Assembly: GCA_026770705.1 (NCBI GenBank)
Contig: JANJGN010000007.1
Location: 109,554,001 to 109,618,000 of the forward strand
Reading direction: 5' to 3'
Origin: Isurus oxyrinchus
Taxonomy: Eukaryota
Length of the DNA: 64,000 nt
Positions within the stretch are counted from its first letter, which is position 1. Each line of letters opens with the position of its first letter. Both the position numbers and the translations under genes were made by a program. This document shows positions 1 through 64,000 of the stretch, one piece after another. The notes under the pieces were generated by a model, which was not told the origin of the DNA, did not search any database, and saw only the letters and a list, made by a program, of their open reading frames with translations.

Positions 1-244
1 CAAAAACATTTTCCAGGTGAAGCAGAGGTTTACGTGTATTAATTTCAATTCGATTTACGTGAACTTATTTTCATTTTTCCTGCTCACACCTTGAGTTTCT
101 CTACACTGGCGAGAACAAATGCAGACTGGGTGACCACTTTGCCGAATAGCTCCACTGCATGTGCAAGAATCACCCTGGTCTTCCAGTGGCTTGCCATTTT
201 AATTTTCACCTTGCTCTGACACTGACATCCCTGTCCTTGGCCTA
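1..244 (+). mobile_element. Decayed Penelope-like element, GIY-YIG endonuclease fragment
   Basis: Reads KNIFQVKQRFTC...LYTGENKCRLGDHFAE*LHCMCKNHPGLPVACHFN, collinear with the intact GIY-YIG ORF at 46106-46852. Interrupted at ~245 by a LINE. Confidence 0.8.
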
Positions 245-249
245 TTTTT

Positions 250-1090
250 TTCATATTCGTACATGGGATGTGGGCATCGCTAGCTAGGCCAGCATTTATT
301 GCCCATCCTTAATTGCCCTTGAGAAGGTGGTGGTGAGCTGCCTACTTGAACCAATGCAGCCCATGTGGTGTAGTTACATTCATGGTACTGTTAGGGAGTG
401 AGTTCCAGGATTTTGACCCCAGTGATAGTGATGAAACGGTGATATAATTCCAAATCAGGATGGTATGTGGCTTAGAAGTGAACTTTCAGGTTATGATGCA
501 TCCATGCATCTGGTGCCCTTGTCCTTCTAGATGCCAGTTCTCGTGGGTTTGGATGGTGCTGTCTTAGGAGCCTTGGTAAGCTCCTGCAGCGCATCTTGTA
601 GATGGTACACACTGCTGCCACTGCGCGTCAGTGTTAGGGGAGGTGGATATTTGTGGAGGTGAGCCAGAAAAGTGGCTGCTTTGCCCAGGATGATGTCAAG
701 CTTCTTGAGCGTTGTTGGAGCTGCACTCATTCAGGCAAGTGGAGAGCATTCCATCACAATCCTGACGTGTGCTTTGTAGATAGACAGCTTTTGGGAGTCA
801 GGAGGTGAGTTACTCGCCACAGGATTCTTAGCCTCCGACCTGCTCTTGTAGCCACAGTATTTATATAGCTAGTCCTGTTCAGTTTCTGGTCAATGGTTAC
901 CCCCAGTATGTTGATAGTGGGGGATTCAGGGATGATTATGCCAGTGAATGTCAAGGGGCAATGATTAGATTCCTTGTTGTTGGAGATGGTCATTCCCTGG
1001 CACTTGTGTGGTTTGAATGTTACGTGCTACCTGCCAGCCCAAGCTGGGATATTGCCCAAGTCTTGCTGCATTTGCACATGGACTGCTTCT
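250..1090 (-). mobile_element. 5'-truncated LINE, family B (CR1/L2-group RT C-terminus and 3' tail)
   Basis: ORFs 754-993 and 527-730 (PTINILGVTIDQKLN..., MSAAPTTLKKLD) match other copies in the window. The tail reads AAGGGCAATTAAGGATGGGCAATAAATGCTGGCC on the minus strand. Confidence 0.85.
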
Positions 1091-1124
1091 TTGCAATCCA
1101 TGTCGAAATGCAATGCCCCAATGT

Positions 1125-1630
1125 CTGCAGTGTACCAGTGAAGCTTAACACAAAATCAAAGAACAGCACATTATCCTTCGATTTGGCATATTACTGATCT
1201 TTGGACTGTGCTGGACAATTTCAGACTTAATCTCTGCCACCTCGCCTATTGTGTCTACTTTTATTTTCAAGTTTCATTTTAACCTCGTTCATCTCTTTTT
1301 TGCTTTGAGATGGCAACTGTTCATTTTTCTGTGAGTTGCACGTCCTCTGGGCCGTTCTTCTGTTTCTGTGCTTGTTCCATTATTGGGCCCTTCGGCTATT
1401 CCCACCAATTGTTTTATTATTTGATGTCTGCCCTATCACAGACCTTCCCGTTTATTTTATTCACACGCCCTCATCTCCCCACCCATGCCCCCCACCCTCA
1501 CCTTAAAGGCATGTCTAATTGTTTCCTCGTTTTGACGAAAGGTTACCACCTGAACCTTTAATTCTGCTTTTTCTCTCCACAGAGAGTGCAAGGCCTGCTG
1601 AGTATTATCAGCGGTTTCTCTTTCTATTAT
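1125..1630 (+). mobile_element. Decayed Penelope-like element 3' part (continuation of 1-244)
   Basis: QCTSEA*HKIKEQHIILRFG matches the GIY-YIG C-terminus (HCSSEAQRKLEEQHLVFRLG). It is followed by a pyrimidine-rich UTR and the decayed terminal motif ...GCCTGCTGAGTATTATCAGC. Confidence 0.7.
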
Positions 1631-1954
1631 AGCAAAGATAATTATTTTCAAATCTACATGGATGGGCAAAGCCGAGCAGTCCTCCAATTGACACTCTTAA
1701 GTTTGATACTTTACTAATAATCCACAGCTACTATGAATTTAGGATAACATAGAGTCATAGAGTTATACAGCACAGAAACAGGCCATTCGGCCTATCGTGT
1801 CTGTGCCGGCCATCAAGATGTGCTGGTGGTGTTTATACTTGTGTATATTTATATCTACTACCCACGTTAACATTTGAACCATCTTGTACATGACTCCAGA
1901 GAGCGTGTTCGCTAAGCAGCGGAGGTTTCTGACCTATCCTTTATTCTTTCATCG

Positions 1955-2149
1955 AAAGTAGAATACTGCGAATGTTGTGAATCCGAAATCCGAACAGAAG
2001 ATCTTGGAAAACATTCAACAGGTCAGGCAGATTCTGAAATGTGGACTACAGAGCTGATGAATGGTCATTGATCCAAAACCTTAAGCTTTATTTTTCTCCC
2101 CGCAGATGCTGCCTGACCTGCTTATAGTTTCCCACCACTTTTGATATTG
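1955..2149. mobile_element. Old ~195-bp fold-back Penelope-terminus insertion
   Basis: Inverted arms (CAGGTCAGGCAG vs ATGCTGCCTGACCTG) and CTGATGA at 2054-2060. Degenerate 14-bp flanking repeat TTATTCTTTCATCG (1941-1954) / TTATCCCTTCAACG (2150-2163). Confidence 0.65.
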
Positions 2150-2544
2150 TTATCCCTTCAACGCTGCAACCAGAAATACCTCTCCACCTCCTAATGTTTT
2201 TCAGTCACTGTTAATATGCTGAGCTACTTTTTCAACAATCTGGAAGCAGGTATTCTGTTTGGCAGTGCCTCTCATATGATATCCCGAAAAATGATACGTG
2301 CCTCTGCCCACTGGCCTCGAGATGGTTGAAGTTGGACTTTTTAATATTGCATTCTTTGCAAACTAGATCCTTGATGGCTTCCAACGTTTATTTCTAATGT
2401 GTAAGACACTGTGACAGGAACAAATTGAATTAGTGACATCCCTAACAAAATTGTAGGTTCTTGACAAATGTCCAAATCAAACAAAATTCTGTCACTGAGG
2501 CATAAATGTACAAATTTGTGCTTTGCTTTTCGAACCCTGAGAAT

Positions 2545-2890
2545 GGGGGACATGGTAGCGCAGTAGTAATGGACCAGCTATTCAGAGGCACCGGCTGATG
2601 CTTTGGGAAGATAGACTCAAATTTCACCCAGGGCAGCTTGTGGAATTTAAATTTAACATAATAATAGTGACCAAACAACTATAATCGATTGTTGTAAAAA
2701 TCAACCGACTTCACTAACTCCCTTTGGGAAGAAAATCTGCCGTCTTACCCAATCTGCCCTACATGTGACTCAGCAACGAGGTTCTTAACTGCCCTCTGAA
2801 ATGGCCAGGAAAGCCACTCAGTTCAAGGGCAATTAGGGATGAGAAGCAAATGTTTGTCTTGCCAATGATGCCCACATCCCATAAAATAAT
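2545..2890 (+). mobile_element. tRNA-headed SINE sharing both ends with LINE family B
   Basis: A-box-like TAGCGCAGTAG at 2556-2566 and decayed B-box at ~2614-2625. The body matches the LINE 5' leader (33667-33812), and the tail from 2824 matches the LINE-B 3' end. Confidence 0.8.
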
Positions 2891-4019
2891 TTTTAAATGT
2901 TATGTTTTAGAAATTTCTCCAGAACATAACAGGTTTCTGAACTGATGTTAACAATGTTAGATGACTGCACCACATGAAAAATTACACTGTTAGGGGTGTA
3001 ACCAATGTCACCGAATTGAAACTGTCCGTTGTCAAATAAATAAAACGTGCAGAGTTTCAGCAAGTCCTGAACTGACCCGAAGAATTTAGTTTCACAGGTG
3101 TCAACATTAGAAATTATTTGCAACTGAATTATTAACTTTCTTTTAAGTATGGATACAATGTTGGGGCGATTAAGCAACATGAGACTCATTCTGCACAGCT
3201 GTATTTCTATTTTAGTCAACAACATGCAGAACTATAATTTGGGAGCCAATGCGATCAGTGTGGCCATGCATGAATAAATTACATCTACTGCAGGGATTTA
3301 ACCGAATGTAACTGTACTGAAATTCTGTGTGGACCAATAAATAAAACACCAAGAAATACATTCAACAAATATTTCTGCGGCTTGCTTTGCGTTTAATGTG
3401 TGATACAAAAATGGAGACAATGAAGATATATAAGCATCTTAAAAAGGATAGATTAAGTAATGAGGGCTGAATCATTGGTGAGATAGAAATGTTACGAAGG
3501 TAAAATGAATTCTGTTAAATCTAAATATCGTGTTACAATTACTCTGAAACATGGTGTTTGGTGATCGCCGTCATTCAACATGCAACGAGGATGCAGCTGA
3601 CAGAGCTAATGTAAAACTTTGAACAATTAGTGCTTTGAACTGAGGAACTGAGCTTTGTTGTTTACTTAGCTCCAAAAAGCTATACGCATGTATCAATATT
3701 TAGCAAAACATCTCGGACATCTAAAATAGACTGGTTAACATCTTGTTTGGTATCTGATATCTTTTCCGAACCCAGCATGGCTAGAGCGCCCAAATGTTCA
3801 AATTTTACACTGCTGCGTTATGTTTGAATATTTAATTATCAAAACACCTACACTATGTTCACTTAAATTTAATCTCGAAGCCAATGAATTGTTATTAAGT
3901 GAGAAAATAGAATGTGAAATAGATTGCAACATAATGATAGGTAAACAGTTGTACATTTACTTGCATCACGCCAACCTTTTAACCTTCGGCATTAAACTAC
4001 TAACCCCGACAGAAACTTG

Positions 4020-4900
4020 AATTAGTCAAGCCTAGGCAGCAGAGATTTAGAAAAAGATAGATGGTGTTTGCCTTACAGAATTCACTGAAGAAATAACAGA
4101 GGGAATAAATCATGAAATATACTGGACGCAATTTATGCGGATTTTCCAAACACATTTATTCGAGTACCACGTACAATATGGGTACATGGCAGGAAGAGCA
4201 ATGCGCTCCAGCGGATACGGGGATGGTTAGAATAGGTGAACGAAAAGTTAAGGATAATAAGACGTTCCTCGGGATAGCAGCATTTGCCGAATCATGTTTT
4301 ACAGGTTCCGTCCTTGGCTGGTTTTATTTACTATGAAAATCAATTATATATTTTCCGGAAATTGAGGCAGGATCTTTAAAATTTGGATATGAAATATAAT
4401 GAGGAGTTGCAAAGCAATCCTCGTGAAATGCTACAGGCAGCGTTGGCAGTTCCAAGAGGGGTAGGATTTTTAGTGGTGCAGAGAAACATAAATTTATCAT
4501 GCAATAAAATTTCAAAGGGGTAGGCTCGGTTTAGTATTTGGCGGCATCGCATAGAGTAACACGGCGTTAAAATTCAGCGGATGCAGGAACTTGCGTGCAA
4601 CTTTGGAAGATTGCAAGATTTATTCTAAATTAAAGGGGCCACCTGAATGGCAAAAAAATGGAACTTTATTATTTGAGAACCCATTCGAGTTGATAGGATT
4701 GATCAGTGACTTGGTAGAAGATTTCAAACCTGTAATGCGTTATGATAAACGAATAGTGACAGAATAATTCTACTGTCCAGGAAAACAACGTTAACATAAT
4801 CGCAAAAAATGAAGGCGGCTGGGGAACAAAATATCTTTCCACACAAAAAAAAGATTTGGATGTTCTTTGCCACAAAACATTGCTGAATCGCAGCCAGGCT
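4020..4900 (+). mobile_element. Highly decayed CR1 reverse-transcriptase remnant
   Basis: TGCCTTACAGAATTCACTGAAGAAATAACAGAG...GCAATTTATGCGGATTTTCCAAAC aligns by eye to the CLTNL.EFFEEVT..DV.YMDF.KAFD region of the CR1 at 42640-42745. Confidence 0.55.
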
Positions 4901-5685
4901 TACTTCGGAAGCGAACTATTTGCTCGGGAAAAAAAGACCAGAACTAAGTGCTCCATGTCGAGGGTAGAGTCCAGACTACCAGAGCCGCCTGGCCTGAACC
5001 TCTACCTCTAGGATCCTAATGCTTGGTAACGCACAGAATCATCAAACCAGAATAGTTACAACAACACGGATTCACTTCTCCTTGTATTATCTTTAAATTT
5101 GGAGTTAAAGGCTTTGTCACTAGAATTGTTGGTCTGCCTTTCTTCCAATAACTAGCTGCACAAAATTCTAAGCCTGTAATTGAAGTGAAATACTCATCAT
5201 TGACATGATCATTTCTAGCTTTCCTTCTCAGATGAGGCAGCCACGCTAAAATAGGACTTAATCCCCAATAAAAAAGATTTTCAACTCTGCCACGATTTTT
5301 TTCCCCACAGCTTCAGTACTGTGTCCCGATTCATTACTTTCGCTGGTCGCAGAAGTCCTTAGAATTGCACTCGCTCTGAAGACAAACCCAAACAAGCACA
5401 ATTAAGGCCGTTCCTTTCACAAAGACTTCCAATTGTCCAGAAGTATCGTTACGAATGGAAATAGATAGTCATACGAAATTTAAGACATTTGCTCCTCCTG
5501 CTCTATCATGTGCAGGCCGTTGTACAGGGGCTTTTACGGACGAGCCCATAGATTGCAACGTCCAAATCAAAAGAATGGTCTGTTCTCGAAGTTAGAATAC
5601 TGTAACGCAACAGGCAAATCAAAGGCCAGGCTCTGCAGTTTTATCCGCAAAAATTAAGAATGCTTGATTGATAAAACCGGTATTT

Positions 5686-5691
5686 TTTATT
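5686..5691 (-). terminator. Candidate polyadenylation signal (AATAAA) for gene A
   Basis: TTTATT on the + strand, ~340 nt downstream of the candidate last coding exon. This motif is common in AT-rich DNA. Confidence 0.25.
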
Positions 5692-6024
5692 ACCTTTATG
5701 AATGATAACTGAATAGTTATCGTATCTATTCATTAAATACTACAGATTCGTCAAGCTACACAAGGAGGGTTTCTTTATTACAGGTAATCAAATAGAATTT
5801 CCACAAACGTTTAAGCAATAACAGACAATTACACTCTACATTCAACGATATAACACTGTCATGCGTTATTCTTTTCCAGCTATTATTTTTGATTTTCCAC
5901 ATTTTTCTTTTGGAGCTTGACAGTTCTGGAGTCGCCAGGATCCTTTTTTTGGTCTGAAAATTGATGTTCGGAAAGATTGTTAATTTGTGGTTTTCGCAGT
6001 TTTTTCTTTGTTTCTGCTCATTCT

Positions 6025-6047
6025 TCAGGAAACAAATCGCAGAGAGC
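6025..6047 (-). CDS. Gene A candidate terminal coding exon (GSLRFVS*)
   Basis: Acceptor ttgtacctcAG at 6048-6049. The phase-1 reading gives a 7-residue tail. An alternative acceptor at 7106-7107 is equally possible. Confidence 0.3.
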
Positions 6048-7482
6048 CTGAGGTACAAGTGACAGCCAAGTTTATATCACTCATTTTCACCCGAATATTA
6101 GTGCTCCTGTGGTGATCTTTGTCTGATACGCTTTTCAGCGCTGCCTGGGGGTGGTGGTGGGGGGTGGGGGGTTGGGGGCGGGGGGGGGGGGGCGGGGTGG
6201 TTGGGGGAGGGGGAGAGAGAGGAGGGGGGCAGGGCTTCTCCTGTTTAAGTATACATTTTTTGAGTTTACATGGCTCTGCTCAGCATATTAACGATTCCAA
6301 CCTGTGCTTTCTACATGGACCCAAAAAGAAATTCTGTTATGTGCCCATTTCATTACCCAACATCATTTTACATACTATTGGGGAAACATTAAATAGAGTG
6401 GCTAGATGTAAAGCACAGAAACCATAATGAATATTTTAATTGCATGCGAACCTGAAGGCCGGTAATTACTAGCCATTATAACTAATACTTACACATGTCA
6501 ATGTTCTTGCTCCGCAACAGTTGATCTTTTACATTTCCAGCTGTTCTAGAACACGGATTCGCTAGGCTTTTTATTTCCAAATATAAGCAAAACTAAAAGA
6601 ATGATTACCTAGTTAGCTTTAAATAAAACTGGCAGTTTTCTTTTCTGCTCTCTATCTCTTTGGACCAGTAACTCGATGAGGAGAGAAATTGGACTTCGGC
6701 GATAGCGCGATGAGGACAAGACCGAATCAGGAACCATTTTTCCACACGCCCGATTTTGTTTTCAGAAAACACCGATCTCCCGGTGTCAAGTGTTTTTCGT
6801 GGGGCAAATGCTCCTAACAATAAATTGTAACGATAAATTGTGCATTACGGCGATTTTTTTCCGCATTTCAATGCGATGCATGAATGAACGTACCGGCTCT
6901 TCACGGCGCTATGGCCCCTTTGACATTTTTATTGCTTGTGAATTACTGAAATTTAGTCATGAGGAGTGTTTAAAGCATTTACTTAGCTGGAATGTCAACT
7001 GTTTCAAAGACATTTCTAGAGTAGGTACAAAATAGAACATGTTTTTCCATTTCAGATTTCGTCGACAGCTTTTGAAATCCCAGCTCCTGTAGAGACCACA
7101 ATGATCTGAAAAAAATTCAAGGCTTCATGCAAACTAATTACGCTCTCACAACAGATCAGTTGGAAACTGTGTGTTAGGACTCACTTCACACTACATTTGG
7201 AGTGTGAAATGTGAAGGGCACACTTCATTCATTGCAACTTTATTGGAAAGTGGAAATTTGAGTTGCAGGTATACAGTTAATCAGATCCATTTGTGATATG
7301 ATTTTACGATAATGACTGTGTTTTGAAGTGAAGAATTTATTGCTGTTTGGAGAAATCAGTGGCCCGTTGGAAACAGAAAATATTGACTTCAATAGAATCC
7401 TCCTTCCCTGGAAACTCTCGCGCCAGCTCCGTCCGCTAGCTGACGTTTTGCATTAAAATCAAACGCTTACATTAGACCTTAC

Positions 7483-7596
7483 CGTTCTTAATATGTATTT
7501 TGCAGTGCGGCCCAGCGATGATCAGGAGCAGTACAAACGCCAATCCACCCACCATGTATCTGAAACACGAGTAGTAAACAGACATACCGACATTAT
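7483..7596 (-). CDS. Gene A exon 4: transmembrane segment with Arg
   Basis: ttttgcAG acceptor, G|GTAAGG donor, 114 nt, phase 1-1. Translates DNVGMSVYYSCFRYMVGGLAFVLLLIIAGPHCKIHIKN. Confidence 0.8.
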
Positions 7597-7729
7597 CTGC
7601 AAAATTAATATGAGCATATGTATAGGTTATACATCATGGTGGGCATTTTGTAAAACGGGGCCGAAGAGCAGTTTATTGGTTAAACTAATAGTGTTTACAG
7701 TAGCCCCACTATATAGTACGGAAATATGT

Positions 7730-8030
7730 TGTTTTTTGCATAAAGGAGATCGACTGATTGCTTTCCCTGGCTGGAAGTCTAGAACTGCGGATCAAAGTCA
7801 CAAGGGTTCGGCCATTTCTTCATTCAAGGGTTCTGAATCTTAGGCATTCTCTACCCCAGAGGGTAATAAATGAAGAGTCCCTGAGTATACTCAAGACTCC
7901 AATCGGTAGACATGGGGATGGGACTGGAAAATAAAGTTGCTGCAGAAAGTCAGGAATGATCTAATTGAATGGCCATAAAGGTTCGGCTAGCCTTATGGCA
8001 AACCCCTGATCCTATTTCGTATGTTTTTTT
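7730..8030 (+). mobile_element. Decayed CR1 3' end in a gene A intron
   Basis: Resembles the CR1 3' end at 49130-49475 (TCTAGAACT...GAATCT..CATTCTCTACCCCAGAGGG...AATTGAATGGC...CCTATTTC.TATG). Confidence 0.6.
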
Positions 8031-8267
8031 TATATTTATATATGCAATCGTAGAATCCGTTAATAAATAAGGCTTAACTGAGAATATTGGTGCGGCGGAT
8101 GATATAACCCGGTTTTACAAAACATCCGGTTGAATTGATCATTTAAATCTAAAGTTTCCCTTGATATTTCCCATGAGATTTCTGTGAACTATCTTCAAAC
8201 TGTACATGATATCTCTTTACGAATTCAATAGTTGTTTACTCTTCTTTTTGGATTCCAGTCGTCGTAC

Positions 8268-8579
8268 CTTGCTGAGGTTTAGAAACAGTGTAGGTGATAA
8301 CAGCTGGAGTCTTGAGAGAAACATGAGATACCGAACATATGTAATTGGCGTAGCTCGGGACAGGTTTCGTCTCAATCAAAGAGCTGGAAACTTCATATAG
8401 CCCCCCGCTGTTCTGCACTTTACTGGTATGTATGCCGAAAGCAGTCTCAATGCCATTTTTATACCAAGTGAGGGTGAAATTGTCTGGATAAAACGCAGCC
8501 GTTTCACAGACTAGAGTCAGAGACGCAGATGAATTCCATTCAGATATCCTGGAGACAATCCTCAGTGGGGTTGGGGCAG
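8268..8579 (-). CDS. Gene A exon 3: Ig C1-set domain
   Basis: tctctgtcccgcAG acceptor, G|GTACGA donor, 312 nt open, phase 1-1. Translates AAPTPLRIVSRISEWNSSASLTLVCETAAFYPDNFTLTWYKNGIETAFGIHTSKVQNSGGLYEVSSSLIETKPVPSYANYICSVSHVSLKTPAVITYTVSKPQQ, with C1 hallmarks C-x4-FYP, W and Y-x-C-x-V-x-H. Confidence 0.92.
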
Positions 8580-9546
8580 CTGCGGGACAGAGAATGAACA
8601 GCGTCGAGTTACTGTGCGCTATTGGGAGGAATTAAATATGTTTCTGATTTATGTTCAGTCCATTTTCTTATAAACTTCCCTTTCGAAAGCACAGCTCCTG
8701 TCCTTTTAATGTTACACATATTCTATACACACCTCATCTATATCTCTCATAAAGATCGACATCTCGGCAATTTTATCTGTGCTATTAATGCCAACGCTTT
8801 GAATTATTCGGCAGAAAAGTCGGAATGATTTGGTTGTCATAGTCCAAAGAATTAAGCAAAAATATCCTGGGAGCAAGTTGGCTAGCTGACTCCTTACGTG
8901 TTTGATACGCACAGACAGTGACGAACAATAGACACAATCTTGATAAAATGAAGCGCTTAATCGGTACGGGAATAACTCACAGCTGAAGCATAACAACTGG
9001 TAAAATGCATCAGATTCAGTTGACCCTCAGTAGGTTTCAGCAACACAGACACTTTTTAGACGTTAGTGAGGCGAATTGGGTGCTTGGAACTCCAATTTGT
9101 TGAATGAATCACCTTCTCAACAATTAGCTGCACACTGGCATTCAAATCTGCAACGCGATCATTATGCGAGATTTAATTTCAGGAATATTAAACCGCCAGG
9201 GCAGCGATAGGGGCAGAGATTGGATCAAGAATGAGCAAGAACAATATACATATTGGGAGACACGTATTAACATAAAGGGTTTTCATTCAGTTATATTCTT
9301 GGAAGCTGTTCCGACTTCCTAATATCATTAATTTGGTGTGTAGATTGCCATTATAGTTGCAGTCTAATTCATTAATATTGATTCATTTGGCAGTACTCTA
9401 CGTGTGACATTGCAGGTCTAAATACCAATTCTATATAGGGAACATTATCGCGTGTAGAAGTAGGCGTGTTTACACTGGCCAAAACGGTGCGATAAAACAG
9501 TATGAAACGATCCCGGTGTGTTATGTTCAACGTATTTGAAACTTAC

Positions 9547-9864
9547 CGTGGACAATTAGATGTGATCCTGTCCCATTTCCTCGAATTACTCCCCGATGGT
9601 TCACGGAGCAGTGATAGATTCCAGAGTCTTGGAATGTGGCGTCCAGTAACTGAAAGAAACCGCTCACTTTACTTGCCATACCAAACGTTCTCTTGTCTGG
9701 GCTTTTGTGCAGGTATTCATTCACACCATGTTTCCACCATAAGACCCGTACCCAGGCTTGGTCTTGAAGAATGGGGAATACACAGTAGAATGTGATGTTC
9801 CCACCTCTGAGCACCGTCGCTTTTTGTGGTGCTTGAGACACACTGATCGAAGTTTGGCCCTCAG
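9547..9864 (-). CDS. Gene A exon 2: Ig V-set domain with germline J-like G-strand (NKp30/SIRP/VJC1-like)
   Basis: tttttatgacAG acceptor, G|GTAAGT donor, 318 nt, phase 1-1. Contains the B-strand Cys (TFYC), C-strand WW, D-x-G-x-Y-x-C (DSGIYHC) and the diglycine bulge GNGTG. Confidence 0.93.
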
Positions 9865-10035
9865 CTGTCATAAAAATATAGTCAAATACAGGTTAAAAGC
9901 ATTAGCTAAGGCATGAAGGTGGAAGGGGGAAAACATAATCTGGATAGAGGAAATACGGTTCGTTAAATTAATATGAAAACTATTTCGGAGGCAGTTTATG
10001 AATTAGAGTAACTGGGCAAATGAATAAACTGGTAC

Positions 10036-10090
10036 CTGCGTGAAAACTCCCTCGGAAGATCAGGCACAGAAAAACCATATTCGTTGTCAT
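10036..10090 (-). CDS. Gene A exon 1: leader peptide
   Basis: ATG at 10090, MTTNMVFLCLIFRGSFHA, then GCA G|GTACCA phase-1 donor. A 171-nt intron leads to the V exon, the typical IgSF leader layout. Confidence 0.75.
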
Positions 10091-10158
10091 TCTTAAAAAC
10101 GGATCCAACTGTCAACTCTTCGCAGTAGCTGCCAGTTTGAGACTTGCTCGGAGCAGTT

Positions 10159-10166
10159 TGTGGTTT
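10159..10166 (+). promoter_or_regulatory. RUNX-consensus site in the putative gene A proximal promoter
   Basis: TGTGGTTT ~70 bp upstream of the ATG. Motif match only. Confidence 0.25.
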
Positions 10167-11072
10167 GTTCTCTATATGTCACGTCGCAATGATGCTTGAG
10201 GTCCTCTAACTGCGGGTTCAGAAATTATGCTTCGTTCGCACATCTGGAATTTCTAACTTCGGCATTCATTCGATTGCTGAAATCACGGACAGCAAAAGAA
10301 AGGGAAAATGTTTGATTTTCATGGGCAGAATTTACTAATACTCAGTATTGTTTCCTGACAAGTTGCTGTAGTCTTAGCATATCGGATAACGGGAGAAGCG
10401 TGGGAGAACGGTAATTTGGTTGACTTGAGCAAAGTTTACAGAAAGGTTGAGAACGAGAAAAAGAGATTGCGCACCATGGTCGCGGTAAAAGATACTATAA
10501 CTTATGGCAAAGGAACTTAAAACATTTACGACATAGAAGCAGGCCATTCACCGTATTTGTGCCGGCCGAAAATGAGCAATACAGCCTAAGCTCACTTTCA
10601 AACTCTTGTTCCGTAGCCTGGTAGGTCACATTGCTTTAAATGTATATCCAAGTATTGTTTTAACTGAGATTAGGGTTTTTGCATCCATCACCCTTCCGGG
10701 CAGTGCCAATTACTTTAAATCTATATCCCTTGCTTATTAATTTCTCTGTTAAGGGAGATAGGTCCTTCCTATACACTTGATCAAGGTTTCTCATAATTTT
10801 ACACGCCTCAATTAAAACTTACCTCAGCCTCATCTGTTACAAAGAAAACAAATCCAGCCTGTTGTTTGTCAAAGCTAAAAGTCTCAATTCCTGCAAACCT
10901 TCTCTGAACCTCCTTTGTATCCTCTCTATTTTGATAGCATGCTTGCCGCACAATCAGACCAAGAGTTTTGACCTAACTAGTGTTTAGTACAGTTCCAATA
11001 TGACCTCCCTGTCCTTATATTCTCTGCCTGGCCTAATAAAGAAAAGTATCCCATATGCCTTATTGACCTAAG

Positions 11073-11595
11073 TTAAAAGCAAAAAACTGCGGATGCTGGA
11101 AATCCAAAACAAAAACAAAAATAACTGGAAAAACTCAGCAGGTCTGACAGCATCTGGGGAGAGCAACACAGTTAACGTTTAGAGTCCGTATGATATTCAA
11201 CAGAACTAAGGAAAAATAGAAAAGGGTTGAAATATAAACTGATTTAAGTGGGGGTGGGACAGGTAGAGCTGCATAGAGGGCCAGGGATAGGTAGAGATAA
11301 CCAAAAGATGTCATAGACAAAAGGACAAAGAGGTGTTGAAGGTGGTGATCTTATCTAAGGAATGTGATAATAGGTGACATTAAGGGTAGAAAGCAGGACG
11401 AACAAGGTACAGAGAGCCCTAGTGGGGGTGGGTTGGGGGGAAGGGTTTAAAATAGGCTAAAAGTTAGAGATAAAACAATGGATGGAAATACATTTAAAAA
11501 TAATGGAAATGGGTGGGAAAAGAAAAATCTATATAAATTATTGGAAAAAAGAGGGATCGGAAAGGGGGTGGGGATGGATGAGAGATTTTGTGAGA
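11073..11595 (-). mobile_element. Penelope-like element 3' UTR/terminus, single arm
   Basis: AAAAAACTGCGGATGCTGGAAATCCAAAACAAAAAC...GGAAAAACTCAGCAGGTCTG, with UTR blocks shared with 44503-44995. Confidence 0.85.
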
Positions 11596-13649
11596 GAATG
11601 TCCTGCTACCTTTTTCGGATCTGTGGATGTGCAATCGGATGTCCCTACGTTCCTCTACACCTCTCGGTGCCCTGCCATTTATTTTGTATTCCCTTGCCTT
11701 GTTTGCCCTCCCAAAATGCATAACTTCATATTTCTCTGGGCTGAATTCCATCTGCCACCTTCCTTTTCACCTGACAATCCATGCAGACCTCTACAGCCTC
11801 CTCCCTCATTATCAACAAGAGCAAGTTTGTATCATCTGCAAACTCCTTAACCATGTGCAATAAATTTAGCTTTCAGTTATTGATATATACCAGTAAAAGC
11901 AATGAACCTAGAACTGAGCCCTGTGGAATACGCCTGGAAACAGCCTTCGAGTTGCAAAAGACATTGGTTGACAATTACCCTTTGCTTCCTGCTACTGAAC
12001 CAGTTTTGGGTCCAACTTTCCACTTTCCTTGGATCTTCAGGGGCTCTTATTTTTCTGACCAGTCTGCCATGTTAAAACTTGCCAAACGTCATGCTAAAGT
12101 CCACGTAGACTAGATTAAATGTGCCACACACATTGGCTCAACTTGCTACCTCCCCAAATAAATCAATGAGATTAGCCAGGCACAAACTTCCCTGAGTATG
12201 TCAACGGGGTTGCCATTGATTAATAGTGCAATTTTTAATGAAGTTATACTAGTCCTCAGCTTTTTTCTTACAAGTATTTAGCCCACAGCCAATGTTATTC
12301 TGTCTGCTCTGTAATTACTGGGTCTATCATTTCTCCTTTTTTAAACAACGACATAATTTTTAGTAGTCCGCTAGTCCACTGGCACCAGGCCGGTCGCCAG
12401 AGAGGATTAGAAAATGATAGCCAGAGCTCGCATTATTTCCTGCCTTGCTTCACTGAGCAGCTATATTCTCTCACACAATGCTTATACCGTCCAATAGTTC
12501 ACAATCCTCTTTCTTAACTGCAATGTCCATATAAAGCGTTTCTTTGTAAAGACAGACGCAAAGCATTCACTGAGAATCATGCCCACGTCTTCCACCTTCA
12601 CACAGGAAATTCGTTTTTCTGCCCTCTTATCAACCTGTCTCCTTCTGTAGCTATTCGTTTTTGTTGTTTTTTTTATTCATAAAGTACCTTGCGGCTTTCC
12701 TTAATATCACTTGTCAATGTTTCTCATGCCCTGTCATTGCCATCCTAATTTCCTTTTAAATTTCACTCGAGCATTTTCCACACTCCTTCAAGCTTTCTGC
12801 AGTATAGACCTCTCAATGTGTGACAGAACCGATTTTCCCTTATCCTACATGTATGCTCTTTGATCTCCAGAAGGCATCGTGGTGCGGGAATTTCCACAAC
12901 TTGAAGTCCCACCCTTTTCCTTTTGTGGAAATATAATTGACTTGAATCATCTGCAATGCCTTTATGAATGGTTCCTGATGCTCTCACGTGTATTTACCTT
13001 CAAAAAGCTGTTTCCAGTTCACCTTTGCCAAATATTATTTCAGCTTATTATTTGGGCCTTTCCCAGATGTCAGGCTTTCACTCTTGACCTGTCTTGGACC
13101 TTTTTCATAACTATGCTAAGTCTAATTTAATTATGGTTATCACTCCCCCACTGATACGGCTTCTACCTGTCCAGTTTCATTTCCTAAAATTAAGTTAAAA
13201 CAGTTATTTTTCATTTAGGGTAAGCATTGTACTGCCTTTAAAAAGTCCCCCTGAATGCAATTTAAAAATTCTGCACCCTCTATACCTTTTATAATGCTTT
13301 TATCCCACTTAAGACAGTGTAGTTGAAATTCCATTCTATTACTGCCCTATTTTTTTCTGCATTTCTCAATAACTTGCCTACATATTTACCCAACTATCTC
13401 TCCCTCACTGTCTGAGGGATCTACTTTGCCCTCCCAACAATGTTATTGCATCATTTTGTTCCTCTATTTAACCTTCCCGGTTTCATTAAATTATCCTTGC
13501 AGCATAACATGCTTCTTCATAGCTTTCACCAAAATTGCCACACCTCCCTATTTTATCCCCCTCCCCATCCTGCCCGAAAGCCCCATGCTTGCATTTCCTT
13601 TATCCATGTTTCAATAATAGTTATGGTATCAAACCTATGTGTCCACTCT

Positions 13650-14975
13650 TGACCATCAGCAATGCAATGGAAAGTGTCAATGACGGTGCTATCAAGCAGC
13701 ATTTACACGGCATTAATCTGCTCATAGGAATTCTGTTTTGGTTCCACCAGGGCCATTAGCCTCCTAACCTCAATGAAGCCTTGTCCCAAGCATTGACAAA
13801 AACAATCTGAACACAAGACATCAAGGCAAGCATTTGACTGAGTGTGGCATCAGGGATCCTTCACAAAATTGAAGTCAATAGGAATCATGTGGGGAAATGT
13901 ACCATTGGTTGGAGTAAGGCCTGGCACAAAGGAATGTGGTTGGCGTTGTTGGACCCTGTCATCTCAGCTCCAGCACATCGCTGTAGGAGGTCCTCATGGT
14001 AGTATCCTGGGTCTTCTTCAGCTGCTTCATCAATGCCCTTCCCTTCATCATATAGTTAGAAATCGGGGTGTTTGCTGCTGATTTCACAGTATTCAGTCAC
14101 ATTCACGGTTCCACAGATACTGAAATATTTCGTAGCCATATGCAGTGGCACCTGGACAACATTCAGGCTTGGGCGCATAATTGTCAAGTAACATTCGTGC
14201 CACACTAGTCTCAGGCAATGACAGTCTCCAACAAGATACTATCTAACCATCTTTGCCCGATATTCAATGGCATTACCATCGCTGAAACCCCACCATCAAA
14301 ATCCTGGGGGCTACCATTGACAAGAAACTTAATTGGACCAGCCATATACATACTACGACTACAAGACCAGGTCAGGAGTTGAGAATTCTACAGTGAATAA
14401 CTCATCCCCTGACAGCACAAAGCCTGTCCACCATCTACAGGGCACAAGTCAGGAGTGTGATGGATAACTCTCCATTTGCCTGAATGAGTGTGGCTCCAGC
14501 AAAGGAATATGGTTGTGGTTGTTCATCACCAACCAGGATGAAGTATCCCGCTTTATCAACAATCCATCCACCACCTCAAACATTTATTCCCCTCCAAACT
14601 GACGGACAATGGCATGAGTGTGTACCAGCTGCAAGATGCTCTATAGCAACTCGCAGCAGCCACTTCAACAGCACTTTCAAAACCCACTGTCTCTACCATC
14701 TCGAAATACAAAGACAGCAGATGCATGGGAAGATCACCACCTGCAATTCCCCTCCAAGCTACACAGCATCATGACTTGGAACTACAGTGCCATTCCTTCA
14801 CTGTCTTCAATCAAACTCCTGGAACTCGCTTCCAATCATCACTGTGGGTGTACCTGCACCAGATGGACTGCAGCAGTTTAATATGGTGGCTCACCATCAC
14901 CTTCTCAAGGTCAATTAGGAATTGGCGACAATTGCTAGTCTTGCCAGTGATGCTCATATCCCAAGGAAGAATAAA
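13650..14975 (+). mobile_element. 5'-truncated LINE family B
   Basis: RT-region remnants collinear with 35700-37110 and 59900-61030. Tail at ~14905-14975. Confidence 0.8.
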
Positions 14976-16043
14976 GCAACCTGCGCCCTCAGCTCATTGT
15001 TTTATTTACTAACCTCTTTTCATTGACGTATATACCAGTAATCTTTGAATAACTCATGTATTACCTATTGTTTAGCTTTTGTTTTCTCTGCTTTTAATAC
15101 TCGTTTACGAATTTTCTGCCTTCCATTTCCAGCAGTGCTTCTCTCCCTTCTCAATCTGCACTCAGATTTCCAGCGCCCTGTCACATTACTTTAAAACCTT
15201 CCCAAATTCAGCAGTAAGTTTCGCCCTGCAGATAGGTCCAGGCGCTACTGTGATGCAACCCGGCTAACTTCTACATGTCCCATCTCCCCCAGAACTGGTC
15301 GCAATGCCTCGGGAACCTAAAGCCCTCCATCCTGCATATTCCTTCCAACCACGTATTCATTTGCACTATCTACCTATTTCTCCAGGAATAACCTAGAGAT
15401 TACTGATTTAAGGTCCTGCTTGTTAATTCTTTTCCTAGCCCCTTGGAACCTGTGACCAGGGCCTTATACCTATTTCTACCTGTCCTTGAAACCAGACGAG
15501 TCAGGGCCACCAGCTGTTCCCAACTCAGAAGGTTCTGCAGCCGCTCAATGATATTATTTTATCTGGCTCCAGGGAGGCAATGTGTTTTCCTAGAGTCACA
15601 TCTGTGGCCGCAGAAATACCTGTCTGTTCCTGCAGCTATTGAAAACCCTAAAACCATTGATTTTCTGATTCCCTCTTCTCACCTCCCCTGGACAACTGAG
15701 CGAGCTACACTGTGGTGGACTTGGGCCTGGTTGCAGTCCCCAGAGGCACCATCACCATCACCGATATTCATGATTGAGCACCGGTTAGACAGCAAAGTGT
15801 ACTCAGGGGACTCCTGCACGAATTCCTGGTCCTCCCCGTCTGTTTGGCGATCACCCACTCCCTCCCTGTTTGCGCACCGTTAAGCTGCAGGGTGACCACA
15901 TCCTGAAAGATGATATCCACTTATCTCTAAGCCTCACAGATGTAGCAGTGACACCAGCTACTGCTCAGGCTCTGAAACCCCGAGCTCGAGATCCTCCATC
16001 TTATGACTTCGCAAATGTGGTTTCCAGGATAGTAGAACATTAC

Positions 16044-16345
16044 GGGCTGAATTTTACATCCTGACGCGATCGTGCACTCGGGCGATAATTCACTCAGTAG
16101 GTGCACGCAAAAGTCAGAAGGGGCCTGCTGACAATTAAGAGGGTAATTAAGCCCGTTAACGGCGCAATTGCCTCCGATTTTTGGTGACCCCCACCACAGC
16201 AGTGCCCAGCATTTCAGTGTGCATTTCACGCTGGCTGAACTTGGCCAGCCACTGTGAAATCACAGTCAGGCGCCGATCGCGGTCGGTAATCTGTTTCCCT
16301 ACTGCTGCCAGGCCGGTCAATTGGGCGCGCTGTAAAATTCAGGCC
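16044..16345. mobile_element. ~300-bp MITE with 15-bp terminal inverted repeats (Harbinger-like ends)
   Basis: GGGCTGAATTTTACA (16044-16058) vs TGTAAAATTCAGGCC (16331-16345), one mismatch. No clean target-site duplication. Confidence 0.7.
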
Positions 16346-16775
16346 AATGTTTCGAGTCAATATGACTCCTTCAGAGCTGAAAAGGGGTAGAAATGTGATG
16401 GATTTTATACTGTTGAAGAGAGAAGATGGATAAGCTGGAGCAAATTAGTTGATCAGGGATAGGTGGGAGCTCAGGAGGGATGTGACAACGATGTCCTGGA
16501 CACAACACAAGGGGAGTGGCAATGACAGTGTTAAAGACTAAGGCAGGTGCTAAAAATTGCACAAAGAGCAGGCAGCAGAATGTGTCAATAACAGAGCAAA
16601 AGTCATCGCTCTCTGAAAACAAAACATACGAACAAGTTACATACTGGCTTTGTGGAGGGATTGGGTTAAGAAAAAAAATATCAACATGGAGGATAGAGTT
16701 CATAGTCTGAATTTGTTGAAGTTCTTGCTAAGTGATGCCTAATCAGAAGATGAGTTGCTGTTCCTCTGGTTTGGG
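16346..16775 (-). mobile_element. Decayed Penelope-like element 3' region
   Basis: The minus strand carries an EEQQLIF-like GIY-YIG end near 16745-16775 and a terminal TCTGAAGGAGTCATATTGACTCGAAAC motif near 16350-16376. Confidence 0.65.
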
Positions 16776-18419
16776 GAACTGCAGGAACAGTACCTCATTT
16801 TTTTCACCCAGAGGGTGGCTGGAATCTGGAACACACTGCCTGAGGGGATGGTAGAGGCAGGAACTCTCACAAGTGTTTGGATGAGCACTTGAAACTTTGT
16901 AGCACACAGGGTTACGGGCCAAGTGCTGTAAAATGGGATTAGAATGACTAGGTGCTTTTTGGCCGGCACGGACACGACAAGCTCAGACCATGCACTCTGT
17001 CCTCCATTTTGATATTTTTCCCCAACATCCTTCTCCTTTTATTTTAGCTAAAATGTAAATCGACTTACCTGCCCAGACTGGAAGATCCAGAATCTTCACT
17101 TTCTATAGTCGATGCACTCGATTGAGCACCTGATGGGTCACCTGTCATGTGTTAGGGGGCCCTTTAACATGCTGGTCATTACCGTTATACAAGTGCCTGC
17201 AGCTTCCGAGGCAGGACAACCCGCCCTCCAGCACTCTTTGGCCGCGGGGGGGTGGGGGGGGGGGTGGAATGAATGTCTGTAAGCTGTCTTTGCCGCCATT
17301 TCGCTGCAATTAGCGCATTATCGGACCACACCAACTGCTGCGGAATCCGCCGTTGACGACCGATCATATTATTCAGCCCGAGGATATGGATTTGGAATTT
17401 AGTACATTAGACAACGAGGAAGCAGTAAGTCAGTGATTGAATGATAGTTAGTGCAGAATGGAGCATATGCAGGAGTCGGTGTTTATGAATGACGAGACGT
17501 CAGTACAAAAAGCATTAAAATATCGGAAGTGGAGGTGGCAGAGGTATTTAAAAGGGATTACTCTTCTGGGAATGGAGGATGTGAAATGTTGGGGTCATGG
17601 ATCGATGTGGAATGTTTAACAGTAAAATATGTAGTAGACGTTGATTGTGCTTATTTGTTCCAAGGAGTTGTGTGCCAAGCAACTGTCAGAAAATACATTC
17701 TAAATTTGATAAATTGTCTTATTTAAAACGTGGAGATTAAGGAGGTAAGGAAGCAAAATTAAATCTCTATATTTCTGTTTATATCAAGGCAATTGGGTTA
17801 AAGAGTAACAAAAGCCTACGTAAATGTTCATTGGAAGAAATACAAAACTCATCTAAAGTCTGAGCAACTAAGTAAGGTGATTGTTCGCCAAACTGAGCAT
17901 GAATGTGGGAAAATAAAGGTGGTTGGAGACGTTGTGATACGAATTTGAGTGACAATGGACATATGGCTATAGTACAGGAAATATGTTATAACAGGCTGTC
18001 CTTTCAATGCTACTCAATTGAGGCTATAGCAGTAAGGCAGATTTCATAAGCAGAAGGAAGACTCCGATGGAACACACTTGCGTAGTTATTGTGTCACCAG
18101 GTTAAATTGCGTAACAGGGTTTACAATTATCCACGTCTGGAATTACTTTATCATGGAGAATATACTGGATGGTTGTTCTATTCTCTCGCTTTTTATCCAA
18201 AAGACAAAACGGCAGACTAATGTGTTCAAACTTTCATTTAGAAGTAAGCCAACATACAGAAACAGAAAGACACATTTGGATACCAGAAATGTATTATTTT
18301 CAGTAAGGGAAACAGAAACTAGGTATAAAGATAAACAATACTATATGTATCGTATTACTTTCCATTGTAATCTGCAAGATTTTGTGTCTTGTTTTGTAGG
18401 CTTCCCCTGTTCTCTGCTA

Positions 18420-20300
18420 TGCGGGGATGAAGTATAAACATAGGGAAGGCTTGCTACAACTGAACAAGGCTTGATAAGACAACACCTAGAGCGCTGCCTA
18501 TAGTTTTGGTATGTTATTTAAGGAGGGAAATGCTTGCATTGGAAGAAGTTCAAATAAGGTACACTAGGTTGATTCCTGGGATAAAGGGGTTGTCTTATGA
18601 GGAAAGGTTGAACAGATTGTGCCTATGCTCACTGGAGTTCAGAACACTGAAGAGTGGTCTTGTTGAAACATACAAGATTCTCATAGGGCTCGAAAGGATA
18701 GATGCTGGGACGATGTTTCTCCTCATGGAGGAATCCAGAACTAAGGGGGTACAGTTTCCGAATCAGGTAATTATCATTTAAGGCTGAGATGAAGGGTGTT
18801 TTCTTTTCTCTGTAATCTTTGGAAATATTTATTGCAGAGAACTGATCGGAGAGAGCTGGCATGGATTTGGAAAAGCCATGTAAGCCTGACGAACTTGGCT
18901 GATTCTTTTGAAGTCATTGACAAGAAGTGGCTATGAATGTAATTGATATGAGCTTTCAGCAGATTTGATCAAGTTCCTTATAAGAGGTTTCATGTAAGAT
19001 TTGAGCTGAGGGGATTGAAGGTAAATTATTGGCCTGCTTAGGAAATTGGCTGACTGTAAAGGGACAGAGAGTATGCATCATGGACAGATACCCTGTTTGG
19101 CATGACCTGATGAATGTTGTCCCACAAGGATTTGTGATGGGCCCTCAGCTATTCACCCATTTGCCGGATTTGTTAAGGACTTAGATGATGGTATAAACAA
19201 CCGCATATCCAAGTTTGCTGATGAAAAAAAGATAAACGGTTTTGTAAGCAGTGTAGGTAGAAGCAAAAAAGTACAAAGAGATATCAATAGATTAACTGAA
19301 TGGACAACTCTGTGCCAAATGGATTTCAAAGTAGAAAAATGTGGGTTCATCGACTTTGCACCTAAACAGGATAGGATAGAGTGATTTCTAAATGGTGAAC
19401 GGTTTAAAACACTGGAGGTCCATTGGGACTGGGCATCCATGTGCACTGATCGTTAAAATGTCATGAACCGATACAGAAAACATTTAAAAAGTGTAATGGT
19501 ATGCTTGGCTTTATATCTAAAATACGAGAATACAAGGGGGCAGAATTTATGCTTCAGGCATGCAAAGACTTGGAGAGCACACCTGGTATACCGTGGGCAG
19601 TTTGGGCTTTACACCTTAGGCAGGGTTGCCCTTGGAGGGAAGGCAGCGCAGGTTTACAAGGATAATGCCTGGGTTCCGAAGGTTAAAATATAAAAAGAGA
19701 TTACACAAACTGGGGTTGTTATCCCTGGAAGTTAGATGGTAATGGGTGATTTGGTCTATATTTTCAAGATTTTAAGGGGAACAGAGAGGGAAGTTAGAGT
19801 TAAACTATTTCTGGTGTTTTGGGGGGCTAACACTAGGGGGTGCCGCCTATAAATTAGAGCCAGACCTTTCAGAATTGAAATTCTACCACAAAGAGTAGTA
19901 GAAGTTTGGAACTCTGTTCCGCAAATCGCAGCTCACGTTAGATCAACTCAGCTGGTCAGGAAGCATCAATGCACAGAAACAGAATAAATGTTTCTGGTCG
20001 AGATGACCATATATTCTAATGTCATCTCGACCTGAAACAACTAATTCAGTTTTTTTTTCCTCGGAAGTTGCCCCACCTGCAGAGTATTTCCTGCACTTTA
20101 TATTTTTATTTTAGCTTTGTAGCATCCACTGTATTTTTCTTTTGTATTCTCGATCAATTGTTTATTATAAACTTGAGTCTGATAGATTTTTGTTAACAAA
20201 AGGTATGAAGGGATATAGAGTTAGCTGACAGATGAGCCATGATCTCATTGACCGGCAAACTTACTAGAGGAGATCAAAAGCCTAAATTTGTTCCCATGTT
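18420..20300 (+). mobile_element. Two adjacent decayed CR1 RT/3' fragments
   Basis: ORF 18506-18781 (LEEVQIRYTRLIPGIKGLSYEERLNRL). The second fragment from ~18860 includes SKFADE at ~19208. Confidence 0.8.
19945..20146. mobile_element. Old ~200-bp fold-back Penelope-terminus insertion within CR1
   Basis: Central inverted repeat GTTTCTGGTCGAGATGAC / GTCATCTCGACCTGAAAC. The arms resemble the Penelope terminus, and GATCAA is repeated on both flanks. Confidence 0.6.
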
Positions 20301-22656
20301 GTTAAATGCCTAGATTGCACATCTATCTGGGCGCAACTTGGATCTGTAAGTGTTTCATCTTGTTTTTGCGATGATGAATGGATTCGATTCCGCTTTTACC
20401 TACAGCACACCCTGATCAGCGTATCGAAAACCTTTACTGCGTGTATTGAATGCCGGTGCGCCGTATACTAACCAATGGGGCTCGCCATCTTAATGACTGT
20501 AAATATATATATCAAAATCCAGCGACTCATATCTGCTATAAGTAGGACGAGTCTGTTTGTCCGGCCCATGATTGTGCAAATGTGCTTCGGCTGTGATGGC
20601 GACCTGTCGGATGCAATGACAGACGTATCTCATCCTCATTTACCTGATGGTCTTATTTCCTGTAAACGTTTTTTGGGCGTCATGGGGACTCCCCTCATCC
20701 GCTGCCTGATCATAGCGCCCAGATTACCTGAATTCACATGTGCTGATCAGGTGACTTCTGATAAATGATTACAATGTCAATTAGGATTTATCACTACTTC
20801 ATTAGCAGTAACCGCCAATCAAATACCCTCATGTTTGAAGCACATATGCACGTTCAGTGTACATAATGCAGGCTTATGGAGTCTGTGTACATGTGTGTGT
20901 ATGTGTGACTAATTTAATTAAGCTGAAGATAGTCAGACGGTTTAAACAATGATAGAATTATGTGCAAAAGCAGGCTTTTTGATGTGGAGATGGACAGGTT
21001 AGATGGGATATATGTAAATATAACATTAATAAGAATTTGCATTATGAGATAAATGAGTAGTTGAATTTTTAGCTGTTGATTTTCAAAGAGAAAGAAAATG
21101 ATATTTTTCAACTAGCAAAGTTCATAAATCAACAAAACAAAGTCATTACGTTTACTTTTCCCGAAGTGGTGGCCATAAAAACAACACTTTTACATTCTGG
21201 GAAAGGTAACTTTTTGACAGGAGTTCCTGGAATACCTGATGCTTTCAACACCTTCTTGACCATAACTTCAGTTTTTTTTTAAAGATACATGCCAACTTTA
21301 AGACTTCTTAACAAAGTTTGCAAAAAATCACGAATTATTCCAACAATGCATACAAATTAAGAGTCTTCATCATTTAGCTTAAGCACAGTACAATTTAATA
21401 ACTTAAATGTTATTAATTACACAAATGTGCCAACACGATGAAGCCCAATACATATCTCGATGCCTTGTGTATTACATTGTTTGGAAAAGGTAATATTGTT
21501 AATAGCAAAACAGTGATTGCAGCGCAATTTGACACGAGTGCAAACGAATAGGAGATAAATTTAAGGTTAATATCAGGAAGATTTATCTTCACACAACAGT
21601 GGTCAACACATGGAAGGAACCACCAAGCAAATGAGCAGTGATGCAAAAATCCATGGAATAAATTCAGAAACATTTAGATATTCGATTTGGAGGGTAGGAT
21701 CATCCAGGACGCAGGGCTCACATTTATTTTCTCATCTGCATCTACCTTGCGCATGTGATTTCTGCTACAAGTTATGTGTACGTGTCCCGTTAGGACCTAG
21801 TTCTGGCTCCAGTACTACGTTCTACCTCCAATCAGCAATGGGAGTGAAGCGTGATGAATGGACATTTGGATCAACGTGACTGGCACAGTAGGGCTAGTGG
21901 TGCCGATTTGCAGGGTGGGGGGGGGGGGGGTGCGGGGGGAAGTGAAATTGAAAGCAGGCTTTCTGTTATGCTAGGTTTGCATACTTTCAGCCACATTATA
22001 ACGAGATTTTTATGAAACTTCTTTTTGGAAATATCAAAGCAAGTATTTAATGGGGTTTTATTTTTAAGCTAAATTCGTCTTCCAAAGTCTTCTCGCTGGT
22101 TACAATATAAACCACCTCGCTACCGTTTCTATTGTAATTCATCGTTCAGAAAGAAGCAGATTCGTGTTCTGTGGGTCACATAATCTCGCGCCTAAGGCTC
22201 TGAGCACATTTCTCCTTGGTAAAATGCACGCTCTCAACACCGCAGACCAATCCAATTGCACCTATTTTGTTTATAGAACGCTTATTATATAAAGCATATT
22301 TTGCTATACGTCTTACTGAGTGGCTTAGTATTAACACCTGCACTTGTGTAATTGAAGCTTCCTGAGCAGAAATAACTTTAGTATCTGCTTAAATTTAATG
22401 GACCGTAAAATCGCCTTGTAATATATCGCCGCCGCACAGCCGTTTTAATCACAATGCCAAACATTCGCCCGGTCACCGCAACGAATTGAATGAGATAAAT
22501 TTAACATTTTATTGTGCAAGTTCTGTTGTTCATTTCACAATATCCAAACCAAAGAACAAAAACAACAATTGGCCTAATGCTAGTGAAAGTTTAGGCTAGT
22601 CTGCTTTAAATAAAGAATTATCATTTGTATTTTTGTATATATTATCAGCGCGGTAT

Positions 22657-22950
22657 ACATAGAGTCATAGAGACTTACAGCACAGAAACAGGCCCTTCGG
22701 CTCATCGCGTCGGTTCCGGCCATCAAGCACCTATTTATTCTAATCCCATTTTCCAGCACTTGGCCCGTAGCCCTGTATGTTAAGGCGTTTCAAGTGCTCA
22801 TCTAGTTACTTCTTAAATGTTCTCATGGTTCCTGCCTCTAGCACGCCACCAGGCAGTGTGCCCAGATTCCAACCACCCTCTGGGTGAACAAAAAAATCCT
22901 CAAATCCCCTCTAAACCTTCTGCCCTTTATTTTAAATCTGTGCCCCTATG
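22657..22950 (-). mobile_element. CR1 3' tail
   Basis: ACATAGAGTCATAGAG..ACAGCACAGAAACAGGCCCTTCGG terminus, the same as the short copy at ~1748-1820. Confidence 0.75.
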
Positions 22951-23834
22951 GTTATGGTTAAAGCTTTGGTTATTGATGCTGCGTTAAAGCTTGTCATTTT
23001 TTCTATCTGATATTTACTTTGGTTTACAGGCATGCACACAATTTGGAAAGCCGATGAAACGTAATTCCCAGGTCTAAAAATTAAATTAAGAGTTGAGATA
23101 TCTGTCAGTATCGATCTCTCTAAGCTAGTCCAATGAGTAAATACCAAATGCTATGTCAGATTTGTGTCACATTTTTAAAAAATCTTTTGCCAGGTTGTGG
23201 TATACATGTAAGCATCTGCTTTATTTTTGCAACAATTAATCAATTTTAAGATCCACTAAGATTTCCACGAAGCAATTCGAGCTCATCCTTTTCATTGCGG
23301 CATATTTATTTTAGCTAAGGTAACAGCGATGCAGAAAGTAGTATGAGCGAAACTACACAAGATGAGACATGAACAGTGCTGGAGGTGAACTTGTAATGAG
23401 GCGTAACCTAAATGAAATGGCATTTAAATACTTGTCTATGGTGATAAAGGTTTTGTTCCTTGCCAGCAATCTTTATTTAATTGATCTTTATTCAATGCAT
23501 CGCCGGCTACAAGTTAATGCCCTGGGGATGTCCAGTTAATGTTCAGAGGCAACAGCAAGAAGTTAATCCTTTATGAGTTGTTCACTGCGTGGACTGTACA
23601 TAAAAAACACCACGTAGAAATTGTTAGAATTCCTCCTCTAGTTGCTTACTTTCGTTGGTTTAATCCCAAGTAGCATCCTGCCCATTCAGTAAAAAAAATC
23701 CATTCCAGATATATATCTGCCATTTCAATAAAAGCAAAATACTGCGGATACTGCAACTCTGAAACGAAAACAGAAAGTGTTGGAAAACTCAACATGTCAG
23801 GCAGCATTTTGAGTCGAGCGTTACCCTCCTACTG

Positions 23835-24079
23835 AAGGCAGTTAAGAATCAACCATATTTCTGTTGCGTATACGTCATTTGCTTTCCTCAAGGACATTCG
23901 TGAACCAGATGGGATTTTACAACAATCAATGATTCATCTCAAGGTCGCCATTTCTGGGACCGGCTTTATATTTTAGATGTATTAATTGAATTAAAATTCC
24001 TTGTTGGAATTTGAACCCATGTTCCCATGGGCTCACGGTTTAGTCGTGTGGTGACATTGTCACAAAACCACCGTCTCCC
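23835..24079 (-). mobile_element. SINE of the 2545-2890 family (head and body)
   Basis: The minus strand has GGGTTCAAATTCC (B-box) and GTTGTAAAATCCCATCTGGTTCACGAATGTCC. Confidence 0.65.
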
Positions 24080-24102
24080 TCAGTGTAACTAATAATGTGT
24101 AG

Positions 24103-24990
24103 CGGGCGGGATTTTGTGCAGGCAACGAGGTTCAGGGAGCCATCTTTAAATCCAGTCTCCAGTCTTAATACATTGCTGGTTGCGCAAAATGAAGTCTGCA
24201 GATGGGATGCAGTAGAAGGTAAATTGTGGAGGTATGGCTGGAGTGTGTGGAGATGGGCGCATCCCTAAAGGTGCTTCTGCAAGGTGGTGGTGGCTGTGGT
24301 GGGGGTGGGGGTGGGTGGCGGGGTGGGGGGGGGGGGGGGGGGTGGTGGGTGAGGGGAGAGAGAGAGGGACTATTCCCAGAGGGCTGAAGGAGCAAACCGG
24401 CCAGCTTCCTAAAGAAGGTTGGGCTGGAGGTGGTTGATGAAAAGAGCAGCTTCAGGTCATAGCACAGACATGTGCCAGAAGCATGTCAATGATCTAGTAA
24501 GGGCTGACAAGGTAAGTGTCATGCATGATGGCCAAGCGGCGGATCCGCATGTATATGATCATCATGTAAACGATGTGAACAGCCCATGCGCGAGGACTCA
24601 AGAACCACCAATTAGAGCATCAAGGCAGACAGGGTAGAGTCATACCAGAGCACCATGACCAATCATTGGCACTCATTGCAATGCCAAGCTGAGACGAACA
24701 CATGCAACATGCCTCCCAGTGCTGCAATGATGGACATTGAGAGTGCCACAGTCTTATAAGCTTTGCATGAGCAGAGGAGTTGATCGCAGTGTTGCTGCAG
24801 AAAAGGGCTCAAAAATGCAAGATGGAGGTGAATGGGTGGAGGATTGCCCATCTTCACAACAATAAGGCAGATGGGGGAGTAGGAGTCTTCAGAGTGGCAA
24901 CTGGTCAGGCTATCACAAAGATTAAACCAGGTTTGGTGCCCCTGACGAGTGAGAGAAACAATAGGTGTGGGTGGAATCCGTCGCATTTGT
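24103..24990 (+). mobile_element. Harbinger remnant: terminal repeat plus Myb/SANT-like gene fragment
   Basis: GGGCGGGATTTT terminus at 24103. CQKHVNDLVRADK followed by a GTAAGT donor parallels the Myb-like gene at 55390-56340. Confidence 0.55.
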
Positions 24991-26439
24991 CTTTTCAGAG
25001 ACGCATGATGACCATGTGAAGCTCAGTTCATGGGTCTATATTGTGGTTAAATATTAGCAAAGATTAAATTAGTTAGCTCAAGACCAAAAAATTATGAATG
25101 AAAGTTGAAATGTTTCTAATACGTCAAGCCGCGTTCCGCCAAACAGCTTTGAAGCTAAGTAATGCGACTGCTGCTGTTAACTATAATTAGAATAAGATTA
25201 ATTTGCAGATTTCCGACTTCCCTTTGGAACTTTCCAATTTTGGCAAACATCCAGTAAACCCTCAAAAGCATTCAGCTAACCGATTTTCGCTGGACAGGAA
25301 GCAGAGTTCTGAGCGCACCATGAAAATATGCTTGAATATGCTGTGGAGCCAACAGAATAACTTGCATCTTCTGACTCGTCGGGATTAATTCCCCTCTATG
25401 AGACGTGTTTGAAAAATTCTGTCCATTCCCAAAATTCTAGTGAAGCGTAGAATTGATGCTCGTGATAAGTAAAAATGCAGTCCCCTTACTAACCTGTTTT
25501 ATTTGATTAGATTTGTTCAAGCAGTGAGTCTTACATATACAGCTACGTAATATAAAATGATCAGCGTGGATAAGTAGCACTGTTAAATTGCCAATGAACC
25601 CATGACAATATGAGTGATTCCATAACTGTAGGTGGCAATAGCTGTACCTACAAGATATATGAAATAAAGCAAAACTCAAATACTACATGAACTTCATTCA
25701 ATTCGCCTGAATTTAACCGCATTAGTTGTAAACCCTACAAATTAATTGACTATTTACATAGGAATGTAATAGGAGCTGCTCAGTGAAAAAGGACAGTGTC
25801 TATCTAACCCACCTTCTGCTATCCTGGTAGTGGCATGATACAATGATACTGAAGCTGTTGATTAATCATGGCTATCAAATTCTATCAATCAGTCCACAGC
25901 AGTGCTTCCGCGAGTCGAAAGTCACCTGTTTCTCTCAATCTTGCTGCACTTATTACGTGTCATTTTTCAAATTACCCATACACTGTATCCCAAAATGTAA
26001 TTTTCTGAAATAAATTTGATTTGCACATGCATGAATCTGTACTAACAATTTCAGCTGAGAAACATCTATCTTCATTTTTCCTTAGAAGCATTGCTTTCCA
26101 ATTTCAACTGTTCTATCCAATATCATTGCTTATCACACTGGTTTAACCATTTTGCTACTTTGTGTCAGTGGCGTTACATTTAAACTAAATTGTAAATGTG
26201 TCTGATAAAATGACAAAGCATTATGACTTCAATGTCTGAATCGCTTGAATAATCACATAGCTGGATTTCAAAGTTCAAATATTTTGAAGTGGAAATATAA
26301 AGGTAAATAAATTTTTCTTCATGAGAGTCTCGTTAAATGAGTGCAATAGTCATATACCACGTCATACATCAATCAACAAGACTGTTCAAATATAAATGAT
26401 AAATGTAGGCTGATTATAGTATAGTGGTAGATCTTTCCT

Positions 26440-26576
26440 TTCTGGGCACATCTCTGCTGGGAAGAAATGGTACGTCTTTTAGGTTGTAACGAGCTGAGAG
26501 AAGTCATTGCCCCACCCATGGAACAAGTAAGAATAGTACGGGTCCATTTATAACCGTTTTAGGAGAATGCAGTCCG
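26440..26576 (-). pseudogene. Possible decayed transmembrane exon of gene B
   Basis: A pyrimidine tract ending CCG (not CAG), then hydrophobic GPVLFLLV / ILTCSMGGAMTSL in shifted frames, weakly resembling gene A MVGGLAF. Position fits, similarity is weak. Confidence 0.25.
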
Positions 26577-28319
26577 GTGGAGAAATTGGAAGAAAGCAAG
26601 AGTAACTGTTACCTTTGTAATATTACCCATTAATTTCAATGGACTGGGAGTGAGACTGTCTAACCAAAGCAGTAAAAACAATGCGAATTCGTCAATTTCC
26701 CATGTGTTACATATGACATGTCAGAAAATATGATTTGTTATATCTGCCCCGTTGCCTTCATGTCGCTATTTCTCCATGGCTCTGCTTTTTGTCCCGTTTT
26801 CTCTTTTCCTGTTTTTCTTTGCCTCCTTCTATCTTTCCATACATATACACATACACTGCCCCTCTCTCTTTCCCCGTGGTCTCTTGTTTCTCCACCTTTC
26901 ACTTCCTTTGTTATTTCCTTGAAGGTGCGATGTCGTGATGAAATAAGCTCCTGATGATTGCAGTTTTAACTAGCGACTGTACAGACAAGGAAAGTATCAT
27001 GACTGTTTCTACCTCTCCTTATAAATATGCATCTCTGTCTTTCATTCAATGCTTCTCAAGTGTTTTGGAGAGTATTTCCGTTTCTAGTCAAAAGTAGAGG
27101 AGACGTTTACAGGCTCTATGATTACTTCGAAAATCAACTCCATTTTGAAAAAATTACTGAAGTTAACACGTCTAAACAGTTCTTGGTCAGCTCAATGTGT
27201 TGTTTGAAGTGTATAGAACACAGAAAAGGTCAAAAATGCCTAAATAGTGCATTGTAATTTTCTCTCGTATTGCCTTTCCCACTGAGAAATGAACACCTTG
27301 ATATTGTTCAGATTAAACGTTACCAGAATCAAATTTTGATATTTGGCTTTTAGAGTCCCTTTTAAATAAGCGATAAATGATTGACAAAAAATACTGCTCG
27401 GGGCTAATAAAGTATACTCCACCAGTTCTGTTAACTGAATGGTATTGATGAATCCGAGGAAATTGGATTCACTGCACACCCTCTGAATCTATTTCAGATA
27501 ACAACATTACAGCTCTGTACAGAAATGTCAAGCACAAGCTTGGTTTTTGGAATAGTTTGAGGCCATCAAGTAAGATTTTAATGAACGTATCATATTACAC
27601 AAATGTTAATTCAACGGCTAAATGTAATGAACTTATGAAATGTATATTTTTATTTTTACAGTTCCAAAATCAGGTTATTTTTAATTTGCATGTTCTTATG
27701 ACCTGGCCCCACTAGCCTGATTCAACTCTGAAGTAATATTCCGAACTTATGCCATCTATACCAAATATTTTCCCTTCTCTCCAAACATGGAGCTTACGCT
27801 GTTCTAACGTTTCCTTAATACTTGGATTCACCCAGTCCAGTGCAAATGCCTCTTTTTTTTGTTGAATATTGATCACAATTGTATAGCGCAGCTCAAATGA
27901 GGTCCAACCAAATCATTATGAAGCTTCAAAACAATCTCTGTATATTTACAGAGATAATGGTCTGGCTATATTCGGTCTACCAATAGTTCTCCCTCATTGT
28001 CTAGACAATATAAGAGGTAACTCTGGTGTCAAGCTCCTCGTCCTTTTTTCCGAGCATTCCTACGTATATTTCATATTTCATCCAATGTAGTATTACCTTA
28101 TGCATTGTCATACAATATTCAACATTTTACATTTTCAGTAGTACATTTATTGTTATTTATCTTTCATAAGACATAACTATTGTTATGAATCGTCAACAAC
28201 GCCTCTCTTCCTACTCTCCCTATCATGGTTGCATTATTAATAAGCATTTAGGAATCTTGAGCAACATATAAGATAACCAGATTTTAAAAATCAGTATTTT
28301 TGATGCTTTTGGCATTTAC

Positions 28320-28612
28320 CTGCTATGAAAAGTAAGGCTGGCGTTGGCTGGGACCAGAAGAGAGACCGTGAGATACCAGACAGGTATAAACAGTCCCAGC
28401 TTGGGCAGGCTGGTTCTACAGCAAATTGCTGGAGACTTCATAAATTCCATCGGAGCTCTGTTGTTTAATGGTACGCGTGGCGATCAGAATTTCATCACTC
28501 TTATACTAAGACATTAAAATTTTCCCCGGATAAAAGTCAGCCGTTTTGCACAGGAGCAATAGAGAAGTAGACGAACCATCTTCAGGTGTTGAGGAGAACA
28601 TCTTTAATGGAG
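28320..28612 (-). pseudogene. Gene B Ig C1-set exon, disabled
   Basis: APLKMFSSTPEDGSSTSLLLLCKTADFYPGKILMS*YKSDEILIATRTIKQQSSDGIYEVSSNLL*NQPAQAGTVYTCLVSH, then a +1 frameshift (VSLLVPANAS). Stops at 28506-28508 and 28416-28418. AG|GTAAAT donor. Confidence 0.88.
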
Positions 28613-29159
28613 CTGAGGGTAGGAGATATTTAACGTAACATTATTTCCACTTACATTCGATTCCGTATGCATCTTCAAGGTAGCTTTCAACATAATTCAA
28701 ATTTAATTTATTTTCTTTGTATTTTGTTTTATAAATTAATACCTTTCAAACATTTCCTTTATATGCTCCATTATTTAACATCAAAACGCGTACGTCTCTT
28801 ACATATATGCATCAATTACTTGAAAAAACTGTATGTGTAAAAACACGACAAGAATGTGAAGCGCCCAGTGCCTCTCAACAAGAACATAAATCTTTTCTAT
28901 CACCGAGGACAGGAAAACCATTCACATTTCAGGTCATAGTTCCCCAGCTTTTCTTTCGGCGTTTTTTTCCTTTGATTGTTGCATAATCGAGGTATTCATC
29001 AAAAAGAAACGTTTCCGGAAATTCACGCTGTCATAAATTTTGAGACAGGTGGAAAAAAGTATGCTAAACACTCTCACCGTTTTACAAAATCTACAGGCAA
29101 ATTTCATTTAGACAAATCTTAAAATCCCAGAGCACAGAAGGAGTTATATGAATATACAC

Positions 29160-29560
29160 ACGAAGGTAACAACAAGGAGCAGGAGTAGGCCGTTCAGCCC
29201 CTCGAACCTGCTACCACATTCAATAAGTTCATGGCTGATCTAATAGTAACCTCAAATGCATCCCACCTACCCCCGATAACCTATCACCCCCCTGCTTACC
29301 AGGAACCTATCCACCTCTGTCTTAAAAATATTCAAAGACTCTGCTTCCACTATCTTTTCAGGAAGAGATTTCCAAAGACTCAGGAACCTCTGAGTGAAAA
29401 AAAATCGCGCCACTTCTGCTTTAAATGGGTGACCCTTTATTTTTAAACACTGACCCCTAGTTCTAGGTTCTCCCACAAGAGGAACATCCTCTCCACATCC
29501 ACCCTGTCAAGATCCAGGATCTTATATGTTTCAATCAAGTTGCCTCTTACTCTTCTAAAC
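29160..29560 (-). mobile_element. CR1 3' end in the gene B V-C1 intron
   Basis: ORF 29267-29476 (RTRGQCLKIKGHPFKAEVARFFFTQR) and a CR1 tail. Confidence 0.85.
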
Positions 29561-29971
29561 TAATTAAATATAACTTACGCTTCAATATCTCTCATCGTAT
29601 TTTTTAATCTGCAGCCCAATCGCTTCAATAAAGCGACTGTTAGCGATTATTCAAAATAATTTAAAATAGTGCAAACATTTTAAAAAGCAGAAATGTACCT
29701 GAGGTTCGCATTAATTCAGGATATTGATGATCCAAAATATTCTTGCTTTTCTCCAAACATATTTCCAATTATTTACAAAATTATCCCATTTAAAATCACC
29801 TTTTATATAATTAAATGCGAATCAGTCTCATTTCACTTTCGCTCTCCACTACAATCACAATTACAAAGTCTGACCCATAACCGCTGTCACTCCTCATCTC
29901 GGCATTGATGCTATACAACGTGTTGTGAGGCAGTCCTGTTTCATTCATCCCCTCCCTACAATCCCACTTAC

Positions 29972-30289
29972 CATGCACAAAGAGTGGGGACCCGGTCCCG
30001 TTTCCAAACACTATGTTATGAATTGTTACCTTGCAGAGATAGATTCCAGCATCATCCACACTTACATCGACGAGCTGGAAAGAGCCGCTCTCCTTTTTTG
30101 TGCGAAACTCTTTTCTCCAGTTTGATCCTGGTCGCAGCAGTGTGCTGTCGCCACCTTTCTACCAGTAAACATTTACTTCTGGGATATTTTGGAAGAGAGG
30201 AAAAGTGCAATAAAAGGTAACGGCTCGGCCTTTGATGGCGGTCACACGTTCAGGGACTTGCTGCACTTGAACAGATGCATCTAGAACAG
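29972..30289 (-). pseudogene. Gene B Ig VJ-type V exon with premature stop
   Basis: cttccAG acceptor, G|GTAAGT donor, 318 nt as in gene A. Translates AVLDASVQVQQVPERVTAIKGRAVTFYCTFPLFQNIPEVNVYW*KGG...DAGIYLCKVTIHNIVFGNGTGSPLFVH. TAG at 30159-30161. Confidence 0.92.
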
Positions 30290-30499
30290 CTGGAAGCCAA
30301 TTAATAAAACTGCGGTTATTCAGCGCACAAGAGTGTTAAATAACGTTAGGGGAAGGGGAAAAAACAGTGGTTATACATACAGAAAGAACACAGTTAAATC
30401 GGTTCAGTAAAACACAGTCTTATTGCACAGGTTCAAGCCTCTACATGCTATTTTTATATATTATTAATAAGCGGAGAAGAATATACAATAATAACAAAC

Positions 30500-30539
30500 C
30501 TGCATTGATAACCAACTGAGCGGTAATGCTGAAGCACAT
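30500..30539 (-). pseudogene. Gene B candidate leader exon
   Basis: MCFSITAQLVINA, then GCA G|GTTTGT phase-1 donor. 210-nt intron, same position as the gene A leader. Confidence 0.5.
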
Positions 30540-30919
30540 AGTTCCCAAACGTAGTCGGAGGCAAAAATCAAATTAGTCACTTCACGTGAATTAATATGTG
30601 TGGCGATCCCCGTGAAGGACATGGACTTGCAGCTTAATTAATGAATTGTGGTGACGCGTGATACGCAGTGTCTGATGTTGCGGGGTCAGTGAGCAAGTCA
30701 TTTATGAGCTAGGATCCATAGGGGCCGCTCAGTGCCTTAACTCCAAATGGAGCTATTTGTGGCTCATGAGCAATAAGCGGAAGAGAGGAATTCATTTGAA
30801 TCCAAATCAAAGTGTCGGACCCTAAAGTGTGCTGTATCAGTTGAACAACGAAGGTTTGTGGTCAACCTTAGTGGAGGAAGTGCAGTGCAGTTCAAATAAA
30901 CAGATTAGTCTCATTTGAA

Positions 30920-32330
30920 TATACGAACATACGAAATAGGAGCAGAAGTAGGCCATTCGGCTGCTCGAGCCCGCTCCACCATTCAATAAGACCATGGCTG
31001 ATCTGTTTGTGTTTCGAGCTCCACATTCCCATCCAACCCCGATAACCTTTGATTCTCTTGTCTATCAAGTATCTAACGACCTCTGCCTTAGAAATGTTCA
31101 ATGACCCCAACTCCACTGTCTTCCAAGGCAGGGAGTTCCAAAGTCGCACCGGCCTTTGAGAGAAAAAAAATTCTCCTTGTCTATGTCCTATAGGGGTGAT
31201 CACTAATTTTAAAACTGTGCCCCCTAGTTCTGGGCTCAGCCAAAAGAGAAGCATCCCTCCCACATCTACCTTGCCAAGACCATTCAGGATCTTATATATT
31301 TCAATCAAACCACCCTCATGCTTCTGAACCCCAGTGGAAACAAGCCCAGCCTGTCCAACCTATCCTCATAGGAAAACCTGCTCATTCCAGGTATCAATCC
31401 CGTAAAGCTCCTTTGAACTGCCTCCAATGTGTTTATATCCTTCCTTAACTATGAAGACCAAAATTGCGTAGAGTATTCAAGATGTGGTATAACTGAAGCA
31501 TAACAACCTTACTTTTATGTTAAATTCCTCTTGTAATAAAGGCTGGCATTCCACTAGCCTTCTTGATTACATGCTGTACTTGCATTTTAACTTATTTTGA
31601 TTCATGCACTAGAATACCTAGATCCCTCTGCACCTCAGAAATCTGCAGTCACTCTCCATTTAAGTAATGATCTGCTTCTTTTTATTCTCCCTGCCAAAGT
31701 AAACAACTTCACATTGTCCCACAGTATACGCCATCTGCCAGATTTTTGCCCACTCACTCAACTTATCTATATCTGCTTGAAAACACTTTATGTCTTTGTC
31801 ACAACATGACTTCCTTACTATTTTTGTGTCATCTGCAAATTTAGCTGCCACGCCTTCGCTCCACTTACCTAAATCATTGATGTAAATTGAGGCCCCAGCA
31901 CAGACACCTGCAGGACTCCACACATCACATCCTGCCAATCAGCCAAAGGCCCATTAACGCATACTGTCTGTTTTCTCCCAGCCAGCCAATCTTCTATCCA
32001 GGCTAATATATTACCTCGTATACTACGAGCTTTTATTTTCCACAATAACCTTTGATGTGGCACCTTATCAAATTCTTTCAGGAATTCCAAGGACAGGGTC
32101 ATCTCTATCTACCCACACTCCTTCAAAGAACTCTAATAAATTAGTTAAAAATGACTTTCTTTTGTTAAAATCATGCTGACTGTTCCCAATTACCTTGAGC
32201 TTTTCTAGTGCCCAACTATAATCTCTTTAATGATCCACTCCAATACTTACCCCATAACAGACATCAAGCTAACTTGCCCATAGTTTCCTGTTTTCTGCCT
32301 CACACCCTTCTTGAATAGAGGGATTACATT
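30920..32330 (-). mobile_element. 5'-truncated CR1 LINE
   Basis: ORFs 31869-32102 (FDKVPHQRLL), 31660-31938 (AKFADDTK) and 30892-31308. Confidence 0.9.
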
Positions 32331-32441
32331 TGAATATATGGGTTATATGTGACTGGAGTTAGTAAATACTCCAAGTTTTAGTGGTGCCTGAGTGATGTTT
32401 TGGCTGATCTATTATATTGTTATATTGTAATCTATTATGTA

Positions 32442-35400
32442 GGGGCATTAGCATAATGGTAATGATGGTGGATTTAATAATACATAGAGCTCAGGGAACA
32501 AGGATTCAAATCCTAACATGGCAGCTGATGGGATTTAAATTCGATTAATACATATGCAGTTGAAAGCTAGTCCCCATAATTGTGACTGTTTGACTTCTTT
32601 CCTTTTTTCATGGGATGTGGGCATCGCTAGCTAGGCCAACATTTATTGCCCGTCAATAATTGCCCTTCAAAACGTGATGGTGAGCTGCCTTCTTGAACTA
32701 CTGCAGTTCATATGGTGTAAGTACATTCACAGTGCTGTTAGGAAGGGAGTTCCAGGATTCTAACCCAGTGACTGTGAAAGAATGGTGATATTGTTCCAAG
32801 TCAGTGTGATGTGTAGCTTGGAGGAGACCTAGCATGTGGTGGTCTTCCCATGCATCTGCTGCTCTTGTCCTTCTAGATGGGAGAGGTCGTGGGTTTGGAC
32901 ACTGCTGTCAAAGGAACCTTTGTGAATTGTTGCAGCGATCCTTGTAGATAGCACACACTGCTGCTACTGTTTGGCAGTAGTGGAGGGAGTGAATGTTGAA
33001 GATGGTGTATGCAGTGCCAGTTAAGCAGGCTGCTTTGTCTTGGATTGTGTCAAGGTTCGTGAATGTTGTTGATGCTGCACTCATCCAGGCAAATGGATAG
33101 TATTCCATCACACTCCAGACTTGTGCATGGTAGATGGCAGAAAGGCTTTGGGGAGTCAGGAGGTGAGTTACTCACCACAGAATTCCAAGCCTCTGACCTG
33201 CTCTTGCAGCTGCAGTATTTATATAGCTAGTCCAGTTCAATTTCTGGTCAATGGTAACTCCCAGGATGTTGACGGTGTGGTATTCAGCAATGGCAATGCC
33301 ATTGAATGTCAGCGGGAGATGGTTGGATTCTCTCTTGAAAAGATGGTCATTGCCTGACACTTGTGTGTCACGATGTTACTTGCCACTTATCAGCTCAAGC
33401 CTGAATGTTGTCCAGGTCCTGATGCTGGTGGAACAAGTCATACCCAATAATGGTGATGACTGAGGCTGAGACATTGGTTGTAACGCACTGATTCAATATC
33501 TGAGAAGGCACAAATGGTGCTGAACAGTGTGCAATCATCAGCAAACATCCCCACTTCTGATCTTATGATGGAGAAAAGATTATTGATGAAGGAGCTGAAG
33601 GTGGTTGGGCCTAAGACACTACCATGAAGAGCTCCTGCAATGATGTCCTGGGACTTAGATGATTATGGTAAACGCCCATCTGGTTCACCAATGCCCTTTA
33701 AGAAATTAATTCCGCCACTATGACCTGTTCTGGCCTACATATGACTCCAGACCCATAGCAATGCAGTTGACTTTTTACAGTACCCTGAAATAGCCTAGAA
33801 GGCCACCCAGTTGTGCCAAAACTACTGCAGTCAAAAAGGGATAAAAACAGATGGACTACCCAGCACCAGCCTAGGCACAGGAAATGACAATTGTATGCCT
33901 TTCCCCGTTGACCCTGCAAAGTCCTTCTTACTAACATCTGTATGCAAGTACCAAAACTGGGAGAGCTGTCCCACAGGCTAGTCAAGCAATGGCCTGACAA
34001 AGTCATACTGCTAAAATCATACCTTACAGCCAAGGTCCCAGACTAAGCCATCACTCTTCCTGGGTATGACTTGTCCCACCAGCAGGAAAGACACACCAGA
34101 AGCGGTGACACAATGGTGTACAGTTGGGAGGGAATTGCCATGGGAGTACTCAACAATGAGGAGTGGAAGTCATTATGGCTGGGAGGAATTTACTACTAAT
34201 GTTTCTTTATGGCAAAAAAACTTGTTCATCAAGCAACATTACACTTTCAATTCCAAATTCTTAATGGTGTGGCGGAGTGATAGCAGAGAAAGAAAGAAAA
34301 GGAAGCAAATCCTGCACTCTGGATCTCACTACCTCATGGGATTTCCTGCCCCTTGTTCCTAAAGATGTGTGGGTTCATAACTGGATTGTTCAGTCACATG
34401 AAGGCCCATGTTAGAAAATCGGACCCTAAGTAGACATCACCCTCAAATCAAGGGAGAGTCGATGAAGACGACAGCTCAAAATTAAGTCTGGGTTACATGA
34501 AATCTTATGACATACAGGCAAACAAGGGCAATGAAACCTCCTGCTGATTACAATCTACTGCCCTCCCTTAACAGATGAATCTGTACTCCTTCATATTGAA
34601 CACTATTAGAACACATATATAGAACACATTAGAAGCAGCACTACAGGTACCACGAATACAAAATGTACTCCATGTGAGGGACTTCAATGTCCATCATCAA
34701 GAGTGGACGTGTCCTGCAGGACATATATACCAGACTGGGCCTGCAGTAGCTTGTGACGGAACCAATAAAAGGAAAAAAACCTACTTGCCTTACCCTGACC
34801 AAGTTACCAATTATAAATGTATCTGTCCGTGACAGTATTGGTTGGAGTAGCCACAGACAATTCTTGTGGACCCATTTTCACACTGAAGATACCATCCATT
34901 ATGTCCTGTGGCACAACTACCATTCTAAATGAGATAGGTTCAGAATGGATCTAACAGTTCAAAACTGGGCATCCAGGAGGTGCTGAGGCATCAGGAGTAG
35001 CAAAATCATATTCAATCACAATCTCTAACCTCATGGACTGTCATTCTATCTTTCGGATAAATCCAGAGAATTAGCCCTAATTCAATGAGGAATGCAGTAG
35101 CACATGCTAGGAGCAGCAGCCAGAATACCAGACATTGAGGTGCCAACCTGGCGAAGCTACAACACAGGACGGCATGCATGCTAAACAGTGGAGCAGCATG
35201 CGATAGACAGAGCAAAGTAACCTGACAACTAATGGAACAGATCAAAGATCTGTGGATCTGTCACATCCAGTTGTGAATTATGGTGGCTAATTAAACAACT
35301 AAATGGAGACGGAGGCTCCATAAATATCCCCATCCTCAATGATGGGGGATCTCAGTGCATCAGTGCAAAAGACAAAGCTGAATTTGCAGCCATCTTCAGC

Positions 35401-37112
35401 CAGAAGTGCCGAGGGTAAGATGTATCTCAGCCTTCTCCTGAGTTCATCACTATCACAGATGCCAGTCCTCAACCAATTTGATCCAACCCACATGATATCA
35501 ACAAATGACTGAAGGCAGTGGTTAGAACAAAGGCTATGGGCCCTGGCAGCATTCCAATAGTTGTGTTGAAGGCCTGTGCTCCAGAATTAGCTGCTCTTTG
35601 AGCCAAGCTGTTCCAGTACAGGTACAATACTGGCATGTACCAGAATGTGGAAAATTTCCCAGGTATGTCCTGCCAACAAAAACCAGGATAAATCCAAACT
35701 GACCAATCATTGCCCCATCAATCTACGCTCAATCTTCAGCAAAGTTTTGAAAGGAGTGATCCACTGTGCCATCAAGCAACATTTACACACCAATAACCTG
35801 CTCACTGATGATTAGTTTTGGTTCTGTCTGGGCCACTCATCCCCTGAACTCATTACAGCCTTGATTGAAATATGAACAGAAAAATTGAATTGAAGAGGTG
35901 AGGTGAGAGTGACTGCCCTTAATATCAAAACAGCATTTGACAGAATGTGTGAAATCTGTGAGGCCCAGCAAAACTCAATTCAGAGGGAAGTCTTTGGAAG
36001 GGGTGGGGAATGTGGGGGGGGTGGGGGGTGGTAGGGAATCCCTCCACTGGTTTAAATCATAACTAGCACAAAGGAAGATGGCTGTGGTTGCTGGAGGCCA
36101 ATCATCTGGCCCCCAGATTTCATTGCAGGAGCCCCTTATGGTAGTGTCCCAAGCTCAAGCATCTTAATCTGCTTCATCAGCCATCTCCCCTCCATCATAA
36201 GGTCAGAAATAAAGATGTTTATTGATGATTGCACATTGTTCAGTACCATTTGTCATTCTTCAAATATGAAAGCAGTCTATGACCAATATGTAACAAGGCC
36301 AGAACAACATCCAGGCTTGGGCTGATAAGTGACAAATAACACTGATGTCACACAAGTGTCAGGTAATTACCATTTCCAAAAAGAGAGAACCTAATCATCT
36401 CCCCTTGACATTAAAGAGCATTTCCATTGCTTAATGCCTCACCATACACATCCTAGAGGTTACCATTGACCAGAAACTTAATTGGGCCCACCATATAAAT
36501 ACTGTTTACAAGAGGTCAGATGCTGGGAATTCTGCTGCAAGTAATGTACATCATGAGTCTCAAAAACCTGTCCACCATCTGCAAGGCACAAGTCTGGAGT
36601 TAGGTGGATTACTCTCCATGTGCCTGGATGATTGTGGCTCCAACGACACTCAAGAAGCTCAACACCATCTAGAACAAAGCAGCCTGCTTGAATCATACTC
36701 CATCCGTTATCTTAAACCTTCCCTCACACCACCAATGACCACCATGGCAGTCGTGATTACCATATAGAAGATGTACTGTAGCAACTCGCCAAGCCTCCTT
36801 CAATAGCCCCTTCCAAACCCGTGACCTCTTCCACATAAAAGGACAAAGGCAAAGGCATGAGGTCAGTACCAACTGCAGGTTCCCCTCCCAGACACACACC
36901 ATCCTGATTTGGAACTATGTCACTTTTCTTTCACTGTGGCTGGGTGAAAAACCTGGAACTCCCTTCCTAAAAGCACTGTGGGTGTACCTGCACCAGGTGA
37001 AATGCAGAAGTTCAAGAGGGCAGCTCACCACCATCTTCTTGAGGACGATTAGGTCTGGGCACCGAATGCTAGCCCTGCCTGCGATACACACATCATGTGA
37101 AACAACATTAAA
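32442..37112 (+). mobile_element. Full-length decayed LINE family B: tRNA-like head, short leader, APE-RT ORF remnant, 3' tail
   Basis: A-box TAGCATAATGG at 32449-32459 and B-box GGATTCAAATCC at 32502-32513. The leader resumes at ~33667 after a nested copy. Endonuclease start at ~33910 (VPKLGELSHRLVKQ.PD.VIL), DFNVHH at ~34680, RT at ~35700-36300, tail at ~37040-37112. Confidence 0.8.
32600..33665 (-). mobile_element. LINE family B copy nested in the leader of another family B copy
   Basis: ORFs 33172-33360 and 32908-33111, closely similar to 250-1090. Confidence 0.85.
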
Positions 37113-38789
37113 AAAACATAGGTTGAGCTCAGCCTGACCTGCAGCCACAACCTGCTTTAAAAAGGTTGCACTTTATGTAGTCAGTCTTTGAAAAGGAGAA
37201 TAGGTGAGAATGAACAGGGCATTCATTCATTCATTGAAGTCGATGCTGCGTGAAGCCGTAGGAAGTTCAGGAGGTTACCTGGGCACCATTAAAATGAAGT
37301 CAAGTTATACTGCAGATGGTGTGCATTAAACTAACCTTTTTTATTCTTCATTCATGGGATGTGGGAATCGCTGACTAAGCCAGCATTATTGCCCATCCCT
37401 CAGTACCCTTGAGAAATTGGTGGTGAGCTGCCTTCTTGAACAGCTGCAGTCCATTTAGTGCAGGCACTTTATAAACAGCTTTACAAAAATCCTGAAAAGG
37501 TTTAGAAATTTGAGCTCTGAAAGTTTAAGATGCTGCCAGCCAGGTTTAACACTGAACACTTGTATCCCCCTTCTTATCGCTATTGATAATATGTACCCAT
37601 AGAAGGCGCTCCCTATGCGATTGTTGTATTCGGCATTCCACTCACCCTGCCTCTTGCTATGTAGTTTCTTTTTTTTTATCTCATTTCAGCTCATTCTCCT
37701 CCTTCTCCCTCTACCCAATCCCCACAACCTTCAGTGCACTCAATTACCTTTCCTGGTCCATATTCTTGAGTGCATTATATTTGTAGCTCTCTTTGTCACC
37801 AACTCTCCTTCTTTGAAAAAATTCATTGTTCCAAAAATAAAGCAGACAATTTACCCATCTATTCATTTTTCTTAGAACTCTCTCCAATCTTTTTTTCCTC
37901 TCTAAGGCCCATGTTATCACCTCCTACACCTCGTCTCCCCTCAATTTGCTTACCTGAAAACAATTCCATACTGAAAGGATAAGCAGTCACAGAGTCAGAT
38001 TCCATTAATATGCAGATTATATCTCCCTATCATTCCAGAAGACACCACACCTGCATCGACACTCTTGGAATGCCTGACAGAATGAGGTCATGGTTCAGTC
38101 TTATTTCCCATAGCTGACCTGGGAAGACTTAAATCTCACCTAAAAGTTGTTCCATTAATTGTCACAGATTACAGCTGCTCCCTGGCCAATCACCCAAGTC
38201 AAAACAGCCCATGCAAAAATTGGATCTCCTGTTTGAAGATGAGACAGCTGCAAACATTTTATCACCAAGATTGTTGACTTTTCTCACCAAAGCGCATTAT
38301 CTTCTCTTTCCTACCTTGCTCTCAGCACTCCCAAAATCATTCGCTACACTACCATCACATTCAGATTCGATTGTTTTTCAATATCTTCCTCCACAGCCTC
38401 CATTAATCCTCATTCCATAAACCCATTATTGTTAAGTCTCAACCACTTTCCCATAACCTACACTAAGCCCTGTTCAACCCTCACCCCTAACCTCCTGCAC
38501 TCCCCATCCTCAATGGGAAGTGAATGGAAGTCAGTTTCTTGACACAGACTCGCTGCTATCAAATCATTGAGTTTAAACTCCCATTGTAATGTTCAAATCT
38601 CTCCATAAATTCACACAGTCTACCTTTGCAAGCTTTTCCAACCTTATGACACCCATAAACCTCCTAACTGACTGATATATATGCCCAGCCTTCATGCTAG
38701 CACTGGTGGCAGATCTTACTGCTTCAACCCTGCTGCCTGAAACTCCTTTCCAAAATAATTATACATCTGCATCTCCCCAAGCTCAAGAA

Positions 38790-39840
38790 GGAGCCGCAGA
38801 AAAACTGAAGTTAACAGAGATCGGGGGAAATCTTTCCAATAGCTGTAGTCATACCTGGCAGGAAAATGATTGTGTTTGTTGGAAACTAATCATCTCACCC
38901 CCTGGGCTGCAACAGTTCCATGGGGTATTTTTCCCGGCCCAGCTCTCTTCATCTACTTAACCAATTACATTCTGTCTATTTTAAGGTCAGCAGTGGGGCT
39001 GTTTGCCAATGATTGCACAGTGATCAGTTTTACTTGCAATTCCTCATATTTAGTTCAACCCTTCACATGCAAGATCTTGGGCACTATCTAAAACTTGGCC
39101 GACAATTTACAAGATTCATGCCATACAAGATCCAAATAATGACCATCTCCAATGTAAGGGATCCTAGCCAGTTCTCCTTGACAGTTAACCTAATTACAGC
39201 TGCAAAATCCCCCACCATCTTTGATTTGGAGGTAACCAGTGACTGGAACATGAACTGGAACAGCCATAATTGCTGTGGCCACTAGAGCATATCAGAGACT
39301 GAGTGTTTTGCAGTGACTGGCTTACCTCCTGACTCCCCAAAGCGTCAACACCATTAAACTGAGCAAGTCAGGAGCATGATGGAAAATCGCCCACTTTTCT
39401 GGAAAGGTGCAGCTACATCAACATTTAAAAAATAAACTTGAAACTATCCAAGAGACAGTTTGATTAAACTGTGTATAACCAATTGGCCTAATGTCTAACT
39501 TTCCACACTTCTGCATGATGGCTGCAGTAGATACTATCTTCAGGATTCACTGCAATAATTCTTCAATGCTTCTTCAACAAAACCTCCATAACCTGAAATG
39601 GAAAAGTCAGTAGGTGCATAGAAACTCTGTCACCTTGAAGTTTCCCTGAAAGTCACGCAACATTCTGAACTGGACATATACCAAAGTTCCTTCACCATGA
39701 ATCAAAATCCTGGAACTCACTACCTAACAGCATTGTGGAAGGATCTTTGTGATAAAGAGTGCAGCTGTAGAAGAAGAAGGTTTGCTGCCCTCTCCTCAAG
39801 GGCAACTAGAGGTGAACAATAAATGCCAGCCCACATCTGG
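38790..39840 (+). mobile_element. Old LINE family B 3' fragment
   Basis: RSAVGLFANDCTV (RT motif) in ORF 38870-39091. Tail AAGGGCAACTAGAGGTGAACAATAAATGCC at ~39798. Confidence 0.7.
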
Positions 39841-40844
39841 AGGGTCAATTGTGAAAGAAACATTCCCAAGGCTCATGTTTTTACCCTGGGATTCAATCAC
39901 ATTTCAAAACACCGCTTGGCTCTTACTCAATTAATTATTTTGTTCTCTGTAAAATATTGTAGGATGCTTTTTGTCTGCATTAAAGACATCATGCAAATTA
40001 AATATGTTTTTGCTGGCTTAAACTTGTGAAAACACCAACTTGCATTTCTGTAATGCTTTTCATGTGCAGCTTTTGAAGTTGTTTACCAAAGCATAATCCT
40101 TCAGGATTGGTCTATCCCAGATCATACTGAATTCAATCACCTTATTTGTGCTGGTGCCCAGCTGTACCACCGCTTCTATTTGCAATATTCAATTAACCAG
40201 GTAAACATGGGATACTTCTCATGGCAACCCTGATCCAATGGGTTAAAAGCATTATGCAATACATTCACTGGTTCAGAGTCCCTTTGGCCGTTCTTTGTTT
40301 ATGTCAGAAGTTAAAAGCAAAATCTGAAAAAAACAGAAAAGGCTACAACACACAGCAGGTCAACCAGCATCTATGGAGAGAAACACATATTCAAGTCAAC
40401 GTCTCAGATTCAAAGTCAACATTTGGATTCATGTTCTCTATATGGCTAAAAGAAATAAGAGACAGCAAGCATATTGATGGGGTCAGAAAAAGGAGACAAT
40501 ATAAATACACAGATGTTACACCAAAACAGATTGTCTGCTAACTAGTCTGAACTGTCACACAAGCAAGGTTTGGACTATATTGGATCATTGAAGAACATAA
40601 GGAATAAGAGGAGTAGAACATTTGACCCTTTGAGTCTGCTCCCACATCCAATACAAACAAAGCTGATCTTCTACGTCAACTCCACCTTTTCACATTACAT
40701 CTATATCCCGTAACATCCTTAGTATCCAAATGTCTATCAATACTCTGTTAAATACACTTTATGGCTGAGGATCCACAACCCTCTGGAGATAAGAATTGCA
40801 AAGATTCACAACCCTTTGAGTGAATAAAGTCCTCCTTCTCTCTG

Positions 40845-41090
40845 CCTATTTCATTGCACATTCCATGCAGCCCCCTCATGTCTTTCAGGATGCTGCAGTT
40901 GGTCATCAGCTGTCTCATCATCCTCCTCAGTTGAGGATGCCTCCCCCTCCATTGTGTCCCTGTGGTGCAGGGTCTCCCCGTTCTGCAGCAGCAAGTTGTA
41001 TAACGTGCAGCAGACCACCACAACCTGTGAGACTCTTGCTGAGGCATGTTGAAGGGCACCACCAGACTGATCTAGGCACCAGAGTCTCAT
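40845..41090 (-). mobile_element. Harbinger transposase C-terminal fragment
   Basis: KMRLWCLDQSGGALQHASARVSQVVVVCCTLYNL parallels LKLRFHCLDRSGGALQYSP at ~54230-54280. Confidence 0.75.
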
Positions 41091-43858
41091 TTTTGTGGCA
41101 ATAACAGAGACCTGGCTCAAGGAAGGGCAGAACTGAATGTTAAATATTCCCAGGGAAAACGTGTTCAGAAGAGATAGGAAAGGAAGGGACGGAGTGGTGG
41201 AGGGGGGGGGGGGGGCGGGTATCTCGTGGCATTGGTTAAGGAGAGCATTGCAGTGCTAGTGAAAGAGAATTCCCCAGAGGGTTCAAGGACAGTATTAACT
41301 TGTCTAGAGCTGAGGAACAAAAAGGGTGCAATTACATTGCTCGGTGGAGTCAATAGACCACCAAATAGTGAGAAGGATGTAGAAGAACAAATCTGCAGGG
41401 AAATTACAGAGCGATGCAAGTATTATAGAGTATTTATAATGGTGGACTTTAATTACCTGAATGTAGACTGGGACAGTGGTAGCGTAAAGGTTGGAGAGGG
41501 TCAAAAGTTCCTAGATTGTATTCAGGAGAATTTTCTACAACAGTATGTGTCCAATCCATCAAAAAAGATGCACTGTTGGACCTTGTTCTTAGACATGAGA
41601 TGGGCCAAGTAAGTCAAGTGTCATTGGAGGAACATTTAGGAGATAATGATCATTGTATTGTACATTTTAGGGTGATGAAAGAAAAGGGTGATAGGCAATC
41701 CAGAATAAGAATACTTAACTGCTCAAGAGCCGACTTTGATGGGGCAAGAACAGAGCTGGGCCAGGTAGACTGGAATGAAAGAGTGGCAGGAAAAACTATA
41801 GTTGAATAATGGGCTACCTTCAAAAACAAATTTGTTCTAGGACAGTCAAGGTACATTTGAAAGGGGAAAGTAGGGCAAACAAATCCAGACCTCCCTGGAT
41901 GAAAAAGGAGATTGAAATTAAGATAAAGAAGAAAAGTGTACTTATGATAGGTGTCAGGTAGAAAATACAATTGAGGACCAAGAGGAATATAGAAGGTTCA
42001 GAGGGGAGGTGAAAAACATATTAGAGAAGCAAAGAGGGAGATGAGAAAAGACTGGTAACCAATATAAAGGGGAATCCAAAAGTCTTCAATAAGCATATAA
42101 ATAAGAAAAGGGTGGTAAAAGGAGGAGTGGGGCCGATTAGGGACCTAAAAGGGAATTTACACATGGGTGAAGGGAACATGGCTGCGGTATTAAATGAATA
42201 GTTTGCATCCATATTTACTAAGGAGGTAGATGTTACCCAGGCCTTGGTGACAGATGAAGAAACTCTGTCAGGAGAAAGGTTCAAAATTGACAAGGAGGAA
42301 GTATTGAATAGACTATCAGTACTTAAAGTTGACAAGGCACCAGGACCCAATGAGATGCCTCCAAGAGTATTGAAGGAAGTTGGAGTAGAAATTTCAGGGG
42401 CACTGGGCATAATCTTTCAATCTTCCCGAAACTTGGGGGTCGTGCCAGAGGATTGGAGAATTGCAAACATTATGTCCTTGTTCAAAATAGCTTGTCAGGA
42501 TAAGCCCAGCAATTACAGACCAGTCAGTTTAATTTTAGTCATAGGCAAGTTTCTAGAAACAATCAGGATAGAATTAATTGTCACATAGAAACACATGGGT
42601 TGATAAGGTAGAGCCAGCACAGGCTTCTAAAGGGGAAATCGTGTTTAACTAACTTGCTGGAGATTTTTGAAGAGGTAACAGGAAAGGTCGATGAGGGTAA
42701 GGTTGTTGATGTACTGTACATGGATTTTCAAAAGGCATTTGACACCATGTCACACAACAAACTTGTGAGAAATTTACTGCTCATCGAACAAAAGGTACAG
42801 TAGCAAAGTGGATACAAAATAGGCTGAAAAATAGGAAGCAGAGAGTAATGATCAACGTATATTTTTTGGGCTGGAGGAAGGTTAGTAGTGGAGTTCCCCA
42901 GGGTTCAGTATTGGGGCCCTTCCTTTTCCTGATATATATTATTGATCTAGATCTTGATGTGCAGGGGACAATTTCAGAGTTTGCAGCTAAAATGAAGCTT
43001 GGGAGTGTTGTGAACTGCGAGGAGGACAGTGTAGAACTTCAAAAGGACATAGACAAGTTAGTGGAGTGGGCAGATAGGTGGCAGATGAAGTTCAATGTGG
43101 AGAAGTGTGAAGTGATGCATCTTGGTATGCAGAACATGGACAGGCAATTTAAAATAAGGAGTGAAATTTTGAAGGGGGTGCAGGAGCAGAAAGGCTTGGG
43201 TGTGTGTGTGTATAGATCATTGAAGGTGGCAGGGCAGGTGGAGAGAACAGTAAATAAAGCATATAGTATCCTAGGCTTTATTAATAGGGCATTGAGTACA
43301 AGAACAGGGAGGTTATGTTGCATTTATATAAGACACTCATTAGACCTCAGCAGGAATATTGTGTACAGTTCTGGGCGCCACGTTATAGGAAGGATGTGAA
43401 CACATTGGAGAGAGTGCAGAACAGATTCACAAGAATGGTCCCAGGGATAAGAAACTGCAACTATGAGGATAGATTGGACAGCTTGGGACTGTTCCCGTTG
43501 GTTGAAGAAGGCTAAGAGGGGATTTGATAGAGTTGTTCAAAATCATGAGGGGGCTGGACAGAGTAAATAGGTAGAAGCTGTCCCTGCTTGTAACAGGATC
43601 AAGAACTAGAGGGCACAGAGAAAAAGCCTTTCAAACAACGCGTGGTTCGGGACTGGAATGCACTGTCAGGAAGTGTAATGGAGGCGGGTTCAATCGAGGC
43701 ATTCAAAAGGGAATTAGATGATTATTTGAATAGAAATAATGTGCAAAGGCGTGGGGAAAAGGCAGAACAATGATACTAGGTCACAATGCGCATTCGGAGA
43801 GCCGGTGCAGACACGATGGGCCGAATGGCCTCCTTCCGTGACGGTACAATTCTGTGTA
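41091..43858 (+). mobile_element. CR1 LINE, nearly complete ORF2 (APE + RT) with stops and frameshifts
   Basis: VAITETWLK start, DFNY, DKAPGP, NYRPVSL, MDFQKAFD, GVPQGSVLGP. Tail GGGCCGAATGGCCTCCTTC at ~43818. Confidence 0.93.
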
Positions 43859-44995
43859 CTTAACATGAAAAGGGGCGGTCAGATGAATGGGTCAGCTGTA
43901 ACCCTTTAATGTTCCTTCCCTGAGGACAAGCTATGTTTGCGCATTCATTGATGTACATTATGCAGCAATCGACTTGCACCAAGCAGGACAGCAGTACAGG
44001 GAGTTTAAAGAGGACGGTCTTGGTCTCAGATTTTGTAATCAATAGCAAAGCAAAGGCCTTTGACCCACCACCAACCCCCCCCCCCCCCCCCCCCCCCCCA
44101 AAGCTGGGAGAGCGAGTAACCTCTTTGAAGAGTAATTCGTCACTTAGACGTGCAATTGATTGTCGCTCTGTTTTGCGAAGCTGCAGTGATGACATCATGC
44201 CACTCAAGCAACGAATCACGTTAAAGGATTTCACAGCCAACCTGTCCGGAAGTGAAACGCACTAATAAAGCATTTTTTAAACATTTTGTACAGAGTGAAT
44301 AAAGATTAGGCTATACACATGGGGTTAAGATAAAAACTAAACAACATGAAAAAAAATATATTTTTTTAAATCAACAACTAAACATAAGTGAGAAATTTAA
44401 CATTACAGCTTTTTTCGGGGCTGGATCGGTTTTTCAGGAGTTAATGCACAGGTTGTCATTTTAAAAAAACATTTACATGTCACTGAAAAGGGTTTAACTT
44501 CAAAACAAAAACAGAATTACCTGGAAAAACTCAGCAGGTCTGGCAGCATCGGCGGAGAAGAAAAGAGTTGACGTTTCGAGTCCTCATGATCCTTCGACAG
44601 AACTTGATTTCGAGTCCAAGAAAGAGTTGAAATATAAGCTGGTTTAAGGTGTGTGTGTGGGGGGGCGGAGAGAGAGAGAGAGACAGAGGTGCTTGTGTAG
44701 ACAAACAAGCAGTGATAGAAGCAGATCATCAAAAGATGTCAGTGACAATGTTACAAAAGAACACATAGGTGTTAAAATTAAAGTTGGTGATGTTATCTAA
44801 ACGAATGTGCTAATTAAGAATGACTGGTAGGGCACTCAAGGTACAGCTCTAGTGGGGGTGGGGGGAGCATAAAAGATTTTAAAATATTTAAAAATAATGG
44901 AAATAGGTGGGAAAAGAAAAATCTATAAAATTTATAGGGAAAAAAAGGGGGAAAAAAAGGGGGAAACAGAAAGGGGGTGGGATGGGGGAGGGAGC

Positions 44996-45922
44996 TCACG
45001 ACCTAAAGTTATTGAATTCAATATTCAGACCGGAAGGCTGTAAGGTGCCTAGTCGGAAGATGAGGTGTTGTTCCTCCAGTTTGCGTTGGGCTTCACTGGA
45101 ACAATGCAGTAAGCCAAGGACAGACATGTGGGCAAGAGAGCAGGGTGGAGTGTTAAAATGGCAAGCGACAGGGAGGTTTGGGTCATTCTTGCGGACAGAC
45201 CGCAGGTGTTCTGCAAAGCGGTCGCCCAGTTTACGTTTGGTCTCTCCAATGTAGAGGAGACCACATTGGGAGCAACGAATGCAGTAGACTAAGTTGGGGG
45301 AAATGCAAGTGAAATGCTGCTTCACTTGAAAGGAGTGTTTGGGCCCTTGGACGGTGAGGAGAGAGGAAGTGAAGGGGCAGGTGTTACATCTTTTGCGTGG
45401 GCATGGGGTGGTGCCATAGGAGGGGGTTGAGGAGTAGGGGGTGATGGAGGAGTGGACCAGGGTGTCCCGGAGGGAGCGATCCCTACGGAATGCCGATAAG
45501 GGGGGTGAAGGAAAGATGTGTTTGGTGGTGGCATCATGCTGGAGTTGGCGGAAATGGCGGAGGATGATCCTTTGAATGCGGAGGCTGGTGGGGTGATAAG
45601 TGAGGACAAGGGGGACCCTATCATGTTTCTGGGAGGGAGGAGAAGGCGTGAGGGCGGATGCGCGGGAGATGGGCCGGACACGGTTGAGGGCCCTGTCAAC
45701 GACCGTCGGTGGAAAACCTCGGTTAAGGAAGAAGGAGGACATGTCAGAGGAACGGTTTTTGAAGGTAGCATCATCGGAACAGATGCGACGAAGGCGAAGG
45801 AACTGGGAGAATGGGATGGAGTCCTTACAGGAAGCGGGGTGTGAGGAGCTGTAGTCGAGGTAGCTGTGGGAGTCGGTGGGTTTGTAATGGATATTGGTGG
45901 ACAGTCTATCACCAGAGATTGA
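44996..45922 (-). CDS. Penelope-like polyprotein C-terminal fragment (RT thumb + GIY-YIG endonuclease), left arm
   Basis: Open frame SISGDRLSTNIHYKPTDSHSYL...CPRKRCNTC...NLVYCIRCSQCGLLYIGETKRKLGDRFAEH...LEEQHLIFRLGTLQPSGLN. The RT catalytic core is absent. Confidence 0.88.
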   Translation of the reverse strand, partial: SISGDRLSTNIHYKPTDSHSYLDYSSSHPASCKDSIPFSQFLRLRRICSDDATFKNRSSDMSSFFLNRGFPPTVVDRALNRVRPISRASALTPSPPSQKHDRVPLVLTYHPTSLRIQRIILRHFRQLQHDATTKHIFPSPPLSAFRRDRSLRDTLVHSSITPYSSTPSYGTTPCPRKRCNTCPFTSSLLTVQGPKHSFQVKQHFTCISPNLVYCIRCSQCGLLYIGETKRKLGDRFAEHLRSVRKNDPNLPVACHFNTPPCSLAHMSVLGLLHCSSEAQRKLEEQHLIFRLGTLQPSGLNIEFNNFRS

Positions 45923-45925
45923 AAT

Positions 45926-46852
45926 TCAATCTCTGGTGATAGACTGTCCACCAATATCCATTACAAACCCACCGACTCCCACAGCTACCTCGACTACAGC
46001 TCCTCACACCCCGCTTCCTGTAAGGACTCCATCCCATTCTCCCAGTTCCTTCGCCTTCGTCGCATCTGTTCCGATGATGCTACCTTCAAAAACCGTTCCT
46101 CTGACATGTCCTCCTTCTTCCTTAACCGAGGTTTTCCACCGACGGTCGTTGACAGGGCCCTCAACCGTGTCCGGCCCATCTCCCGCGCATCCGCCCTCAC
46201 GCCTTCTCCTCCCTCCCAGAAACATGATAGGGTCCCCCTTGTCCTCACTTATCACCCCACCAGCCTCCGCATTCAAAGGATCATCCTCCGCCATTTCCGC
46301 CAACTCCAGCATGATGCCACCACCAAACACATCTTTCCTTCACCCCCCTTATCGGCATTCCGTAGGGATCGCTCCCTCCGGGACACCCTGGTCCACTCCT
46401 CCATCACCCCCTACTCCTCAACCCCCTCCTATGGCACCACCCCATGCCCACGCAAAAGATGTAACACCTGCCCCTTCACTTCCTCTCTCCTCACCGTCCA
46501 AGGGCCCAAACACTCCTTTCAAGTGAAGCAGCATTTCACTTGCATTTCCCCCAACTTAGTCTACTGCATTCGTTGCTCCCAATGTGGTCTCCTCTACATT
46601 GGAGAGACCAAACGTAAACTGGGCGACCGCTTTGCAGAACACCTGCGGTCTGTCCGCAAGAATGACCCAAACCTCCCTGTCGCTTGCCATTTTAACACTC
46701 CACCCTGCTCTCTTGCCCACATGTCTGTCCTTGCCTTACTGCATTGTTCCAGTGAAGCCCAACGCAAACTGGAGGAACAACACCTCGTCTTCCGACTAGG
46801 CACCTTACAGCCTTCCGGTCTGAATATTGAATTCAATAACTTTAGGTCGTGA
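45926..46852 (+). CDS. Penelope-like polyprotein C-terminal fragment (RT thumb + GIY-YIG endonuclease), right arm
   Basis: Same as the left arm except G/A and I/V substitutions near the C-terminus. Confidence 0.88.
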   Translation, partial: SISGDRLSTNIHYKPTDSHSYLDYSSSHPASCKDSIPFSQFLRLRRICSDDATFKNRSSDMSSFFLNRGFPPTVVDRALNRVRPISRASALTPSPPSQKHDRVPLVLTYHPTSLRIQRIILRHFRQLQHDATTKHIFPSPPLSAFRRDRSLRDTLVHSSITPYSSTPSYGTTPCPRKRCNTCPFTSSLLTVQGPKHSFQVKQHFTCISPNLVYCIRCSQCGLLYIGETKRKLGDRFAEHLRSVRKNDPNLPVACHFNTPPCSLAHMSVLALLHCSSEAQRKLEEQHLVFRLGTLQPSGLNIEFNNFRS

Positions 46853-47260
46853 GCTCCCTCCCCCATCCCCACCCCCTTTCTGTTTCCCCCTTTTTTTCCC
46901 CCTTTTTTCCCTATAAATTTTATAGATTTTTCTTTTCCCACCTATTTCCATTATTTTTAAATATTTTAAAATCTTTTATGCTCCCCCCACCCCCACTAGA
47001 GCTGTACCTTGAGTGCCCTACCAGTCATTCTTAATTAGCACATTCGTTTAGATAATATCACCAACTTTAATTTTAACACCTATGTGTTCTTTTGTACCAT
47101 TGTCACTGACATCTTTTGATGATCTGCTTCTATCACTGCTTGTTTGTCTACACAAGCACCTCTGTCTCTCTCTCTCTCTCCGCCCCCCCTCCCCCCCCCC
47201 CCCCCACACACACACACCTTAAACCAGCTTATATTTCAACTCTTTCTTGGACTCGAAATC

Positions 47261-47300
47261 AAGTTCTGTCGAAGGGTCATGAGGACTCGAAACGTCAACT
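47261..47300 (+). ncRNA. Minimal type-I hammerhead-ribozyme-like motif (variant core) in the Penelope terminus
   Basis: AGTT-CTGTCGA-A-GGGTC(ATGAG)GACTC-GAAAC-GTC-AACT: helix I AGTT/AACT, helix II GGGTC/GACTC, palindromic ACGT in place of helix III. Mirror copy at 44566-44605. Confidence 0.6.
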
Positions 47301-48734
47301 CTTTTCTTCTCCGCCGATGCTGCCAGACCTGCTGAGTTTTTCCAGGTAATTGTTTTTGTTTTGGATTTCCAGCATCCGCAGTTTTCTTTGTTTTTATCTC
47401 AGGGTTTAACTTCATGTAGGTTTTCTCAAAGATTTATGAGAACAGAAAAGTGGAAGTTCTCGCCAGGTTAATTCATTTCCCTAACTGTTAGTTCTGGGAG
47501 GGGGAGGATTGGGAAAATGTCCATAGTGCTATTGTGCAGTCTGTGGTGGAGCAGTGAATGACAGGTCACAACTTTAGGGCTTACACATCTTTCTGCGCTT
47601 GTGCTAAATCCTGGAGTCGCGGTTAGATTCAGAGGAATGATAACGCCGAGTGTTAATTATCAAAGCCCCTCCAAATTCCAGGCCCTTGAATTTCCTCCAT
47701 AGTTGCACTCACATGAGTACCGAGCCGCAAACTGATTATGCAAGTTAAGAGATCACGGAAATTTGAACTTAAATAAGTTAGATACATAACTACAGTATAC
47801 ACAAAAACTCTTGACCCTTTACGATCATCTATCAATCCCTCCACCCAAAAGCATCGCTAAGCAGAAAACTGGCCTTGACCCCACAAAAAGACTCAGAAGG
47901 GTTTCCTGAAATTCTGCTTGCTTCGAGACTCTTGTGAAATTATGACCTGATTTCAGGTGTGGGAGTCAATAAAGCCATTTTATTCCAATTTTTAATTCCT
48001 TTTAACTTATCCTCACTGAGAGCTGCCCAATTTCTGTTTCTTTTAATGCGTTTTTATAGCATAAGTCACGTTAAAAAGTGAAAGGTATCCGTGATCGTAG
48101 ATTCGTAAAAATGTTCTGTCTAATATCCATGAATGAATTGAAACGTTAGCTTCTATATTTCAAGTAGTATATTATGTTATTCTTGTGATTCCCTTTGGGG
48201 AATTTATTTCCTCTAATTTATCTCCAGTTTTATGCTGATAATAGTCTGGTGAGATTGGCAGGGAATTCGAACAGAAATTAATATTGGTTGCATGAGCACA
48301 GTAATGGGCAGCTTTACAAGGCTGACTTTGGGTTGCACTCAGTAAAAATTGCATGTCTCTGAATCTTCCCAATTTTAAAGTGTCAATGAAGTGTCAGGTA
48401 GGGCGAAAGGGTGACATTGAGGGTCAGGCTTATAGGAAATGAGGAGGGTTTTAATATGTCGTATTTGCTGAGTGGATGTTTTGTGTTGATGTTTCTTTGC
48501 AGGGTTGCTTCTTGTTTTAATCAGTAGTCTAACTTTTTGTGTGGCGGAGGTCCTGATTATATACGTGACCTTAGAATTTTTATGTATGGGGTTTGAATTT
48601 TCTTTGTGATATGGGCTTACTTTATTCCATTGGACTGCAGATTTTTTTACCCCGGCTCCAGGAGGTTGGACATCCTTTTTTAAGTTGACTCAACCGTGTT
48701 GTTGCATTTATATTGAGGGATGATAGGTGACTTA

Positions 48735-49475
48735 TTATTTAAATGGAGAGAAACTTCAGAATACTTCAGTGCAGAGAGACATGAGGGTTCTCATGCATGA
48801 ATCGCTGAAAAGCAGGTACAGCAGGTAATAAGGAAGGCAAATGGAATTTTGGCATTTAATGCTAAAGGAAGAGAGTATAAAAATAGGGAAGTGCTGTTGC
48901 AACTGTACAAGGCATTGGTGAGACCACACCTGGGGTACTGTGCACAGTTTTGGTCCCCTTACTTGAGGAAGGATGTAGTTGCATTGGAGGAGGTTCACTA
49001 GATTGATTCCAGAGATGTAGGGCTTGTCTTATGAGGAGAGATTGAGCAATTTAGGCCTATACTCGCTAGAGTTTAGAAGGATGTGATGAGATCTAATTGA
49101 GGTATATAAGATGCTAAAGGGGAAAGACAAAGCATATGTGGAGCAGATGTTTCCCCTTGTGGGGCATTCTAGAATGAGAGGCCATAGTTTTAGGCTAAGG
49201 GGTGGTAGATTCAAATCAGAGATGAGGAGGAATTGCTTTTCTCAAAGGGTCGTGAATCTGTGGAATTCTCTACCTTAGAGTGAAGTGGATGCCGGGACAC
49301 TGAATAAATTTAAGGAGGAGATAGACAGATTTTTAATTCGTAATGATTTGGAAGGTTATGGGGAGAGGGCGGAAAATTAGAGTTGAGGCTGAAATGAGAT
49401 CAGCCATGATCGTATTGAATGGCTGGGCAGGCTCGAGGGTCTGAATTGCCTACTCTTGCTCCTATTTCTTATGTT
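48735..49475 (+). mobile_element. 5'-truncated CR1 LINE
   Basis: LYKALVRPHLGYCAQFWSPYLRKD at ~48900-48975, ending CCTACTCTTGCTCCTATTTCTTATG. Confidence 0.88.
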
Positions 49476-49879
49476 ATTATGATAACAATAACCAAGACAA
49501 TTGAGCATACATTTTGTTTCCACGCTGTTGCAACAAAGTGACATAAATAATTGACGATTCGCTAAAAGCCGGGTAGCACAAGATTATATTTCCTTTCTTA
49601 ACCTGAGATAATTATCTCCATGCAATAGTCATAAACAAGTTTGAAGGCTCCTGAAGTGTCATACAAACCACATATATTAAAGTTGAAACTGCAGCTGCCT
49701 CCCTTTTTGATGGATTGCAGTTTATTAAAACAGTAAAGGGAAGTATATTCTGACATTTAACACTTTTGCCACAGGAAGAGCAGTTAAAATTAAAGTTTAT
49801 TCTGGTAACCTCAAATGGGAACGTTTGCTTTATCATAAAACCTCTTGAGAAGGAGCTGCTGTGCAGTTTGTTATTATTC

Positions 49880-50160
49880 ATTCTTGGGAGAGCTCTTTGC
49901 TAGTAAAGCCAGCATGACTTACACATGGCTCGTTTCCTGAGAATGTGATGGTATGTCTTTTTGAACCATTAGAATTCTTTGCAGCAGTTTGTTACAACTG
50001 AGTAATTTGCTAGGATATTTTAGAGTGCAGTTAAGAGTCAACCATAATATTGTGGAACTGGAATCATAAATAGGCCAGAATAGATAATGACAGCTTGGTT
50101 TTTACAACATTCCAACAGTTTCATGGACACTGATGCTGAAATCAGTTTAGATTTTATTCA
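49880..50160 (-). mobile_element. Decayed SINE/LINE-B deletion derivative
   Basis: The minus strand has the leader motif GGTTGACTCTTAACTGCACTCT...CTCAGTTGTAACAAACTGC joined to a LINE-B-like tail. Confidence 0.55.
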
Positions 50161-50630
50161 TTCACTCCTCCCATGGTTCGTAACCCAATGGGTAACTCTC
50201 CATCAAAACAGAACCATATGGAATAGACACGTCCCAAGTTCAATGCTTAGAGTTAACTTACCTCAAACAAAATAGGTACTAGAATTGACCTCAGTGCCTT
50301 TGGACTTGGATGTGATACTACCTTTTCATCGAATTAAGGGAAATTACACAAGGAACGGATCCACAGTTTGGTTTTAATGAAATACATGCTTCCAAATATT
50401 AATCACAAAGGGAAACCTTTCATTCTACCACATAAAGGCTTCAGCAACAACAAGATTAGAATGGTAGCTCCCCCCACAATTCAATAGTCTATTGATATTC
50501 AGCATTTATATTAAGACTTTATAAATTACAACCCAACAAAGGTAGTGGAAGTTGATCCATGCCTGTGGAAACATCCCCCAGATGAGTCAACTCTTAAAGG
50601 AGAGGGGAGAAAATTGACAGAGTATTCCAC

Positions 50631-51030
50631 TGAATGTGCTTAAAGCATAGAAACTACCTTGAAAATTGTACCTATCTTTATGATGTTATTTTTTATGCTA
50701 CATAAATTGAGTTGTTCACAGTGTTGAAAGGGGCATGGGATCTATTCTTATATAAAGTACATTTATGGGTTATAAAATTGTTTATGTAAGCCCTTTATTT
50801 GACAAATTGGTCAGTTTTCAAAAGCACCTGTGAATGTGCTTAGAGCCTAGAAACTACTTCGAAAATTGTACCTATCTGTATGATGTTACTTTGTATGCTA
50901 TATAAATGTAGTTGTTCACAGTGTTGAAAGGTGCGTGGGATCTATTCTTATACAAAGTACATTTATGGGTTATAAAATTGTTTATGTAAGCCCTTTATTT
51001 GACCAATTGATCAGTTTTCAAAAGCACCTG
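50631..51030. repeat. Two-copy tandem duplication, 200-bp unit
   Basis: TGAATGTGCTTA...AAAAGCACCTG at 50631-50830 and 50831-51030, substitutions only. Confidence 0.95.
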
Positions 51031-51180
51031 TATCTGATGTTTGTGGAAAAATTGACTTTTGCCCTGAATATAACTAATCCATGTTTATTGCCTTGACATC
51101 CAAGAATTAAAGAAAACAATCCACCTTGATTACATTTATTATCTGGATTTTGTAGTCAATGGACAAGGAATGGTACTCAC

Positions 51181-51284
51181 CATTTGCTATGCTTACAGCT
51201 TCACACAGATCTTTTTGCAAGCTTTTGAGTGCCAACTTGCTGTCACCAAGAGTCTCATCCAGCACAGCATCTTCCACAAGCAAT
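51181..51284 (-). other. Orphan candidate exon
   Basis: tgctacAG acceptor, ATG|GTGAGT donor, 104 nt, one open frame (R)LLVEDAVLDETLGDSKLALKSLQKDLCEAVSIAN(G). No product recognised. Confidence 0.35.
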
Positions 51285-51401
51285 CTGTAGCATGTGTGAG
51301 CAGGGAAAGTTACAGCAAGGCTCTTCAACTAATCAGATTGAAGAATGTTCACTGCTAAACTTGCAAAGCTACAGGGATAGAGTGGAGAAAAATTGGAACT
51401 A

Positions 51402-51638
51402 AAACAAAAATACTTGGAAAAACTCAGCAGGTCTGACAGCATCTGCAGAGTGAGATACAATTGACATTTTGAGAGCATATGACCCTTCATCAGAGTTTTC
51501 ATCTCTCTGATGAAGGGTCACATGGACTCGAAACATCAACTGTATCCCTCTCTGCAGATGCTGTCAGACCTGCTGAGTTTTTCCAGGTATTTTTGCTTTT
51601 GTTCTAGATTTCCAGCATCTGCAATATTTTGCTTTTAT
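51402..51638. mobile_element. ~237-bp fold-back Penelope-terminus insertion with two opposed hammerhead-like cores
   Basis: Inverted arms. CTGATGA-A-GGGTC(ACATG)GACTC-GAAAC at 51507-51534 and a mirror core at 51487-51493. Flanks GAAAAATTGGAACTA (51387-51401) / GAAAAATTTGAACTA (51639-51653). Confidence 0.85.
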
Positions 51639-53344
51639 GAAAAATTTGAACTAATTGGATTGCTCTATGGAGAGCCGGCACACACTGAAGAGGCCTAACT
51701 GTCTCAGTTAGTGCCATAATTGAGACATAGCAAAGCTTGTGGAAGGGCAAAGCAACTTGGTTCAGCAACGCCTGGATTTTCATGTTTATCTGCACATATG
51801 TAGACTCCAGAAGTTGCTGTTCAATTTACTCCACAATAGCAGGAACTGCTGTGAGCTTCACCATCAATCTTCATGTAATATTCAGTCCAGTGTCTACAGC
51901 CAGCCTGCATTATGTTAAAAATGTTTGGTTAACATCTCAGAGAATGTAATGAAGTTTGCCACAGAGAAAACGAGACATAAATGTCACCTGCAATGGTTAT
52001 TGATGGGATTGTGCTGGGCAGGCAGTGTGTGTCTGCAGAGTAACACCTGTGACACACACACTTTGCTTTGTCAAGGGCAGGGTTATTCTTTGCAGAATCT
52101 GGCAGGAATTTCCAGCCCTGTTGGCGTCAGGCATCATGGCAGGTGGGGGAGGAACAATATGGTGAGAAGGCCAAAAATCAGTTTTATGTCATCATGAAAC
52201 CAGTTTGCAATCTTCCGCTCCACCCGTCAATGATGGGCCATATTTCACGTCACTGGACATCAGGAATGTAATTTCAATACATTTGCATCTAATTATAAGC
52301 CCCACTCACTGGAAACATCCCCCCACTTCAAATTTACTGCCCACGTAGGTGGGACTTCAGAATGGCATGTTTCATGACTGCCTTTAAAAAGCGTGCTCCT
52401 GGCGACCTGAACTTCTGCCCATTGGATATCAAGGGTGAGGCACTGCACATTCGCAGGGGGCACAGGCAAGTTGTTTTGTCCTGTCTGCCTTTCAATGCAG
52501 TGCCAGGGCAAGTGCTCCAGTGCGAGCAAGACTTGGGGGGAATGGGGTGAGGGATGGGGTTTGGTGCAAAGCAGCACAGGCAGGCCGCAGGAAAGACTCA
52601 AGTACGTGCCAGGGGAGTGTGGGGAGATAAAGGAAGGAAGTGGCCATGCACTTGAGAAAGCTTGTCAAAAGTGAGCATTCTTCTGCAGCTGAGAGCATTC
52701 AGCACCTCCACCAGTGATTGTGTCATGTCCACCTTTCACAAGAGGATACTACAATATTCCCAGTTGGCCAATTACTCTGCTGCTCCATTGATATGCTTCG
52801 TGTTGAGCCTCTGAAGCTTCTCTGCCCACTAAAGCAACACAAAATCATGAAAGTACCACCAAATGCTCTGAAGCTTTGCACCCCTCGGGTGCAGACTGCA
52901 AATTAATGTATATTTTAGGGGGCAGGAGAGTAATTGGCTGACTGGGAATATTGTAGTATCCCCTTGCAAAAGGTGGACATGACGCAACCACTGGTCAGGG
53001 TGCTCACATCCCATTGCAGTGCCTTTATTAAGGTTTGGACCAGCATCCATTATGGCTCAAGCCAACAGTGCAGCCTTGAAGTGCAGGCTAGTGGAATGCC
53101 TGCACCTGAGCTGAGAGTACAGCATGCAGTCCAGTAGCTGAAGCTGCCACCAATTTGTCAAGTGGAGTGGGGCGGGGGTTGGTGCCATTTCGGGAAGCTA
53201 TGAAGAGCACTATACACAGGCCACCCAAGTGCTGGCCAGCACTCTCCTGCATGTGAGAAGGGGCCTTCAGAATTAACCATGAAAGGTTACTTAGTACACC
53301 CCATCCATGCTAACCCATGCATCTCTCTCTTTGATCCTGCATGA

Positions 53345-54450
53345 TCATGGAGCCTGGTGATTTAGCAGAATGCCTCCTGGTTTACAGAAACCAGAAAAGA
53401 AGAAGAAGAGAGCAGAGGAGATGCCTGGCTCAGCGAAGGGGAATCAAGATGAAGGGGCAGCAGGGTCTGCTGCACACACACTCACAGGTGCCTCGCTAGA
53501 CACAGGGTCTATAGATGGCGCCTGTCATTCCTGCAGATGGCTGAAAACCAGTGTCACCAAAGATGGCACTTGTCTTGGGAACTGATTGGTCACATACGCC
53601 ACCTGCTGCAGGATATGGCATCACGGAGATATGGAGGGCATCCACTGTCAGTGACCATGATTTTTATACCAGTGGCTCCATCCAGGGCTCCAGAGGTGAC
53701 CTGAGCAGGATCTTGCAAGCCTCCACACAGAAGTGTATCCAGGAGATCACGGAAGCGATCTTCGCAAAGGCACAGAACTCTATGCATTTTGCCCTTGGTC
53801 AAGAAATCCAGGATGCCAGGGCGCTGGGGTTTGCACTGATCTCATGTTTCCCACAGGTGCAGGGTGCCATCCACTGCACTCATGTGATGCTTTGATCTCT
53901 GTGGCAAAAAGCAGTCAACTACGTCAAAAGTAAATGCTCCCACTCGCTCAATGCTCAGCTGGTGCATGACCACCACAAACACATCCTGCAGATCTGCACA
54001 CATTTCCCAGGGACCATCCAGGACTCCTACATCCTTAACCGGTCTCAGATCCCTGACATCTTCCAGGGTCCAGAGAGGCTGCAGGGTTGGTTCCTCCGGG
54101 GCAAGGGCTACCCACAGAGGATGTGGCTGATGATGCCCATGCGGTGGCCCAGACTGCAGCAGAGCAACAGTACAATGAGGATTATGCCACAGCCCGGACT
54201 TTGGTGGAGCAAACGATTGGGATTTTGAAATTGAGGTTCCACTGCCTCGACAGGTCTGGTGGAGCACTGCAATACAGCCCCAAGGTGGCTCCACAACCTG
54301 GCGCTGCAACAGGGAAGGGACCTGGTTGAGGAGGAAATGGAGGAGTTACACATATCCTCCAGTGAGGAGGACATCAAAGGGGATGATGGTGATGAGGTCC
54401 TTAAAGATGGGGATGCCAGTGATGAGACCTTCACACTGGCCAGATGAGGC
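53345..54450 (+). pseudogene. Harbinger (HARBI1-like) DDE transposase, disabled
   Basis: FYTSGSIQG...FPQVQGAIHCTHV...SLNAQLV...FPGTIQDSYIL...WFLRGKGYP...YNEDYATARTLVEQTIGILKLRF across frameshifts. The Asp of GAIDCTH and of GDKGY are lost. Confidence 0.88.
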
Positions 54451-55389
54451 AAGCGCACAAGGGAGGCCCTCACTGCTGCAAATTCATGGAAGATGATGAT
54501 GAGATGCAATGAGGACATCCTCACTTTGCATCTGTGAATGTTTGACTCCTGTGTGGCTGATGGCAGCACATATATCCTCAGTGCTCAGGCCTATGTCATG
54601 GAGACATAGTGGAGGCCCTAATAGTCACTAGTTTCCAGGAGGATGATGATGATGACATGCAGTGCAGACACTCCACAGAACTTCACACTGCCTCTGTGAA
54701 TGTCTTACTCCTGTCTGGGTGAGGGCAGCTCACTTGCACTCTGTGATCAAGGTCATATCATGGAGATGCAGCCATGAAACTTTAAATGTAACTGATCCTT
54801 TGGCAGCCTTCAGCACCTGACCCTTTCAAGAGCACAGTGACACCAGTCACAGATGCTGAAGACATAGGAGCCAGCCCCACCTCAAAGGTGCTGAGAGCAC
54901 ACAGAGAATGATGGAACTCTGTCATGCCTGCGCACAACATTCTGGCAGCAATGAAAAGCATCATGGAGGGGCAGGCATCATTAATGTGGCCAGTGAGTGT
55001 TAAGTCAGACCATCACTTTTGTCTGAAGGTTACACACTGCACAGTAAAGAGGCCCTGAACTGAGACACCTGCCTTTATCTTGTGCAGGAACTAAGGTTTC
55101 ACATCTGAGTGACACGAACATGAACAATGAACAAGGAGCCATGGGCAAGGAGGAATTCCTGGGAGCTTATTTACAATAGTGAACATTAGTACAAATGATT
55201 AACACCTGCACCAGGCTGTGCAACTATATTTTCCTAACCCTGCTGCTATGTCTTGGTGGCAGCTCCAGCAACTGTGAGATAACCGAGTCCAGCGGCTCCT
55301 CACCTAACTCAGACTCAGCAGATTTCTGGCCTCCAGCAGTCCTCTGACTGCCAGAACACTGGGAGGTCCCTGCGGCTGCCTGCTGTGGA

Positions 55390-56340
55390 TCAGATAGTAT
55401 GGATTAGCTTGCCAGATTGTGACCGCAAAGCTACTGTAGAACAAAGTCCCACTGAGGTGTGTGCCTCTGGTCTGGTGGAAAATGTGAGTGATTGTTGTGA
55501 TGTGTCTTCAATTAGGATGTCATCAGATTCTTCTTCTGAGGTGCTTTCGGGGCTTGAGTCGAGAACCTGGGCCGTGGTACCCTTAGCTGCTTCCCAGGTG
55601 CGCCTGTGAAAGCAAGAAGAGATAATTAGGGCACGGCAGGGGACTGAGGAACAGGGCAATTGGCTCACAGCATATTTGTCTGATGGAAGTTGCACTGCTG
55701 GGTTCTCACTTGGTTGAGCACTGCCAACCTTACCATCTGCACAGGAAAAGTCCAGACCATCACCAGCCAACCGGATGACTCCATTTTCAAAATCCTTGAG
55801 GACTTTGATGTCAGGCAGTCCTGCACCAGTCTGCAGCCTTTCCCTTTTGTTGTGTGCCAGCTTGTCCTGCATGAATACAGGAGAGAGTGTAACAGGATGC
55901 CTGTCAGGCCAGATGATAAGGATGCTTGGCATGTGTAGGTGATGAGTGGTGCTATGGATGGGATGAGGACATGATCCACAGGGCAAATGAAGGTGTGTGT
56001 GAGAGAGTGAATGGTCATGTCCCTTGAACTGGCAGTAAGTGAGATCCCTGTGGATGTGTGTTGGGTTTGTGATTTGAGAGTGATGAGAAGAGTGACTTAG
56101 CCTGGTGGAATGGAGGAAATCATCCATCCTCTTTCAGCACAGTGTGGCTGTCCAATTTGGTAGGGTATTGGCACAAACCACCACTGCCACTACCTCCCAT
56201 GCTGGATTGGTGACCTTGCTTGCTGGTCCTTGCCCACGGCAGGGGTAGAGGACTTATGGCAGGCCTCCATAGTGTCCAGTATGTGCCCAAGTGAGGTATT
56301 GCTAAAGTTGGGGGCTGCATGTTTCCTCCCTTTGGCAATG
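55390..56340 (-). pseudogene. Harbinger Myb/SANT-like accessory gene, intron-containing, disabled
   Basis: MDDFLHSTR | intron (donor mutated to CTAAGT, acceptor catgcAG at ~55867) | DKLAHNKRERLQTGAGLPDIKVL, followed by an acidic low-complexity region. Confidence 0.7.
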
Positions 56341-58039
56341 ATGACTTTCCAGCAGCTTCTGATGCCTTAAAGAGAGCAAGGTCTGTGCAGGTGAAGGCCT
56401 GTTGTGATGATGGGCCGGGCAAATCAGAGGCTGCCCCACCAGCGATCCAGAGCAATTCCCAGGAATGTATTATTAATGAGGTGTGACGCACCAGAAATGG
56501 GACAAAATGGCATGAAAAGCCACTATTGTGTCCAGTGGGTAAAATGTCCTTTTTCCCACCTATGACCGCACTTTGTGCGAATCTGGGACAATTCCACCCT
56601 CTGTCTATTTCAGAGCAACTGAGATATACCAGGAGAGATCAGTCCTAAACTCTTGAGTTAATTCAATTGAGCATCATAGCAGTGAGATACAAATCTGTGA
56701 AGACAAAGGCACATTCCATATAGAATGCCTACAGTTCAGTTTGCAGACTCAAGAATTGAAAAATTCTTATTTTGGCTTCAGAAAATTGTTTTGAGTATGG
56801 CTGAAAGTTCAGTACTCTATTGTTATTTATTTGATGGTTTATTTTGCTTGTGTATAAAGTTTGAACTCAAAATAAGCACTACTATTTCAGCCTGAATTAT
56901 ATAATCTGACGCTGTAGTATTTTTCAATTCATCAAGGAAATTACGAGTATACTTAGGGTACTTTATGCTACTTCCAATGTATACTCCAATGAGTGAAGTT
57001 AGATTGCTAATCTTGAAGCACACAATGCTGTTCACCATACACATAAATTAGCCTGGAATATAACAAGTTTAAATAATCACCAAAATATTGTTGCACACCC
57101 TTCTAGGTTAGAAACATACTTCATGGAATTTATATCTCATACTCTATAGTTCTGAGTGACAGGAAACAGCAACTTCATTTCCTGACCTACAATTCTTCAG
57201 TTGCACAATCTCACATGTTACTGGTTTCAATTGCACAATCTCTCATGCTAACTATCATATTCAGTGAATGACCCAAGAAAGAATGACATGGTTTGATTTA
57301 GTTGCAACATAAATGTTGCAACACAGCAGAATATTTTTCATTCAGCCAAAATATTTAGGTGGGAACAGGATCAGAATTGGCCATGACACCACCCATGATG
57401 GAGATGCAATTTTATATTCACCATGTACTTTCAGTCATGAAGAATGGCCACTTAGGTAAGGTCATGTTGTGGAACCTTATTCCTACATGTCAGCCTTCCC
57501 TTTGGAGGAGAGAAGAGATTTTCAATGACTCATAGCTTTTCTTATGGTAAATAAAGACAACATGTCTGCTATATGAATTAATTTATTAGCCCACTTATTG
57601 GTATATGGGTTTGGTGTGCATATTGACAATGCAATTAATGTTCTATCATAATATCACACAACCATTTCTTGCTTAGCACCTACTTTGTAAAATTTATCCA
57701 GTTGCAGCTAGAGTTTTGCTACCTTGATTCCTGATGTCCAATTTTTCAGTCATATGTGGCTAAAAATTCTGTTGCCCCATGATTTGGCCATGGGGTCATT
57801 ATATGTGACCTGCCCACACAATTGGAGGCAGGCAGCTCTTCATTACTATGATTGTAACATGGGGCTGAGCTGGTTTCTCTATTCTGCTGGTTGCCTCTGC
57901 ACTCAACAGGACAGTGTTCAGCTGAGTGCATGTGGTGCAGGCAGCATTCTGCTCTTAAAGGCGTGATGTCCCTATTAAAGAGAAGCTGCACTGAATAATA
58001 TTGCTGGAACTTAAACAATAAAAAATGTAGCATAGATAG

Positions 58040-58620
58040 AGTTCCATATCAATGGATGCAGTGCTGGACACATTACTGGTCAAGGCGGGCAGGCGGAGAG
58101 TTGTCATGGTTTCACAAGGGGCCAGGGGTCCCCCAATGACCATCCTAAGAAGGGAGTCAGAGCAGGTGACCAGGAAGGTCAACTACCAATGGCTGGACCT
58201 GAGGAACTGGCAGTGGTGCCCCAAGAGGTTGACTGACCTTACACAAATGATCAAGGTCAATGAATGCACATTCAAATAACATCTCCTACCCACCACAGTA
58301 CCAATCTCTCAAGCTGCTCAACCCACCGCATGTTCATCACTCACTGAGCAGCATCCCCTGGCATTCAGATACTCCAACAACTTCACACTCTTGCTAATGC
58401 AGCCAGCCTCACACTAACTTCTCAATACCTCCACATAATTGCCAGCTTTTTGATTATGGCATGCACATCGTCCAAACATAGCACTACACAATCAAGGATA
58501 TTCTGCCTTCTCTCTTGTGGGATATGGCACACAATAGAAAGGACCAGAGCAGAACCTGTGGGGAATAAGGAAGCCTGCGTCTCGAATGCTAAGGAGTAGA
58601 TTGTTATCTGATCATGGGTG
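58040..58620 (+). mobile_element. Harbinger Myb/SANT-like gene remnant
   Basis: DAVLDTLL...RNWQWCPKRLTDLTQMIK resembles the trihelix R.W.QC.K.f.DL signature. Confidence 0.5.
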
Positions 58621-59479
58621 CTGACTATGGTGGGGCCCCTGGCATCTAGCGTCACTAGGAATGATGGGATGTTTCTGCCTTATGCCCCTTCTCCATACCC
58701 AGCACACCCGCATCCTGCATCTGACATGATGAATAAACTACTGATGATGTGGCAATGGGCCACTGCTTCCTACTCCACCACCCTTTCCTCACAACAACCT
58801 TCGCTTTCTGAATTCATGCTTTTGATGGCCAAGATCTGTCACCTACTCACCCACAGACACACAAATACAAAAAGCCCAAGGAGGAAGAGAGAGGGAAAAC
58901 CAACCGCACGGTCCTAATGGAGAGGCCCCATCCTTGACCTGACACCTGAGGCCACCGGCTCAGATATTAATGCTGCACACCAATGGGATCATAGAGTTGG
59001 GATCATCGTGTGGTGAATCATCTGACCATGAATGTTGCAGCTAGGTCAGGGGAAAGGGTGGTTTATTTAGCTCACTAGAGGATGAGTTTAGAGATGGGAC
59101 CTGTTGCAGAGGACGTAGATAGGTATTTCAATAGGGCAAGCAATCAGAGTGCTGATATGCATGCATGCAATGCTCCTGGGTCCATTGGCTGGCCTGTCAG
59201 ACAGCTTCCAGTCACTTCCAGGAGCATGGCAGAGTCTGACTCCAACTTGACTTGGGGCATCAGGCACAATTTGCCCTCTACACAGCCTCAAATCCATCTC
59301 CCTGTCATGCTGTGTGTCCAGAAACACTGCCATAACTAGTACATCCTTTGCATGGAATGGACACCTACTCCTTCTCCATCCCAGTCGGGATGCAACAACA
59401 CTTTCTGGCAATCCAGAAACTCACCACAACTCACCACAACACCTCCAAAATAACTCCAGAGAACTACAGTCAGTTTGCA

Positions 59480-61030
59480 ATAGTAGAGGAGGAGGATGCT
59501 CCACAAATATGCCCATCCTCAATGATGGAGGAGCCCAGCTCACCAGTTCAAAAGATAAGGCTGAATCATTTCCTACAATCTTCAGTCAGAAGTCCTCAGT
59601 GGAATATCCATCTTGGCCTCCTCCGGAGATCTGCAGCATCACAGATGCCGGTCTTCAGCCAATTGTATTCACTCCATGTGAAATCAAGAAACATCTGAAG
59701 GCACTGGATACACAAAGGCTATGGGCCCTGACAATATTCTGGAATTGTACTGAAGATTTGTGCTCCAGAACTTGCCACGCCCTAGCGAAGTTGTTCCAGC
59801 ACAGCTACACCACTGGCATCTCCTGGCTATTGCCCAGATATGTCATGTACACAAAAAGCAAGTCAAATCCAACACGGCCAATTACCGCCCCATCAGTCTA
59901 CTCTCCATCATCGGTAAAGTAATGCAAGGGGTCATCAACAGTGCTATCAAACAGCACTTGCTTAGCAATAACCTGCTCACTGATGCCCAGCTTGGGCTCC
60001 ACCTTGGCCACTCAGCTCCTGGCCGCATTATAGACTAGGTTCAAACTTGGACAAAAGAGCTGAACTCCCGAGGTGAGGTGAGAGTTACTGCCCTTAACAT
60101 CAAGGCCACATTTGACAGAGTGTGTCATCATGGAGCCCAAGCAAAACTGGAGCCAATGCAACTGGGGGAAAACTCTTGCCTGATTGGAGTCATGTCTAGC
60201 ACAAAGGAAGATGGCTGTGTTGTTGGAGGTCAGTCATCTCAGCTTCAGGACATCACCGAAGGAGCCCCTCAGGGTAGCGGTCTCGGCCCAATCATCTTCA
60301 GCTGCTTCATCAATGACCTTTTTCCCAATCTTAAGGTCAGAAGTGGGGATATTCACTGATGATTGCACAATGTTCAGCACCATTCGCGACTCCTCAGATC
60401 CCAAAATAGTCCATGTCCAAATGCAGCAAGACCTGGATAAGAGAAGGACAGAGTCTAGGAATCTTGCGACAAGTAACCCACCTCCTGATTCCCTAAAGCC
60501 TGTTCTCCACCTACAGGCCACAAGTCAGGAATGTGATGGAATATTCCCCACTTGCCTAGATGAGTGCAGCTTGAACAACACTGAAGAAGCTTGATACCGT
60601 CCAGGTAAAAGCAGTCCTCTGGATTAGCACCACATCCACAAACATTCACTCTCTCCACCACCGAAGCACAGTAGCAGCAGTGTCTACCATCTACAAGATG
60701 CATTGTAGGAATTCACCAAGGCTCCTTTGACAGCGCCTTCCAAACCCACAATCAGTTCCATCAAGAAGGACAAGGGCAGCAGATAGATGGGACCACTACC
60801 ACTTGAAAGTTCCCCTCCCAGTCACTCACCATCCTGACTTGGAAATATATCGCCATTCCTTCACTGTCCCTGGGTCAAAATCCTGAACTCCCTCCCTAAC
60901 AGCACTCTGGGCGTCCCTACACCACATGGACTGCAGTGGTTCAAGAAGGAAGCTCACCACCACCTTCTCAAGGGCAATTAGGGATGGGCAATAAATGTTG
61001 GCCCAGCCAGCAAAGCCCAATTCCCATGAA
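59480..61030 (+). mobile_element. LINE family B, 5'-truncated with internal deletion
   Basis: NMPILNDGG...NYRPISLLSII...ATFDRV...PQGSGLGP...FTDDCT. Tail at 60968-61030. Confidence 0.88.
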
Positions 61031-62239
61031 TGAATATTTTTTCAAATCCTTCAAAATGACCTTACCTGCAATATAGCCACCTGGCCATTTAAGGAATGCT
61101 AGTGCATCTCACAGCTTAATGTTTGTCATTTGCAAAGTAATGCACAAGTTCATTGCCTGGACCTGCATGGATCAAATTATCAGCTGAGCTGTGTAACATT
61201 GGAACAGCCTTCCAAAGTGGATGTCATTCTCAAGAGGACGCCTCATGTATGAAGTATCTGGCAGGGCAGGTCAGCTCAGCAAAGTGACACTAGGTTCCCA
61301 TCATCTACTGGCTCTCACAATACCAACTTCAACCAATTGTTGACAGTACAAGTTGTTCCAATACATATATCAAAGCATGCAAGTCATACATTAATGATTC
61401 AAGAGGCTTATGAGTAACCTTGGGTACAAAGATTGGGTAAACGTTAATTTAATCAACATCTCTCTGTGATTGGGAAACCTGGGTATGGGGTTGACAATAG
61501 TAAATAGAAAATGGAACAATAACAAAATCATCAGTTGTTGGCAGGCAGGTGAAGTGCACCACGTGACAAGGAGCCACTAAAATGCAATGGGGCAATCTTC
61601 AATTTCCACTTGAGAAAGGAGCAAATCTTTAGGCCCAGGCCTCATGCCAGTGGAGAGCTTCAGGTACCAAATAGCAAAGTTGCTGCAGCTTTCCTGTTAC
61701 AAAAAGGTAGGAAATCGGCCAGTTTCTGTGCTGAGCATGAAGAGTTGGAAAAAAACACAGGAGGCCAAAGGGTGGTACTCACATTGCCAGCCAAGGACCG
61801 GAATATTTTGGATACAGGAAGTTCATGGCCTCACAAAAATAAAGGTTAGAAATTTCTTTCATTGCATTTTCAGTGGCCTCCAATAGATAGTTAAAGATTG
61901 TTCAACACATATCATGTGGGTGATGCTACGCACCTAATTGCTTCACAAAATTGCATCCGGGGTTTTCAGATTGGTGCAGGAACTAACTTCACAAAGTAGG
62001 GAAACCTCTGACTGAAAACAGACAAGGCACCTGCTCACCCATTTACAAACCTACCTGAAAATTGAATCAGGCATTAGTGTGCTTCGCTCAATTTCTATGC
62101 GAGAAACAGGCAGCTGAAAACCAATCCCAATATTTACACATGGGCAAACCATTAGCACATATACACTAACACCAGCAGCACTAATGTTGGAACACGGAAC
62201 TTATGCACGTAACAACTGAGTTGCTGTTAGGTAGGCAGT

Positions 62240-63520
62240 TGAGTCATACCTAGTACAAAGGAAGATGGTTGTCGTTGTTGGAGGTCAATCATCTCAGTTC
62301 CAGGACATCATTGCAGGACGTCCTCAGGGTAGTGTCCTGGGATCAATCATCTTCAGCTGCTTCATCAATGACCTTCCTTCCATCATAAGGTCAAAAATGG
62401 GGATGTTTGCTGATGATTGTACAACGTTCAGCAGCACTCACAACTCTTCAGGTACTGAAGCAGTCCATGTCCAAATACAGCAAGACTTGGACAATATTCA
62501 GGCTTGCGCTGATGAGTGGCAAGTAACATTTGTGTTACACAAGTGCCAGGCAATGGCCATCTTTAACAAGAGAGACCTAAACATTGCCCCTTGAGAGTCA
62601 ATGGCATTACCATCACTGAATCCTCCAATGTCAACACCCTGTGGGTTACCAATGACCATAAGCTGAACTGGACTAGCCATATAAATACTGTGACTACAAG
62701 AGCACATTAGAGGCTAGGAATCCTGCAGTGAGTAACTCACCTCTTGACTCCTCAAAGTGAGTCCAATTTCTACAAGGCATAAGTCAGGAGTGTGATGGAA
62801 TACTCCCTGCTTGCCTGGATGAGTGCAGCTCGAACAACACTCAAGAAGCTTGACACCATCCAGGACAATGCAGCCCGCTTGATCAGCACTCTATACATTA
62901 ATATAAAAACAAAAAACTGCGGATGCTGGAAATCCAAAACAAAAACAGAATTACCTGGAAAAACTCAGCAGGTCTGGCAGCATCGGCGGAGAAGAAAAAG
63001 TCTTGGAAAAGTCTTGGACTCGAACTCAAGTTCTGTCGAAGGGTCATGAGGACTCGAAACATCAACTCTTTTCTTCTCTGCCGATGCTGCCAGACCTGCT
63101 GAGTTTTTCCAGGTAATTCTGTTTTTGTACTCTATACATTAACATTTACTCTCTCCACCAATGGCACAAGGTGGCAGCAGCATGCACCATTTACAAGATA
63201 CAATGCAGGAACTCACCGAGCACCTTCTAAATCCATGACCACCATGATATAGAAGGACAGGGGCAACAGACACATGGGAATACCACACCTTGAATCTCCC
63301 CTCCAAACCACATACCATCCTGACTTTGAAATACTTCACCATTCCTTCATTATTGCTGGGTCAAAATCCTGGACACCCCTATCCAACAGGACTGTGGGTG
63401 TACCTACATCACATGGACTGCAGCAGTTCAAGAAGACAGCTCACCATCATCTTCTCAGGTCCAATTAGAGATGGGCAATATATACTGGCCTAGTCAGTAA
63501 TGCCCACATTCTATGAATTA
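62240..63520 (+). mobile_element. LINE family B 3' fragment, interrupted by a fold-back insertion
   Basis: PQGSVLGSIIFSCFINDL...MFADDCT (ORF 62265-62594). Tail at ~63455-63520. Confidence 0.9.
62902..63128. mobile_element. 227-bp fold-back Penelope-terminus insertion (same young family as 44503-47400)
   Basis: Inverted arms nearly identical to the ends of the large palindrome. Exact 14-bp target-site duplication ACTCTATACATTAA at 62888-62901 and 63129-63142. Confidence 0.92.
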
Positions 63521-63541
63521 ATTTTAAAAATGACAACCTAC

Positions 63542-64000
63542 GGGCATAATTTTATGGTCCTCTGTTGGTGGCTTACCAGGCAATGCTTGGCATGTAAATT
63601 TCCCCGGATGGCCTGTCCATCGCCCTGGCCTGACCACAATTTTACAAGGTTGTTTAAGGCCTAGGCCAGACCACCCACCTTTACCACAATTGACTCTCAA
63701 GTGCGCGATTAATGACCACTCATGGGCCATTTCCCACCAACCCTCAATTTTGAGGGTAGCAGGAGGAGCTCAGGGACAGAAGGGATGTCAGGCATGTCAC
63801 CCTGCTCAGACCTCAGGTGGGAAGGGGGAAGTACCTCCCTCAACAGCCTGCTATCCATATCAGGCCCTCCCCACTGCCCCACGCCAGGGTTTGCCCACTG
63901 CTCCTCACCCTCCTGGCCTCTCCATTAAGACCTCTACCCATCTCGCCCCAATGCTCCAGGCCTCACCTCCCCTGCCCACCATAAGACAATGTGACTAACT
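63542..64000. mobile_element. Probable start of a Harbinger-type non-autonomous element
   Basis: GGGCATAATTTTA terminus like 16044, followed by GC-richer sequence. The other end lies outside the window. Confidence 0.4.

What the first reader, a model, noticed from the sequence alone, without database searches (positions are those of the whole stretch)
7483..10090. Intact non-rearranging VJ-C1-TM receptor with antigen-receptor-like architecture
Seen: four exons with canonical GT-AG sites, all phase 1 and all open, encoding leader, a V domain that already contains its J-like G-x-G strand in one exon, a C1-set domain and a TM. No CACAGTG-type recombination signal was seen beside the V exon. Established: C1-set domains are restricted to a small group (Ig, TCR, MHC, beta-2-microglobulin, tapasin, SIRP and relatives), and single-exon VJ domains occur in NKp30 and SIRP. 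A germline VJ+C1 membrane protein is the architecture proposed for the pre-RAG ancestor of TCR/Ig chains. Inference: this is a member of a little-characterised innate VJ-C1 receptor family in cartilaginous fish. The ORF track shows only fragments of it.
Basis: partly seen in the sequence, partly recalled or inferred. Interest (0 to 1): 0.82.

Follow-up and report, generated by a model that had tools for sequence, protein, structure and literature searches.

The report
Shark activating-type VJ-C1 receptor gene
This is an intact shark gene for a cell-surface immune receptor with an antibody-like outer part and an "activating-type" membrane anchor, one more copy of a large, computer-annotated but poorly studied receptor family of sharks, rays and chimaeras.

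Summary
On the minus strand there are four open, phase-1, GT-AG-bounded exons: leader 10090-10036, V 9864-9547, C1 8579-8268 and TM 7596-7483. No recombination signal lies nearby.

The V exon matches annotated chondrichthyan proteins at E 1e-45 (76% to Mustelus asterias, 67% to Scyliorhinus canicula). Pfam and AlphaFold/Foldseek confirm a compact VJ-type V domain (VNAR/CD79b/NCAM-like, no C'' strand) and a C1-set domain.

The gene belongs to a multigene family found in sharks, rays and chimaeras. NCBI names its members inconsistently: SIRP-alpha-like, SIRP-beta-1-like, tapasin-related-like, lambda-like.

The family has two classes:
- long-tailed members with ITIM-like motifs;
- short-tailed members with an Arg at the start of the TM.

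This gene is of the Arg/short-tail class. Its ectodomain is closest to an ITIM-type protein and its TM to a short-tailed one, so it is most likely the activating partner in a paired-receptor family.

Still open:
- Its 3' end is unsettled: read-through to a stop at 7472, or a further exon.
- Splicing is not shown.
- Its relation to the published shark NCR3 (NKp30) family, to PRARP and to SIRP is unresolved; the V domain shares a GxGxG(T/S)xLxV strand with frog and human NKp30.

This scan had already found the same family elsewhere in this genome (s1-865376, s1-868561). It is a new member of a known kind, of moderate interest.

The parts
10036..10090 (-). Exon 1: start codon and signal-peptide (leader) exon, 18 codons plus 1 base, phase 1.
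   Evidence: Sequence and translation. The leader resembles those of homologues P0148-P0151. The donor is GT at 10035-10034.
9547..9864 (-). Exon 2: the last leader residue plus a compact VJ-type V domain. Key residues are Cys27, Trp42, Asp79, Gly81, Tyr83 and Cys85. The G strand reads G-N-G-T-G-S-H-L-I-V, with an N-G-T sequon at the position of the J Phe/Trp.
   Evidence: Translation. Pfam V-set 5.5e-6. HMMER E 1.3e-45 to P0001. AlphaFold pLDDT 92.3. Foldseek and VIA matches to VNAR, CD79b, NCAM Ig1, TCR V and NKp30.
8268..8579 (-). Exon 3: C1-set constant-type Ig domain, with the motifs LVCETAAFYP ... WYKNG ... YICSVSH.
   Evidence: Translation. Pfam C1-set 2.3e-10. AlphaFold pLDDT 90.0. Foldseek top hits are all MHC class II beta-2 domains. 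72-76% identical to P0001 and P0149.
7483..7596 (-). Exon 4: membrane-proximal Cys, a TM helix that begins with Arg (F-R-Y-M-V-G-G-L-A-F...), and a short basic tail with a juxtamembrane Cys. It ends at a consensus phase-1 donor.
   Evidence: Translation. 77% identical to the C-terminus of the short-tailed S. canicula protein P0002 and 37% or less to ITIM-type members. The Arg column is tabulated.
7472..7482 (-). Possible read-through end of the coding sequence (Gly-Lys-Val-stop) if the donor at 7483 is not used.
   Evidence: ORF 7472..7585 and sequence. P0002 and P0152 also end within a few residues of the TM. This is inferred, not shown.
7336..7341 (-). AATAAA, a candidate polyadenylation signal 131 bases downstream of the read-through stop.
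   Evidence: The hexamer is common in AT-rich DNA, so this is only suggestive.
29973..30275 (-). V exon of a tandem paralogue, about 42% identical to the intact gene's V exon. It is a pseudogene, with an in-frame TAG at 30161-30159 in place of the conserved Trp.
   Evidence: tblastn E 2.6e-23 and sequence.
28368..28610 (-). C1 exon of the same pseudogene, with in-frame TAG stops at 28508-28506 and 28418-28416.
   Evidence: tblastn E 1.9e-15 and sequence.

Best explanation
An intact gene for a type I membrane glycoprotein of about 266-269 residues. The order is signal peptide, a compact non-rearranging VJ-type V domain, one C1-set domain, a short stalk with a Cys, a TM helix that opens with an arginine, and a cytoplasmic tail of about 12 residues.

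It is one copy in a tandem, birth-and-death multigene family of cartilaginous fish. The family comes in two classes: long-tailed members with ITIM-like motifs, and Arg-TM members with short tails.

Most likely it works as the activating half of a paired-receptor system. The V domain binds a still unknown ligand. Because the tail cannot signal, the TM arginine would recruit an ITAM-bearing adaptor with an acidic TM residue (of the FcR-gamma, CD3-zeta or DAP12 kind). Its ITIM-bearing relatives with near-identical ectodomains would deliver the opposing signal.

Shown: the gene structure, the domain types, family membership, and the statistical link between the Arg and short tails. Inferred: expression, adaptor pairing, ligand binding, and the exact 3' end.
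For: - Gene structure and open frames. The residues made across the junctions are conserved in homologues.
- Domain types.
- Family: 136 HMMER hits, 72 of them below 1e-10. The strong, full-length matches that I could name are all cartilaginous fish, from sharks, rays and a chimaera. The other named hits are weak ones: reptile multi-V proteins, Xenopus NCR3 and a Polypterus protein.
- Placement: separate V and C1 trees put the window exons with P0001 (Mustelus, ITIM tail) and P0002 (Scyliorhinus, short tail).
- Mosaic pattern typical of paired receptors: V is 76% and C1 72% identical to ITIM-type P0001, but the TM is 77% identical to short-tailed P0002 and 37% or less to ITIM-type members.
- Arg column: 19 members carry Arg there, with a median tail of 31 residues, and 4 of them have an ITIM-like motif. 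The other 59 members have a median tail of 102 residues, and 39 of them have such a motif. Fisher p = 0.001, not corrected for relatedness.
- No RSS.
Against: - No spliced transcript was seen. In four small RNA-guessed runs, kept only as contigs, the sole matches lay inside the V exon. They were X1 at 9584-9747 with 2 differences, and an X10 contig that departs from the window at 9666, which may come from a paralogue.
- The 3' end is unsettled. No downstream cytoplasmic exon was found in 7.5 kb, and a consensus donor ends exon 4.
- The neighbouring copy is dead, and this scan reports another cluster of the family in this genome as mostly decayed. An intact but silent copy is therefore possible.
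- No adaptor, ligand or expressing cell type is known.
- The tail and ITIM counts rest on automatic gene models, some of them truncated.
Confidence: 0.62

Rival explanations
1. It is a member of the shark NCR3 (NKp30) family, which has been described in nurse shark as eight divergent, MHC-linked, non-rearranging VJ genes. It would then work like NKp30: an activating receptor that binds B7H6-like ligands and signals through CD3-zeta or FcR-gamma by way of a TM arginine. The C1 domain would be an addition that tetrapod NKp30 has lost or never had.
For: - Outside cartilaginous fish, the V exon's HMMER hits that I could name include Xenopus NCR3 (P0119, E 9e-5).
- They also include a Polypterus protein (P0122) whose 90% cluster also holds a gene model named PRC2A, i.e. 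PRRC2A. From my own knowledge, PRRC2A neighbours NCR3 in the human MHC class III region.
- P0199 is a true NKp30 relative: its best solved hit is human NKp30, E 7e-10.
- Window V against P0199: 28% identity over the whole domain, E 2e-8. Profile-profile probability 97%, E 1e-11.
- The G strand G-x-G-x-G-(T/S)-x-L-x-V is shared by the shark family, frog NCR3 and human NKp30.
- Family members without a C1 domain (V-TM) exist (P0008, P0024, P0057, P0072).
- An Arg at the TM start with a short tail is what NKp30 has (my own knowledge).
Against: - Human NKp30 is not among the best 60 solved-structure hits, either of the V exon or of the V-only family profile. VNAR, TCR V and CD79b score better.
- In the fold searches NKp30 is tied with many other V domains.
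- The shark V is about 12-15 residues shorter, with 24 gap positions.
- Any two V domains give a high hhalign probability.
- The paper on the shark NCR3 family and its sequences (MT914154-MT914161, cited in PMC12227049) were not available to me, so no direct comparison was made.
- MHC findings of this scan in this genome all lie on other assembly pieces, which is weak evidence.
Confidence: 0.3
2. It is a true orthologue or co-orthologue of tetrapod SIRP genes, as the automatic names say: a SIRP-beta-like activating receptor that pairs with DAP12 and binds a CD47-like ligand.
For: - The family profile aligns colinearly with SIRP-alpha V plus its first C1 domain (62 bits) and again with its third domain (43 bits); overall E 3.8e-29. 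SIRP-gamma scores 1e-25.
- The C1 exon hits SIRP-alpha domain 2 at 3.7e-10.
- The atlas lists an SHPS1 cluster among the nearest C1 clusters.
- Paired inhibitory and activating members, as in SIRP-alpha and SIRP-beta.
Against: - SIRPs have V-C1-C1; this gene has one C1.
- An IgA1/lambda chain (1.2e-29) and UrIg2 (5.5e-29) score about the same overall. A plain light chain scores less overall (E 4.2e-21), but its single V-C1 stretch reaches 78 bits against 62 for the V-C1 stretch of SIRP-alpha.
- SIRP domain 1 is absent from the best 60 hits of the V-only profile and of the V exon.
- No bony-vertebrate SIRP appeared among the named HMMER hits.
Confidence: 0.12
3. It is an intact-looking but silent or decaying copy: a young pseudogene in a birth-and-death cluster, with no present function.
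For: - The tandem paralogue 18 kb away carries three in-frame stops.
- No spliced RNA was seen.
- No protein of this gene was found in the public collections searched.
Against: - All four exons are open, with consensus splice sites.
- Every invariant family residue is kept (Q10, P12, C27, W42, D79, G81, C85 in V; the C1 Cys/Trp/His set).
- The leader, the junction residues, the TM Arg and the juxtamembrane Cys are conserved.
- Short contigs from two RNA-guessed runs lie on the V exon and none on its introns apart from one repeat.
Confidence: 0.15
4. It is a germline-joined immunoglobulin light chain or TCR-like gene, that is, a member of a rearranging antigen-receptor clade that was joined in the germline, as happens in sharks.
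For: - Some family members are automatically named 'immunoglobulin lambda-1 light chain-like'.
- A light chain gives the best single V-C1 stretch in the solved-structure search (78 bits).
- TCR V domains align through the G strand.
Against: - A TM exon follows the C1 exon directly, and relatives carry ITIM tails.
- The V domain has only 57 residues between its cysteines and lacks C''.
- There are no RSS remnants.
- The J Phe/Trp is replaced by Asn.
- The family is uniform in this across sharks, rays and a chimaera.
Confidence: 0.03

Closest known systems
Unnamed chondrichthyan VJ-C1 receptor family. RefSeq models are named 'tyrosine-protein phosphatase non-receptor type substrate 1-like', 'signal-regulatory protein beta-1-like' or 'tapasin-related protein-like'. 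Examples: XP_078066559 from Mustelus asterias and XP_038661932 from Scyliorhinus canicula.
   Same: Same exon plan and the same leader-V-C1-TM order. Identity is 65-76% in V, 67-76% in C1 and 77% in TM (to XP_038661932). The G strand GNGTGSxLxV, the C1 motifs and the TM Arg with a short tail are the same as in P0002, P0152 and P0190.
   Different: No identical or near-identical protein was found, so this copy seems absent from the collections searched. Its ectodomain is nearest to an ITIM-type protein, while its TM is of the short-tail type.
NKp30 / NCR3, including the nurse shark NCR3 family (Kinlein et al. 2021, Immunogenetics 73:333; not readable here).
   Same: A non-rearranging single-exon VJ domain. 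A G-x-G-x-G-(T/S)-x-L-x-V G strand. An Arg at the TM start with a short tail. Multigene in sharks. Frog NCR3 is reached by the V exon's HMMER search.
   Different: Tetrapod NKp30 has no C1 domain and a longer V with C'-C''. Human NKp30 is not a top sequence hit. MHC linkage could not be examined. I could not learn whether the published shark NCR3 genes include C1-bearing members.
SIRP-alpha/beta/gamma (mammalian paired receptors).
   Same: A VJ-type V followed by a C1-set domain, with paired ITIM and basic-TM members. The family profile matches SIRP-alpha at E 3.8e-29.
   Different: SIRPs have two C1 domains and a full-size V. The similarity is no greater than to Ig chains or UrIg2. The V domain is not specifically SIRP-like.
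UrIg / UrIg2 (non-rearranging shark VJ-C1 genes; PMC12227049, PDB 9dmx).
   Same: A non-rearranging VJ exon with a split leader, followed by C1-type domains, in cartilaginous fish. The C1 exon hits UrIg2 domains.
   Different: UrIg has three C domains and is secreted, and UrIg2 has nine or more (PMC12227049). This gene has one C1 and a TM. The UrIg2 match comes from summed C domains only. UrIg V domains are VH-like, whereas this V is VNAR/I-set-like.
TCR chains.
   Same: The same overall chain plan: V(J), one C1-set domain, a connecting peptide with a Cys, a TM with a basic residue and a very short tail. TCR V domains align through the G strand.
   Different: There is no rearrangement and no RSS. 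The V is compact. The C1 model is closest to MHC class II beta-2 and not to TCR C. ITIM-bearing siblings exist.
PRARP (chicken non-rearranging VJ IgSF pair; Fu et al. 2019, J Immunol 202:1992, cited in PMC10751288; not readable here).
   Same: [quoted passage not shown]
   Different: No comparison was possible: I had no PRARP sequence, and no bird hit came up among the proteins I could name.

Membership tests
Chondrichthyan VJ-C1 paired-receptor family (unnamed; annotated as 'SIRP-like' or 'tapasin-related-like') | V domain homologous over its full length, with the family's invariant residues and the GNGTGSxLxV G strand. | tested here: met
   E 1.3e-45 and 76% identity to P0001. Invariant Q10, P12, C27, W42, D79, G81 and C85 are all present.
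Chondrichthyan VJ-C1 paired-receptor family (unnamed; annotated as 'SIRP-like' or 'tapasin-related-like') | One C1-set domain directly after the V domain. | tested here: met
   Pfam C1-set 2.3e-10. 72-76% identity to family C1 domains. The fold matches MHC class II beta-2.
Chondrichthyan VJ-C1 paired-receptor family (unnamed; annotated as 'SIRP-like' or 'tapasin-related-like') | Groups inside the family in trees of both domains. | tested here: met
   V and C1 were treated separately. The window exons group with P0001 and P0002, with SH-aLRT 80-93. The trees are quick ones and contain no outgroup.
Activating (Arg-TM, short-tail) class of that family | An Arg at the conserved column at the start of the TM, and a tail without an ITIM. 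| tested here: met
   The window has F-R-Y-M-V-G-G in register with P0002, P0152, P0190 and P0154. Tail length depends on the unsettled 3' end.
SIRP (SIRP-alpha/beta/gamma) | Three Ig domains, V-C1-C1. | tested here: not met
   There is only one C1 exon between the V and TM exons.
SIRP (SIRP-alpha/beta/gamma) | Sequence closer to SIRP than to other V-C1 proteins. | tested here: not met
   SIRP-alpha 3.8e-29, an IgA1/lambda chain 1.2e-29 and UrIg2 5.5e-29. A light chain gives the best single stretch. SIRP domain 1 is not in the top 60 of the V-only profile.
NKp30 / NCR3 | A non-rearranging VJ-type V domain with the GxGxG(T/S)xLxV G strand. | tested here: met
NKp30 / NCR3 | Architecture of V, stalk and TM, with no constant domain. 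| tested here: not met
   This gene has a C1 exon. Some relatives in other species lack one.
NKp30 / NCR3 | NKp30 as the best named match of the V domain. | tested here: inconclusive
   NKp30 is not among the best 60 solved-structure hits. However, frog NCR3 is among the few non-chondrichthyan HMMER hits that I could name. Most of the 136 hits could not be named.
NKp30 / NCR3 | Linkage to the MHC class III region. | not testable with these tools
UrIg / UrIg2 | A VJ domain followed by three or more C1-type domains. | tested here: not met
   There is one C1 exon. The definition is taken from PMC12227049.
Rearranging or germline-joined Ig/TCR | An RSS or its remnant at the V/J boundary, and a full-size V domain. 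| tested here: not met
   No heptamer is present, and RSS-like matches are at background level. There are 57 residues between the V cysteines and no C'' strand.
PRARP | Sequence relationship to chicken PRARP-A and PRARP-B. | not tested
   No PRARP sequence or paper was available.

The most novel reading that the evidence does not exclude
The family is the closest living membrane-bound relative of the chain that the RAG transposon split. It has a germline VJ-C1 chain with a stalk Cys, a basic TM residue and almost no tail, which is the TCR-chain plan. It would pair through its V and C1 domains and signal through CD3-like adaptors. It would link NKp30-type VJ domains to C1 domains in a single gene, something tetrapods no longer show.
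Probability: 0.08. Interest if true: 0.85.

Novelty: new member of a known kind. Interest (0 to 1): 0.42.

Why it matters
Paired activating and inhibitory Ig-type receptors are known from mammals (SIRP, KIR, LILR) and teleosts (NITR). In cartilaginous fish, the oldest lineage with Ig, TCR and MHC, they have hardly been studied.

This family is large, old (sharks, rays and a chimaera) and fast-evolving. It combines a J-bearing V domain with a C1 domain, which is the combination that models of antigen-receptor origin require.

The practical gains are modest:
- a cleaner annotation, since the present automatic names are misleading;
- a candidate activating receptor for shark NK-like or myeloid cells;
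- a defined test of whether shark NCR3-type V domains once carried a C1 domain.

This single gene adds a copy and the activating-class assignment. It does not add a new principle.

Tried and rejected
- Downstream cytoplasmic exons. I searched by tblastx against the paralogue's flank, by ITIM/ITAM motif scan of 1-7483, and by tblastn with 130-residue tails of all homologues. Only repeats and chance matches came up.
- Transcript evidence. One look-up of runs and one laying of reads were allowed. No run is on record as RNA, all are kept as contigs, there were no joints, and only V-exon pieces matched.
- Phylogeny with SIRP, NKp30, PRARP, TCR, IgL and UrIg. This was not possible, because the tools gave me no protein ids for those references except frog NCR3. 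Solved-structure hits come without retrievable sequences, and I did not type sequences from memory.
- Word searches. Two word-index searches with family members and one with a family profile returned only chondrichthyan proteins. The profile search scored only the 8000 candidates that shared most words, so this says nothing about bony-vertebrate relatives.
- Literature. The shark NCR3 paper (PMC8273117), the UrIg paper (PMC10530332), the 'primordial immune complex' paper (PMC6761025), the B7H6/NKp30 paper (PMC3709836), PMC4594805 and the PRARP paper are not held. Searches for PRARP and NS344823 led nowhere.
- Spliced model. All searches, folds and trees were done exon by exon, by reference.
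- Order of searches. I used the single exhaustive protein search early. The word search only sees proteins of 0.55-1.75 times the query's length, which makes it blind to full-length relatives of a single exon.
- Rejected readings: germline-joined IgL/TCR, UrIg, and chance ORFs.
Full report
**Observation.**
- Exon 1 (10090-10036) opens with ATG and encodes an 18-residue hydrophobic leader.
- Exon 2 (9864-9547) encodes 105 residues of a V-type domain.
- Exon 3 (8579-8268) encodes 103 residues of a constant-type domain.
- Exon 4 (7596-7483) encodes a stalk, a TM helix and a short basic tail.

Each acceptor is an AG after a pyrimidine tract. The donors are GTACC, GTAAGT, GTACGA and GTAAGG. All junctions are phase 1.

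The three split codons would give Ala, Ala and Asp. These are the residues that annotated homologues carry at the same places: IVH-A-APTPL in P0001, KQ-D-YVGMS in P0002, and ...TA-A-D in the leader of P0148. Everything below was done exon by exon.

**Domains.** Pfam gives V-set (E 5.5e-6, just over its cut-off) and C1-set (E 2.3e-10). The language-model atlas agrees, with V-set clusters for exon 2 and C1-set clusters for exon 3.

AlphaFold models built on family alignments are confident: pLDDT 92.3 for V and 90.0 for C1. The C1 model matches only C1-set domains, and MHC class II beta-2 domains come first.

The V model is tied (Z 13.4-14.4) between shark VNAR, NCAM Ig1, CD79b, TCR V-alpha and antibody V domains, and NKp30 is also among the Foldseek matches. 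It has 57 residues between its two cysteines and no C'' strand. It is therefore a compact, VNAR-like V domain and not a full-size antigen-receptor V.

Its G strand reads G95-N-G97-T-G99-S-H-L-I-V. G97 and G99 are nearly invariant in the family. This is the J motif FGxGTxLxV with Asn in place of Phe/Trp, which creates an N-G-T sequon.

There is no CACAGTG anywhere near the gene, and RSS-like heptamer-nonamer pairs occur only at background density and on the other strand.

**Relatives.** An exhaustive HMMER search with the V exon found 136 proteins, 72 of them below 1e-10. The strong, full-length matches that I could name all come from cartilaginous fish:
- sharks (Mustelus, Scyliorhinus, Heterodontus, Heptranchias, Chiloscyllium, Hemiscyllium, Stegostoma);
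- rays and skates (Hypanus, Hemitrygon, Mobula, Narcine, Amblyraja, Leucoraja);
- the chimaera Callorhinchus.

Their RefSeq names are inconsistent: SIRP-alpha-like, SIRP-beta-1-like, tapasin-related-like, CD276 homolog, class II beta-like, lambda light chain-like, B7H6-like. That is the mark of a family with no curated name. No protein closer than 76% (V) came up, so this copy seems not to be in the collections searched.

In separate quick trees of V and C1, the window's exons sit with P0001 (Mustelus) and P0002 (S. canicula), inside a shark subgroup with Heptranchias and Heterodontus proteins.

A second copy lies in the window (V at 30275-29973, C1 at 28610-28368). It is dead, with three in-frame TAG codons. 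First-stage notes report further copies in the flanking windows and a decayed cluster 320 kb away. I did not check those.

**Two classes.** I aligned the region after the C1 domain for all fetched members. It shows a column at the start of the TM that is either Arg or a small or hydrophobic residue.
- Arg members (n = 19) have a median tail of 31 residues, and 4 carry an ITIM-like motif.
- The others (n = 59) have a median tail of 102 residues, and 39 carry one to several such motifs.
- Fisher p = 0.001, not corrected for relatedness, and based on automatic gene models.

The window gene has the Arg (F-R-Y-M-V-G-G-L-A-F). Its TM exon is 77% identical to short-tailed P0002 but 37% or less to ITIM-type members. 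Its V (76%) and C1 (72%) are closest to ITIM-type P0001. Similar ectodomains on opposite signalling modules are the signature of paired receptors.

From established knowledge of NKp30, SIRP-beta, KIR-S and NITR, a basic TM residue with a short tail means signalling through an ITAM adaptor that has an acidic TM residue. That step is inferred here, not shown.

**The 3' end.** Exon 4 ends at a consensus donor, in the same phase and place as in long-tailed relatives. No cytoplasmic exon could be found in the 7.5 kb downstream.

Read-through adds Gly-Lys-Val and a stop at 7472, and an AATAAA lies 131 bases further on. Short-tailed homologues P0002 and P0152 also end within a few residues of the TM. 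I favour a terminal exon, but this is not settled.

**Expression.** Only small runs guessed to be RNA, kept as contigs, were on offer. Two have short contigs inside the V exon. One of those leaves the window's sequence at 9666 and may come from a paralogue. There were no joints. Splicing is therefore unproven, and contigs of such small runs cannot show absence.

**Which known family?**
- SIRP: the family profile matches SIRP-alpha well (E 3.8e-29, colinear over V-C1). Overall, an IgA1/lambda chain and UrIg2 score the same, and a light chain gives the best single V-C1 stretch. SIRPs also have two C1 domains, and SIRP domain 1 is not among the top hits of the V-only profile.
- UrIg/UrIg2 have three or more C domains.
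- A germline-joined IgL/TCR reading fails on the TM exon, the compact V domain and the missing RSS.
- NKp30/NCR3 is the most interesting lead. Among the few non-chondrichthyan hits I could name are Xenopus NCR3 (P0119) and a Polypterus protein whose 90% cluster also holds a gene model named PRC2A, i.e. PRRC2A. From my own knowledge, PRRC2A is a neighbour of NCR3 in the human MHC.

For NCR3, the frog protein is a true NKp30 relative. It aligns with the window's V over the whole domain (28% identity, E 2e-8). The shark family, frog NCR3 and human NKp30 share a G-x-G-x-G-(T/S)-x-L-x-V strand. Some family members lack the C1 domain, as NKp30 does.

Against NCR3, human NKp30 is not a top sequence hit, the fold matches are ties, and the other named non-chondrichthyan hits are reptile multi-V proteins. 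A nurse shark 'NCR3 family' of eight divergent genes has been published (cited in PMC12227049), but neither the paper nor its sequences were available. This family may be, or may overlap with, that one. PRARP could not be tested at all.

**Verdict.** This is a real, intact gene, a new copy of a known kind: a paired Ig-superfamily receptor with VJ-C1 architecture. It belongs to a family that is annotated by machine in many species, that this scan has already met in the same genome, and that appears not to have been studied under a stable name.

The antigen-receptor-like plan is genuine as anatomy: VJ, C1, stalk Cys, basic TM residue and short tail. It is not evidence of a special relationship to the pre-RAG ancestor.

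Noticed in passing
window 28368-30538 (minus strand): A tandem paralogue of the receptor gene that is a pseudogene. Its V exon has TAG at 30161-30159 in place of the second Trp of the WW(K) motif. Its C1 exon has TAG at 28508-28506 (at the Trp of the TWYK motif) and at 28418-28416. A leader-like ATG exon seems to lie at about 30538-30499. No TM exon was found.
   Followed up: partly
window 9666 (V exon), run X10: A contig of an RNA-guessed run matches the 5' half of the V exon. It then continues for 255 letters that are unlike the window. This suggests a transcribed or assembled close paralogue that shares part of the V exon, or an assembly chimera.
   Followed up: no
window 7826-7863 (intron 3): A 38-base stretch covered by many short, deep contigs at about 92% identity in all four runs laid. 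It is a piece of an abundant repeat family.
   Followed up: no
window 44489-47414: A near-perfect palindrome with mirrored 248-residue ORFs (44996-45742 minus, 46106-46852 plus). One arm's ORF was scanned and gives a weak GIY-YIG hit just under Pfam's cut-off (E 1.4e-4, 22.5 bits against 22.6), which would fit a Penelope-like element, as a first-stage note also says.
   Followed up: partly
window 245-1088, with copies at about 14137-14973, 32609-33425, 36270-37116, 60439-61037 and 62457-63530: An interspersed repeat of about 800 bases, 70-80% identical between copies, present at least seven times in the window on both strands. A reverse-transcriptase fragment lies at 42848-43399.
   Followed up: partly
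window 6119-6427 and 24276-24385: G-rich low-complexity tracts that read as poly-Gly or poly-Pro ORFs. They occur downstream of both receptor copies.
   Followed up: no
proteins P0154, P0041, P0100, P0066, P0087, P0160 (other species): A subgroup of the Arg-TM members also carries a conserved Asp-His at the inner end of the TM (…IIVDH…). That puts both a basic and an acidic residue in one helix. The window gene does not have it.
   Followed up: no
proteins P0021, P0043, P0052, P0074, P0098, P0099, P0109 (turtles, lizards, a gecko): Reptile proteins with two to six tandem VJ-type domains, named pIgR-like, titin-like or FcRL5-like, are the best non-chondrichthyan matches of the shark V exon. They may be an unrecognised expansion of NKp30-type domains.
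   Followed up: no

Follow-up and report, generated by a model that had tools for sequence, protein, structure and literature searches.

A 2.9-kb palindrome from one Penelope-like insertion, and the case for reverse transcription primed at both cut ends

Structure of the locus

The window (the whole stretch of DNA analysed, 64,000 nucleotides from Isurus oxyrinchus, here organism A) carries a 2.9-kb palindrome which is a real, recent and single Penelope-type insertion, and a largely ordinary one. Self-BLAST matches 44501-47363 to its own reverse complement with 98.1% identity over 2885 columns, and a repeat search of the window returns inverted arms at 44648-45923 and 45925-47200 with a spacing of 1 nt; both searches bear out the ~1.42-kb inverted arms recorded in the first-pass annotation. 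The left, untailed arm (44503-45922, minus strand) is a 5'-truncated Penelope-like copy comprising the C-terminal part of the ORF, the 3' UTR and a pseudo-LTR, and the right, tailed arm (45926-47361, plus strand) is the inverted copy, cut short at the identical position of the element. The arms are 5 substitutions and 4 indels apart (two 1-nt homopolymer indels, one of 18 nt in a C/CA tract and one of 2 nt), with arm-specific differences present on both, and all 10 of their non-majority bases are held in common.

An open 308-aa C-terminal ORF fragment lacking the reverse transcriptase (RT) catalytic core occupies 45926-46852 on the plus strand (mirrored at 44996-45922 on the minus strand) and matches residues 611-918 of a full-length copy found elsewhere (L034) with 99% identity. 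Both arms are truncated at residue 611 of the 918-aa protein, 3' of the RT catalytic motifs, in agreement with the single shared truncation position proposed earlier. A GIY-YIG endonuclease motif region lies at 46556-46660 on the plus strand (PF01541, 22.0 bits, slightly below the cut-off of 22.6). A CxxC stands ahead of it and two His come after it (CNTC ... EH ... CHF in the translation), an arrangement which we take to be of the CCHH zinc-finger type, its spacing having been judged by eye. The full-length copy gives 31.3 bits with RVT_1 (cut-off 29.6) and 20 bits with GIY-YIG (under the cut-off of 22.6), and many homologues carry PF00078 and some PF01541. On these domain matches the family is classed as an RT plus GIY-YIG (EN+) Penelope-like element (PLE). 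It is very abundant: one of its 31-mers has at least 20,385 matches.

The 3' pseudo-LTR (47213-47361, plus strand; mirror 44503-44653) recurs before the ORF in the full-length copy, where one ~165-nt sequence stands both 5' of the ORF and at the 3' end; partial tandems occur in L122, L148, L157, L172 and L173. Within it, at 47266-47296 on the plus strand (mirror 44570-44600), a pattern match locates a minimal hammerhead-like motif, CTGTCGA...GAAACGTC. Against the consensus hammerhead core CTGANGA, the motif has U in place of A6. No Rfam match to a hammerhead was obtained at E<=5; the other Rfam matches were a weak one to a snoRNA and below-threshold ones to miRNA hairpins, the latter caused by the palindrome. 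No host exons were detected near the palindrome among the scanned ORFs of >=100 aa; no host function is indicated, and the locus appears to be a passenger. The idea that read-through transcription would yield silencing dsRNA has already been published for Drosophila Penelope, according to the available text of PMC3681739.

The unit is enclosed by one exact 14-bp target-site duplication, the 14-mer AGGGTTTAACTTCA, which occurs in the window at 44489 and 47401 only (copies 44489-44502 and 47401-47414, plus strand). A 39-nt tail (47362-47400, plus strand) is present at the right end of the unit alone, where the annotation had put some 40 nt. The left duplication ends in CA, 2 nt which pair with the element at its untailed start, and the first 2 nt of the tail are also identical to the end of the left duplication. 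Contigs assembled from short reads of organism A cross the left junction at 44110-44523 (X1 with 0 differences, X2 with 2) and the right junction at 47380-47596 (X2, 0 differences), so at its outer junctions the unit is not a fold-back read artefact, as had been argued. The empty site was found in a related organism (organism B), in which contigs X5 and X7, from two studies, join 44488 directly to 47401 and hold one copy of the 14-mer. The domains, the single duplication and the empty site all agree with the original reading of one Penelope-like insertion with inverted arms.

The centre had been described as a single nucleotide. This holds for the geometric centre at 45924, but the joint itself is most likely AAT (45923-45925), three bases foreign to the element. 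The base preceding TCAATC is C in 110/110 copies that were not selected for T, and the window has T; the element arms therefore most likely end at 45922 and 45926, and the apparent 1-nt centre arises because the outer two bases of AAT happen to pair. On this comparison of copies, both arms of the assembled centre most likely stop at one and the same base, with 3 untemplated nucleotides between them. If the joint were instead blunt, with a 1-nt centre and native bases throughout, its source would have had to carry T, found in 0/110 unselected copies; this reading is disfavoured, though it keeps an appreciable minority chance. The truncation position seemed at first to be a hotspot, with 5 matches set against 117 "T-variant" copies. 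The proper denominator is at least 20,385, a control position had 37 matches and the T's of L042 derive from its partner arm, and the hotspot was rejected. Overall, truncation points are not significantly clustered (42 vs 35.8 pairs, p=0.17).

Survey of head-to-head units in the genome

Head-to-head arrangements were found at 40 of 90 sampled loci, in samples biased to long copies and with arm starts taken as BLAST ends, accurate to a few nt. In all 74 classifiable units (45 of 64 junction rows in a first set and 29 of 40 in a second) one end, and one only, is tailed, an outcome for which independent ends would give p of about 4e-26. Copies with a single arm (n=50) end untailed in 28 cases and tailed in 15, with 7 unclear; since such copies use either end, both are genuine first-strand start sites. 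These sites are sharply fixed in U-rich tracts, at map medians 3544 and 3583 with interquartile ranges of 5-6 nt. Of 66 determinations of the target-site duplication, 65 fall at 12-16 bp and 33 at exactly 14 bp. The outer ends share 0-2 nt of microhomology in most of 38 units, too little to discriminate.

Either arm may be the longer. Among the 73 units other than the palindrome, 40 have the longer arm at the untailed end and 33 at the tailed end, with no bias (p=0.48); in 34 the untailed arm leads by >25 nt. A tendency for a leading untailed RT to run further, suggested by the first set (28:17), was reversed in the second (13:16) and disappeared on pooling; likewise a spacer periodicity near 145/270 nt, hinted at by the first 20 loci, was gone in larger samples. 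Nearly equal arms are in excess: ends within 25 nt of each other were seen in 4/40 units of the first set against 1.05 expected (p=0.02) and in 6/29 of the second against 0.88, a value reached by 0 of 20,000 permutations. Such units go in both directions and include 2-nt blunt joints. As 11 of the 73 other units have arm ends <=25 nt apart, the palindrome is not unusual in the family, and some palindromic units survive to 5-8% arm divergence.

Partner arms belong to one template lineage, with 52 rare variants in common against 1.5 expected (30 units), of which units 18 are not above their best control; the nearest sequence is the partner arm in only 20 of 34 units. One source locus or gene conversion could, against twin priming, also explain shared rare variants.

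Origin of the palindrome

The palindrome is best explained as one young Penelope-like insertion made by twin priming at both cut ends, a reading to which we give a probability of roughly 60%. The enzymatic steps, the copying of both arms from a single RNA molecule and the reason why they stop together are inferred as follows. After a 14-nt staggered cut, each DNA end would prime reverse transcription on the same RNA, one cDNA beginning at the tailed start site and the other at the untailed one. Both would halt at the same base, either because the RNA was broken there or because both stalled, and would then be linked head to head by some three untemplated bases. Since the start sites lie 39 nt apart, the same stretch would be copied twice, giving a palindrome. 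Priming of the kind described for L1 is likely here, with indirect support from the fixed start sites, the one-tail rule and the shared variants. In addition, the available text of PMC11167929 describes an Anolis Poseidon protein which in vitro cleaves both strands and extends each of them, begins at two sites on either side of the tail and, by prediction, forms a dimer.

In the mechanism of the first-pass annotation, a tail-bearing cDNA snaps back at its 3' end, is copied towards the target and is joined 39 nt short of the start. At this locus the shared truncation base is in its favour, as are the size of the 3-nt insert, which equals the smallest hairpin loop, and a 4-bp inverted match that occurs naturally at the joint (TTGA...TCAA, 10-nt loop), as it does at ~9% of positions; however, about four particular bases would have had to be added without a template, or a 10-nt loop to have been lost afterwards. 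Snap-back junctions are known for R2 insertions (available text of PMC11371274), and fold-back-like overlaps of 2-4 nt occur in L196, L204 and L270, near-symmetric units with the longer arm tailed, so that snap-back might account for some of the near-symmetric units. Yet a longer untailed arm accompanies near-symmetric joints in L041, L185, L275, L277 and L280, and those of L279 and L280 have 2-nt loops without pairing. A fold-back copy can never be longer than the tail-bearing first strand, and the 40 units with a longer untailed arm therefore do not come from snap-back, which fails as a general mechanism. In L035, moreover, the tailed arm lacks map positions 1038-3347 while its partner has 2115-3549, and 28 single-arm copies have the untailed end as their first-strand start. 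For the palindrome itself snap-back is judged unlikely, although it is the strongest of the rivals.

Much less probable is the self-priming of an antisense transcript, the rotifer Penelope model, in which the RNA folds into a hairpin, serves as primer for its own copying and is then integrated. It is a published account of head-to-head palindromic junctions (PMC3846280, in the text available) and predicts arms from one template. Yet it predicts asymmetry in one direction, and this misfits the two-way asymmetry of the present family; it also predicts a foldable loop, whereas 2-nt unpaired joints exist, and the priming seen in vitro is by cut DNA on sense RNA (PMC11167929, available text).

Two independent insertions, or a later inverted duplication of a single-arm copy at the DNA level (replication fold-back or repair), might be entertained in so abundant a family, but are largely refuted, and highly improbable, given the single duplication round the whole unit, the clean empty site, the unduplicated flanking DNA, the one-tail rule and the 17 to 1 excess of head-to-head over tail-to-tail pairs among the first 100 matches listed. 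An assembly or fold-back read artefact, of the whole unit or of its centre, is equally improbable: contig support covers the outer junctions and not the whole unit or the centre, but those junctions are held by short-read contigs in opposite element orientation, each arm carries its own differences and comparable joints exist at other loci.

Comparison with known systems

In L1 twin priming, reportedly described by Ostertag and Kazazian in 2001, both target ends are said to start cDNA synthesis on a single RNA, which leaves an inversion within one duplication, with an internal second primer and parts that do not overlap. The present units resemble it in the inversion inside one duplication and in the proposed two-ended priming on one RNA; they differ in that the starts lie only 39 nt apart.

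The head-to-head layout is itself already published for PLEs. In EN+ elements an inverted 5'-truncated copy, a tail and a target-site duplication are described for Adineta vaga Pen2/Pen2a (available text of PMC3846280) and as a general layout (PMC8557442). Pen2/Pen2a share head-to-head inverted copies, palindromes at the inverted junction, the duplication, a 30-40-nt tail at one end, RT followed by GIY-YIG, and pseudo-LTRs. The inverted part, however, is 1.4 kb and reaches into the ORF here, as against a ~200-bp pseudo-LTR there, the duplication is 14 bp instead of 8-10 bp, and tens of thousands of copies make statistics possible, unlike in Adineta. Poseidon_Ac of Anolis carolinensis, as far as the available text of PMC11167929 goes, is similar in having a pseudo-LTR before the ORF, two RT starts bracketing the tail and AT-rich targets; its pseudo-LTR contains a hammerhead motif, to which the hammerhead-like motif here may correspond, and both strands are cut and extended, as is proposed here. 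Its start sites lie in an AC-rich stem-loop whereas ours lie in U-rich tracts, and in that text inverted insertions are not derived from the two-strand activity. The 5' junctions of R2/PRINT insertions formed by snap-back likewise carry element sequence in antisense orientation, but their ends are variable (PMC11371274, available text), whereas in the present family a fixed start site marks the end of the second arm, which frequently exceeds the other in length.

Significance

The origin of PLE inverted copies and of their one-sided tail has been called unresolved (PMC8557442; available text of PMC11167929). The literature searched, with few subscription papers and without the PLE reviews of 2005-2006, held no proposal of two-ended priming for PLE inversions and no description of the present family. 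The locus is valuable mainly as an entry to a large natural data set on these copies and their tail. The one-tail rule in 74/74 units, the two-way asymmetry, the excess of near-equal arms and the 14-bp duplications speak for reverse transcription primed at either end of the cut, and the counts yield predictions for the existing in vitro system.

On the sequence comparisons above, slightly better than an even chance is given to the wider proposal that PLEs integrate by symmetric twin target-primed reverse transcription, in which a dimer would make a ~14-nt staggered cut, the tail would be the offset between start sites and a shared stop would give rise to a separate class of kilobase palindromes with almost no spacer, forming ~15% of head-to-head units. 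If true, this would explain the tail, the inversion and the target-site duplication together. Kilobase palindromes with spacers of 2-23 nt are recurrent in this genome and able to persist, and the family would then be a genome-wide source of long palindromes.

The palindrome as a single insertion

The window sequence 44501-47363 matches its own reverse complement at 98.1% identity by self-BLAST, and in a repeat search the complementary arms of the unit (44489-47414) lie 1 nt apart. By global alignment the arms differ by five substitutions and four indels: one of 18 nt in a C/CA tract, one of 2 nt, and single nucleotides at two homopolymers. Their mutual distance is 0.35%; the closest of the other copies lies 1.04% away. 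Within the window the 14-mer AGGGTTTAACTTCA occurs only at positions 44489 and 47401. The tail, put at about 40 nt by the first-pass annotation, is confined to the right arm and measures 39 nt (47362-47400).

Junctions were compared with contigs from four of 24 listed runs, of the same organism (organism A) and a related one (organism B); none of these contigs extends across the whole unit. In organism A the left junction is crossed by an X1 contig (44110-44523, 0 differences) and an X2 contig (44110-44522, 2 differences). An X2 contig also crosses the right junction (47380-47596, 0 differences). X1 and X2 are a single sample, possibly the individual assembled. Two studies of organism B each supply one contig (X5 and X7) that joins 44488 directly to 47401. 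This is an empty site with one 14-mer, and therefore the entire unit is one insertion, present in organism A and absent from two organism B samples. The self-match, the single 14-mer pair and the empty site thus bear out the earlier description of fold-back inverted arms of one Penelope-like element (PLE) insertion, and the crossed outer junctions, with the empty site, uphold for those outer ends its view that this is not a read artefact. PMC8557442 and PMC3846280 describe as typical of PLEs a 5'-truncated copy placed in inverted orientation at the 5' end, a tail of 30-40 nt on one end and a target-site duplication (TSD). The window unit shares all three; its layout is not unusual, and the palindrome is a real, young and ordinary representative of it.

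The element family

An arm-derived 31-mer has at least 20,385 exact matches in the 4.98-Gb assembly. Among named homologues a Chiloscyllium protein comes closest (68%), so a cartilaginous fish is the likely host; the family likely belongs to the Poseidon clade. L034, a full-length copy elsewhere in the genome, has a tailed pseudo-LTR, then an open frame of 926 codons (RVT_1 over cut-off, GIY-YIG slightly under), then the 3' UTR and another pseudo-LTR. Each window arm holds an open frame of ~308 aa with a GIY-YIG match near threshold; the fragment corresponds to L034 residues 611-918 (99%), without the RT catalytic core. Head-to-tail arrays with a period of ~3.33-3.35 kb were seen at G000:C1 ~460,864-468,486 and 12,157,055-12,167,951.

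A pattern search placed a minimal hammerhead-like motif inside the pseudo-LTR at 47266-47296; an Rfam search returned no hammerhead match. Such motifs are known from PLE pseudo-LTRs, as PMC4209133 describes. The young subfamily (this motif and L034) has U at core position 6 (CTGTCGA), yet is actively spreading. This would fit dispensable cleavage, which PMC11167929 reports for the PAc element in vitro. Several short arms (L120, L127, L273, L034, L035 and others) begin at positions 3444-3456 of the family map, on the 5' boundary of the motif or slightly within it, possibly marking a structure-related stop.

Genomic neighbourhood

Directly upstream of the palindrome lies a LINE (41178-43399) in which fragments of endonuclease and RT were seen. 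No function of the palindrome for the host is indicated. The 58 frames scanned come from the 67 frames of at least 100 aa in the window, leaving out the palindrome and an earlier-scanned LINE frame, and short exons would escape such a scan. They gave transposon domains, including a DDE_Tnp_4 transposase fragment (53896-54225) that is presumably Harbinger-like, and one weak proline-rich match. They also include Ig exons, of the C1-set and V-set types, on the minus strand at 8-10 kb and 30 kb (8239-8631, 9530-9892 and 29814-30158), at least 14 kb from the palindrome. We take the translations of these exons to resemble NKp30/NCR3-type V and V-C1 receptors, suggesting that they may be part of an immune-receptor cluster.

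Short head-to-head stubs, with arms of ~100-135 nt and from this family or a related one, lie at two further places in the window: 62888-63142 (14-bp duplication at 62888 and 63129) and ~51396-51642. The latter is older (77-80% to the map) and has a canonical CTGATGA hammerhead core. Many such joints occur in contigs of both organisms. siRNAs from inverted Penelope copies are reported for Drosophila in PMC3681739, so the idea that the palindrome could give dsRNA is not new.

Ends and arm lengths across the family

Sampling covered 20 of the best 41 matches, then 89 of the 100 matches listed for a 117-match pattern plus one further locus; the 11 listed matches left out were six duplicates of earlier loci, two partner arms and three from one tandem. 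Head-to-head units were found at 40 of these 90 loci. Set 2 consisted of 39 loci picked as minus-then-plus neighbours among the matches listed, and both sets are biased towards long copies. One tailed and one untailed end were seen in 45 of the 64 junction rows of set 1 (the window and three short stubs counted) and in 29 of the 40 rows of set 2. The remainder of set 1 had an unclassifiable end (16) or was scored tail/tail (3, in all of which one arm continues into a partial tandem), and 11 rows of set 2 were unclassifiable. Clean units with two tails or with none were absent from the 64 and 40 rows. Single-arm copies (n=50) ended untailed in 28 cases, tailed in 15 and unclear in 7, and both end sites are fixed within a few bases. 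A TSD was called in 66 of 74 units, 65 being 12-16 bp and 33 exactly 14 bp.

Of 73 units, the window's own left out, 40 had the untailed arm as the longer one and 33 the tailed arm, with excesses above 25 nt in 34 and 28. Arm starts lay within 25 nt of each other in 4/40 units (1.05 expected, p=0.02), with no significant enrichment at 70 or 300 nt in the same test, and in 6/29 units of the independent set 2 (0.88 expected). Partner arms of 30 units had 52 rare variants in common against 1.5 expected, only 12 units exceeding their own best control; the nearest sequence was the partner arm in 20/34 units.

The central joint

A truncation hotspot at the centre of the palindrome is rejected on a control position and the true copy number, and a blunt 1-nt joint made of native bases is disfavoured. 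C precedes TCAATC in 110/110 copies not selected for T, and therefore the element-derived arms most likely share one end point in the element (45922 and 45926). The central AAT is most likely a 3-nt insert whose outer bases pair by chance. The single-nucleotide centre annotated earlier thus stands as geometric spacing in the assembly and probably not as the structure of the joint.

Loop lengths at the other near-symmetric joints are 2, 2, 6, 7, 7, 9, 10, 10, 13, 15, 19 and 23 nt. L196, L204 and L270 combine a short overlap with a longer tailed arm, the untailed arm is longer at L041, L185, L275, L277 and L280, and L279 and L280 have blunt 2-nt joints. The arms have diverged by 5.4% at L196 and 7.6% at L185, hence near-symmetric palindromes are able to persist. 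Extra upstream element fragments occur in central joints or arms at L258, L267 (map 276-1294 between arm starts 1424 and 1434), L293, L189 and L035, which suggests that the template was switched while the arms were being joined or shortly beforehand.

Origin of the palindrome

We favour, at a probability of about 0.6, twin priming at a staggered cut. Each target end would prime reverse transcription on the same RNA, from one of two start sites, and near-equal arms would arise where both cDNAs were halted by a shared stop, for example a broken RNA end; on this reading the excess of near-equal arms requires such a stop. Each arm is antisense as read from the adjoining target 3' end, and two-ended priming accounts for this orientation and for the TSD, as well as for the one-tail rule and for length asymmetry in both directions. 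It agrees with PMC11167929, where PAc in vitro cuts both strands and extends them, starting at two sites that bracket the tail. No published proposal of it for PLEs was found in a literature search that covered mainly journals free of subscription.

Snap-back, proposed by the first-pass annotation, in which the tailed first strand folds back and is copied, is known for R2 (PMC11371274) but is not supported here as the general mechanism: the tailed arm should never be the shorter, because a fold-back copy cannot hold sequence absent from its template, and 40 of the 73 units violate this. The palindrome locus itself is compatible with it, having equal arm ends, three inserted bases and a naturally occurring 4-bp inverted match of a kind present at ~9% of positions, though snap-back is much less probable than twin priming; part of the near-symmetric class may have been made in this way. 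Self-priming of an antisense transcript, as in PMC3846280, is very improbable, since it predicts one-directional asymmetry against the two-way 40:33 observed.

For the mechanism by which inverted PLE copies arise, the family-wide counts on kilobase arms provide modest evidence.
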